A stretch of DNA of 64,000 nucleotides from Phoronis australis. Taxonomy: Eukaryota > Animalia > Phoronida. This document shows, piece after piece, positions 1-64,000 of this stretch. The translations under genes were made by a program, and so were the position numbers. The DNA lies in assembly GCA_002633005.1 (NCBI GenBank), contig NMRA01000234.1, positions 1-64,000 on the forward strand, given 5' to 3'. The notes under the pieces were generated by a model, which saw only the letters and a program-made list of their open reading frames with translations, was not told the DNA's origin and did not search any database. Each line of letters starts with the position of its first letter. Position 1 is the first letter of the stretch.

Positions 1-190
1 TGGACCTACTTTTGGCTGAATGGATGACCAGGCCATAAAATGATAATTAGCCAAGACCAGGTAAATAATGCTGTATTGAAGAGTTAATACCTTCAGGGCA
101 ATTTTGAGAGGGTGGGCATCTGCTAGACATTGGCCTTAAGCTTAAAACTTTGTTTCTCATCCTGAGACATGTGGCTACTCTGCATTTTAG

Positions 191-406
191 GGCAGTTCGT
201 GCAGCTTTTCTGCGTGTAGACGTCACTATGACTGCTCACGTTGTACAGCTAGAGTTGGTTGTGGGTGGTGTGATGATGAACAGTCTTCTCGGCAGTGTTA
301 CCCAGGCACGCCATCTGGTATTACTGGGCGAAGACAGTCGTGCCGTGCGTGGTTCTATCACCGATGTTCAACAACTGAAAATTCTGACTGCTCACGTTTC
401 ATCAAG
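191..406 (+). CDS. Exon 1 (first visible): PSI/plexin-type Cys domain
   Basis: ttttag|...atcaag|gtttgt; GSSCSFSACRRHYDCSRCTARVGCGWCDDEQSSRQCYPG...CRAWFYHRC contains the C-x2-C...CGWC PSI signature. Confidence 0.85.
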
Positions 407-817
407 GTTTGTTACTCAAGCATGGAGACTGAATTTCAAGTGCTTAAAAACTCACAATTAAGAGATGAAGACCAAATTTCAACTGCTTTTCTTCTGAAAT
501 TAATTCAGAGTGCTGTTCAGTTTTGGAAATTAGAATTTCAACTACCGTACAGCTATTGTTCAACTGCTGCTGTTGATTAGCAAGCTGCCAGTTTTCACTC
601 AGTTGAAATCTAATTGAACAGTCACCCTACAGCTGTAGGAAAATTATAGTGCAACTGTAAAATAACTAAAACCAAAGTTGCAGTTTGGTGTGGGCTTTGC
701 CATATAGTACATCATTTGACTGGCATGTATCAGGGCTCTGTGTTGCTACATCACATCATTTGCAAGTTCAATTTGTGTTTCTCCAATGTAATTTCTTCTG
801 GATTTTGTTTTGTTTAG

Positions 818-916
818 TCTTGGCAATGCAAGTCTCAATACTGCAATACTGGCAAGTTTAAAGACAGTGAGAAGTGCCAGGCGTGCAACGACTATGAGAA
901 CTGTTTCTCGCTGATG
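818..916 (+). CDS. Exon 2, Cys-rich
   Basis: tgtttag|...ctgatg|gtgag; SWQCKSQYCNTGKFKDSEKCQACNDYENCFSLM, phase 0-0. Confidence 0.8.
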
Positions 917-1272
917 GTGAGCACTTCAGACATAGTTCTTGTTTTACTAAATGAAGCAGGACTATGTTAAAGAAGGCATGTTAATGAGCAGTTTTTATTC
1001 AAAGAAATTGGAATTTTCTGTGGACTAATGTAGAAAATGGTGATCATTCAGTGTGCCCCTGTTAATTTTGAATGCGAGTTTATGTCTAGGGTTGTTTCCG
1101 TGACAACCATCTGATTAGTATGTTATTATTTTTTGTCACTGCAAATGTCCTTTGCATTCACCATTATTATGGTGGTTTATAGTCTATAGTGAAACGAGTC
1201 CTGTAAATATCTTTGAATGTCTTGGAATGATGTGTTATGTGCATGCACTGCTTACCTGTTCTATTTATTTAG

Positions 1273-1564
1273 AATAATAATACGTGTCACACATGGAATG
1301 AGACCAGATGTCCTGGAGGTGTCGTGGCTGTGAACTATGCCAATCCAGAGCGCATATTGCAGTCGAAAGTCCGCAGCAATGTCAAAATATTTTCACCAAA
1401 TGAAACCACATTCTATAGCTGCCCTGTACTATTTGGTGCCAGTGTGCTTGACGACTCTTCTTTGATCGTCGCTTCGTCTGATCTTGACCTGAATGTTGGA
1501 GACATCGTCTCTAGTGCACAGAGTGGCGGAATCTCTCATACAATTCATGCGAAAAAGACGTTCG
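1273..1564 (+). CDS. Exon 3
   Basis: tttag|aat...ttcg|gtaagt; NNNTCHTWNETRCPGGVVAVNYANPER...HAKKTF, phase 0-1. Confidence 0.85.
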
Positions 1565-2561
1565 GTAAGTTGTGTGTAAAATGGCATACAAGAAGATAAC
1601 TTGCAAAGGAATATCTCTTCTTATTTGTGCTAGTACCTGTAGTGCCGAATTTTGTGTTTGCTTGTTAGATTTAATATTAAAAGATGTTTTGGAATTGTGC
1701 TCGGAATAGGACACGCAGGGAGTGTTCTGTACCTTTACTACATTGGATCACAGTTGTTCTACTGCCAATAATTAAAACCATTAGGAGACAGGTTAGTCAC
1801 ATAAACATAACATGTTCATGTAAATAATGTAATGCATTTGGTAGTTGTTCTAAATATTTAAAAATCATGACATCAACGTTATTAAACATTTTGTGCTAAA
1901 CTTAGTCTCTTTCTTTATTCTATTGTGGTAAAAGAATATCGTGGCCAGTCTGTCGTCCATCGTTGCCTTAAACACCTCAGGACTGCTCTTGATTTTTCTT
2001 AGCTTTGTGGCCGGGATGCACCAGTAAAAGTTGATTACTAGATGAATTCAGCTGCCTTGGTGCCCACTGTTGGCCATTCTAGTTCTTGAAATTAAGGTGA
2101 AGAATTTCGGCAAAACAGTCTGCACACAGATATTTGGCTGGAATGCACTGCCGTCAATCCATCTTCAATCACATTTGACTACAGTTGCATTCTCTGTTGG
2201 CTATTTATGTTTTCTGCAAGAGTTTCCTTGTCTGTCGATTACTGTTGAGATGGCTTGCAGATTTTGATAGGTCTTGACTTTATGTTATGGGTATGCTTGG
2301 GCACCAGATGGTCTTTAGATGGATTGGATTACTGTGGCACCCTCTGTTGACCATTTTAGTTTAGCTTTTCTGCTCATTGACAAAATGGCTATGCAGTTAT
2401 CTTAAAGAATATGACCAATATTTGGATTAGTGAGGCTTGTAAGCTATTTAGAAGGCAATGTGGTAGTGAGATTCTTTATCAGATATTTTAACTGACAGTG
2501 TGTTCTGTCATTAGTGAACTAGACAAAGCTTAAAGTAGTTTATTCCTTTTCTGTGTTGCAG

Positions 2562-2753
2562 CCCCATACGTGTTCATTCGAGCCAGTCCAGCTAAGCTTG
2601 AAGACGTTATCAGTTATGCTGACTTCAGAAACGACATAGATCTTATTCCCTTGGATGACGAGCAGATAGCAGAGGATGTTCCAGATGATCAGTTTCTTGA
2701 GGATGTATTGACCCAAAATATCTCTCTACCTAACCTGCACATAGTGAAATCTG
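2562..2753 (+). CDS. Exon 4
   Basis: ttgcag|...tctg|gtaggt; PYVFIRASPAKLEDVISYADF...LHIVKS, phase 1-1. Confidence 0.85.
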
Positions 2754-2779
2754 GTAGGTTCACTCTTGTAAATGTAATG

Positions 2780-3650
2780 GATGGGCACACACAATGTGTG
2801 CGCGCATTATGCCGTCATATCTGTCTGTCTGTACATCCATCCCGTGTCCGCTGCTTTATCTCCAAAGTCCTTTGATGTGTGTTCATGAAATTTTGCAGCT
2901 ATGTTCCATTCATGGACTTTTGAACAGATCCGACTACCGGTTTTCCCCTATTGGCAATTTTAGGTTTTTTCGATTGCCTCTGTTTCTTCGTTAACTTTTT
3001 CCTTACAGATTTTCATGAAATTTTGCTTACGCGTACCAATTAGAAAAACCACTTTTACTTTTTCAAATAGATTCAACGTATTTTGCACCAACTAGTGATC
3101 ATTTTTACTGTTTTTTAGTCTGTTTTTTGCTGTCTGACCCTCTATAGGCCAAACCATTGTAAGAGTGATTCTGAAAATTGACAATATTCCTACTGGGAAG
3201 AGGACAACTTAGAATGATGTTCGGGTGACTCTGACTACAGTGGCTCCTCCATGTGGCAGCTTTGTTTTTTGAGTCCACAGCTTTATCTCCTAAACCCTCT
3301 GCAGGATGTTTGTTAAATTTGGCAAGTGTATTTATGTGACAGCAGGTGATGACGACTTTTGAACAGAGCCAACAACTGCTGTGTTCCCTGCAGGCAATTT
3401 TATTTTTTTCCATTTTCCTCTGTATGTTTGGAGTTCCTTGGTGGATTTTTTATAAAATTTGGCACATAGGTTTCAATCTGTTAATGAGGTGATGACACCT
3501 TTTTATTTTCAGATTGAATTTGAGATAGTGTGTGCCTCCTAGTGGCTGTTTTTATTATGTTTTAGTCTATCGGCCAAACTACTCTAAGAATGGGTAATAT
3601 GAAAATTGGTAAACATGGATAACACATTAAGAATTATTTCCATTATGAAC
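2780..3650 (+). mobile_element. Degenerate HINE-family copy
   Basis: gcgcattatgccgtcatatctgtctgtctg, gatccgactaccgg and cctcctagtggc are shared with the 37.2-kb element. Confidence 0.7.
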
Positions 3651-3986
3651 TGCCAACACTAAAACCATCAATGTCCCATTCTTTAGAATCAAGAGTATTA
3701 AATTTTGGCTTGAATTTCAGTGGAAAGAGGTCCTGGTCAGGGCTTCTTTCTCTTGTATATGTTTTATTTATTTTATTTAATGCAATTACCTTGTCATTGT
3801 AAAACACTGCTTTCTATAAGGGCTCTTCAGATTAACAAAGTTAATGTGAAATACAGGATGTTGTTAGGCCTGTGGTGACAGAAACATGAACATGATTATC
3901 TCTTTGTGTCCTGTGTGACCTGAAAAGAATTCATGGGCCATAAACCAGCAGTTGGAAATTCAGCAAAACCAAGTGTCATCTAGGTC

Positions 3987-4375
3987 AACTGCTATTTGTC
4001 TAATCACAACTATTATTTGTCTACCTGCAACTGTTATTTGTCTACCCACAACTGTTATTTGTCTACCCGCATCTGTGATTTGTCTACCTACAACTGTTAT
4101 TTGTCTACCCACAGCTGTGAGTTGTCTACCCACAACTATTATTTGTCTACCCGCAACTGTTATTTGTCTACCCACAACTGTTATTTGTCTACCCACAACT
4201 GTGACTTGTCTACCCACAACTGTGATTTGTCTACCCACAGCTGTTATTTGTCTACCCACAACTGTTATTTGTCTACCCACAACTGTTATTTGTCTACCCA
4301 CAACTGTAATTTGTCTACCCACACCTGTTAATTGTCTACCTACAACTATGATTTGTCTGCCCACGACTGTTAGTT
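3987..4375. repeat. 21-bp minisatellite, ~18 copies (actgttatttgtctacccaca)
   Basis: direct tandem repeat; explains the repetitive ORFs in several frames. Confidence 0.95.
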
Positions 4376-6634
4376 AAGTGAAGCAACAGTCAGAATGGCC
4401 TATTTTGAGAACTACTGTGGATTAGTTTAACCCATCTACATGTGTTTACCCTCTTATATATGTAACCATGAGTTTGAAGTCTGGAACCACAATTACTGCA
4501 AAATGATTTGAAACTTTTTCAGGATGGAGTCACAGGGATGGTTGCTGGTTGTGTAATACACGTCTTGTAACTCTGCACTGAAGTTTCAAAAAGAGGGCAA
4601 AACTAATTATTATTCTCTAAACTGTTAGAAGTATTGCACGATTTTGTCTTCTTGCTTCATGAAAAGATTACAAGTATTTTATGAGACAGAACTTAACACT
4701 TTCATAGGAGGGTTAGTTTGAGGTTTCTGTGTATCTTTTTGTCCTTGCACAATTTCATGTCACTCTCATTCAAATGTCCAGCATTATGGTGTGTACATTA
4801 CATTGTGAGGGTGGATATTTCCTTCAGTGGAAATAGCTTGATTATTTTTCATTTGTCAGAAACTAGAATTGTCAACAAGATGTTCACAGCCACACACGTC
4901 CACTCACACCCAAATATTGTTTTCTGTCCAATCATCAATCACACTCAAATATTTATTGAACAGCTGACCCCTTTCTTCCAATTGATAACAACTGACCTGT
5001 GTTTTAATCCCACCCAAAACATGACAACAACTGACCCATTTTAGTCCCACCCAATACATAATAAGTGAAGTGTGTTCAGTCCCACCTGAAATGTGTGAAT
5101 AATTGACACATTAAATTTACGACTCAAGTTACTCCTTTACAGTGATCACAGCTCACTCTATTGTGACATTACCTTACAAGGTTAAGAGTCTTGATAACAT
5201 CAGCAGATGGACGAATTCTGAAACCCCTTAAAGCGACATTAAATCTGTTTTTTCTGCCGAAACAAGTTTTGATTTAGACCTCTTGTTCCTTGTTCTGTTT
5301 AGAACTGATCTGTGGTGTGTCATTTCTTCAGACCAATATGATGTATTCAGTCCATTTGATGCTGGGCTATCATTAGTGTCCACATGACCAATGAACCAAT
5401 TACCAAATTGTAACCGGCTGAGGTGAAATAAATTGTTCAGATAAGCAGAGTACTACCGTAGTGATTTTAGGTCTGTTGCCCTTGCCTTAGTTTGTTTGAA
5501 GTATTGTTCTTGAGCTAATTTAACAGTAGGAAATTCTTCAAAACAACGCAACTTTTATTCAGATGACGGTGAAAAGACTGCTTTATTCTCTTCCACAAAA
5601 ATTATACTAATGTAACATTAATTTGTCTATAACTAGATGGTTTTTTAGTTTTGATATGTATCTGCTATTGGATTTACTTCGTAATTTGTCACATGACAAA
5701 AGCACCCCATTGGTGATAAAACTATAATATTTGGCATGCCACTCAAGAAGAATTTAAGGTACTGTAGATTCATAGGCAAAAAAACAAAAAATAAAATATT
5801 TTGGAGACTGAATTCTACCACAAAATCATGGTAGCCAAGAGTGGCAGCACATGATGCGCAAGTCTTTGTGGTACCCAACTCGCAGGTAGTTAGTTATCGA
5901 ATCACTAATTTAATTACAATCTGTTGCCCACCTCCACCAATTTTCCTTTCTAATGCATCACTGCACCTTCCAAGTCTGTCAACCGCTTATATTTTATGTT
6001 TGATTTTAAAGGCCGTGATAATGATACCGAGTCCTTCTTTACCATTTACTTGTGCTGACGGTGGTTCAAAAATGGAAGTGTCCCAGTGAGCATGAACTGG
6101 ACCAAATAAAAAGGCACATGTGCAACCTCTTTCAAGAAATGAACCATGTCTAACTACAATGAAAAAGTAATTGCAGGCACGTTTTACCAGATGTAGGCAG
6201 GCCACTCAGGTGGGCCTATTGCACTGATCACCTGAAACCATTTTTATATTTGATTTATATATAGATAAAACTGAACTGAGGAGCCAGAGACCTGACTCAA
6301 GGGTTTAGCAGTGTGACCCACTGCCTCCTCTAAAGCTTAGTATTCTATTTTAGTTTATACCTATGGTTTTACTGAGTAGATTTTAAAAATTCAAAGACGA
6401 TAATAATTTTTTGGACGGATAATGCAAGTTTGTCATATAAAAACTAAACATCTCCGCCAAGATAACATCACTCATTTGTATGCCAAAGCATTCACAGTTA
6501 CCTTGTTTTTCGTATCTTGTTTTACATTCAGATAATTTCTATGAGTTGTCTTGGCTTTTATTGTTTCTGTTCTGGGCTCATTGCTTCATAATGTTTGCGC
6601 TGGTCCAATTACCTCATAGTGTTTGCTCTTTCAG

Positions 6635-6881
6635 ATGTGCCTGTGTACAAATGCGTTGGTCATGGATATGAGCAGGACACTCAGGGTAACATAGACTACA
6701 GTTTCTACATTGTTATGGCTGCCAACAGTGAAACCAGAAAGATCACTAACGGGACCATCCTTGCTGGCAATGGAAGCAGAGGTTTCCTGGAAACTGTTAC
6801 TAGGGTGCAAGCCTTGGATATTGGGGTTGTCGTTGAAACTGAGATGACCGAGTGTACTGATGATTCCTCATGGACTCCCCA
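6635..6881 (+). CDS. Exon 5
   Basis: tttcag|...ccca|gtaagg; VPVYKCVGHGY...GFLETVTRV...ECTDDSSWTP, phase 1-2. Confidence 0.85.
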
Positions 6882-7577
6882 GTAAGGAATATAACAAAGG
6901 CGTGTTCTCTAATCTTATATACTCATGAGTGAAGTTGGTGAGATGATCGTCTGCTTTCCTTGATCGTTTACTTTCCTCGTAGTGCTCACGCAGTGATGTC
7001 TTGGAAAACTTGTATGATATTACCAAACTCGCACAAAACTGCTGTATAGACCTGCCAAATTATGCGTTTATTAAGAACTTTGTGAGCTGTAACCATCACT
7101 TTATTATTATGATATTATTATGATTATTTTGAACTTGTTTAAAAAATTAGATGACCACTTCAGTGAATACACTGATTTTCAAGTGGGCCCAGTTGGAAAT
7201 AATTACACGAAGTAAAATACAGACAACTATGTACAATTAGATTGAAAAGATTAATAAATAAATTAGCATAAAAATTAGTTAATATGCACAATTAGATGTA
7301 TAAATGAGATAAAATAGAGTAATAATAATGATGTGCTGAGGCCTGCAGTCCCGAATTAAGCACAAAGTCCCAGTAATTCTGTTTCAACACGTGGACATTG
7401 GGTGCGTTCGCTACGGCAGTCCCCAGCACCTCTGTATGTGAATGTTACATCTGGTGTGTAAAAACATTTGATTAAAGACCCTTTTCCTTAAAGTTTTTGA
7501 GATTGTGGAAACATAGTTTCTTGGAGAATCCAGTTGTATTTTGGCACACTTTCAAGCAATCTGATATCTGTTTATAG

Positions 7578-7719
7578 GTTAAGAATGTCTCAAACCCAGG
7601 ATTTCACCTGTACGGGCGGGACTGGTCGGAAAGGTCTTAATTTCTACAATGCGAATGGCAATGTTGTAACGACAGGCTCTGTTGTGCCTGGGAGGAAGTC
7701 CAGAGGTTTTGTAGCTCAG
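7578..7719 (+). CDS. Exon 6
   Basis: tttatag|...gctcag|gtaaag; LRMSQTQDFTCTGG...SRGFVAQ, phase 2-0. Confidence 0.85.
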
Positions 7720-9306
7720 GTAAAGTTAAATATGTATTTGTTTGAAGTGATGCCTCCAAGTATTTTCTTTGACATGTTACAGTGGCGTGATATTACATGA
7801 TCTCGCTAAAATATTTGAAGTCTACATTCAATGACACTTGGCTTCTTCAAGTCTTCATTCAAGACAGTGGTACTGTCTTTGTGTGAACTGGGAACTATGA
7901 ATTGAAAACCATAGTCGCGTTTTCTCCTGAGGACAAATGAGCCACGAAATCAGTTTCGATCATGATTGTGCCTCATTCAATTACAAAAGTCTGGATCTTC
8001 GAGTTTTCCTAGCCATCGTATCCTGCTGAAAGACTTGCTTCTTCTCAAGCCAAGTTCCAGACTTCTTCCCTCGCTCACCTGCTCTGATGAATGGATGTGT
8101 TGGCTACTTGCCCTGGACTGAGTTGCTCTTGTCTTTTGCTCACCATTTATGACGTCTGCAAGGGTCTTGAGTACTTGGTCGTTGCAAATGCGTTTCTGTA
8201 ATATCCACTGTTGTGAGTCTGTCATTCTCCCATCCTCTTGGAAGACTGGGGGTATGCTTCATTTTGGTTTGACATAGCTTGAGTATAAGTGCTCCTGTAA
8301 ACGGAGATACAGGCCAAGATACTGGCCCAGCCTGTCCCATACCAGTCTTTCCTAGATGTCATCTGTCTCTCCAGCGTCACTGGTCTTCCCCAGTTGCCAT
8401 GCAGTCTTGAAATGTTGTACTTTCAGCGATGTCATCTGCCTCAATAGTTGTCAGGATTCTATGCAGTCTGATATCTTGTAGCCCTTTCTTCGTAACCGCT
8501 GACTGAGGGTCCACATTCGTATGTCGTACACTGTCTAGTTGGAGGCGTAGATTGATGTCGTCAGATGGCGTCCAGCTTCATCAACTCAAAAGTTGATTTC
8601 TTCTCAAGAAACCCTAAACTCGAGTCCATATGCATACATTATTGCTGAATTAAAAAACTGCTTTTGGAAAACTTTCCAGAACAAAGCATGTCAGATTAGT
8701 GCAATATTAACAGAGGTTCACAAAGTCAAAAAACAACTTTTGAATTTGACATCTGAACTTTATGAAATTGGTCTCAAATTGTAGCTTAGTCTAACTGGAC
8801 ATGAATCCGGTGGTTAGAGGTAACTGATCAGGCTCTTCAAGTTGGCTTGTCACTTGATGCACCGAGCATCGGCTCAATGAATAACAGACTGCCAGTTATC
8901 AAAAATCACTTCTCATCATAGTAAAGATCAATTTGAAACCTATTACCAAGTGATAACCGGTCTAAATCAAAAGTTCTCTTCTTGGGTTTGTAGCCACTTT
9001 GAAATTAAAGTACGCGTACAAAAACCTCACTGTATGAATGGTTAATGTGTGTTATTTATCTTGCAGACTGTCAAAATCTTGAATAAGCACTCCCCATTGT
9101 GTCTGCTTTTAGCTTTATTGGTTGTGTTGGGTTTTTGGAGCTAGCAATGGCAGTTTGTAAAGGACACGATTTTCACGCAGTTTCTTTATTGATGGTTCAA
9201 ATCGTAAAATACAACAGAAAGCCATACATTCAATGCAATTTCTAAAAGAGGAAGTCCTGGTACAGATCACCATGACTGTACTTATTAAGCTCTCAATCTT
9301 ATCTTC

Positions 9307-9540
9307 ACTGGTTCCTAAGTGCCTCCTAATGACTAGTTAATTTTTTAGTCAATCCAATCTGAACTGGTTCCTAAGTGCCTCCTAATGACTAGTTAATCTT
9401 TTAGTCAATCCAATCTGAACTGGTTCCTAAGTGCCTCCTAATGACTAGTTAATCTTTTAGTCAATCCAATCTGAACTGGTTCCTGAGTGCCTCCTAATGA
9501 CTAGTTAATCTTTTAGTCAATCCAATCTGAACTGGTTCCT
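9307..9540. repeat. 56-bp tandem repeat, ~4.2 copies
   Basis: actggttcctaagtgcctcctaatgactagttaatcttttagtcaatccaatctga at 9307, 9363, 9419, 9475 and partly 9531. Confidence 0.95.
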
Positions 9541-10286
9541 GTAGGTACAACTTCTTGATTGTACTTTACTTTGTAATCCATCAATTTCCCCTCCTTTGGT
9601 TCCTGGGTACATCATCATTTTTCACCAGTTAAAACTTTTACATCAGATTTAATCCATTAATGCCTTAAACTAAAGACAAACGAGCCATTCATTCCTCCAA
9701 CTCATCCAAAATCATTTAGGGAGATACTGAACGTGAATGTTAAGAATCTAACTTGCATTTCATCAAGGATCATAAATCAAGATTCAAGAACGTCTATTGA
9801 CTGAGCGTATTTGATTGACTCCCACACACTAGTCATGTTACTAGCATGAGAAACTTTCATTTTAAAATCCTTGGTTGTATTTATGCTTTGAAATACCAAA
9901 TTTCAGCCGAGTCAGCTTTCATTTCATCATGCATTCAGATAAATTTGTACCTTAATTGATCAGATCATAACTCTCTAACTGAGGCTCTAGCAGCGAGAAT
10001 GCTTCTAAAAAGTACTTTGGTCCATTTGCTGACTTGAGCTGAGTAGATATGTATGCATCACCTTCACAGACACTGGCATACACTGGCATACTCTTCTTAC
10101 ACAGAACGTCAGTGCTTTCTTCCCTAGTGGACACCCTTGCTCTTCAATAATAGGCTAAAAATAGTATGACTACTAAGTTTGAGTATTAATTCACTAGTTG
10201 AATTGTCCCCATGTTGACAAGTCTCTATGTCCCAATTTCCAGCCACAATCAGCTTATCAATATATGTATTATTTGATTTTCATTAG

Positions 10287-10642
10287 GTTGCTAAAGTGAC
10301 TGAAAAGGCCGGATACTTGTTTATTGAAGCCATTTCCGTGAGTGACGTTGACGAGGATGGTAACATCACCACTTCACTGGATCTCACCTCCATCAGCAAA
10401 GAGCGCCGAGTGAGGCGCAAAGCTGGTATAGTCGAACGTATACGTAACTTCTTCAGAAAGAACTTCAAGCCCAAACTGTCCGGAAAAGTCACAGCTACGA
10501 CAACCGTTCGTGTGACCTTTGAACCTAAGGTGAAGCTGAAGCTGCGAATAAGCGCAAGCAAACCATATGTACATGAGGTGGGCGTAGGGTTCAGTGGGAA
10601 ACTTGAGGGATTTGTGGAACAGAGAATCGACTTCCAAGGAAG
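10287..10642 (+). CDS. Exon 7, contains RRVRR furin-type site
   Basis: cattag|...ggaag|gtttgt; VAKVTEKAGYLFIE...KERRVRRKAGIVERIRNFFRK...IDFQG, phase 0-2. Confidence 0.85.
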
Positions 10643-11832
10643 GTTTGTGAGATTTTCTTTGTGGCACTTACCGTAGCAAGTCTCCAGTGAACAAAAAATG
10701 TTTATTTCACCTCATCATGCTTACATTTCAGTTCAGTTACACGTGATAAGTCAAAGGAAGGAAATACACCCTTCTCCAAAGCTTGTGGCTAGCGTAACAA
10801 AGGCGCACTGAGACGCAACAAAGACATTAGCATATTAGGATAAATGAAGAATAACAACTAAATAAGCATAACAATAAACATACAGTTACTAACATCCCAT
10901 CACAGTAGTCATTTTAATGCTGTATTCAGTTAATTGCATTTTGCTTATCAAAATTCTCTTTTTAGTCACACATGTTGAGTTCTAAACCCACCGCTTAATT
11001 TCTACAGTTGATTTCTTTTGTTCTTTACAAATGGCCAGGTCTGTGAACGTCAGTACAAACACTATAAACGACTTGCAACTGACAAACAGTACTAAGTGTG
11101 TATATTTTCTGCCCGACTTTGAATTTAGCTTTTTGACGAGGGTTGGTGGGTGGCACTTGTGTGTGTAAACGCAGTATATTATAATTATGTAATTATGACT
11201 CATTTGGCAAGCCATGCCTTTTCAAAACCTGAACTCGCTTATGTTTTTCGAAAATTGCGAGATGGCTGAAATTGATGCAAACAGACACTTTTTTCTTTAC
11301 ATATTGAAGCACAAGTTTCAAAATGAGTCCAGTACATACCAAAACAGGAGAACTAACTATGCTTGTTTGTTTTCATTTTGCCTGGATGATCTATGAGAAG
11401 AAAACTGCTCTGCAAAAGTTTTTGAGGCATTGCAATTCTGAGGAACAGGAACGCCATCTTGTGGTTGATGGTCATAACAACAGCATCAGGTTACTCTGTT
11501 GCTGTTGTCACCTGTGGAGATCATGGAATCTTGTCTTGGATAAATTACTGAGACTTACATGCGCCTGGGTGGCCAGGTCCAGTTGACTGTCAGTTTGCAT
11601 TAGATAGTTATTTCTAAAACTATACTAGGCATTATTAGAATTTCTGTGGCCTATATGAGTTGTATTTTTGGTTTGTGATATTTGTATGAAATTGTTTTCA
11701 TCTCTCAGTACAAAATTTCTTACAAAAACGTTGTGAGCTGCACACGTAATTCTAATTTATAATGTCAAGCCAGTAGATATCGAGATTTTTTCCAAGGTCT
11801 GGATGCTAACTATTCGTTTATTTCCTCAACAG

Positions 11833-11989
11833 TTTCAGTGCTTCGGGACCAAAGGAATCTCGATACAGTCACCCAATCAACAATAAACAGATTGGTACAT
11901 TTGCTTTACCAATATGGCCGTATCCTCTGCTGACGCTGCCGGGCAGATTTCTATTTGACGTCACCTTCAAAGTAACAGCAAAGGCCGAT
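11833..11989 (+). CDS. Exon 8
   Basis: caacag|...gccgat|gtaagc; FSASGPKESRYSHPINNKQIGTFALPIWPYPLLTLPGRFLFDVTFKVTAKAD, phase 2-0. Confidence 0.8.
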
Positions 11990-13827
11990 GTAAGCTCATT
12001 GCCGTATGCACAGTTTGTGAAACACTGTTTTACACCTAATAGCTGTGTTCTCGCATACAACTGTGTCTATAGTAGTGCTGCCATGTATTTTAGAAACCCA
12101 CAACAGTTTGTAGGAATCTTTTTACAGGAATTATTTACAGTAATCTGTTATTTTCTCATACAACCAAGAATCCCAATAAGTTCTGTAGCTGGTATGGGTT
12201 AAGGCTTTGAAGATGCCCTCTTTAGACATCTGACAGTGATTTTAATGTTCTGTTTATGAATTGGATAATTAAGCCTCAGTTCGTTGCCAGCAGTGGTGCC
12301 ATTAGTCCACAGCAGTCTAGCTTGAGATTTTAATTATTATAGATAAACGTCAGCTCATGAATAAATTTTCCTGAAATCAATCCTGCGAAATTTGATAGAA
12401 CTCGAAATCCTCTTCCAGTTTATGTCCTAATGCAAAATTTTTCCTTGTAAAATTCGTCTGAAAAATCACAGAATGTATTTATTTTAGGCAATTTTCACAT
12501 TGGAGTGGCATTATTGTTGATTTATTATATTTCTGTGAGAATCTATGTTTAGATTTAAATGATTGCAGCTACACACCAAGTCGCATTGGGTTTGCCTGGC
12601 AAAAATCCCAGGTCGCCAAATGAAATGAGATCGCCACACCTGAAATCAAAATCATCGCGTTCAAAAATTTTGCCGACTAAAAAAAGGTTGCACTGCTGTA
12701 ATGGCATGCATTTTCCTTTCGCTTCTCTAATTTCCCCGAATTCTACATACCCTCAGTCTCTAACTCTTATCCCTCCCACCGGTTACCGGCGTATGAGCAA
12801 AGGACAACGCTGACTACCGCTTGGCTTAGTGGTGTGAATTTCACTGATCTTGCCCGATTTCTGCCCGACAATTACAAGTTCTCTCTGTTTTTACTTAGTG
12901 TTGTTATTTAAACGTGGTGGCAAGTGCATTAAATTCAAGAAATAGAACAGTTGTGAATCGAAGGTAATAAATCTCTGAAAACTGTTTGTAATTTCAACTT
13001 AGGAAGTCAACACGAACCTTGAAACAAATTTAGAGGGAAACATTGTCCGACTTTGATACTCGCAGTGGTGACCTTGGGGCTCCTTGGAATTTTTCCCTGG
13101 TCACCAAACACATACTGAGGTCACATTGGCGACCTGCAGGTGGCCAAATCGAGCTCTGGATTGTTTGGTTCAATGAAAATCATTATTGATATTGAATTGT
13201 ATAGTACATGGTTCTATGAGAATGAATATTAAAATTTAAATGTGATATTACACTGTTCTATGAAAATCCAACTTAATTGTGTTATTACGTGGTTCGATGA
13301 TAATCCATTATTTAAATTTTGTTGCATTCTTACATGGTTCTCACTCATTGAGAAAATCTGGAAAATGGCAATATTTCCCATTAATGTATAACTCATGGAA
13401 AATGAAGACAGCTGATAAACTCACACACAGCGAAAATTTCAATAGAATCTTCATTTTGCATGTTATATCACTTAGTCTAGTTCATGTGTTTTGCTTGTTG
13501 TTAAGAAAATAATATGAAGAATCTAATATGCTGAGTTCTGTAGACAGCAGTACATTAGCTTGCAGTACCTGTGAAAGGCAACAGAAACAATGAATTCAGT
13601 ACCACAATTCAACTTCTCTGACCAATCACTGCAAGTGGCTACTGCTTTGCTCGGATAGCCGAGTAAGCTCTCAAACATACTTATAAAACACTGATTGCTT
13701 TTCACTATCCTTTTTTTGTGAAGTTTTGCCACTAAAGTGGAATGATTGTTGTCGATTCACCTAATGATTATGTAATCTTTTATTTCTCCATCAAGATGTT
13801 GACAGTATTTATGTTTGTTTTTATCAG

Positions 13828-13926
13828 ATTAAAGGCTTCTTGTCTGGTTCCATCACTGCCACCGGCACCATGGATGTTGGTGTTACATGGAGGCCAAACT
13901 CAAACTTGGATGTGGAAGGGCCAACT
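13828..13926 (+). CDS. Exon 9
   Basis: ttatcag|...ccaact|gtaagt; IKGFLSGSITATGTMDVGVTWRPNSNLDVEGPT, phase 0-0. Confidence 0.8.
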
Positions 13927-15180
13927 GTAAGTATTAGTTTATATGGCAAAGATGGACTTGTTTTGTCTTAAAATATCTCTTGTTGGGCTTTTTTATTGCC
14001 CATCTTACCAGAGATTATCCTTTTTTATTACTTGTTTATTCACTATCTATTACTTGTAATTGTATTAGTCATAATAAATGACAGCATATCGCCTACCTCA
14101 GTCTCCTTTTCATCTCTGATAAGGAGCTTGTGATGCACCTATCATTATATAATACTAATACACAAAATGTACTGAGAGTGGCGTACATGCAGTAGTATCC
14201 CACAAGACATTATTCCGTCGAGTGGGATATTACTTCATGTACAGTAATCGAGGTACATTTTGTATTTATCCCATACGCTTCAAATTCCTAAGTTTCATTT
14301 TTTTGGCAGATTTTTTAAATACTTCACTCAGACTGTTCACGTGGCGGATCACATCCTATTGTATGTACTTGCACTTTAGCTTGCAAGTTTTCTCTAGTAA
14401 AAGAAACGGTTTTAAATGTAACAACTTATTACTTGAAAAGAGATAACAAAGATGAAAACAACAGTAACTGTGTTTTTAACTTGTAACATCTCCTAAAAAT
14501 AGTTAAATAACAACTTGCGATGTTTGATATTGTAGTTACCAAGGAATCGGTGCCTGAATTGCAGACGATATAATATTTAGCAATTGAAAACTGAGACAGA
14601 ACTGTCATATAATTAACAGTCCTGTTCCAGATGTTGCAATTGGGACTTGATTGCACGTTGAATGTTATTTACACTGTCTGCTGCAATTTATTACTTTTAA
14701 CTATTTTTGGAAAGTTCGATGATTGAGTTGGCTAACGACGTCGAGTCGACATTGACCTTCCTTTTGAACTTTCCATGTCAGAGATCACGGTTGAAGTAGT
14801 GCGGGAAGTGAATAGGGAAAACAAATTTATTACATGGCCTACTGTTTTAACGTGTATGGGATAATATTTGGGACATATGTTGTTCGTAAAATACTTTCTA
14901 AAATATTCAAAAGGTTTGCTGCATTGGTGCGAATGCAAGGGGCCCATTTTATCAAATATCATAAGTCCAGTTGCAGGTACATTTTGCGAAGGTGGCTTTT
15001 TTTGTGAGTGAGACATTGCTACTGATCTACATGTGATCTGGGCACACATTCAAGTTGAAAGCCGTCCTTCACAAAGCACTACTTAATTATATTGATTTAG
15101 TGTCTTCATTGAATCATGAGGAAGAAATCTTTAGCGGAAAATTGTAGACACGTGTAATGTGAGGTGTGCCATGGTATCAG

Positions 15181-15240
15181 GCTATGTTTTGCCATGTTTT
15201 GCCATGTTTTGCCATGTTTTGCCATGTTTTGCCATGTTTT
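15181..15240. repeat. 10-bp tandem repeat (gccatgtttt) x6
   Basis: directly abuts the exon 10 acceptor AG. Confidence 0.95.
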
Positions 15241-15242
15241 AG

Positions 15243-15411
15243 TTTGGCTTTGGATTGACCAAGAAATTTGATGGTGAACTTGACAAAGAAAAAACCAAGG
15301 CTTCCCTAACTGCGGTGTTGACCCCTGCATTGAAGGCCCAATGGCCGTCTGTACCAACCCTGCCATCTTATGTGAAGTGGATATTGCCAAACTCTATTGA
15401 AAAGTTTTTAG
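15243..15411 (+). CDS. Exon 10
   Basis: ttttag|...tttag|gtatgt; FGFGLTKKFDGELDKEKTKASLTAVLTPALKAQWP...EKFL, phase 0-1. Confidence 0.8.
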
Positions 15412-15524
15412 GTATGTGCCATGCAGTAACTTTAGTTAGAAACAAGTTTTCTTGCTTGATAATTCTAGTGCCTACTGTTTCTGGGAAGTGCAAAGTGCAC
15501 CACGCACTTGAATGACATTGTTCT

Positions 15525-16935
15525 TGTTTGCCTACGTATAGGTAATTATGTGGGTGCATAGTTCCGTCATATCTGTCAGAGCGTTCAGCATCCATCGCTA
15601 TATCTCTCAAACCCCTTTTACAGAATCTGCATAGAATTTGGCACATGTGTTTCTGTGGAGGTCTTGACAGAAGATGGTAACTTTCAGATAGAGCCTAGTA
15701 GTGCTGAGTCCCCTTCATCTTTGCCATTTGGTCCATCTGCCCAGCATCTGCATGCTGTATCTCCAACATTCTTTGATGTATGTTCATGAAATTTTACAGA
15801 TTCATTCATTTTATGGTTGGGATGACGTGCATGAATTTCTGTACGGTTCTCACTACCAGTGTGCCCCCTAGTGCCAATTTTATGTACTTACATTATTTTG
15901 CCTTTGTATCTTCAGAGTTCCTTCATGGAATTTTATGAAATTTGGCAAGTAGGTATCTATTAGAAAGAGTTTGCCAACTTCATGTTTTCAGATGGATTCA
16001 ACATATTTTGTGCCACCTAGTGGGCATTTTTACTGTTTTCGAGTTTTTATTGTTGCCTGCCCCTCTATAGGCCAAACCACTGTAAGGATTACAAAAATTG
16101 ACATAATGTATGTTCCTGCTAGGAAGAGGACGCCTGAAGATGACCGTGGGTCCTCCTAGTGCCAGTTTTATTTTTTGTGTCCATGGCTGTGTCTCCTAAA
16201 CCGTGTACTGGATTTTTGTTAAATTTGACTAGTATATTTATATAAAGGTGGTAACAGGTGACCACGACTTTTAGACAGATCCAACTACTGCTGCGCCCCC
16301 TAATGGCAATTTTATTTTTTCCATTACTTTCTATATCTGTTCGTAATAGTTCCTAGATGGATTTTTCTAAAATATGGCAAATAGATTGCTATAAGAGACT
16401 ATGACATCTTCCTGTTTTTTCTATGGATTTGATGTGCACGTCAGTAAGGGGCCTTGCCAGGATGATTATGAAAATTGGCGTATCATCTTCTTTCTGGGAA
16501 GGGGACGGCTGAAAACTGGTAAATGCGTTTCCACGGTGAAGAGCATGTTCAGTGATTTTTTGTTATGGTCTTGACTACTGTGGCATACCATATTGCCAGT
16601 TTGCTTTTTTGCATCTGCAGCTGTTTCTTCCTGCAATTTATCTTTATGAAATTTGACAAATGTTGTTATACGAATGTAACAACAGATGACTACGTTTGGT
16701 CAAATCTGACTACCACTGTGCTCCCTGTACCAGTTCAAAAAATAATGTTTACGGTCTTTGCAGGTATGTTCCCATTGAGGAGAGCATTACTGACGCACTC
16801 TGCGCCCCCTAGAGGCTTATTACTAGCATTGCTCTATTTAGTGGGAATCTTTGAAATAGTAAATCATCCCTTGTATCTGTGCTATATGGATGCACATGAT
16901 GGGCGCTGATCAACACTCCACACTGCTCTTGTATT
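15525..16935 (+). mobile_element. Degenerate HINE-family copy
   Basis: 5' tatgtgggtgcata..gtcatatctgtc, several cc(c/a/t)ctagtg cores, 3' gatgggcgc..caacactccacactgctcttgt. Confidence 0.7.
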
Positions 16936-17470
16936 TTTTACATTTGCCTCTGAATCTACTAAGTGCCTACATATACTACATATGTGGGTCAGACAGCAGC
17001 AATTAAATTACATAATTATATTTTTTCAAATTTTCTTTTTGAATGCCTACCAACTCCACCCCACTGGGATCCCCTCCTCCATACCACATGCGGCATCAAC
17101 ATTCGCATCCGCTGGAACCGTTTACCATCACACTCCTTTCGAAACCCAGGGGAAACACTGATTTCATGAATGAAATTTATCCATGTCCTTCTAATAAAGT
17201 TTACATCTTGGGTGTGTTAAGTTCCAAAATAGTACCATGCAAAGGCCCATTGGTATGGTCATTGGGACGGGGTCAGGTTGCTTGATGAGTTTTCAGATGA
17301 CCTCTGACCTGTTTTAGTGTAATGACCCTTATTGGAAGACATAGTGTTGCATTATGGGTGTACGCGGCAATATGAACATTCTTCATGTTCATTGTTCATC
17401 AAATGTCTCATGCACGATCCACTTACTGAACGCTGCTCATGGTTTATTGTTACTCTTTTACCAATTGTAG

Positions 17471-17711
17471 GTATTGGTAAAGCAAGACAGAGTGTATCCA
17501 TACTTCAGGCTAAAGTGTCTTCTCCATTTTTCGTGACCTTGTGGGCGGAGGCTTGCTCTACTCGATGCAAAGACCCAAAGAAACCACTCAGTATTGGCGT
17601 CAGAGGTGGGCTCAAGAGTGTCAATGGCAATCTTAATGTCAAAGCATTTGGCTACCAGAAGAACTTCAACTTTCTGCAGTATTCCAATGCCAAACTCATT
17701 GCCAGTGGCAG
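17471..17711 (+). CDS. Exon 11
   Basis: ttgtag|...ggcag|gtaatt; IGKARQSVSILQAKVSSPFFVTLWAEACSTRCKDP...LIASG, phase 1-2. Confidence 0.85.
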
Positions 17712-19448
17712 GTAATTTGTATGAAAGGTAGCAGTGGTGGTTCATTCTGAAAAATTGCTGCATTCATTTGTCGAAGAAATGAATGAAAGCTTACAACAGT
17801 TGTTCATGTTTGATTTTGTTTCCTTCAAAACGTATGAGTGCACGACCCAGCTAGACATGGAAAGGGACTGGTTATGGGTGAAATAGGGTCATTTGTTGTC
17901 ACCGAGGGAGAGATTAGTACAACAACGTTAAGAATATCACATTAACCTTAGAAATTTGGACACTAAAAATGCTAGTTAAGATAGTTTGGGGAGGCAGTGC
18001 AAGGATTAAAACAATTAAGTAGAACCAATTGACACTTGACTTAAACATTAGAACTAGATGAGACTTGGCTAGGTTGTCTGAACTAGATGAGACTTGCCAA
18101 ATTCTATGACACTTTTAATGGATACCACTGCATGATTAAATTCCCTTTGGATTATTCTTGTGAGAAAGTTAGTTTTTTGGACAGCCAAGTTTCGACCAGT
18201 CACTTTTCTACCAGATTTTACATGAAACCCTCTGATTACAATAGCTATCCCCCGTCTCCATAGCTCCCACCCATTCCATAGCCAATCTCTGAGATGTAAC
18301 CGCAGGGAGCATAGAGACGAAGCTCAAGGAAACTCATTTATAGGGTATATACTATTAACCTCATTGATGAATAAATCTCAAAAGCTACGAGTTATTGTCA
18401 CCTTCGTAGCAAATCCACCAAGTGAAAATAAATGGGAATACGCCTGTACCTCTGACAATCACTTATCTCCCACAAATTTCGCCCATAGCCAATCGTCTCC
18501 ATCCCATATTAACATCCTATTCCAAATTTGCCACTGTTTTCCCTGTACTGCCCATGCGGGCATTTAAACAGCCATGTCATGTAGGAAGTAGATTAACTTA
18601 CAGGAAAATGATACACCCTCTTGTAGTACTTTCAGTGTATGGGAGAGTAAGGGATTTTAAAAACAATATTTTTCAAAAGATCACCACTAGATTACCACAA
18701 AATTATGTCTTTCTAAAGTTATTCAGGATTGTTACCAAGTCATTTTTCTTTCTCAGATCCTACTATGCTCAATTTTGGAGCGTAACATGAAATGCTGGTC
18801 GTGATTTGCGAGGTCATCCACATTTTCTCGAAGTCTATCCAAGTCAATGATACGTACCATTAGTTGCCTCTTTATGCAAAGTAAAAGCAATTCGTTTGAA
18901 GTCTGAATACCATCATGATGATGATTGCAATATTATTACGAATTATTACTATCACCGATCATCCTGAAATCTGAGGGACAAAAGCTAAATACTATGAGCA
19001 ATCCAGCAGTTTTCACATACTTATGGCATATCAAGTGCTATTTTTGCTATTTACTGGTTAGTTTAAGATCAATCTGCATTATTATCTGGTCTCTAACGAG
19101 CACCTGTCCATGTAAAAAATTAACTTGTTACCAACAGAGTACGCATGTGGTACGCATGCTTGTCTCAAAACCGTGGACTCTGGTTTTAATATTGAGTACT
19201 TGCCAGGGTGGTGATGTGTGATAAATTGCCATCATGAGTAATTCTTAGCTCCTCCTTTCTAATTTTTTATGGCTGTGGCTGACGTGCTGTTGCTGTGACA
19301 ACATAACGGCCTAATTTGCAGCTGAGGCTGATTCTGAACGCGATCTCAATAGGCCTATCAAGAACTTTCCAGACATCAACAGGGTTCTAGTTTGTAATGT
19401 CTGTCACTAAGTGGTTCTGTTGTTCATTGTTGTCCATTATTACTCCAG

Positions 19449-19581
19449 TAAATGCATTGGTCAGCCTGTACCCTGCTGTATCTGTGATGATGGTAAACCA
19501 GGGTACATTGACCCTAAGACCAAGGAGTGTATGTGTGAGTGTTTCTGTGATCCACCTGCTAACACAGTCAAGAGTGTCAAG
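19449..19581 (+). CDS. Exon 12, Cys-rich (CXCXC)
   Basis: ctccag|...gtcaag|gtaggt; KCIGQPVPCCICDDGKPGYIDPKTKECMCECFCDPPANTVKSVK. Confidence 0.85.
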
Positions 19582-20042
19582 GTAGGTTGTGTGTAGAAAA
19601 TTGTTTGTCATATTAATATGGTTTCAGAAGATTTATTGACATCGTTCGACAGTTTAACTCGTAATGTTCGAAAGTCGCGTTATTAGTTGTTCCCAGTAAA
19701 GTTTCATTTGTAATAAGTGCTGGTATTCCCACTGCATGGCCAGAAATAAGGACAATGAGAACAGAACTTGGCTGGCCAGTGCGTTGTTGCCGAATTCAGC
19801 ATAGTCCTTGTCGGTTATTTTGCTAGCTGTAGAGATTCATTGTTGAAGGAAATAATTAACATAGAAAACAACTGTGCAAGATACCCAGGTTTCTGTTTGT
19901 TTACTAAATGCTTGCTTGCCCCTTTATGTTGTATTGTTTTGTGATAAAAGATGGTAGCGTAATGCACTGGTTTGTGCCAGACGTCCTCACAATGGATTCG
20001 TGCTTTTGTCTTGAGTTTATCACCATGATTCTGTTCTTTCAG

Positions 20043-20180
20043 ACAAAAACTGGTGAATGTGAGTGTGACAAATGTCCAGACGGGAGCCCCAAGGTGAAGA
20101 AACCGACGGGTGAACTGTGGTGTCCATGTGATTGTGTTGATGGCTCAGTTGGCGAGCAGAACCAAGATGGAACATGCAAT
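20043..20180 (+). CDS. Exon 13, Cys-rich
   Basis: tttcag|...tgcaat|gtatgt; TKTGECECDKCPDGSPKVKKPTGELWCPCDCVDGSVGEQNQDGTCN. Confidence 0.85.
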
Positions 20181-20309
20181 GTATGTCACTGTGGCCATTT
20201 TACTGGAATTGTTGAATTCACATTCATTGCAGGTTTTTGGGAATAATAGCAAGATCTGTGCCTGTCCTTTGTCAGACAAAGACGTGGCAGTGCAAACTAC
20301 TGAAAATTT

Positions 20310-21912
20310 TGAGTCACCCACATATTGATGTGTTGTTGCGTATGTATCATCGCTGTCTGGCATTCATCCATCTGGCGTTTGTGGCCGATTTGAGTTTCAG
20401 GCAAATTCGACTTCTGCAGTATGCCCTTGAGGCCATTTTGTCCTGTTTTCCAATTGGTTGCTCTCAAAAAACCCTGGTTGTATTTCGATGAAATTTTGTA
20501 GGGCATCACTAGGGTGATGGATGTCTCTTTTTATTTTCCGCTGCTTTAGGTTCAAGCGGTGAGGGTTTTCAGCATTTTTGATGAAGATTGACTCCTGAAG
20601 ATTTATTAAGAATTGACATAGACATATGTGACAACAATGCTGCACCAGTGGATCTTTTAGGACATTCAATCACTGCAGCACCCCTAGTGGCCATTTTGGT
20701 CACAACACCTGGGTTTTTCATGGTTCTTTTCTGGGAATTGAGCACTTCCAGATAATATCTAGAGAACCTATGTACAGAATGATTTTAATGAGTCTCGACA
20801 CAAAGGTATGTGACAACAATCTGCCAGAGCCATTTTCAGATGGATTTGGCTCTGCATCATTATCTAATGGCTGTTTGGTCTCATCAAGGGTCATTTCACT
20901 ATTTTTTAAGGAAGATTATTTCTAGGCGATGTCTAGAGTACCAATTGATGGATTTAACGAAACTTGGCAGAGAGGTTTGTGACAGCAGTGTGCCGGGATC
21001 ACATACTTTCTGGCTTTGTGCGACTGCTGTAGTGCTCCCTAGTAGCTATTTTGTTTTGTGTCTACATATTAATATGTGGGTGTACATTGCCGTCATCTCT
21101 GGGCATCCAGCTTCTGATGTCCGAGCGTTCAGAGTCCGCACCTGTATCTTCTAAAGCTCTCACAGGATTTTGATGAGATTTGGCAACTGTGTTCTTACGA
21201 AACTGTCAATGGATGACGAATATCGTACGGCTCCAACCACCGGTGTGCCCCCTAGTGGCAATTTAATTTTTTTTGCCCTTACCTTTGTATTTTCAAGGTT
21301 TTCAACGGATTTTTGTGAAATTTGGCACATAGGCATCAATCAGTGAAATGGTGGTTTATTTCCATTTTTGGATGGATTTGAGGTATTTTGCATGGCCATT
21401 TTTGCTGTTTTTGACTCTTTGGTGTCCGCCCTAAGGATGATATTGTGAAAAGTGGTGCTTCTTAGAGAGAGTTTTTTTGTGCCTATAGCTGTATCTCCTA
21501 AACCCACAGCATGATCTTGACGAAAGCTGTGTCCCTTAGTGGCAATTTCATTTTTTCCCGTTTTCTTCTGTTTCTCATATTTTGCACCAGAGCTGTATCT
21601 TCTAAATCCATTGCAGGATCTTTATCAAATTTAGCAAGTGTATTTTATATAAAGTTGACAGCAGACGACGACTACTTCTGAATTGATCAAATGAATAGCG
21701 TGCCTCCCCTAGTAGCTATTTCATTTTTTCCATTTTCCTTGATGGATTTTTCTGAAGTTTAATAAATAGCTTCCTATTAAAGAAACAGTGACATGTTCTG
21801 GTTTTCGGATGGATTCAACGTATTTTGCACCATATAGTGGCCATTTTTATGATAAACAACCCCAGAAGCACACCACTCATGAGCGCGTTTCAACGCTTCG
21901 TATTGCTCTTAT
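20310..21912 (+). mobile_element. Degenerate or nested HINE-family copies
   Basis: 5'-like motifs at ~20317 and ~21062, repeated ccctagtggc cores, 3' gagcgcgtttcaacgcttcgtattgctcttatt. Confidence 0.7.
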
Positions 21913-22334
21913 TTCGTCCTGTTTATTTGTATACTCGAGATCATAAAATCCCCTGCTTAAGACAACTGCCATTGTCCATTTTGGTCTTGACAAGGGGCTT
22001 TTGATGCGATCTTGCTTAACTTACGTCAGGAGTTAATTACACCTGCCATTTTAGTTTCTTCGTATGAAATTTTCAATCTTGCTTTGACTTCTGAAGGCTT
22101 GGTTGTGTAACAGGATTATTTCTCTTCAAAGATTTCAGTAAATTTGTTAACTGTTGATAGCATCTAGTTGTAAGCTGATAGAACCTAGTGTCCTTTTCAT
22201 ATCACTTGTGTCTAATATGAAAGTTTGTTCAGGAAACCACTTAATTATCATGATTACGTATTTTTCATTAGATTACATACCCTACCATTACATACCCTAC
22301 CGTTGTTGAACTACATCGATCCATTCAATTCCAG

Positions 22335-22465
22335 TGTGAATGTACATGTCTTGATGGCTCTAAAGATGTTTTGGACACGAATGGCGACTGCCCCTGCCGG
22401 TGCAAGTGTAAGAATTGTGAAGACTCCACTAAGGGTCCTGATGGCTGTATATGTCCTAATGACAT
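22335..22465 (+). CDS. Exon 14, Cys-rich
   Basis: ttccag|...gacat|gtaagt; CECTCLDGSKDVLDTNGDCPCRCKCKNCEDSTKGPDGCICPND. Confidence 0.85.
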
Positions 22466-24478
22466 GTAAGTATGAGAAACGTGTCTGTATGCAAAGGTCA
22501 CCTATTTGCAGATTTTTTTGTTTTCACATTTACGAATTGTCAACGAATACTGCACTTTGTTTAGCGTAGATGATGTTTAATAAGCATTTTCGGTTAGTTC
22601 CGGCTATACATTAGCGAAGTTAAGACCATGCAAATACATGTTTAAGGAGGTCCAGCATAGTTTGCTTTGAGGGTTTTGTTAATAATTAAAATACTGAATA
22701 ATAGGGTGTTACATCAAGTTTGACATTGACGTCATGCTTATCTTGGTAATATGTCAAATTTCATATTTATTTTTTTGTCGTCACCAAAACTTATTTCACA
22801 ATCCCAACAAGACAGCAGAGAAGTCGTCTAAAGGCAGCAGCATTTTAACGGTTATGATGAGATTGGCATGTCTCAAACTAAATCAAACTGGGACATAAAA
22901 AATAATGTTATAGAGTTTTGTCATAGAGTTGAAAGAATAAAATGGCAAGTATTGGAAATCGAGAAAAACGTTTACAATACGCTGACAAAAAATCAGTGAA
23001 TTGGAAAACGCTTTTAAAGCATAACATGACATTCAATGAAAGTGTCCTTTTCCAAGGAATTGGAATCATTGATTTACCCAATAGAGACCCTGATTTTTCA
23101 TTTTCAAAAACTGAGAAATCTATTTTAGCTAGGCATAAAATTCCATTTTCCATTTTGTAAATTAATAAATTCTTTTTGATTAATAGCATAAATATCACTG
23201 AATTATGTCTCATCTCCAGTTTACAATAACTTCCTACTCGCCGTGATTATTGTTCAATCTCCTAACTGGAAAGTGAACATCATCTTGAAAATGAACCAAT
23301 AACTACTGGAACATGTCAGCGGCAATATGACCATGGGATCAAGTGTGGCCATAATCATGGATTCTATTCTTAATTTTTCGTATTCAAAACCAAAGATATT
23401 AAAATATTATTGTACTTGTCTATCTACTTCTGAATAGTAGACTATAACCTGTGAATTTTGTGTAAATACTCGTAATTTCTACGTTTTGTATCCACCTATA
23501 AATTTCCAGCAAGTTTTTCTGCTTCTCTTTTGATGTGAATTTCGTAGCAACCAATTCCGTCAAAGAATGATGCAACCATTTTTGATGTTGGGCTTAGTAC
23601 GAATACAGCTTCATGGTTATCTTTGTGATATAGTAATGTGTGTGTTTGTTACTGTTCTCCTGTTGTTTATTTACTGTCCATGGAAAAAAACAGAAAGTGC
23701 GGCAAATGGGCCAGCGAAAGGCCCGTGTTATTGGTCTTACATTCATTTCCATTTAGGAAACACGAAAGACCGACGCAGTCTAGGTTCAATAGTGCGTTGG
23801 GCATTGCATTTGTTTAATGGATGTGAATGCAGAGTCAAGATGAGGGGCTGTTGTTGACAAATTCACATCACTTTCTGTTTTTCTTTGGACATTATAAACC
23901 AGTTGAACAGCAGTAGACACTAATAAATATACTATATCTAAAAATGATTAGGAATCTATATTCTTACTGCATCAAGCATGTTTACTTATTTAATAATTTC
24001 TTTCAAAGAGTTCAAATTTCATGAATTATGACCAGGGCTTCTAAATTGACCAGTAACACAAATTTATCATGTTAGGTAGCTGTAACAGAAAAACTCATTT
24101 GGTGACCTCTGTTTTGCAGATTTGTAGTAGGCAAAAACCAGAGCAGAAAACATAAATTCAATAATAGATTAAAACTGTGTTGAACTCCCTCTAGTAAAGA
24201 AGTTGCAAACAGCTTTCCAAGGGCAGTGGTGAATGTCAAAATCATCTAATACGGAAGGATTTTGTCCAGGGTTCTTATGGTGGTATTTGTCCAAGTGACA
24301 CCCAGCACTGTGTCAAAACGCTGTACGGAAGTTTTATTGAAGAACAATGGATCCTGAAAATTCTGTGTTTTAATCGTTCATCAATATTTCTCATATTATT
24401 GGATCGTAACATGTAACATCACGAGATAGTCATAATAAAGTGTAATGTTTGTTGAAATGGTTGCTATATCATTTTCAG

Positions 24479-24624
24479 CTGTCCTAAATGTAGGAAGGGC
24501 GTTCCCACGTGGTCCAACTGTGAATGCAAGTGTGTAGAGGAGTATGAGTGTGGTGTACCTCCAGCATGTAGCCCAGGGATGAAGGGACCCACTTGTAGCC
24601 AGCCTGATTGTTCTGCATGCAATA
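24479..24624 (+). CDS. Exon 15, Cys-rich
   Basis: tttcag|...aata|gtaagc; CPKCRKGVPTWSNCECKCVEEYECGVPPACSPGMKGPTCSQPDCSACN. Confidence 0.85.
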
Positions 24625-24734
24625 GTAAGCCATTACAAATTTCTTGTAAAAATTGATTTTAATTTGAAGTCGATAATCACATTAAAGAGGTACGTTACGC
24701 ATCCTCGCTGTGGAATGAGTGTCCTGACTGCGTG

Positions 24735-24934
24735 GTTGGCCAATGGGATACAGCAGTGTCCTTATCAGTTGACCAATGGGATACAGCAGTGTCCTTATCA
24801 GTTGGCCAATGGGATACAGCAGTGTCCTTATCAGTTGACCAATGGGATACAGCAGTGTTCTTATCAGTTGACCAATGGGATACAGCAGTGTCCTTATCAG
24901 TTGACCAATGGGATACAGCAGTGTCCTTATCAGT
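24735..24934. repeat. 33-bp minisatellite, ~6 copies (gttgaccaatgggatacagcagtgtccttatca)
   Basis: near-perfect tandem units. Confidence 0.95.
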
Positions 24935-25595
24935 TTGACAGTGGCAAACCAATGTTTACATAGTCCAGCTCTCTTATTGTCTGATTTCATCGGGTACTCT
25001 CGTAATCCAGCAATTATGTTTTAAACATCTCGCTTGACGCTAACTGATATTTAAAATTACTATTTGCAAATGACTCTTAACAAATGTCATGAAGCGGATG
25101 TATTTTGTATGTAATATTTTCACCAAAAAACTATGAAGGAAAATGGTTGACTTTTAGAGAAATTAGACTTAACTTTTACCTGTTGATTCCTTGTGTGACT
25201 GTAAGCTCCTACCAACTTAACCACACTATTGTGTACCAACACAAAAGGCGTGTGTGACAAGTTTAATCGAGCGCAATTCTAGATTGGATCGTGATAGTGG
25301 AAATTTCTTGGTTTTTACACTCCAGGAGAATGGTAGGTAATGATAAAAAACATTGTATGATGGCCCCATTAAGCTATTAAACTTTTCTGTGCCTAGTCAA
25401 ATGTATAATGTCAGAATTACACGGGATGGAAATGATTCCATGACATGGCTGTAATAAGCAGAGGGAAGGAGGGGTGAGTGTGTCCATCCAATAACTGTTA
25501 GCTTCCTATTGAGCCACAGTATGCTGTGGATTGGTGAAACAATGATTCTGGACCAACGGGCTTCCCACAGCATACATGACGTGTGCTCTCAACGT

Positions 25596-25866
25596 CCACA
25601 CCTGCCATGACCATGCCCCTTAACTCCACACTTGCCATTACCACGCCCCTTAACTCCACACCCGTCATATGACCTTGCCCCTTAACTCCACACCCGTCAT
25701 GACCGTGCCCTTAACTCCACTCTCGTTGTGACTGTGCCCTAAACTCCACACCCATCATATGACCATGGCCCTTAACTTCACACATACCAAGGCCTTGCCC
25801 TTAAACCCCATACTCATGAGGTGCCACTGAAGTGTCATGGTCATGCCATTGAACTCCACACATCCA
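25596..25866. repeat. ~30-bp degenerate minisatellite (gccccttaactccacacccgtcatgacc-like), ~8-9 copies
   Basis: recurrent gcccttaactccacac core. Confidence 0.85.
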
Positions 25867-26194
25867 TCAATAATCCCCATAAACAGGTACCATTTCCAAA
25901 TTCCAAACCTGAAACTCCCAGTAGAGAACATTCTGTAGTATTGGCTTGGTGCACAAAATATTTTTTATTAAATGTGCATTGAACACAATGGTATGTGAAA
26001 CAATCTGTTGGTACCAGTCCATTTTCAGATGAATTTGACTTCTGAAGTACCCCCTAGTTGCCATTTTGGCCTCTACCAGGGACTTCTTCAGTATTTTAAA
26101 TAGCTAATAATATTTTAATGAAACTTGACACAGAGCTATGTGATGGAAATGTGAATTGTCTGGCTGATCTATATTTTCTGTCCTCTATTAACAG

Positions 26195-26335
26195 ATTGCA
26201 ATGGTCATGGTTACTGTCGTCGTTCTGGTCGCTGCTCATCCTATTGCTCCTGTAGGTATGGTTGGTTAGGCAAATGTTGTTCAAGGAAGGATCCTCATTC
26301 TGGCAGTGGCGATCCGCACTTCGTCACTTTGGATG
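26195..26335 (+). CDS. Exon 16: EGF-like repeat and start of VWD (GDPH)
   Basis: taacag|...gatg|gtaagt; CNGHGYCRRSGRCSSYCSCRYGWLGKCC...SGSGDPHFVTLD. Confidence 0.9.
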
Positions 26336-26546
26336 GTAAGTTTTTAAACTATCACTGAGTTTCTGGTTTAACATGGCTGTACAGACTTGTTAATAAGGTC
26401 CTACATAACTATCCTTGGTCAACCCATGAATGTGTGATTAGAATCGTGTGACCTCCAGTTTTGGAGAAAGTGAAATTTTTGCATGATTTTCTAGGGAGCA
26501 TTTAGTGTTCTGGGAGTAGTTGGTCATTATTTGAACTCATTTATAG

Positions 26547-26730
26547 GTTGTCGTCATGACTTCATGGGAATTGGTGAATACTGGGATTGTGCCAGTGAGA
26601 AACTTGACCTGGGAGTACAAGTCAGGTTTTGGGGCCAAAGGTACGGTGTCTCTTTGACTGGAGGCATTGCAGTGAAAATTGGAGCTGATAAGTTCACCGT
26701 TATGTCATATAAAGGAGGAGCACGTGTCAG
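26547..26730 (+). CDS. Exon 17, VWD
   Basis: ttatag|...gtcag|gtgggt; CRHDFMGIGEYWDCASEKLDLGVQVRF...GGARV. Confidence 0.9.
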
Positions 26731-27059
26731 GTGGGTCTAAGACTTCCCCTACTGTGAGATACCGTAGATTCTGCAGCCTAACGAAAGCAAAAACTAAGGG
26801 ACATAATTTGCTTTTAGTTACTTAATGATTTGCTCATAAGAATACTTGTTAAACATTTAATGTTAAGCCCTGCCAACCTACTTGCAGATGAGGCAAGGAG
26901 TAAAAGGTTAACAGTGAGTGAATACAATCCTTATACGCATTTCATCAAGTGAACATTCATTTGTTGATTATGCAGAATTCTTACAAGCATTTTGGTTCAT
27001 GTGTGCTAAATTTAAAACTTGCTTCCTGGTGTTGTAGTGTTTATATGTATTTCTTTTAG

Positions 27060-27166
27060 ATTAAATGATGAACTTCTAACTAAGAGGAGAGGTGAAATTC
27101 GCCTTGCTGATGATACGGCTGTACTGTCGGTGTCCCGAAATATATATACGATTGACTTTGACAATG
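27060..27166 (+). CDS. Exon 18, VWD
   Basis: ttttag|...aatg|gtttgt; LNDELLTKRRGEIRLADDTAVLSVSRNIYTIDFDN. Confidence 0.8.
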
Positions 27167-27704
27167 GTTTGTACAACTCTACCAGGGTTATTTTAACTGG
27201 GTAATTTTACTTTGTCTGTATGTTGTGGGGGCTGATTACAACTTTGAAGTTTATTTTTCTTTTGCCTTTCATGCAAATGAAGTTACATACAAAATTTAGA
27301 AGTGTTATGAGCTGTCCTTTTGTTTGAACAAAAATGCAAGTGTTACTGTCACTGAACTGTGTAGTAGTAGAAAAGTGCAGTGTTGTCAGCCAGTGAATAC
27401 GGAATAAATTATGATAAACGTGTGCTTTGTTGCACAACATGTAATAACTATATGCAAGGTGTTAGAACTGTATGGTTGTTGTACAGCTGTTAGACTTGAC
27501 TGACATAAAAAGACCTCTAGCACGCTTTGACAAACTTTAACACGTGTAATAAACAAGCATTAAAATTGATACTTGGCCAGCTCCTTCTCTTGTCGAGTCT
27601 TTGTCAAAGTAAGATGTTGTCCACTTTCTTTTGAAATCTTCCTTTTCTCATTTTGTTTTCATACTGTGTAAGGTGTTGCAATGAACTTTGCTGTGCTCTG
27701 ACAG

Positions 27705-27890
27705 ATGTGTCCTTGACAGTGCGTGTCCACTCCTGGGGACGCGCATTCCTTAGCTACAGCCTTGGTTTACCTGAACGCTACCGGAAACAGGTTTATGGAC
27801 TGTGTGGAAACTTTGACGGTGACTGCACAAATGACATGGTGGGCCCTGATGGACAGAAATACACACACCCCTATGACTTTGGTGCATCTT
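27705..27890 (+). CDS. Exon 19, VWD (GLCGNFDG)
   Basis: tgacag|...tctt|gtgagt; ...LPERYRKQVYGLCGNFDGDCTNDMVGPDG...FGAS, the canonical VWD motif. Confidence 0.92.
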
Positions 27891-27945
27891 GTGAGTTTTT
27901 CAAACAAACTTGTTTAACTGTATTTTGGCTTCATTCTTGATCGAA

Positions 27946-28093
27946 TGTTGCTCACCGGAGTTGTTAATTCATTGTTGCTCACCGGAGTTGTTGTTGATTC
28001 ATTGTTGCTCACCGGAGTTGTTGTTAATTCAGTGTTGCTCACCGGAGTTGTTTTTAATTCATTGTTGCTCACCGGAGTTGTTTTTAATTCATT
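27946..28093. repeat. 30-bp minisatellite, ~5 copies (tgttgctcaccggagttgttgttaattcat)
   Basis: tandem units at 27946, 27973, 28003, 28033, 28063. Confidence 0.9.
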
Positions 28094-28296
28094 AAATCTG
28101 CATGTAGATTTTATTAGGCCAGCATAAAATGGCAAAGTTCAACCTAGGCTAAATCAAGTTAACTGTGGTAAATCATCCTCTTGAAGCTGTCATTTGGACC
28201 ATGGTTTTACCATTGGGAAAGCTTAATTGTAATTTAAAAGAAAGGACAAAGAATTCCAGTAGTTCTGCATGGGCCTAAATTAGCTATGGATTATAC

Positions 28297-28390
28297 TGTG
28301 TGTGTGTATTTGTGTGTGTGTGTGTGTGCGTGTGTGCGTGAACGTGTGCGTGAATGTGTGTGTGAACATTTGTGCATGCGTATGCACACA
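28297..28390. repeat. (TG)n-rich microsatellite
   Basis: imperfect TG/CG run. Confidence 0.85.
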
Positions 28391-28447
28391 GTATTCATCA
28401 GAGCCTCATCCTTGACTTGCTGATTATTACTTGTTGGTGACTTTCAG

Positions 28448-28726
28448 GGAAGATCAACTCTTCTGCAAATTCATCTTCTCTGTGGTCGTGGACTTCATCA
28501 AACTTCTCCCCCAATGATAGTATGGACTTTGATTACATCAACCCCAACTATGTGCCACGCAAGCCAAAGTGGTTCAGAGGCCGTCGTGCCGTGACAGAAA
28601 TTGAAATGAAGGCTCGCAAGATCTGCGCTGACAAACAGATTACAGGCGTGCTGTTTGACAACTGTGTTGATGACATAGTTTTAATGAATGACACGTCATT
28701 TGGAGATCAGGAGGTTTTCAAAATAG
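28448..28726 (+). CDS. Exon 20, post-VWD region with RGRR furin-type site
   Basis: tttcag|...aaatag|gtttgt; WKINSS...PKWFRGRRAVTEIEMKARKIC...FDNCVDDIVLMND. Confidence 0.85.
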
Positions 28727-28796
28727 GTTTGTATCGTCAGTGTGTTACTTTTTTAACTGCGTTTGAACAGGCGTGCAGTAATTATTGGGGTTGACA

Positions 28797-29250
28797 TTTG
28801 TGCAGACAACATGCATCTGCCGTAACTGTAGGACTAGAGAATTATGTACAAAGCATGCATGTGCTGTTAGTGTCGGGTTAGAGAATTGTGCAGATAACAT
28901 ACATGTGCTTTAAGTGTCGAGCTAGAGAATTGTGGCAGCAACATGCGTGTGTTGTAATTGTCAGACTAGAGAACTGTGGTGACAACATGCATGTGCTCAA
29001 AGTGTCGGGCTACAGAACTGCGCATACAACATACATGTGTTTTAGTGTTGAGATCAGTAACTGGGCATGCAGACAACAGACAGTAGCTGTACGGCTAGAG
29101 AAGTGGGCATACATACAACAGACATGCGCTGTGTTGTAGAAGTGGAGAACCGGTCAGGAAACACACGTGATATAATGTAGAAATGGAAATCTGGGCAGAC
29201 AGCAGACATGTTCTGTAGTGTGGAGTTGGAGAATTGGGCAGGCAACAGAA
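28797..29250. repeat. ~43-bp degenerate tandem repeat, ~10 copies
   Basis: recurrent tagagaattgtgcagacaacatgcatgtg-like units. Confidence 0.75.
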
Positions 29251-30171
29251 AGCTAAAAAATGTAACTTAAAACTGAAAGCCTATCTAGAACAGTAAAACT
29301 TGTGAATTTGGTTGCTACAGACAATTTGTTTCGGGGCATTACTCTGAGCACTTTTATGTTATCAAGTGCCAGATGCAATGACCAGTAATGGCTTTACATG
29401 CATCCCAATGGGACAATTTTCTATATAATAATTATGGTGTTTAGCTCAGACCCCTGTTCATTAACTTCTCTCTGCCTTTTGTTGTATGTTTTCGTGGTGA
29501 TGTAATGCGGCCAGATGAGGCAAATTCACTAATCATTTTACAAGCTTGTGCTGTTTGACTGTGATCAAATCTTGCTTTCTTTTACTACTTAACTTTTGCT
29601 AAGACTATCTCAGTAACCCAATGTATCTAAATTTTATCAAAAATTCATTTGTGAAATTAAGGCTTAAAGTAATAAGTATCAGCAGATGATATGTTTTTAT
29701 ACTCAAAACTGGGTTTTCTGTAGAGCAGTTGTTGTTGTAATGTGTGCACTTTTCTTTATATATTTTTTCTACTATTTATTTCAAAGCCAAATGTAATTGT
29801 TGCTATGTAGAAATTTGATGACTACGATAATCTTAAAAATTGAGATTGTTCAGTAATTGTATGAAACGGAATTAGGATCAGTTGTGTTTAATATTACATA
29901 GTATTTTATTGGGAAACGTACTTGTCTCCCGCTTTGGAAATTTCACCTTTTCCTATATTGAAAACAATGACCTTAGTGTTGGTTGATTTTCCATCAGTAA
30001 CCTATGACTATCAACATACAAACAAAGATCTTGTTTTCATGCCTTTAAGATTCCAATGGTGACCGACCTGTAGGTAGTTTTCTTGGAGTATGTCTAAAAC
30101 CAAAGCCAAACATTTCGCTTGTCTGCCGGAACTATGAGCATACCCTGAATTCCAGGTTTTATTTATTTCAG

Positions 30172-30264
30172 TCGAGTGTCCATCTGCATGTAATGACCAT
30201 GGAAGCTGTGTCAATGGTTCTTGTGTTTGCATCGATGGCTGGAGTGGAGATGAGTGTGACATAG
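30172..30264 (+). CDS. Exon 21, tenascin-type EGF
   Basis: tttcag|...atag|gtgaca; ECPSACNDHGSCVNGSCVCIDGWSGDECDI. Confidence 0.9.
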   Translation, partial: SSVHLHVMTMEAVSMVLVFASMAGVEMSVT

Positions 30265-31011
30265 GTGACATTATTTTGTTTACATAGCAACACCCGTTGA
30301 AACCAGATTCACAGTGTAATCAGGTTTTTGAGTACTTCAATCTTTACTTTCATTCACATCTAAGTGTGAGGTCAGACTTTCTTGCAATATTCAGCTGTCA
30401 ATTTTTTCTTTTAGCTTTGACTTTTTGTCTGCTTCTGAGTAGGCCAATGATACCGGTCTTTTGGATTCAAATTACTAACAGATTTTCTGACTTTTAGCCT
30501 TGGCCTGATTTTGTGAAACAGGGTACGCCATTTGTAGACTGAAAAGTCAAAAGACAATAGTCTTCAAGAAACAGGCCATGGAGATTAAACCCATCGAATT
30601 GATCAGGAAGAAAATACTGTCCTGTAAATGACTTCAAAACTTCATACAGTAAAGATTCTCTAGTCTGGAACAGTCTCTAAAATTTAGGAAATTTAGGACT
30701 GAAATTCAAGCCAAAATATTGTAATTATGTTGATTCTGAAAATTGGGACAAGAGTAATTTTGACATTTATCGTGTTTCTCAAATATTACACGCTGCATTT
30801 TGTATTTTTAACGAACTTAAATGCAATATCGTCAAAAAAAGCTGTCAATGCAAAATTCGTATATCTGTTAATTCTTGAATGTGGGACAGACAGCATTGCT
30901 TATTTTTAAAATTTGTTACAAGCTTCGTATTTGAGCAAAATACTGTCTCGAAAACTGGAGACTTTTACCAATAAATGCTGCTTTCTAAGTTATAGTAATT
31001 ATTGTTTGCAG

Positions 31012-31110
31012 GTGCTTGTGGCACTCTTCAGTGTTCTATACATGGTGAATGTATCAAGGGGTTCTGTAAATGTGGTGTGGGCTGGGAAGGACCTACCTGT
31101 CAGAAGAAAG
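31012..31110 (+). CDS. Exon 22, EGF
   Basis: ttgcag|...aaag|gtaagc; ACGTLQCSIHGECIKGFCKCGVGWEGPTCQKK. Confidence 0.9.
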
Positions 31111-31320
31111 GTAAGCTATTGTAGCTATGGCCACGTTTGATTGTGGATAAACATGGCCATGTATTTCTGCTCTGTTAACAATCACATAGAGTATTATGAT
31201 AATGTCTCGGGGGAATCCCCTACAGGGTAGTGTCCAGAAAGTTAAAATAATGGGCGTGTGACTTACACTAACTTATTTTGTGTTTTGATGATCGCGTTGT
31301 AACATTTTGTTTGTTTACAG

Positions 31321-31410
31321 CCACCTGCTACAATGTGGATAACTGTACAGATGTTGATCACGGTGTTTGTCAAACAACGGACAAGTGTTTGTGTAATGTG
31401 GGTTATACAG
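31321..31410 (+). CDS. Exon 23, EGF
   Basis: ttacag|...acag|gtaaga; TCYNVDNCTDVDHGVCQTTDKCLCNVGYT. Confidence 0.9.
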
Positions 31411-32379
31411 GTAAGATTTACCTTCAGGAGTCCTAACAATTATGGAAGCCTACGTGTAGCTGGACGCATCTAACTGGAGTATTCCAAGTTAGGTGCTAGT
31501 GCTTATACCGACTGCACAAATCTGCAATGTAAATCACATGGTCTTGCAAATGCAATGTTTGGCCAAACGATAGTCTGAACTGTCTGCAATGATTTGCAGG
31601 GTTGATGCAGCCATACAGTCAGGTAGTTTTGCACAATAAAATGAGCAACATTGAAATTTGACATAATTTCGGTGCACAAAACCATATAATTATGCATGTT
31701 GTAAAAATCGTGACAACTCACCGTGCTATTCCATTGCATAACTAAACAGTAGAGCTGTACCGGATCGATAGAACTCTCCTTTGTCTCGGAGGTATTAAAT
31801 ACAGCGAGATAACAGTGTTGCTGTGTCAGGGATGGCTCTAATAGTTGCTGAGGCAAATGTTTGACAAAAATGCTATTTTATTGCTGCGAAACCTCGACTT
31901 AACTATTGGATAACTCTAGGAATATGTTTATTTTGAAAAATAACCTGCGTATGCCTGCCTGACATTCCATGATTAGTTCCATCTCGCCAAGAGCAAGTTT
32001 CAGACTCCTATCAGGCCTTACTGTTGGTTCTGTAAGTTGTACATGCAAGCAAATATTTCGGGCTTACTTTAATCATCTGGAGTCATTCATCAACATTAGC
32101 CAGTTTGAATACTGAATGTTCCCTTGTACAGCTAGACTACCTCTCCTTGGATCTGGTGCTCACTGCAACTTCATTGTACTGATAGTGAATTTAATTCAAT
32201 CTTTACCACTGTTTTGCATATTAAAACATTTCTAGATCCTACCATGAGGACAAATCAGCCAACGGGGTTTCTTGCTGCTTGAAGTATACTTCAGTAACAC
32301 TTTGTTCTCAGTGCTACTCAGAATATATTTTCAGAAAAAAATCTTTATTTACCTTTAGTTAACAACGTGACTTTTTCAG

Positions 32380-32532
32380 GTGACAATTGCAGTATAATAG
32401 CTACGTGTTACAACCGAGCCAACTGTTCTGGTAATGGCGTTTGTGTAGACATTGATGTTTGTCGTTGTGATACCGGATGGACTGGCGAGAACTGTGCCGT
32501 GTACTCATGTGAATCAGTTGGGTTTTGTTCAG
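32380..32532 (+). CDS. Exon 24, EGF
   Basis: tttcag|...tcag|gttagt; DNCSIIATCYNRANCSGNGVCVDIDVCRCDTGWTGENCAVYSCESVGFCS. Confidence 0.9.
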
Positions 32533-32702
32533 GTTAGTGAAACATTTTTGACATTGTATGATGAATTAGCTCTGATGATTGTCCAAACTTGTCTTAAAAA
32601 AATTCTGATTTATCTTCTCCATTGTAGCTATGATAGCTTATGAAGAAGCACACAAGCTCTGCTTTAAATATGCTGATTGATAGCTCGATTCAACTGTAAA
32701 AT

Positions 32703-33615
32703 TAATAGGAGGACTGTATTCTTTGATAGTTTCTTTGAGGCTGGTATTACTTTTGTGAAGGATCTTTTGCATTTTGAAAATAAATTTCTGACATGGGAGG
32801 TTTTGAAAAAATAGGTATAAGCTTTCAAATTGGATTCATTATGCTGCTTTGAGAAGTGCGATTAAGTTGAAAGCTGATCCTAAGATTTCAAAATGCATAC
32901 ATCCCCAGTCAAGCCAAATTACTAAATGTGTTTTCTAGAAATATTTTGCTTTCCAAAATTGTTTTGCCTCCTGATATAGAGTACAGCTTAACTGACATTT
33001 ACTCTAGACTACGAATTAAACAAATTTATGTTCTTCCATGCAAACTCTTGTTACCTCCTTATATTAAAACCTTTAAGTACTTCTATAATCATAGAAAAGT
33101 GTTTACAAAACTTATTTTGAAGAAGATGAACTTAGTCAGTGATGGCAAGTGTGCATCTTGTGGAACTGTTGACAATTTTAACCATATGTTTGTGAAATGT
33201 GATTCTGTGAAAACTTTGTGGTGTGAAATTCAGAAACTTTTAATTTATGTAACTGCACAACAGGATTTAATCTTAGATAAAAATGTTATTTTGCAGCATA
33301 TTTTGGATGTAATTTTGAAGATATCAATACCATATTAACTATTTGCCAGTATTTCATCCATAAATGTTCTAGAAACCAGATTATTCCTAGATATTCACAA
33401 TTTCAATGTTTCTTGTATAATTATTGTAAAGTAAGGAATATACAACCCCGTAAAACTGCCTTTTGGGAAACCATCAATGCCTATTTATTTTAGACCAACC
33501 GAGAACTTCTATTATTTATGTGTGTGTGTGCGTGTGTGTGTGTGTGCCTGTGTTTCATTTGCAAAGATCTTATTGTTTGTAAATTTTAGTGTATTTAGAA
33601 ATAAAATGTTAAAAA
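32703..33615 (+). mobile_element. 5'-truncated L1/Tx1-like LINE (3' end of ORF2, zf-RVT)
   Basis: KCASCGTVDNFNHMFVKC (C-x2-C-x7-H-x4-C); AATAAA and short A tail at ~33600-33617; 11-bp target-site duplication aactgtaaaat at 32692 and 33616. Confidence 0.8.
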
Positions 33616-34653
33616 AACTGTAAAATGCCATTTATATACGACATGTATTCCATAATGAACATAGACTGTGTGCTGTGAGCGAAACTCCATCTTTAGAGAC
33701 AGAATGGAGAGTTGGATTGGCAAAAATTGTCATTTATTATGACAGAGCAATGAAAATAATACAAAAACACAGTCTCTTGAAAGACACGCGTACAAATGTC
33801 ACCCTGAATACATAGGGGCAAAATCAAAGCTGTAAGAATAGAACATTAAAAATAAGATAAACATAGTGTATTGGATTAAAGAGGTAGAAAAAAAATACAT
33901 TATTTGTTGGTGTTAACAGTAAATGAAACTGGTGAAAACTGATACTATCTGACTGACAAAGAAATATTTAATGAAATAAATGTGCTAGCCAATTGAAATG
34001 ATGATTGGTGATGTCATATCCCACATGACCAGTGACCCACTCCAGCAAGTGATGTCATGGGGTATGGCGAAACAGCACATCACAAGGTGAATTGAGAAAC
34101 CATCCAAAAGTTGCAAAAGGGGTTTCGGTTGGGGAGGACGAGTCCATATGCTCACATCAATATAATTTAACTTGTAAAATCTAATTTATGTTCTACACAA
34201 TTCTAATTCACCCTAGCATATCTTGGAACAATGCATAAAGATCCACTAAATAGTGTCGTGTATTCAGCCTGTACAACATTCTTTGATAAATTAAGTTTGA
34301 AAATATAAAAAGGTGTGTATTAGTAAAGTATGCAGTTTTCAATGACGTTTTGTAGGTACTTAACTCACTGTTTAGATTTGTATTATGGCTGTCATTACCT
34401 TGTGGTAATCCTTTAAGTGTATTAAGCAAAAGACTGTTAGAAATCCCAATAATAGAGGTCGCGCCACTACAAAATTTGAAGAGAAAGTGGTTCGCAAACT
34501 CCTGGATTTGCTGACTATATGACCTCAGAGGAATATGTACAAACGTAAAGGAATGGCTGACCGAATGTGGTTTGTGTAGTACAACATGTTCAACTTGTCT
34601 CTTACCCAAACTGATGAATGCTCATAGTCACTAAGTCATTTTCATTGGTACAG

Positions 34654-34903
34654 GTCAAGGTCAGTGTACCGGCTTTGACATCTGCTCTTGCTCTGTGGGC
34701 TGGACTGGATCATCATGCACTACAGCTGACTGTCCTGATGTGAAGCAGTGTAGTCAACAAGGGACATGCAGTGCACCAAACACCTGTGAATGTAACCAGG
34801 GATACACTGGTCAGGCCTGTGACCAACTGATTTCCTGCCCGGAGTTTAACGACTGCAGTGGCCACGGAGTGTGTTTCAATGTGACTGGAGTCCTGTCCTG
34901 CAC
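34654..34903 (+). CDS. Exon 25, EGF repeats (last shared exon)
   Basis: gtacag|...tgcac|gtgagt; QGQCTGFDICSCSVGWTGSSC...CSGHGVCFNVTGVLSC, ends in phase 2. Confidence 0.9.
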
Positions 34904-34994
34904 GTGAGTAGTTGGCACGCAGTAACATGTATTTCCCATATTGTTGCACAGTCTTGATTACATCCTTCCTTTGTAGGTTTGTATACTGTGCTTC

Positions 34995-35350
34995 TTATGT
35001 GCCCCCGTGCACAAAATTATGTGGGTGCAGTTTGCTGTCATTTCTGTTCGGACATCTGGTATCTGCTGCTATTTTTCAAACCTTTTGGAGAATTTTATAT
35101 TTGAAGCTGACAACAAATGATGACACCAGCTTGATGGATCCGACAATTGCTGTGCCTCTTAATATCACTTCTGTTTTTTACCTTAAGTTTGTCTTCATTA
35201 TGTACTTATAGGTTATTGACTGAATTCTATAGAATTTGGCAAATAGGGTCTATTGAGACTACAATGACACACTTCCAATTTTGGAAGGGTTCTACTTATT
35301 CTAAATTTCCTTGAGGCCATTTTTATTATTTTTGAGTTTGGCATTCTCCT
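34995..35350 (+). mobile_element. Short degenerate HINE-family fragment
   Basis: tatgtgggtgcagtttgctgtcatttctg, ggatccgacaattgctgtgcc. Confidence 0.5.
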
Positions 35351-35399
35351 CTTCATCTGCCAAAGAGCTCAATACATAAACAAAGAGCTTGTGGGTTTC

Positions 35400-37230
35400 T
35401 ATTGAATTGCTGGTATGTTTTCTGGGAAAATTCCAGCTGTCGTGGTGCCGATATTAGGCCTCAAAATCGAGGCATAGAGTGACCTAAGAGAGTTTTCTTT
35501 CATCAGTTTTAAATTTAGTGTTGTGATCCATTTTCTCTTAGGTTAACTTATTCAAAAAAGCAGAAATAGGTTAGGTTAGGCAGCACTGCTTGTATTGGAC
35601 AGTCATTTTCACGTCACACTCCGGAAACTTTGACAAAAACTTTACCAAAACCCATTTAACACAGCATTTTCAATGGGCTGCAAAGCGTGCCTCTGAGGCG
35701 GATAGTGACTTTGAACATGAGCACATCACAGGTGACATTATGAATGAGTTAAAAGCTATCTCTGTCAGTGTTAAAGGATTGAATTCCGAGCATTGTCTTC
35801 TAGATTTAGGACTTAGAAACAATTGCTGCAAAGTTTGATTCCATGCTGTCGGAAATTAAGGATGATATTGCAGTCTTTCACAACAGACTCATGAATTTGG
35901 AAACACTTGTTGGGGTAGAAGAGGAAGATTTTCTAGTTGATTGGGCTTTTATTTCGTTCAAAGTTTTGCTGGGTAGTAGATCAGGTTTGGAAATTGCCAA
36001 AGATGTCGTTACCAATCTTTCTAACCTGAACAGATAAGTTACAGTTGTAAAAGCAAACAAAGTACTCGCCCCTAAGGGCTATGCTGATGCGAATACTGAG
36101 CTATAGTCAAGGTCCAGGTAAAAGATAGGCTGAGAAAGTTGCTATTCTTTGAGCCAAACAAAGTTATAAGCAGGGTGTGTATTTGAGATTGCCGAAAAGC
36201 CATGAAGAGCGGTTGAACGACTCTTTTAGTCTTTTAGACTTTGTTGATAAACTGAATCTTTTCAACCATGGTATCTCTATAGGAAATAATTAGCTTCTTG
36301 TTGTATGCAGACGACATTGCCTTACTCTCGTCACGTGAACATTATATGCAGGCCATGTTGGATCTTTTGCACAATTTGTGTAAACAATGGAGGATGGAGC
36401 TGAATTTGAGTTATGCATTTTCGTAAGCCTCTGGAGAGGCAGGCCAACTTTGTCTTCAACTTTGCGAATAACCTGCTCACTGTTGTAAGTCAGACAGTGT
36501 AAATATTTAGGTGTCCTTTTTGATGAACATTAATTTGCAGTTTCAACAATGCGCTGCTGTACCAGCAGCATCTGGTGGCCACGCAGTTGGTGACATGCTA
36601 TCTAAATTCAAGTGCATACATGATGTTGGGTTTAACACATACACCACTTTATATGATTCGTGTGTTACCCCGATACTTGATTATTGCTGCCCTAGTGTTC
36701 AGGGGAGGGGTGGGGCAGGGCTTTTTCATCAGTGTGATTCAATTCAAATTCAACGTATTCCATACTTTCTTGGGGTTCACAAATTTACTCCAATTGCGGC
36801 GATCAATAGCGATTTGGGGTGGATACCTACGGTGTATATTTTGCTGCAAGTTTTGTCTCACATAGCAAGTATTACCAGGACCCCACGTACAAAAAGCAAA
36901 ATTTGTTTTTTCAAATTTTTACAGAGGTTCAGATTGAAGCATCTTATCAAAGGTCAGCTTGTGAAAATGCCAAAGTGAAACTGATGAATCTTTTGAAGTC
37001 TGAATGTAAGGCTGAAAAAAATGAGCATTATTGTCTAGAGAAAAGAAATCCTTCTTTTCTCAATTTAGATATAGAGTGTTGCCGCTGAAAGTGGAAACTG
37101 GTCATTTCGGTATTTTTACTGTGGTTGAGGAGCGTTTGTGTGATTTTTGTGTTAGTGGTCTCTGTGGGGCAGTTTGGCTGATGTTGGCATTTGAACCATG
37201 CTTGGGGTTGCTATGGATGGCTGTTATATT
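35400..37230 (+). mobile_element. Decayed non-LTR retrotransposon (CR1/L2-group-like); ORF1-like and RT remnants
   Basis: LLYADDIALL at ~36298-36327, KYLGV, TTLYDSCVTPILDY, FLGVHKFTP, QFR..LPLKVETG; frameshifted; clade assignment is inference. Confidence 0.75.
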
Positions 37231-37245
37231 GCTGTGTTTTAATTT

Positions 37246-39231
37246 TTATGCGCCCACATATTTATATGTGGACGCATTATGCTGTCATCTCTGTCCGTCC
37301 GTCCGTCCGTCCGGGCGGCGTCCGGCGTCCGCTGCTCTATCTCCAAAACCCTTTGACATACGTTAATGAAATTTGGCACATATGTTCCATTCATGAATGG
37401 GACGGCATGTGCGAACTTTTGGACGGATCCGACTACCGGTGTGCCCCCTAGTGGCAATTTTAGTTTTTTACGCTTACCTTTGTATCTTCAAAAGTCCTGA
37501 ACGGATTTTCATGAAATTTGGTATGTAGGCACGTATTAGTGAGATGACGCTATCCTGCCGTTTTCAGATGGATTCGACGTAGTTTGCGCCACCTAGTGGC
37601 CATTTTTAGTGTTTTCGAGTCTGTTTTTGTGCGTCCACCCCTCTATCAACCAAACCGCTCAAAGGATGATTGTGAAAATTGGCATGTATATGCTTACTAT
37701 GTAGAGGACGGTTGACGATGATTTTCCGACGATTTCGACTACTGTGGCGCCTCCTAGTGGCAGTTTTGTTTTTTTTCGCCTATGGCTGTATCTCCTAAAC
37801 CGTTCGCAGGATCTTTACGAAATTGTGTAAGTATATTTATATGATGTTAACAACGGAAGATGACGACTTTTGGACGGATCCGACTACCGGTGTGCCCCCT
37901 AGTGGCAATTTTAATTTTTTTACGCTTACCTTTGTATCTTCACAAGTCCTTATTGGATTTTCATGAAATTTGGTATGTAGGCACCTATTAGTGAGATGAC
38001 GCTATCCTCCCGTTTTCAGATGGATTCGACATAGTTTGCGCCACCTAGTGGCCATTTTTAGTGTTTTCGAGTCTGTTTTTGTGCGTCCACCCCTCTATCA
38101 ACCAAACCGCTCAAAGGATGATTGTGAAAATTGGCATGTATATGCTTACTATGTAGAGGACGGTTGACGATGATTTTCCGACGATTTCGACTACTGTGGC
38201 GCCTCCTAGTGGCAGTTTTGTTTTTTTGCGCCTATGGCTGTATCTCCTAAACCGTTCGCAGGATCTTTACAAATTGTGTAAGTATATTTATATGATGTTA
38301 ACAACGGAAGATGACGACTTTTGGTCGGATCCGACTACCGGTGTGCCCCCTAGTGGCAATTTTAGTTTTTTACGCTTACCTTTGTATCTTCAAAAGTATT
38401 GAACGGATTTTCATGAAATTTGGTATGTAGGCACCTATTAGTGAGATGACGCTATCCTACTGTTTTCAGATGGATTCGACGTAGTTTGCGCCACCTAGTG
38501 GCCATTTTTACTGTTTTCGAGTCTGTATTTTTGCGTCCACCCCTCTATCAACCAAACCGCTCAAAGGATGATTGTGAAAATTGGCGTGTATGTGCTTACT
38601 ATAAGGAAGACAGCTGACAATGATTTTCAGACGATTTGGACTACTGTGGCGCCTCCTAGTGGCAGTTTTGTTTTTTTGCGCCCATGGCTGTATCTCCCAA
38701 ACCGTTTGCAGGATCTTTACTAAATTTAGCAAGTGTATTTATGTGATGTTGACAACGGACGATGACGACTTTAGGATGATTCTGATTACCGGTATGCCTC
38801 TAGTGGCAATTTTAGTATTTGCCTCTAGTGGCAATTTTAGTATTTTACATTGACCTCTGTATTTTCATAGGTCTTCAGGTGTATACTTTGTGTTACTTCG
38901 TGACTGTGAAGGAAAAGTTCCAAGTAGAAATTTGTTTCTGGCATTCTAATGCTGTGCTAATCTCGTATGTTGGTAAATTTGTTTTTAATTCTATGTTTCT
39001 GTGGTGCTTTAAGCAACTGGTGTATAGGATGTGCTTGTATTATGAAGATTACTCACATTTTGCCCCTAGCCTATTGAGGAGACAATGACCATGCCTTTCC
39101 ATTTTGCAAAGTACAACATACTACATATATGCCCTCTACTGGCCACTTTATGGTACCAATAAACAACCCTAGAAGGATACCGTATGCGGTGCAATTGTGG
39201 GCGCATTTCAACGCTCTGCGTTGCTCTTGTT
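37246..39231 (+). mobile_element. Young non-autonomous Helentron/DINE-1-like element (HINE) with internal tandem array
   Basis: 5' TGCGCCCACA within a hairpin (tgcgcccacata-ttt-atatgtggacgca); (GTCC)5 at 37293-37312; 3' inverted copy TGTGGGCGCA at 39196-39205; 3' stem-loop caacgctctgcgttg; ends ctcttgtt in T-rich site. Confidence 0.8.
37417..38850 (+). repeat. ~451-bp higher-order tandem repeat (~3.1 units), each made of three ~145-161-bp subunits
   Basis: ggacggatccgactaccggtg recurs at 37421, 37872, 38323 and degenerately at 38774. Confidence 0.9.
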
Positions 39232-39728
39232 TTGAATTCGTTGTTTGGTAATCACAGGTTGCTTTTAAGTATCAGTCTTTGATTGCTGTGAATGGTTGTC
39301 TGCTTGTTATGGATATTGCCATCATTTAGCATTTGCATGCCAATCACAAAACTACCTGGGCTGCATTTTGTAGACACTAGAATTCCACGTGTAAAGCTAG
39401 TTTTGTCACATGCTTCTTTTGTAATGCATGGCGATATCTCGCTGTACCTTGCATAATCTTACATTTTCACAAGTATCTTTTTTCTACAGAATGCAATTAA
39501 TTAAGCCTGGATTGATGTGGATTGTTACAGCTGTTCCTATTGTAACCATCCTATGGCCGCAATCCGTCGGTCAGTATAACTGCAATCTTTTTAGACATAG
39601 GTGCACAGCAGTGTCCAACTTGTCACAAGTGTGTTGATGAGTTAAGGAATGGATTTGAACATAATTATGATGAAAACGACTTCTTTTTGGAGTAGTTCAG
39701 TTACAGAAATGCGTATTTTCACCTTTAG

Positions 39729-39898
39729 TTGTGACCTTGGCTATTCCGGTGCTAACTGTTCTGTGACGGACTGTTCTTCTATCAACAACTGTTCTGGTAA
39801 TGGACAGTGTGACCAGCCCAATGTCTGTACATGTCATCCTGACTATAAGGGGACGACATGCAGCGAATTCTCCTGCGAGGCACTCAACTACTGCTCGG
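39729..39898 (+). CDS. Exon 26A, EGF (module A)
   Basis: ctttag|...ctcgg|gtaaga; CDLGYSGANCSVTDCSSINNCSGNGQCDQPNVCTCHPDYKGTTCSEFSCEALNYCS; 170 nt, phase 2-1. Confidence 0.9.
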
Positions 39899-40190
39899 GT
39901 AAGAAGACGCAATATTTTATCCACAATTTATCTGATTTCTTTGCTGTTTCATGACGTTCTACTTGTATTAGTTGTTTAGAGGCCGTTGCATCAAACTGTT
40001 GTTTTTTGTCATTAAATTTCTTTTTTTTTGCAAAAGACATAGAGGCCCAGCTGTCCCAGATGTTTGTGACTATTTCAGATGGATTGCTTTCTTTTTGTGT
40101 TTGCAGTTTCACCCAAATGTGAGACATGATGCAGTGAGTGAAGGTGTAATTTAGTGTTGTAGACTGACCATGTTTGTTTTGCATTCACAG

Positions 40191-41959
40191 GACATGGGCT
40201 GTGCATAGCTCTGGATGTGTGTAACTGTACTGAAAGCTGGAGTGGCTCCACTTGTAATGTGGCTAGCTGTAGTCAAGTTAACGACTGTAGTGGTCGGGGT
40301 CACTGTATTGCGCCTGATGTCTGCGACTGCTTCGGGACATACGATGGACCAGCGTGTAATGAGGATATTGGACCAAACAAGTATCCACCTGCTATACAAG
40401 CAGTACCCGTTGTAACACTACCTGACAATGTCAAAACGGGGAGTTTTGTGGTGAACATAAGTGCAACCGACAATGATTCTAGTGGAAAGAATACTTTACT
40501 GGGCTTCAGTCTTATGTCTCACACTGACAAATTTTCCATTACCAACCAGGGACAAATTTCTACTTCGTCTGCCATTGACTTTGATTATATTGAAGAGAGG
40601 CGTCTGTCATTGCTTGTGAAGGTGTATGACCACGGTTTGCCAAGACTCACTAATTCGACCACTGTAACCATCATGGGCCTGGACGATAATGACAACTGTC
40701 CAAAGTTTACTCACGTGCCAACTGATCCACTTGAGTTACCTGATGACACACCTGTGGATACCAAGATTTACTCATTCTATGCAGTTGATAAGGATTCTGG
40801 CAACAATTCATTAGTCGTCTATGATCTGCTGTCTGATACAGGAAATCAGAGTCCATACTTTTCTATCAACATTTCTGGTGATGTCATGACTGTCACAGAA
40901 CCTCTCGTCACAGGCAGATACCTGCTCACTGTTATAGCAAAGGACTCTGCACTCTATCCTTGCCAGACCAAAGCGGGATTGACTGTCCTGGTCACCATGT
41001 CTAGGAACATCACTACTCAATATCCAACAACACCTGGAACATCATTAGCACCAACAAATGCTACAACACTGTCTACTATGGAAAATGCCAAATCAACAGT
41101 ATACACTTCAGAACCAACATCACTCATTGATACAGCAACAACTGGTCGCATGACATCAGTGGCACCAACAGAATTTACCTCTCTGTCTAGTACAGAAGTC
41201 TATCAATCTACTTTTCAAACTTCAGAATCAATGTTGGACACTTCAGAATCAACAATGGAGACGACATATGATTCTTCAACATCAACTGTTGACACAGTAA
41301 CAACAGCTCGTGTGACATCAATGGCACCAACAGAATTTACCTCGCTGTCTAGTACATCAGCCTACCAATCTACTTTTCAAACTTCAGAATCAATGTTGGA
41401 CACTTCAGAATCAACAATGGAGACGACATATGATTCTTCAACATCAACTGTTGACACAGTAACAACAGCTCATGTCACATCAATGGCACCAACAGAGTTT
41501 ACGCAGCAGTCAAGTATGGAGACCTCAGAACCATTGGTGGATACTTCAGAGCCAATAACGAAGACTGCAACTGAGATCACAGAACGAACCGACACAAAAA
41601 CAGTAACTCGCATGGCATCAACAGAGCCAACAGCACATTCTAGTGTAAAATTCTACCAATCGACTATGGAACCTTCAGAATCAACAGTAAAGGCTACATC
41701 TAAAGTCACCGATACAGCCATGACAACATACGTAGAGACTTCAACTCTCACCAAGACGACCCCTACAGCTTCTGGTGGTGTGAGCGATGCTGTGAAGATC
41801 ATCATTAGTAGTACCATCCCACTAGTGCTCTTGCTTATCATCTTCATTGTAGCCATTGCCTTTTGCATTAAGAAGAACACAGTAAGAAAAAGCAGGCCCC
41901 ATTTTCCTTATGCAACGTATAGGAATCCCACCTATGCTCATAGGGCCAGTTATATTTAG
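40191..41959 (+). CDS. Terminal exon 27A: EGF, 2 cadherin repeats, ~265-aa S/T mucin stalk, TM, tail ...YRNPTYAHRASYI*
   Basis: tcacag| acceptor; 580-aa ORF; cadherin motifs ATDND, VKVYDHG.P, DDNDNCPKF, AVDKDSG; TM IIISSTIPLVLLLIIFIVAIAFCI. Confidence 0.93.
41151..41500 (+). repeat. Coding 162-bp (54-aa) tandem repeat in the module A mucin stalk, ~2.2 copies
   Basis: unit starts at 41151, 41313, 41475 (TS(V/M)APTEFTSLSST..YQSTFQTSESMLDTSESTMETTYDSSTSTVDTVTTA). Confidence 0.92.
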
Positions 41960-42666
41960 GGGACTGTATGAGGCATAACTTCTGTATCATGCATTTAGAT
42001 TTTTTCTAAATTACCTGAGCTATAAATTGATAAAATCAGTGCTTTTTATATTAGGTGCTTCTAATTTTAAGGTATTAAGACATGATTTATAAATTTCCTT
42101 TTAATGGAAATTGCTTCTCAGTGATAGACAATAATGAGAAAGAATATTATGAAGAAATTATCATAGTTATTGGGTATGGGTTGTTGTTATTGATATATCT
42201 TGATATGATAAAATAGTTTGTAACTTCTTGTAGTCGTTTTTTGACATTTAATCTGTGCCATTGTTTTAACATAGGGTTTTTTCAGTTGTATGCCATTATG
42301 TTAAAATCTCAGATTTTGACTTAAACACATTCCTCAAATACGATTTTTACTGTACATCAACTTCTGCCATGATTTGCCCTGTATCAAAGTAGATTGTTTT
42401 GTGGGAAGGAATGTTTCAAACTGTCTCATTCCATGTGCTGTGATGGCATTGTTTGCCATTCACATATCTGTAGTCATGGTTTGTTTGTGTGTAGTCTCTG
42501 AAGTCAACCATATGGGCGATATTTTGTTGATCTATACAGTGTACATGTGTAGGATGAGTTTTTCTTTCAATGGATTACATGTCAGTCATGTATTGAGCAA
42601 AGGATTTAACTTTTGCCTCTTAGTTTTGTTTGTTATATTAGTTCACATTGTATTGTTTACTCCAGA

Positions 42667-42672
42667 AATAAA
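42667..42672 (+). terminator. Candidate polyadenylation signal for module A
   Basis: AATAAA about 700 nt after the 27A stop, followed by T-rich sequence. Confidence 0.3.
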
Positions 42673-43224
42673 ATATTTGACTTATTTATTTTATTTTTGG
42701 ATGACTTTCTATTGTCTGCCATATACATAAGACTGTTGTGGCCTGAAGCATGGCACTGGTACAAAATGAGTGATAAATGTTACTAATCTGACACATGCAA
42801 TTGTATGATACAAATGTGGGATATTTGATAATAACAATCTTGGTAGTATTTAGTGCTTTAAAACTCGAAAGAGAAGCAAGTAAAGTATAACCACATGTGG
42901 GCCATACCGACCCACTTTTATCTGATGTCATCTTTGGCGGTAAGTGATGATGTGAAAATTGTTCGATGGTCTTGTGTGTTGGAGTCATTGATGACACGGT
43001 CTGTGTAGAGTTGTCATCAAGTGCATATAGTTATGACCGTGGTGTTGCCTTTTGGAGCAATTAGTGACAAGTTTCATAATTTTGTTATAGCCTCTTTACT
43101 ATGATCTTTCAATCCAAAAAATCCATGAATCTTGAGGCTTAAATATTAGTGATCTTGACATGATGCAAATATCCCGACTGTATCCGACACTGGTTAATAC
43201 ACGGCCATTTTGTTCACTTGCAGA

Positions 43225-43800
43225 AGGTAACTTTGTGTGTCCATATGCATATATTTTGCATGAACTTGTCATCCTGTCCAGTTGTGTTTTTGGAGAAGAG
43301 TGTTTCCGAATGATATCTAAACGACCGATTGGTGCATTTCAGTGAAAGTTAACACAGGTATGTGATGTCAATGCTTTGGCACCACTAAGGCATTCCGTAG
43401 TGGCCATTTGTTTTCGGAGGAAGAGTGTTTCTGGATAGTGTCTGATACAAAGGTGTATGTGACAGCATTGTGCCAGCATCAGTTGATTTTCGAGCAAGTT
43501 GGACTATAGCAGCAGATCTGAGTGGACATTTTGTCAGGTCATCCTGTTTTCCAGTTGTGTTCTCAATATCTCATAAACCACAGGTCAGGTATTGATGAAA
43601 CGTGGCACAAGGATCTTTAATTTCACTAGGCTACTTTTCAGTCTACCTCTGCAGATGATGTATAGAGAACTGATGGACTGATTTCAATGAAACATGACTC
43701 GGAGATATGTGACAAAAGTGTGCCAGTATGAGTCAATTTTTATCGAATTAAACCATTGCTGCGCCCTCTAGTGCCCATTTTGGTCTTGACGGGTTTTTCA
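43225..43800 (+). mobile_element. Old HINE-related fragment
   Basis: subunit-like blocks (gatgaaacgtggcaca, gcgccctctagtgccc). Confidence 0.45.
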
Positions 43801-43806
43801 GTACTT

Positions 43807-43958
43807 TTTATGCGCCCACATATTTATATGTGGACGCATTATGCCGTCATCNAGTATGCCCTCTACTGGCCACTTTATGGTACCAATAAACAACCCTAGA
43901 AGGATACCGTATGCGGTGCAATTGTGGGCGCATTTCAACGCTCCGCGTTGCTCTTGTT
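43807..43958 (+). mobile_element. Second young HINE copy: both ends present, interior replaced by assembly gap (n at 43852)
   Basis: 43807-43851 matches the 5' end at 37246-37289; 43855-43958 matches the 3' end at 39128-39231. Confidence 0.85.
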
Positions 43959-43959
43959 A

Positions 43960-45690
43960 GAGAAGAGCATTTCAGTGTAATTGCCAAAGAACCAATTTAC
44001 GGATTTTTTAATGAAATTTACACAGAGAAAAAGGATGGCATTGCACCAGAACTATTTGGTTTCCAGGCAATTTCAAATTCTACAGCTTCCCTTGTGGCAA
44101 CTTGAACTGGTTGTCCTACCATCCAGTCGTTTGCTCGATGTCTCATTATTTTGATGTGGAGCATTACTAGTGGGTACATGCCAGTTTTCAATTTGCTCTG
44201 TTCCCAGGTCCAGGAGATAAGGCTTTTCAATATTTTTGTGATGGTTGTTTCTGAATGATGTATAAAGTACTGACTGACATGTTTCAATGAAACCCCCCAT
44301 TCTAACTTCCATATTGCATAATGGAAAACATCCTTAAAAATTTTTTGCTGTCCATCCAAATAACATATTCTTTGGAATGATTAATTCTCAAACCAGACAT
44401 TTCTGCATAATTATTTACTCAGAACTTCCGTAGTGGCTTCCAAGCTACGCCGAGAACCATCTAAGAAAAAAGTTCTGTCTCATCAGCATACTGAGTAAGT
44501 ATAAATTCATCATTTCCTATTTGAATGCCTTTAATTGACTGTTCTATCTTGTTTTGCCATCATAACTAATATTTCAACATATAAAATGAAAACATATGGA
44601 GAAAGAGGATCACCTTGTCCACAGCCCCTGTGCAGAGTAAAACTTCTGGACAAAATACTGCTTTGGACAATGTATGACAGTGGACAATTATACAAAAAAT
44701 TTATCTTTGTAACCGACAACAGCCCCGGTATACCATTTTTTACTGAAATTTACATCCCTTTTACAAATCCCGTCTGATCCGGGGAAATAAAATATCCATG
44801 TACCTTTTTCATTTGTCTGGCAATACATCCGGATCCGACCTTGTGAACACTGTTGAGCAAAGTTATTGGTCACCATTTTTATGAATGTTTTGGCCTTATC
44901 TGGCTTTGGAATTAAAGTTGCAATGCCCGTTTTTTGCGTGTTTTACATTTTGATTTTTTCATAACTTTCATTTTTATGTCTTAAAACAAAATAGTCTAAA
45001 TCTTTCTACTAAAAATTGAAGAAAATCATTTGTGAAATCATCTGACACGGGTCTTTTCATTTTTTGAATTTTTCAATACTGACACAATTCTTCATAATTT
45101 ATTTTATGTGTCCCTCAAGGTCCTGCGCAAAATTATCCTGAAGCTTATTTGAAACAATAAGGTTTTCTGTTTCTCTTTTTCACGAAAAATTATTAGAGTA
45201 AAGTTTTTCATAAAAATTCGTGGCCACCTCGAGTATATTTTCTTGATCTATAATTAGTTATACACTTTCCAATGCTATTTCATACATAATATTGTTATAA
45301 AAATGTCTCGATGCTAAACTACAAAAATACTTTGTTGGGCGTTGCTCTTCCTGTATACATTTTGCCTGGATCTGACGAAATGCCCTTTTAATTTCTGTGA
45401 CCATATCTCTTTTTTTAAATCTTCAAAAGTTTTATCATCAACACCTTGTTCTAAATTCTCTATTTCTTTTTTTTGTATTCACTCTTTTGACTATCCGTTT
45501 TTCTTTATTTTTTCTTATTTCCATCTGTAGCATATCCTAAAATGGTTGATCATGTATAACAAACTGAATCTCACTGTCTAAACAGTATACTCTAATTGCA
45601 TATTGCTTTTTAACATTAGTTATTTTGAACGGTGTTTACATATTCCTTGTCATTTGGAAGTGAATTAATAAATTTCCATAATCCTTTACT
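43960..45690 (-). mobile_element. Decayed L1/Tx1-like LINE ORF2
   Basis: minus strand SRSFTLHRGCGQGDPLSPYVFILYVEIL...GIQIG...QYADET; many stops. Confidence 0.8.
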
Positions 45691-47652
45691 TTAGTAACTT
45701 GTCTAAATTTTGTGCTTAACAAGACCCCAATGCAACAAAGTTTTAGAAATCAGAAAAAGTCAAGCTTTGATTGAATCAAAAAAGTTTAACATGTTGTAAA
45801 ATAGAGAAACTGTGTATTTTAGAGTATTATTATTAGTAGCTAACCGGCCTTCACTTTGTGCCACAAGTGGCGGGTATCTTTGAGGGATTTCCAAGAGCCC
45901 CATGTAGACCACTGAATTCATGGAATGGGCTAATGTGCACTCTGTAGAATCTTTGGACCTCTGATAGTTGACTGATGGAGAATTTTCACCAGACCAAGTT
46001 CCCTCATGGTAAGTGCCGAGTGCATTGTGGTGTCAATGACAAATTTTTTCGCATTACCAAAGTCACTGATATTAGCTGCAGTTTTGAATAGGGTCGTTCC
46101 GGATTACTCAACAATAGAACTTGCCTTTGTTCCAGAGACAGGAAAGCACATGACCTGACGTTTTGTTAATCAAACACATTTTTGTGTATCTTGATGTTGG
46201 GTAGGCAAAGAATTTCTTATCACGCATCCATGGGTGTTTGTCCAGTTTATCAAATTCTCTAACATCAGTGTTGCAGCCCACAGCACCGCACTAATACTTC
46301 AGTGGCATTTGGAAGGACGTATTGAGTAATGCAATCGAGAAAATTTTGTAACGAATCAGACAACAGCAAATAACGTGACATTCCAGAAGCACAAAATGAG
46401 GCAACAAATGTGCCCGACATACGTTTAAGGCATTGTGGGTAAATACAGCGAGATTCGAGTGTCGCTGTGTAATCTGGGACAGCCCTATTGGTTACAACAA
46501 CTCACCTGGAATTCCACTGCTGAGCTTACTGGTTCAGGGGCTGAAACTAACCTATTATGACAAGTAAACTGGTTAAGCAAGTGCAAATTGTCTGTATGGT
46601 ACAAAATGGCAAATTGTCTGATTTTTCGATATCATGTTGCCAAAATCGGCAAATGATACAAAGTTATTGTCGTTTGATAACGTGTCTTAATAGATTGGAG
46701 TGAACCTAAATATTGCTAAATTATTTTTTATTCAAATTGAGCTTTAGCGATTCTTGAGGAACATTTTTCATAAACCTATAGTTGCACCATGGGTGGATAC
46801 TCATAATTATTAAATAATCAAAGAGTTCCTGTCGTTAGCCAATGTTTATGACCAGATGATGTCATGGTTGACTAAGCTTTGTTCTAACGAATGGAAATGA
46901 AGCTTTGGTCATGCCAAGAATTGTAAACGACACTTGACTTGATACCTCAAAATCCAACTCCGCCTAGTGGCCCAATTTTGTTGCACCCCTAGCAAATTAA
47001 TAAGGAGCCTATTTATCATAACATTGAACATACGTTTTAGGTTGTAAAAGTCACATTCCTTGCCCAATTTTCAAAATTCAAAGACTTAATCATGACTTGT
47101 ATGTTTTCACAAACTATTCAAAGTGAAAATTTAAAAATACTATTGTTGCCCCTAATATGTTGATGATGGTCTCATTATCTAGAGAACAGTAACATCAGTA
47201 GCCTGAGGCAATTTAACTGAACGGAAGAACATCTGGTGTCTTTGGCAAATTCTGTTGTGCGCAAACCAGTTGAGTTGCCCAATCTCTACTGGTTTGGGTG
47301 TCAACATAGGATTCTTTTCATTAGTTGAGTCGAAAAATATCTCCCCCTGTGCACCCCTGGACTTCAACTTCTAAAATGCATTTTTACAAAGAAAAATACA
47401 TTAACAAGCCGAAAAAATGTCCCACATGTGTTTTATGGAAATTAGTACCACTTTTCGTTATGTGACAAATCTTACTTTCTTTTTCCTATAATTGAACAAA
47501 TCAAGTGTCAAACCCTGATGTTTTGAAGGTCATCTGATTTGTGTTATATGGTTACTTACAATCAATACCACACTGGAATTGTGCATAAGCCAAATGAATA
47601 GAGACAGTAAATGATTGCAGAAATGTGGGCAATCGTTGGGTGCTGATGTCAC

Positions 47653-47902
47653 CATGCGCGCACCCAGGGGGGGCTCGAACAATCCCCCCCATTTGACGAA
47701 GTGGGCAAAAAGGTCCACGTGTGAGAAACAAAAAGTCCGAGAAAATGAGACAAAAGTCCATTAAACAAGCACAAACGCACAATTCGCAGTGGTGCGCCCG
47801 TTTATTTTTTATTTTTTTTAGTCCGCCGGCTATTTTGTTACCAAAAGGTCCACAACGTTAGGAATTCGAGCCCCCCCATGTTGAAGGCTGGTTGCGCGTA
47901 TG
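47653..47902. mobile_element. MITE (hAT-like, 5-bp TSD)
   Basis: TIRs catgcgcgcacccag / ctggttgcgcgtatg; internal ggggggctcgaa / ttcgagcccccc; TSD gtcac on both sides. Confidence 0.7.
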
Positions 47903-47914
47903 GTCACTGCTTAG

Positions 47915-49300
47915 ATGTTCCATCGCTCCATGAAAGTTCCATACAACTCGTCATTGTCCTCTTCTCCATCCAGTTCGCAAACATCAGTGGGCAAGAGATC
48001 AGTCTGTGCATTTCGTAAGATAGGAACTCACGACCACACAGGTTCTAACACTCCTTCGCCAATTCGCATCGATCCTCCCTTCTCCTTCGTCATAAGGTTT
48101 TGGTTGTTCAGTTATAGGTTCACAAGTGCACTTGTACAAAGCAACATGGTAATTTATTTGTTGTATGTGAGGTTGCAGTGCAGACAGGCACGGGGGGAAG
48201 TCGAGTAACGTCAGTCTTGGACTTGTAAGTGAGAATATCATCTTCACCAACCATTTTGCACAACATCTTGGCGTGTGTAGCATCTATCGATGACTCACGA
48301 CTTTGACCGTACATGAGACAGGTGTGAACTCTTCCAACTCTTTCAAAACTTCAGAACTTGCATCCCAGTGAAAGCCAAGTTGCCTGAATGCATGGTGAAA
48401 TTTCGGATTATTTTCTAGATCCTTATGGGTGTCAACCTTTCCTTTTATATAAACGCACTGGTGCAATCTTCTTCAGTGTATAAATAAAACCCAATTAGAG
48501 CTTCACAGTCTTTTCCCAAGAATTTTGCCAGGTTGGAGCGATTCAGTAGTCGTTGATGTTCACCAGACCATGTATCTATACAGCTTTATCGCGTGAGCAT
48601 GATGCTGCTGAATGAGAAAGACATTGTCAGTGGTCCTGACGTCAGCGTTTCTGTACCCAAGTGAGACAGCATACTAGAGGTTTTCTTGTGTCAGTTTCTT
48701 CTTGGTTGTGAAAATTTAAATGTAAAGATGTCTCTTAATACATTTATTCATATCAGCTCATCTACATTTCCTTGACCTTAAGACGTAAGAGCGACTTTCT
48801 TGTTGGATGAATCCGTAGTCTTGAGCTTATTCCAACTTATAGGTTGAAAAAAAACTGTCCGTTTCACTGTCCTGCAAGCATGCTATGAATTGTGTCTGCA
48901 GCTTTACCCACAACATCGTCTCTGAGGACATCTTTTTCTACGTCCACTGGTTAAGTAGCTCCAGAAACGAAAGAATACAGCTTTTCCACATCCGCAAAAG
49001 TGAATTAGTTTGTGAAATTCTGGCTGTTATGGTCTGCTGGATAGCATCCTCACCTTTCTTTATTTCTGCTCTTTCCTGTTTAAAACGTGTTCCCTTTTTT
49101 GGAAAGACCGACCACATCAAGAATTTTCTAGTAAAACTGCGCTCTGGCAGAGGTTGAGTGTGCAGCAACAGCTTTAGGATGTGTCTTCTATGCTGGTTAT
49201 ATGAACATCCAGTCAATCGATATATCTGAACGTGGACATGTGTGAGCATTGTAGCTGGGCTAAAGTTATGATCGTAATTGAACTTTAATAAAAAATTCTA
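47915..49300 (-). mobile_element. Decayed DNA-transposon coding remnant with XPG/H3TH-like motifs (Academ-like)
   Basis: minus strand NQEETDT, VRTTDNVF, ALIGFYLYTEEDCTSAF.KGKV, ELEEFT..MYG, LPPCLSALQPHIQQINY; frameshifted. Confidence 0.6.
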
Positions 49301-49689
49301 CATGCAATATTATACCAAAACTATTAAAACTATTTACTGTAGAAATTAACATATGGACGCTGTATGGGGCTTTTGATACTGTGGTGTACTGCTCTGGTTT
49401 GGCCGTTAGGTGAAAATGCAACTGCGTTCCTGGAGTACGAAAGGGTAGCATTAAGGTATTTGAGCAGGTCGCCTTCATTTGATGACCAAAAATGTGGTTG
49501 ATGAAGCTTCATATCCACCTTAATTTTCACAAGGTCTTTTTCATGTTGTATGGATTTTGTTGGTTGCTACCAACTTTTTCTGGGCTGTATTTAATTTTTT
49601 TGAATTGAAATTGTTACAAGTTAGTAGTGAACAGGGAAACCAAATGTTTCAAGTGGCAATTTATCCAATTTGAATTAATGTAATTTAGT

Positions 49690-50192
49690 CACCATATTTC
49701 TCTGCGTGTGCGCGCATGTATCATGCTATCTCTTTTGCAAAAGTACAGATGCCTGATTATCTCAGAGAGACATTTTTATGCCAAGTCCTTTCCCTTTGGT
49801 GTGCTTTTAAAATCCATGGAACAATAGAAAGTGACATGAATACAAGTGACCGACACAATATAAAGCTAACAATAGCTCGGCGACGACTTTCAGGCTAATC
49901 TGACGAATACTGTGTCCCCTAGTGGCAATTTCATTTTTCCATTTTCATTTGTTTCACTGTAGGTCCATTGTTAAACCTCACCGACTTTTAAATAAAGATT
50001 ATTGCTACTCACTAGTGTTACTTCCTTGGCAGGTTTTTATGAAACTTGTTAAAATAGCTCTCTACTAGGGAAACAATGGCACGGTTTTTGCTCCATCTAG
50101 TATCCTTTTTATGGTGCAAATAAGCAGCCCTTGAAGCACACTGTTTGTGGTGCATTTGTGGGCGCACTTCAATGCTCCGCGTTCCTCTTGTT
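49690..50192 (+). mobile_element. Degenerate HINE-family copy (3' end retained)
   Basis: gtcccctagtggcaattt; tgtgggcgcacttcaatgctccgcgttcctcttgtt. Confidence 0.65.
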
Positions 50193-50984
50193 GCGATTCT
50201 AATGAACACCCACGAGAACTGAGCATATTGTTTGCGGGGCAGCTGTGGTCACATATTAATGCTTCAGGCTACACTTGTCACGATTATATTAAAGTGGATG
50301 ACCACTGTGACAAACATTCAATGGAAATTTCATCTTAACCCAGAATTGTATCTGAACAAGGTACAACCTCTAGTTGACTTCTGTAGATTCACTACTCAAA
50401 TGCTTATCATTGGTCAACAAAATAATCTGAAGCATATGTATGTTGCATTGCACTAACAAAAATGTTGGTTGATTACTGGGTAATGTTTGCCTAATATAGT
50501 TGAGAAATTAATGTAGTGCTTAATTGTGGAATCTTGTGTATGTGAAGCTGGTGGGGGCATAATTACATGCCAGTTATATGTTGTTTTATAGTTGCTTTCC
50601 TGGTCGTTAGAACATGTTACTAATTACTCTTTGAGACGAGACAGTTGTAATAATTGTAACTTTCTTATGTCGGAAATGTTGTACTCGTGTCGGAAAATTT
50701 AATTGTCAGTGGTTTGCTGTTAAAATAATTTGATTTAGATTGCAAATAGTATCTTAAGTTTGTTCTATTTTTCAATTCCTATCATCTGGTTATTAATTAG
50801 TTGTTGCCTGTCTTTTGCTTGTACCCAGCATTAATGAGTCACCTCTAAAAAGATTAATGGAGCACTAACTGACATACAGCTACTTTGTTCAGAGTTGCTA
50901 TTTATTTTGTGAAAATGGAAATGCCTGACGTGTAAGTTCAGTGTTGTGTTATGGCCTGAGAGTTGATATTGGTCAAGGAACTCT

Positions 50985-51397
50985 GGCCACATTTATACGA
51001 GAGACAGCTGACTCTGCGCAGCTAACATAGAACAGCTGATCGGGTGCAAGTGTGTATGTGTAAACACGACTGACACGGAGCAAGTGACACTGCGGCAGCC
51101 AGTTTTTGACACTGATAGAGCATCAGTTGCACTCAATCAGTTGCTCCAGTCTCAACTGCACGTCAAAACACAACTGGGGCAGGGCGGGAAGGGATCATCT
51201 TTCAATGCACTTGCACAATAGCGTGTATTTGGGTGAACAGTTAGCATTCCACGAGATTTGGTCATTCGCTATCGTTTATGCGAGCATGTGCAGACAGTCT
51301 TCCTGTGCTGATCCAGTTTGCAATCTAATGTCATGTAAATGCGAGTCGCGCTGTGACAACTGACAAGGTGACAACTGTCTCTCATGTAAAAGTGGCT
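50985..51397. mobile_element. MITE (PIF/Harbinger-like TIRs)
   Basis: TIRs gccacatttatacgagagacagctgac / gtgacaactgtctctcatgtaaaagtggc; second copy at 63685-64000. Confidence 0.7.
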
Positions 51398-51445
51398 TTT
51401 AACAGTTTAATTCACTCATTAATGAATACTATTATTCTTCCTCAG

Positions 51446-51615
51446 CTGTGACCTTGGCTATTCCGGTGCTAACTGTTCTGTGACAGACTGTTCTTCTGTC
51501 AACAACTGTTCTGGTAATGGACAGTGTGACCAGCCCGATGTCTGTACATGTCATCCTGGCTATAAGGGGACGACATGCAGCGAATTCTCCTGCGAGGCAC
51601 TCAACTACTGCTCAG
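51446..51615 (+). CDS. Exon 26B, duplicate of 26A (module B)
   Basis: cctcag|...ctcag|gtaagg; 170 nt, same phases; 3 aa differences from 26A (I>V, N>D, D>G). Confidence 0.85.
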
Positions 51616-52894
51616 GTAAGGAGGCACCATTTTATCCACAACTTAGGTGATTTCTTTGCTGTTTCATGATGTCCTACTTGTATTAGCTGTTTAGAGGCCG
51701 TTGCATCAAACTGTTGTTTTTTGTCATTAAATTTCATGTTTTTGTAAAAGACATGGAGGCCCAGCTGTCCTGCGAGGCAACTCAACTTCTGCTTGGGTAA
51801 AATCTTTGCAACATTTTCTTATTTTTAAAGTATGACTGATTGGTTACATAACTTGTTGGACATTTAATAAAAGATTGTAACTTGTATTTGCTAAATTTGA
51901 CAATATTTGATCAAGCCTTATAATTGCTAGTTTTTCTGACAAATGTTACGAGAGCCTCGATTCAAGTGTAGAGTACTTCTAACCTCATTTCTATTACTGC
52001 CACAATAACATATTGTAAACACGGTCATAATCATGATGCAACAGAGTTACAGCTTTACACCCAAGCTCTGAGCTCGACTGTCCTCAAGTTGAGGTACCCT
52101 TAGTGACCTGTGAAATTCACGATATACTGAAGACGAAGACGTGATTACCTAGCACTGATCAGCACCTGTGTGGCTGTGCTTGTGCAAGACATTTTATTTA
52201 TAATTGTAATTTGACTGAAAAATTATAATGACCTTGAAGTCAAGTCATGACCTCGTACCACAGTTAAGAGCTAATATGAAAAGAGCAACAAAGCTGTTAC
52301 CAGACAGGTTATCAGCATACTAGTGTCATTCAAACAAAAAGCCTTGAATTTAAACAAATTGGTGACCAGGAACAGGTTAAAAATTTTGGTCTACTCGTTT
52401 CCTAGAGTGCCTTATATACTTCGTCAATAAATTTGTACATATCCCGCTGTCTGGAAGCCTGCATCAGCAGAAGAGCATTTACTGCAGTAACTGTGGTTTC
52501 ATGGCAAACACTGGCTAGAATTAATTGACATGTTTTGGACTAAAACTGATAGTTATTCAAATTATTTGTCTTCTTAAATTGAATTCCTCGTAAAAAGTTA
52601 AAGTTAGTTTCATTTCTCTGAAGAAATACGATAAAAAATTAGTAAAAATAGGTGTGTTAGTTTTCAGTTCTCGGATACCTGTTGATGAATGGTTTTAGTA
52701 ACTATTTGAACTCTTGATGCCACACAAAGACCATGTGAATATTTAACAATGGACTACAGTGATTTCTGGATTTAGCCTTGATTTAGAAAGCGCTGTCGTC
52801 TGGCGTTGAAGCCTAACGAGAGTTTTCGTAACTGGCAACTTGGACAAAATTTCTTGGTAATAACTACCACACTCTCAAACAGTGGCACACTTAA

Positions 52895-54569
52895 AGAAGC
52901 ATGCCACCCAAAAAACAACCTAATTTGTATCAATTTAGATCGAGTAATTCTACTCCATAAGGGCACGTACAGTTGCGTTACCTGACGGCAGACGGAGGTG
53001 TTGAAATTATCCAATGACGTAATTGGTTTCACACGCAGTCTGTTCAGCAGTTCACAACACGGGTTACTGGTTTTAGCTTATTGCTTGAATTAATCGTTTA
53101 ACACCAATAAATCGTCAAACTTCAATGTAAAACCCTTAAAAATACACAGAGTTCTTATAAAAACGTGTTGTTTTATTTCGCTGTTACGGATTTATTGGTG
53201 TTTGGACACACCGTAACCTACAAAGTTCGGCAGGCTAATAAGGTCCGTAGCAGGAGTTTGGGGTCTGTTCGGAGATAAATTCTAAGCATTTTCCTTGAGA
53301 TACAGACAGGAGAACCTAGATCTGTGTTGTTTAGACTTGTTATTTTTTGAGTTCTAAACACACGAAACGATTGTTGTCCTGGCCAGTGGCTCAGAGTCCG
53401 ATCAGGCCCGGTCGCGGCCGGCGGGACTGACTCGTTATCCCGGCCAGTGGCTCGGAAACCGATCCGTCAGACATCACGGACATAAATCATCCAGAGTTGG
53501 AAACTAAACTTCCAGTCAAGAAATACTAGTGAGCCAAAGCAGTAAAGTGCACGTGATTAGTTGGTGAATTAGCCACGAAACTGCAAATCTACTTACTCGT
53601 CGGGGGTCGCGAAGTCAGGTTCCGCTTTGGCCACAGAACCGTCACGGGTACATTGACAATCATTATTTGAATAATGTAAAATAATGTAGATAAAGATTCC
53701 CCTAACACCTGTCCGTCGGGATAGAAATCGAGTTGTTTCACAACAGTTTCTGTCAGCAAACACTGAATTAGCATGAGCTCGGCACGGCCTCAGTGTCCCG
53801 TCAATTAGTTTTATTACACATAAAGCCGTTAACGCAGTGATTTATTCATTGCTGGCTTCTCAAATCATTTGCACTCACGAACACTCCAAAGGCGTTCCAA
53901 ATTGTATCTAATGAGACAGACTTTGTTTCAGTTTCATATAAGTATTGGTATAAGGGAGACTCAGAATGATTCATTTTGAAACAGAACGCTCAGTACTAAA
54001 CGTCAACACGGCAACTCGCAATCCCACCCTTAGACGAGCTCATCCCAACGAAGACTTTGCAGGTGGATCGTTAAGTTTCACAGACTATCAGTTCGAACAG
54101 GAATACAGTGATGAAGTAATACTAGAGAGGTGCCATGAACAATCTCAGACAACAGAACGTATGGATAGTTATTTGGTAAGCCGGCATTCGTCAGGCACTG
54201 TTCCGCGACGACTGCAGGCCACAGACACGGAGATGTTTCACGGCCTCATACTTGCTATTTACAGCGTACTTTTAATTCTTCACTACCGCGAGCTACTTCC
54301 TAAGCATTTCGGGCTCTCGAGGAAGTCGAAAAAACGATATACCTGCTTTCCTCGCAGTTGCATAGTTTGTACAAGCGGGAACGATGCACCGCAGCATAGC
54401 GGCATTAACTCTGCAAATGAACCACTGACGTTGCTGCGTCGTTTCTCACCTTCTTCACAGGTTAACGCGACACCTCTCGGCAAGGTAAGGTCGACCGCAT
54501 GCAAGGCGATGTGGATATAGACCGATTAAGACGGCAAAAAAGACTAATTAAATCCGGTGGCATTCTCCT
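52895..54569. mobile_element. Kolobok-like internally deleted DNA transposon
   Basis: TTAA at 52891-52894 and 54570-54573; TIRs agaagcatgccacc / ggtggcattctcct (12/14 match); THAP remnant on minus strand. Confidence 0.7.
54212..54397 (-). pseudogene. THAP zinc-finger N-terminus of a transposase (disrupted)
   Basis: MLRCIVPACTNYATARKAGISFFRLPREPEMLRK*LAVVKN*...HLRVCGL; THAP C-x4-C...FF.LP...(W>stop)...VC pattern. Confidence 0.7.
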
Positions 54570-55215
54570 TTAATGTAAATGTGAACATAGGGATGGATAA
54601 TTGTGGACTTTCTGGACTCTTTAGGTTTACTAACGTGGGTAGTGCTGTGGTGACAAAAAAAATTGAAAAAGCTTGTTGGGCCAGTCACCTTTTTCACCGT
54701 TCAGTTCCAATTAGCTTGAATACCTTGGTCGAAATTGGTAACCATTACTGTGCAGTTTTGAAAACAATAGCTGATCAGTAACATAATTCAAGCTACAATT
54801 TTTAATTAGAGAATTGTATCTCCATGCAAAACTCATTTCTTACCAAAAGGTAATAAAAATAAGCTTATCTCAGTGACTCATTTGTGCATTACAATATAGC
54901 TCATGCAGTTCACTCAAAAATGTGCTAGCAACTTAATGATCAGGTTTGTGTGGAACCCTGAATTAAGTAAGCCCAAAAAGCTTGAATAATATCATTCAAG
55001 CTTGAGTAAGCAGCATTGATAGTTGGGTTTAATTATTATCAAAAAGTTCAGATATCAGAAGACTTGAGGCATGCATGTGGTCCCCTTTATTATGATCGTA
55101 TCTGCTTTATACCATATGAATTGCCTTAGGCCTGTCAGTGCGATCTTACCCCGAAAAAGGGGCTTTATATAGCCATAGTAATTGACGGATTGAACAGGTT
55201 CCACATTGTTTGCAG

Positions 55216-56390
55216 GACATGGCTTCTGTCAATCCATGAACCTTTGCAACTGTAGCCAGGGGTGGAGTGGGTCTACGTGTAACCAAGCTAGCTGCAGTCA
55301 AGTTAACGACTGTAGTGGTCGGGGTCAATGTATTGCGCCTGATGTCTGTGACTGCTTCGGGACATACGATGGGCCAGCATGTAATGAGGATATTGGACCA
55401 AACAAGTATACACCTGCTATACAAGCAGTACCTGTTGTAACACTACCTGACAATGTCAAAACGGGGAGTTTTGTGGTGAACATAAGTGCAACCGACAATG
55501 ATTCTAGTGGAAAGAATACTTTACTGGGCTTTAGTCTTATGTCTCACACTGACAAATTTTCCATTACCAACCAGGGACAAATTTCTACTTCGTCTGCCAT
55601 TGACTTTGATTATATTGAAGAGAGGCGTCTGTCATTGCTTGTGAAGGTGTATGACCACGGTTTCCCAAGACTCAGTGCTTCGACTACTGTAACCATCATG
55701 GGCCTGGATGATAATGACAACTGTCCTAAGTTTACTCACGTGCCAACTGATCCACTTGAGTTACCTGATGACACACCTGTGGATACCAAGATATACTCAT
55801 TCCATGCAGTTGATAAGGATTCTGGCAACAATTCATTAGTAGTCTATGACCTGCTGTCAGATACAGGAAGTCCAAGCCCATATTTTTCTATCAACGGTTC
55901 TGGTGATGTCATGACTGTTGTTGAACCTCTCGTCTCCGGCAGATACCTGCTTATGGTTGTAGCAAAGGACTCTGCTGTCTATCCTTGCCAGACCAAAGCA
56001 GGATTAATTGTTCTGGTGTCCAAATCGTACGGCACCACTACACAATTGCCAACTACACCTGGAACGTCAGTGCCACCAACAGAAGTTCCGTCACGACCTA
56101 CTGTTTCAGAAGAAGTCTCTCCATCTATAGTGGTGACTACCGCTGATGTCACTGCACCTACAACTCCGTCAGCACCAACCACGACAGTCCCCGAGATGAC
56201 AACCACAACTTCTGGTGGTTTGTCTGACACCGTCAACCTTGTCATTGGCATCACTATCCCTGTTGTTGTCTTGCTTATTGTGGTCATTGTAGTCATCATC
56301 TGTTGCATGCGAAAGCAGGCAACGAGGAAACGCAGGGCCAACATCACGTATGCAGCACATACAAATCCCACATATGCTGGTGGAGAATGA
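55216..56390 (+). CDS. Terminal exon 27B: EGF, 2 cadherin repeats, ~70-aa P/T stalk, TM, tail ...HTNPTYAGGE*
   Basis: ttgcag| acceptor; 394-aa ORF, intact; paralogous to 27A. Confidence 0.88.
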
Positions 56391-56682
56391 TGTCGCTTGA
56401 GATTGTAATTTCATTGCAGTTACATGGATTTAGAAAGTTGAGAATGGAACAGTGTCTTTTCTCGAATATAACAGCAATATGACATTTTGTAATCAGTGCT
56501 TCTTACTATTTTTTTATATGACAGTTAATATAATGCACATTTCAGATTTAGTTGTGATAAAAGAAATTACTAAATTAATAAGTGCTGCTACAGATAGTGT
56601 TGTTTTTATTTTGTTTTGGCTGACTTAGAATCCCGGTTATGACAGTCTAAAATGTAGTCACATTCACAGTGGGCTTCAAATC

Positions 56683-56904
56683 CAGAGGCAGATCTACGGG
56701 GGAGGGGGGTTCAGGGGCTTAAAACCCCCCTTGAGACCGGATCAAAAATGTCACCAGGAAAACAAAATAAGCTACTAAAAGCCAAACAAATCTTACACGG
56801 GAGGTGGGAAACCCCCTCCCGACCTTCCATCTGCTCGGCACTATGTGTCTCGGATTCGCGCGAATCACAAACGCCCCCTTACTGAAAACGTAAATCTGCC
56901 ACTG
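56683..56904. mobile_element. MITE (hAT-like, 5-bp TSD) downstream of the module B stop
   Basis: TIRs cagaggcagatctacg / cgtaaatctgccactg; TSD aaatc on both sides. Confidence 0.75.
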
Positions 56905-57489
56905 AAATCCCATTTCATAGAATGAAAAAAGAGTTTCATGTTCATGCATGCCAAAAATGCTGTTTCATGGTTTCTCATTGTGAGTAAATATGGACTTTTT
57001 GTATTAAATTCATGGATTATCTGGAATAGAGTATTAATGAATCTTTTTCAACACATTAACTTCTTAATATTGCACAATGTCCGGAAGGACCCATGGCAGT
57101 CAGTTGATTACCTTCATAAAAAAGATTTATTCCAATTTGAACTTTGCAATTTTGACTTTACTAATTCTATTCTCATGTGGTGCTTTAAGTGTTAATTGCA
57201 TTGTTTACTAAACTGTTTTGCGTATTAGAATTTCTATTATCACCAGTTTGACACTGTTAGCCGTGTCAAAAATGCTGGTATTGATGTTCGTATTACAGAT
57301 AAATGTCATGTATGTAACTTCTGCAATCATAAATTATACAGATTTAGTTTAACCTTCAACAAATCATATACATGCATTTTGGTTCCTAAATACATTCTTC
57401 ATTAATGTACTGAGAATCTTGGTCATTTGTTATTCAGAAATATAATTTGGATTAATGTAATAATATTGTTGTTGTTTTTTGAAAAGGAT

Positions 57490-58330
57490 TATGATGTGCC
57501 CACTTATGTGGTTGCATGTTGCAGTCAACTATGTTTTGGCGTCCAGCATCCGCTATTGAATCTCATAATCCCCTTGCAGGACTCTAATGAGATTGAACAG
57601 GTGCGTTCCTAATTGTTGACGACAGAAGACGAATGTTTCGGACTTATCTACCTACTGCTGTGCAATTTTAGGTTTTTACGTTATTTTTGTATCTTCAAAG
57701 TTCCTTGATCGATTTTGGGCAGCTACATATTTTATTTGGGTGCATATTGCTGTTGTCTTTGTGGGGACATCACACATGCAGCATTGCTGCTGTTAATTCC
57801 CTAAACCCCACGCAGCATTTTAGTAAAGATTTGGCAGATGTGTTCCCAATGTCTGTGATGACGGATGACTACCATGGGTCCCCCTAGTGGAAATTCCCTT
57901 TGCCTTTGCATGTTTGTTGTCTCTAGGTGGATTTTTATGTGCCTACGTATTTGTATTTGGATGCGTCTCTGTACTCCAAAAGTTCAAAAGTCCAGATGTT
58001 CGATCGTCCAAAAATCATAAGAGCTATAGTCTGAAGGTTCTATCTGTGTCACCCTCTAGTGGTGATTTTGTTTATTTAGGTTCATATCCAAATGTCCACA
58101 ATCCTTTGAATGAGCTTTGTGAAATTTGGCAGACGTGTTTCTATGGAGCTCAATAACAATGATAAATTTGGGACTGATCTGAATACAGGTGTGACCCTTA
58201 ATGGCATTTTTTTCGCATTTGCCTCTATATTTCGGAGTTCATCCTGGATGCATTTTCAAGAAATTCAGCCAAGAAGTTACTGTTAAGGAGGCAACTGCGC
58301 CTTTGCATTTTCGGAGGAGAACATCAATTC
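57490..58330 (+). mobile_element. Degenerate HINE-family copies
   Basis: gtgcccacttatgtggttgca, ccccctagtgg, ccctctagtggtg, gaaatttggca blocks. Confidence 0.55.
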
Positions 58331-60756
58331 AAAAGTGGCACAAGAAAATGCTGCAAGGTTTATTGGGGTTACAAAATCGAAAGTAGTGCAAAAAATACAC
58401 GCATTGCGTGCTGCTTAAGTTGATCGAGACATGGAATTCTATTGTGGTAAGAAATGGAGTATAACGCCTACGGTATTCGATTTCATTTTAGCCAACCAAA
58501 CAAGACAAAAGTGCAGCTTTATAATTATTGAGAAATGTCAGCTGCAGACACTGGCACTGCTTCATATGTTTTAGAGGTAACTAGACCAATCAATGGGCTT
58601 GTCTTGTGTTGTCGTGGTTTTCCTTTCATGAATCGATGAGATATATTTAATCGGATGTCCCAAAAAGTCTAAAACATTGTCAATCAAACGCAGTTTGAAT
58701 TCTACTGATTGCATTTTTATTGTGTTCAATCAATGCCTTTTAGCAGCCACATTCGTTAAATGATGACTGCACAAGTTGTGATAGGGTTTGCAGCATAATG
58801 GACAATTTCTGCCATCACAACAGCAAGGGATACCTCTACTGTGACTGAGAAAGTGAACAAGAAAAAAATGAGATAAAACATGGTAAGAACTTGCAGGTAG
58901 TGGTAAGAGTATGATTTGAACGATTGGATCGCAAACCTAAAGGTGGAAGACACTGGACGTGAAAGCGGACTTGACAAGATTTTATTGAATCCGTAAGTTT
59001 GCTAATAAAAAATAATTGCTGTGCGTAGCATTGTTATCAGTGTTGGAAGCTGCACTGGCATCTTCGTTGATGTTGGTGTCAGTGTTGTTAACAACGTCAC
59101 TGGTGAACTTGTCTTCAAAATTGTTGTGAGTTGTGGGTGTTGTTGTATATAGTATATCCGGCTTCATCATCGTACTCCTTTTCAGTCGATTTCTGTGAAG
59201 GCCGCTGCTCCATCAGAGTGCTTTCTTAGTTATGTTTTATTTCAGTTTCATCCTGCCTCGACATCTTCATCTCACAAATTTTGCTAAAATACCTTGTGCA
59301 CATTGATGCTTATTTGAATCAGTTAAAACACACTTTGCTCATATTGGTGGACATTGAGTGTCACGGTTTGTTTATAGATATTGCTTTGTATTATTTTTTC
59401 ATTTATTATTAGTTATGCAAGCCCTTAGAAAAATTCCAAATTTTGCTAACTTTGGAACATAATATCTCAGAAGTAGCTGATTATATTCATGAGAAACTTT
59501 CAGTTGTTCCCCTTTATGCAACATTATCTAAAATGCTTTAAGGATTTTGCAAATATTCTACTTTTGCATGAAGGGCTATTAAGAAATAAGACTTTCATGA
59601 TGCTTAAAATGAACACGATGAGTCATGTAATTTATGCTGTAGTTTTGTTACCAATTTAGAAAGTACCTTTCTTTTTTGTTAAATTTTGCTAAAAAGAATG
59701 ATCACGTGACCCAATTAACAGCATGTTGGTAAGAAGTCAAAAATGAAACTTTCAGTTATACTTTTACTGAATTACTAATTTGCATATATTTGACTAGATG
59801 CGCAGACTTGTATTGCCTTATATAACCTTAATACAGTGAGTCATCATTAAGCATTAAAGTTTTCTAGTTAAAATTTTTCAAGACATGGGAACCTTGTTGT
59901 GTATAATCAGTGTCTAAATGTATTTCATGACTATGGTCCAGTTTTAAGCTAATGAGGCAAGTTTTTTAATGCTATTGCTATTCTTTCATGAGAATATTCA
60001 GTTAAAATTTTCAGTATAAACATTTCAATATAACATTGTTAATATAAGGATTGCCCTTGTTACTGCACTGTATTTATAAGTGAAGTTCCCTTCTACCGGT
60101 ATATCTGGAGCCATTGCATGTATAATTTGATGTCAAATTTTTGATGCAGGGAGTTTTAAAAATTAGCTTGTATTGAGTGATGGCACCTGCAATTGAGTTA
60201 TGACGTATCTGGAATTGAGTGATGACATAGCTGTAATCGAGTTGTGCCAAATTTGTTTTTTTTTAATGTATTTCAGTTGCTTTGAATTTCATTTCTTCGC
60301 CAGTTTCCATTTTGGTTTTAAACCTGTTAATCATGGAAATTGGCTGTTAAATATTAGACATTTTGCTATCTTTTTGTCATCACATAGTGTTTGAATTTTT
60401 ATGTTTGCCTTTCTTCTGGGGCATGTAATGGGATAACAGCAACAACAAGTAGAGGCTGAATGGACATTATATACATTGCCTGGGAATGTCTATTGTTATG
60501 TTATGAGCCTTTTCACTATTTGTATTGAAACCACTTACTAAGTGCTACCTAGCTCATTTGTTCACATCTCTGACTGGCGCACAATACACCATTATGAGAC
60601 TATGTTTTACTTTATATAATTCTTAGGTGGTTTGTAAAGCTGTAATAGAAAGCCAATTTGGTGCAAGGGTATCTTAAAACAGATTTATTTTTGAAGCTTA
60701 ATGGGAGTTACCTACTGAATGTAACTCACTACTGAGTACCTTAGGAGTGAATAAAG

Positions 60757-60807
60757 ATGCAATCCACTTATTCTAAAGTACGAAGTGGATCTCCGAGGTT
60801 ATCTAGG
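60757..60807 (+). CDS. Candidate first coding exon of second gene (MQSTYSKVRSGSPRLSR)
   Basis: ATG-initiated frame ending at strong donor AGG|GTGAGT in phase 0, compatible with the 61520 exon. Confidence 0.4.
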
Positions 60808-61519
60808 GTGAGTATTGTGTGTTCACTTTTGTTATTGGACGTATTACAGGATAATATTACAACTCTGTGCAAACGTTGAAGTATGTGGACATCAAGTGTC
60901 ATTTATAGGCTTTTGTCAAATTACTGTGTGTGATGATAGCCCCCCCCTTCAGATTATGTCCGAGTTGACAGACATGCCGCGGTTGAATTTCCAGTAAAAC
61001 AAGGGATGTGAGGTTTATAACTTTTATTGTAATGTGGAAAACATTATGTGAATATAAAAATGGTTTCACAGCAATGAGAAGACGGAAAGTTCACCCCAGA
61101 GTGGACATGAAAAAGTGATCAACATATTAACCCATTTGTGGTAAGGCTTATACAGAAGATGTAGAGAAATTGTTATTTACTGTTAAAATTGTTCAATTTG
61201 TGACAAGAAAAATTTTTTTTCAATTTTTTCAGTTTATATCTTCAACAGATGTGTTAAAATTGTGTACCAGCTGGTGTTCGGTGATTGTTGCTCAGATAAA
61301 ATGATATACTATTGACTATTTTGAAATGTCAAATCTGAGATTCCAGTTTTCTACCACATTGTGTTTTTGCAAAATTCTTACTGTAGATATGTTTCTGGCT
61401 GTAGGTACCATAATTCTTCACCCGTTTAGCAAAAGTTATGGCAAACAAGTGAAATCATTTCTGTTCTTAGCTTGTTTTGTAGTGTGAAGATGTCATGATA
61501 ATAATGTTTCTCTTGTCAG

Positions 61520-61927
61520 TTTCATGTATCCAAAGTCGATGAGTCATCAAAACTGAGGGACTCACATGTTGAAGACGTAATATTCAGTCCAAGAAAACTA
61601 AGTGTGTCCTCATCAAGTGATGAAGATGAGGAAAGTGGGACGGGTGCGAAGTCATACAATGGCACTGGTGTTCTTAGAACGCAACCAGTTGACCCTGCTC
61701 TTGGTATTGAGGTCAAGATTGATAGTGAGTCGGATAACACAGATGGCAGACCTGATGGTAAAGTAGAACTGACCCCAAGGAAGAAGAAGGTGATGTTTAA
61801 AGCTGTGGCGACCAAGAACGGATCTGCGATGGCTAATGAAAGTCAAACATCACCAAGAGAGACTGACTCTGACAACGACACTCTTACTCAGGGTAGTGTC
61901 ACCAGACTGCTGTCTCAGAAGTTTGTT
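61520..61927 (+). CDS. Exon of second gene: low-complexity acidic/Ser-rich region with basic PRKKK cluster; product unknown
   Basis: tgtcag|ttt cat...ttt gtt|gtgagt; 136 open codons, phase 0-0. Confidence 0.7.
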
Positions 61928-62519
61928 GTGAGTTGAAATTTTCTGATTCTACCAAGAGAGTAATTGCTACAAATTTTGAATTTCTTAATTTGATTCATTC
62001 TACCCATGCCTTTACAAAGAGTACTTAATGGTCATCTGTGCTTCAGATTCACATATGACATCACAGGTTCAAATAGGCAGGCTTTTAATATTCTTGACTT
62101 GTAAACAGAAAAAGAAACTTTCAACAATAAAAATGCGAGTCTGTTTTAATGATTTTCCCAAAGATCATTCTTAGTGAACCAAGTGGTTTTTCATTTTTCA
62201 TCTGAATATAAATATTGCCATATATGATAAGCTTGCAAAACTTGTTACATATATTTCGATGGAGGAGTGAAATTTGAATACTCATTTTTGTATACTTAAA
62301 ATCTGCTTAAATCAGATCCATTCAAACTAAAAGATTTTATCCCAGCTAGAGTTTGCTGTACATTATAAACAGGATTGATGAAATTAACTTTCTGCAGAAC
62401 ATTGTCCAAGTTTTGCAAAAATACAACTTACGAAGGTCTAACTTATACATGCGAGTTTCAGCGCTCAAGAGCCAAATAGACATTAAACTTTTATTTGTTC
62501 GTGACATTTTAATTTTAGG

Positions 62520-62705
62520 CATTTTATGTGCCCTTCACACGCATGCAATATTTGTTCCTGTTGAGGGGAGCATCGCTGACTTGCTTTGCACCTCCTATAG
62601 GCTATTTAAAGTTGGAAATTTTTAGCATAATGATCATCCGTCGTATCTTTGCTGTGTCCTATGCACACAGTGGGTGCACATTCAACTCTCTGTGTTGCTC
62701 TGGTT
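62520..62705 (+). mobile_element. Short internally deleted HINE-like copy
   Basis: ttttatgtgccc... and ...gtgggtgcacattcaactctctgtgttgctctggtt ends. Confidence 0.45.
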
Positions 62706-62809
62706 CAGCAAAATAAGAACATTGTTAGTGTCCCGTTCATATTTGGAGACTGAAGTTCAGGTTTGTGTGTAAGTAATACATGATAATTTTATGTCGACTC
62801 CATGTGCAG

Positions 62810-62917
62810 CACAAGTGGAGAGAATATGTGGCGAGTCGCCCAACTATAGAGGAAGAACCTGCCAGCATTGATACAAAGTCACTCAAGCCATTGAAGTATC
62901 TGTCTTCAAAGTTCGAG
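62810..62917 (+). CDS. Next exon of second gene (HKWREYVASRPTIEEEPASIDTKSLKPLKYLSSKFE)
   Basis: gtgcag|...ttcgag|gtagga; 108 nt, phase 0-0. Confidence 0.65.
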
Positions 62918-63433
62918 GTAGGATGCTCCTTTTCATTACTAAATTCATTGACATTATTTCAGATATGAGAAGAACAAGCTAAAGTTTTGGACAATTAACA
63001 ATTTTTTGCTCCAAAAGTAATATTAACGATGCAATGGAACACACAATAGCTTTATTTTGAATGAATCAATGTTTTTCTATGCTACTAAGAATATGCTTGT
63101 GTTTGGAAAAACTCGTTGAAGCATCTCAGATTGTCAGAGCAGTACAGCTACTTAGTGTACTTTGTTGTATTGGGAGAGATCTACATGTAAAATATGTGGA
63201 TACAGGTGTAATCATTGGTGGGAATAAACCCTTCTTGCTAACATGTGGGGTGTTGCTAGCCAATGCCTAAGCACGCTTAAGCCAGACTGTGACTACCCCA
63301 TCCTATCAATAATTCGCACTTCTGAAGAAAACCTATTTTCTAATTTCTCTTATAATGCATCAATTTTAAAAATTTAAAGACCACTGGTATTTACTTTTCA
63401 ATTTTAAATAGTCATGTTGGCAGTTTGCCTTAC

Positions 63434-63610
63434 TTATCGTTAAACAGGCGTGTTGGTTTACGACCGCATTTACTCTCATCCAATACGCATTTAGCCAAGC
63501 TTACTTCAATCTGTGACAGCTCGTTCAAGCTTTTGATGTTAAGGGGAATAATCGCTGGATACTCTAGGGTGAATATTGCATGTGCTTTTTCGTCTACTTG
63601 CATGTAAATC
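63434..63610 (-). CDS. Possible antisense exon (IYMQVDEKAHAIFTLEYPAIIPLN...KPTRLFND)
   Basis: minus strand ctctaacag| acceptor and aa|gtaagg donor; 177 nt open, phase 2-2. Confidence 0.35.
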
Positions 63611-63684
63611 CTGTTAGAGTAAGAGTTACCTAATGTAATTGAATTTGACAAGAACATTTAATTTACTTTTGAGTGTAGACCTAT

Positions 63685-64000
63685 AGCCACATTTACACAA
63701 GAGACAGCTGACACATAACAGCTAACTCGGAACAGCTAATTGGGTGCAAGTGACAGCCAGGTTTTGACACCAGCTTGATAGACAGTTTCAGCTACACGTC
63801 TAAACACAACTTCGGCTGGGTGGAAAGGGATCATCTTTCAATGCGCTTCCATTTGTTCAGTGGTGCGCTGGCATTCCACGTGATTTGGAAATTCGCTATC
63901 TTTTATGCGAGCATGCGCAGACAGTCTTCTTGTAAATGACTCGTGCTGATCCAGTATGCGATCTAATGTCGTGTAAATGTGACTCAAGTGGAGCAAGTTG
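63685..64000. mobile_element. Second copy of the 50985 MITE, running off the window
   Basis: agccacatttacacaagagacagctgac...agggatcatctttcaatg...gcgagcatg(c/t)gcagacagtctt shared. Confidence 0.75.

What the first reader, a model, noticed from the sequence alone, without database searches (positions are those of the whole stretch)
39729..56390. One ectodomain, two interchangeable membrane anchors: duplicated two-exon terminal module giving alternative C-termini
Seen: after 25 single-copy exons there are two intact modules (26A+27A and 26B+27B), each EGF-cadherin x2-stalk-TM-NPTY with valid splice sites. No copy of exons 1-25 and no start or signal exon is visible before module B. Exon 26 is 170 nt, phase 2 to 1, so including both 26A and 26B shifts the frame. 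Phase-compatible paths are 25-26A-27A, 25-26B-27B and 25-26A-27B. Inference: alternative splicing or polyadenylation mounts the same ~1450-aa N-terminal region on either a ~265-aa or a ~70-aa O-glycosylatable stalk. That would be a switchable spacer setting its distance from the membrane, coupled to different tails.
Basis: partly seen in the sequence, partly recalled or inferred. Interest (0 to 1): 0.82.

Follow-up and report, generated by a model that had tools for sequence, protein, structure and literature searches.

The report
One receptor, two swappable membrane anchors
A large animal cell-surface gene ends in two back-to-back copies of its last two exons, both transcribed and spliced, so one outer region is likely mounted on either a long or a short stalk predicted to be sugar-coated, each with its own tail; this is a new example of a known splicing design.

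Summary
Twenty-five exons (191-34903) give 1446 open codons. Two intact modules follow: 26A+27A and 26B+27B. Each exon 26 is 170 nt, and using both shifts the frame. The gene start lies outside the window; amphioxus relatives have 1000-2500 more residues upstream. RNA reads (4 runs, 2 studies) cover both last exons and their 3' UTRs, on the sense strand in the three raw-read runs. Reads join the end of exon 25 to an exon 26 beginning with the B-type base (22, 15 and 8 reads), and join exon 26 to both 27A and 27B. The N at 43852 lies inside a high-copy mobile element whose flanks continue an older repeat in register, so a hidden paralogue is unlikely. The modules are an old duplication: stalk, membrane helix and tail have diverged, while the EGF-cadherin middle is likely homogenised by gene conversion. 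Verdict: a real duplicated 3' cassette pair, a known kind (PGRP-LC, CG42235, pip, LAMP2), in an uncharacterised VWD-EGF-cadherin family. The junction 25-26A was not seen directly. The route 26A-27B is ambiguous. The regulated spacer switch is untested.

The parts
191..34903 (+). 25 shared upstream exons, 1446 codons: Cys-rich and unassigned beta-rich region, VWD, teneurin-type EGF repeats; gene start is outside the window
34654..34903 (+). exon 25, last common exon; donor at 34904
   Evidence: its last 29 nt are the consensus of RNA loose ends before exon 26
37240..39231 (+). HINE-like non-autonomous element with ~450-nt tandem units, in intron 25
39729..39898 (+). exon 26A, 170 nt, EGF, phase 2 to 1
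40191..41959 (+). exon 27A coding part: EGF, 2 cadherins, 265-aa S/T stalk with 162-nt internal repeats, TM, tail with YRNPTY ending in SYI
   Evidence: RNA depth in 4 of 4 runs
41960..42690 (+). 3' UTR of isoform A; AATAAA at 42667; end position approximate
   Evidence: an X1 contig piece ends at 42667 and depth falls in the bin 42506-43106
43802..43958 (+). two ends of a young HINE-like element around the single N at 43852
51446..51615 (+). exon 26B, 170 nt, own acceptor with unrelated upstream intron; first base C where 26A has T
51616..51770 (+). ~155 nt of intron resembling the intron after 26A (exon plus this intron 93% identical), end of a likely conversion tract
51766..51800 (+). degenerate remnant of an exon-26 3' end with a 1-nt insertion and a GT donor
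55216..56390 (+). exon 27B coding part: EGF, 2 cadherins, 70-aa S/T/P stalk, TM, juxtamembrane CC, tail with HTNPTY ending in GGE
   Evidence: RNA depth in 4 of 4 runs
56391..57200 (+). 3' UTR of isoform B; end estimated from an X1 contig that runs 310 letters past 56900; poly(A) site not mapped

Best explanation
This is likely one gene, for a predicted single-pass VWD-EGF-cadherin surface protein, whose duplicated last two exons give two mutually exclusive 3' cassettes: RNA joins exon 25 to a B-type exon 26 and joins exon 26 to both last exons. Shown: both cassettes are intact and transcribed, and B is the more abundant form in the three raw-read runs. Inferred mechanism: splicing 25-26A-27A with cleavage at the poly(A) signal near 42667 gives the long-stalk form. 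Read-through past that signal with splicing 25-26B-27B (skipping 16.5 kb) gives the short-stalk form. Transcripts with both exons 26 would shift frame and stop early. Inferred history: an old duplication, with later gene conversion likely homogenising exon 26 and the EGF-cadherin middle while the start of exon 27, stalk, membrane helix, tail and UTR diverged. Predicted effect, untested: the two proteins would hold the same outer region at different heights above the membrane (roughly 65 versus 17 nm if fully O-glycosylated, at a recalled 0.25 nm per residue) and would traffic differently. A has a [FY]xNPxY-type motif and a C-terminal S-x-I PDZ-type end; B has HxNPxY, a possible palmitoylated CC and no PDZ-type end (motif names recalled).
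For: Loose ends before exon 26 have as consensus the last 29 nt of exon 25 plus C, the first base of 26B: 22 reads in X2 (agreement 0.88), 15 in X3 (1.0), 8 in X4 (1.0). GT..AG joints: 26 to 27A in an X1 contig (depth 35.8), 2 X2 reads, 1 X3 read; 26 to 27B in an X1 contig (68.3) and 11 X4 reads from 10 starts. 4 X3 reads run from a B-type exon end into the 27B start. In X4 exon 26 depth is about 30, B stalk depth 45 and A stalk depth 8, so most exon-25-joined reads must belong to B transcripts. Both last exons and UTRs are covered in 4 of 4 runs, with only one read orientation over the coding bins in X2-X4. Flanks of the gap element map independently to 20621-20728 and 20733-20835 of an older repeat copy; 1 of 500 random right flanks scored as well. 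Synonymous differences: 7/14 (start of 27), 13/183 (middle), 10/42, 10/29 (TM and tail), 2/53 (exon 26); longest identical run 131 nt, reached in 0 of 10000 permutations.
Against: No read or contig spans exon 25 to exon 27: reads are 151 nt and exon 26 is 170 nt. The junction 25-26A with T as first base is not among the 15 loose-end rows shown (3 hidden), and the 26B-27B joint is not among the 15 joint rows shown (42 hidden). X2 agreement of 0.88 means a minority of reads have some other upstream sequence. Alleles mix A and B letters in exon 26, so copy assignment is imperfect. Junction counts are small (18-19% of each raw run read). No whole genome is held and no DNA or long-read run was listed. 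Tandem whole-gene paralogues do occur in this family in amphioxus and an octocoral.
Confidence: 0.85

Rival explanations
1. Two tandem paralogous genes. Module B has its own upstream exons, hidden at the gap or collapsed in assembly, with an exon 25 kept identical by conversion.
For: Single N between the modules. Family members are in neighbouring pairs on the same contigs in Branchiostoma and Dendronephthya. The X1 exon-26 contig begins exactly at 39730, which implies two incoming paths, and leaves by two paths. Conversion is active in this locus.
Against: Gap flanks are in register within an older repeat. The right flank does not continue like intron 25 (control join scored 70 versus 104.5). 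B-type reads match the window's only exon 25 at 29 of 29 consensus letters. A T/C difference at the first base is enough to explain the contig break.
Confidence: 0.08
2. One gene, but the main route to the short form is 25-26A-27B, with 26B minor or redundant, so the real choice is between two last exons only.
For: One search lists the joint 39897 to 55215 (GT..AG) in X1 and in 11 X4 reads. A-type letters are common at 39768, 39820 and the exon end in X3 and X4.
Against: The consensus first base at the exon 25 junction is B-type C in 3 of 3 raw runs. B-type letters dominate at 39781 (19/19, 21/25, 27/27) and 39842 (8/10, 24/25, 29/30). X2 has the B letter in 17/22 at 39768. The first base lies at the edge of the shared tract, next to unrelated introns, so it likely marks the copy. 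The listed joint may be a 26B allele placed on 26A.
Confidence: 0.15
3. Both cassettes are used, but the choice is unregulated and the stalk difference is neutral drift of a repeat-rich mucin segment; the isoforms are functionally near-equivalent.
For: The A stalk grew by 162-nt internal repeats. X1 carries a 24-nt insertion in the B stalk. A share by stalk-bin depth varies only from 0.15 to 0.29 in X2-X4. No clear intronic pairing elements.
Against: Both frames, TM segments and NPTY motifs are intact despite 10/29 to 7/14 synonymous divergence in unconverted parts. Conversion stops short of stalk, TM and tail. X1 shows roughly equal A and B 3' depth (133-158 versus 106), unlike X2-X4, although contig depth is a poor measure.
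Confidence: 0.35
4. Assembly artefact: A and B are the two haplotypes of one locus placed in tandem.
For: An N lies between them, the middle parts are 91-93% identical, and the species is highly polymorphic.
Against: All 4 runs express both 3' ends. TM and tail are 67% identical and stalks, UTRs and most intron sequence are unrelated. Gap flanks are contiguous in register.
Confidence: 0.02

Closest known systems
3' tandem cassette clusters: Drosophila PGRP-LC, CG42235, pip (PMC6191721, passages read; PMC9013439, passages read)
   Same: Duplicated multi-exon 3' cassettes spliced alternatively to a common exon, each with its own 3' end. [quoted passage not shown]
   Different: Here the cassette carries EGF, two cadherins, the stalk, TM and tail. 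No docking/selector pairing was found by a simple inverted-repeat scan. The copies show a conversion mosaic.
LAMP2A/B/C (PMC9117662, passages read)
   Same: One luminal region with alternative last exons encoding different TM and cytosolic regions, with different tissue use and functions.
   Different: Unrelated protein. LAMP2 swaps only TM and tail; here about 450-650 residues, including ectodomain folds and a stalk differing nearly fourfold in length, are swapped.
Dscam duplicated exon arrays (PMC3236188, passages read)
   Same: Mutually exclusive tandem exon duplicates in a surface receptor.
   Different: Dscam arrays are internal exons and showed no gene conversion in that study; here the cassettes are terminal and largely homogenised.
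Uncharacterised VWD-EGF-cadherin proteins of amphioxus, brittle star and corals (e.g. XP_028400060.1, XP_035695383.1, XP_078611886.1)
   Same: 32-44% identity over 700-1830 residues, same domain order, stalk or SEA domain, TM, short tail (some with NPxY/F).
   Different: In 3 of 3 annotated isoform pairs compared the C-termini were the same; relatives instead occur as neighbouring gene models. Amphioxus forms extend upstream with SRCR and beta-helix domains.

Membership tests
3' tandem cassette cluster | Homologous terminal cassettes in tandem, same strand, downstream of shared exons | tested here: met
3' tandem cassette cluster | Common exon spliced to the distal cassette | tested here: met
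   45 loose-end reads in 3 runs with exon 25 consensus plus B-type first base
3' tandem cassette cluster | Common exon spliced to the proximal cassette | tested here: inconclusive
   26-27A joint seen; 25-26A with T not among displayed rows; implied by the X1 contig break at 39730
3' tandem cassette cluster | Each cassette has its own stop and 3' UTR | tested here: met
   stops at 41957-41959 and 56388-56390; UTR depth in 4 of 4 runs; AATAAA at 42667; B poly(A) site not mapped
3' tandem cassette cluster | Mutual exclusivity | tested here: inconclusive
   frame forbids a productive 26A+26B product (stop at 1515); no such joint among rows shown, 42 rows hidden
PGRP-LC/CG42235-type regulation | Competing docking-selector RNA pairings | tested here: inconclusive
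   176 inverted pairs, the 25 longest 70-90% complementary with no obvious one-docker, two-selector set; no related genomes for covariation
Uncharacterised VWD-EGF-cadherin family | Cys-rich region, VWD, teneurin-type EGFs, cadherins, stalk, TM in this order with sequence similarity throughout | tested here: met
   36% identity over 1828 columns to XP_028400060.1; Pfam
Classical cadherin | Catenin-binding cytoplasmic domain | tested here: not met
   tails are about 30 aa; no cadherin cytoplasmic family among Pfam hits
Tenascin or teneurin | FN3/fibrinogen domains (tenascin) or NHL/YD shell (teneurin) after the EGFs (recalled) | tested here: not met
   EGFs are followed by cadherins, stalk and TM; tenascin hits cover only about half of the query region
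HINE (element at the gap) | 5' inverted repeat plus GTCC-type microsatellite, internal tandem array, T-rich insertion site, high copy (PMC7492417 passages) | tested here: inconclusive
   features seen in the sequence and in hundreds of reads with mixed flanks; 3' subterminal repeat and autonomous partner not tested

The most novel reading that the evidence does not exclude
A regulated height-and-trafficking switch on a giant, ancient, unstudied surface receptor: cells choose a tall mucin stalk with an endocytic and PDZ-type tail, or a short stalk with a different tail, while ongoing, still polymorphic gene conversion keeps the EGF-cadherin part of both cassettes alike and selection shields the stalk, membrane helix and tail from homogenisation.
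Probability: 0.3. Interest if true: 0.65.

Novelty: new member of a known kind. Interest (0 to 1): 0.42.

Why it matters
It is an RNA-supported case of a multi-domain 3' cassette swap in a marine-invertebrate-type receptor family for which three searches (listings only) showed no dedicated paper. If the choice is regulated, the two isoforms make a natural experiment on how spacer length and tail motifs tune one receptor. The conversion mosaic is a compact example of concerted evolution within one gene. It also warns that such loci are easily annotated as a gene plus an orphan fragment, and that read placement can fake cross-module junctions.

Tried and rejected
No whole genome is held, so copy number elsewhere in the genome could not be checked. 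The run search listed no holder on record as RNA and no DNA or long-read run; X1 is only guessed to be RNA and X2-X4 came by species label. A candidate exon at 18757 was dropped because it has an in-frame stop and is not needed for frame. Hidden copies of upstream exons between or after the modules: none by tblastn or blastn. Docking-selector pairings: nothing convincing. The joint 26A to 27B was not accepted at face value because exon 26 alleles mix A and B letters. Alternative C-termini among annotated isoforms of relatives: none in 3 pairs; their genomic DNA could not be fetched. Atlas search with residues 60-650 of a coral homologue gave unnamed bacterial clusters at 0.91 and DUF8402/8403 at 0.81-0.84, a lead only. 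Earlier scan findings: none nearby or by sequence. Paper searches were seen as listings; passages were read only in PMC9117662, PMC3236188, PMC9013439, PMC6191721 and PMC7492417. No supplements were opened. No structure or complex prediction was run, as none would decide the question.

Full report
Observation. The window holds the 3' part of a large + strand animal gene. Splice sites located by coordinate give 25 exons from 191 to 34903 with 1446 uninterrupted codons. The first of these was found through homologue tblastn (5 of 725 HSPs lay outside my first model, all on it). It begins with an acceptor, so the start is upstream of the window. Two modules follow: 26A (39729-39898) with 27A (40191-41959), and 26B (51446-51615) with 27B (55216-56390). 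Both exons 26 are 170 nt, phase 2 to 1, and differ at 6 sites. Paths A, B and 26A+27B are open; 26A+26B+27B stops at residue 1515. Pfam finds teneurin-type EGF and two cadherin stretches in each exon 27, and VWD upstream. Stalks are 265 and 70 residues with 45% and 43% S+T. Each has a strongly hydrophobic 21-mer and a tail of about 30 residues with NPTY. No second copy of upstream exons lies downstream of exon 25.

The protein. Relatives occur in amphioxus, a brittle star, corals and, more distantly, a sponge, nearly all named uncharacterised. The B form is 36% identical over 1828 columns to an octocoral protein. Amphioxus members reach 3300-4400 residues; the two scanned carry SRCR and beta-helix domains. 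Several relatives are in neighbouring gene models on one contig, which made a two-gene reading a serious rival. Three annotated isoform pairs of relatives share their C-termini. It is not a classical cadherin, tenascin or teneurin.

The gap. The only N (43852) is flanked by 50 nt 96% identical to the start, and 104 nt 99% identical to the end, of a 2-kb tandem-repeat element in intron 25. Hundreds of RNA reads per run end at 43805 and 43958 with mixed flanks, so these are termini of a high-copy element. Its layout resembles HINE elements (PMC7492417, passages read). With the element removed, the left flank aligns alone to 20621-20728 and the right flank alone to 20733-20835 of an older repeat copy elsewhere in the window. 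The join scored 104.5 against a mean of 70.3 for random right flanks (1 of 500 as high) and 35-70 for three control joins using the other young copy. The gap therefore most likely hides only the element's interior. This is inference, since no long reads were available.

RNA. Four runs from two studies were laid; X1 is contigs of guessed RNA, and 18-19% of each raw run X2-X4 was read. Both last exons and UTRs have depth in 4 of 4 runs. Stalk-bin depths A versus B were 5.8/15.8, 15.7/38.3 and 8.2/45 in X2-X4, from one read orientation only. GT..AG joints link exon 26 to 27A (X1 contig depth 35.8; 2, 1 and 0 reads) and to 27B (X1 68.3; 0, 0 and 11 reads). On a small stretch around 26A, loose ends before the exon have as consensus the last 29 nt of exon 25 plus C, the first base of 26B where 26A has T: 22 reads at agreement 0.88, 15 at 1.0 and 8 at 1.0. 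Four X3 reads run from a B-type exon end into the 27B start and ten X4 reads do so from an A-type end. Because B dominates in X4, most exon-25-joined reads there belong to B transcripts. An X1 contig piece ends at 42667, where AATAAA begins, and depth then falls.

Limits of the RNA evidence. No read spans exons 25 to 27. The 25-26A junction with T is not among the 15 loose-end rows shown (3 hidden), and the 26B-27B joint is not among the 15 joint rows shown (42 hidden). Exon 26 reads mix A and B letters: B-type at 39781 in 19/19, 21/25 and 27/27 and at 39842 in 8/10, 24/25 and 29/30, but at 39768 in 17/22, 5/26 and 7/21. The listed 26A-27B joint may therefore be a 26B allele placed on 26A. X2's lower agreement shows a minority with another upstream sequence that I could not resolve. 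In X4 the A stalk has a 15% share, yet 0 of 43 and 0 of 39 reads carry window-A letters at 40354 and 40408 (binomial about 0.001); a converted 27A start, pooling or 3' bias could explain this.

History. Identity along exon 27 is a mosaic: 63% in the first 60 nt, 85-100% over the next 720 nt, then 63-68%. Synonymous differences are 7/14, 13/183, 10/42 and 10/29 (TM and tail), and 2/53 in exon 26. The longest identical run is 131 nt, reached in 0 of 10000 permutations. The exon 26 similarity starts at the acceptor and runs 155 nt into the intron, ending at a degenerate remnant of an exon-26 end. X1's 27A contig has 11 differences in 40279-40352 that no X2-X4 read shows, where the window's A and B differ at 3 sites. 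An old duplication with recent conversion that differs between samples fits best; purifying selection alone does not explain shared intron and synonymous sites. X1 could also be a more distant population.

Mechanism. Shown: two intact, transcribed cassettes; splicing of exon 25 to a B-type exon 26; splicing of exon 26 to both last exons. Inferred: proximal splicing and cleavage near 42690 yields A, read-through with distal splicing yields B, and frame incompatibility penalises double inclusion. A scan for competing RNA pairings found nothing convincing. Predicted from recalled motif knowledge and untested: the isoforms would differ in height above the membrane and in trafficking.

Comparison and verdict. 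Duplicated 3' cassettes spliced to a common exon are well described (PGRP-LC, CG42235, pip; PMC6191721 and PMC9013439, passages). Alternative last exons encoding TM and tail are known from LAMP2 (PMC9117662, passages). Dscam arrays lack the conversion seen here (PMC3236188, passages). An unreviewed scan note describes a similar TM-tail pair in shark CRB2, a lead only. The finding is real and is a new member of a known kind. Its extra interest lies in the size of the cassette, the nearly fourfold stalk difference, the conversion mosaic and the unstudied family. Interest 0.42.

Noticed in passing
window 61520-61936 (+) and 58897-58992 (+): An open frame of about 138 codons (acidic, Ser-rich, with a basic cluster) ending in a stop, and a short open frame ending at a GT donor; possibly exons of a following gene. 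No Pfam hit for 61523-61900 (translations).
   Followed up: partly
window 273-2030 aa region, exons 1273-17711: The unassigned upstream region has three similar short motifs and a basic RRVRR site (possible furin site, recalled). The matching region of a coral homologue resembles unnamed bacterial proteins and DUF8402/8403 in the Atlas, a lead only.
   Followed up: partly
window 50986-51396: A small element with 25-nt terminal inverted repeats ends 50 nt upstream of the 26B acceptor; a related copy lies at 63678-63985.
   Followed up: no
window 52891-54574: A high-copy transcribed repeat inside the 26B-27B intron, with reads on both strands and mixed flanks.
   Followed up: no
window 41046-41684 and 56193: The A stalk is built from 162-nt (54-residue) repeats; X1 carries an in-frame 24-nt insertion in the B stalk, so stalk length varies between samples.
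   Followed up: partly
Branchiostoma and Dendronephthya homologues (P0016, P0018, P0056, P0059, P0063, P0064, P0103, P0104): Neighbouring gene models, some starting inside the VWD domain; some could be partial 3' duplicates like this one.
   Followed up: partly
window 39411-39442: Sense reads in X2-X4 match a 32-nt intron stretch with unrelated sequence on both sides, probably a short repeat shared with another transcript.
   Followed up: no
window 18757-18860: An AG-bounded stretch in the intron between exons at 17471 and 19449 would read into a stop after 10 codons; likely chance, not checked in RNA.
   Followed up: no
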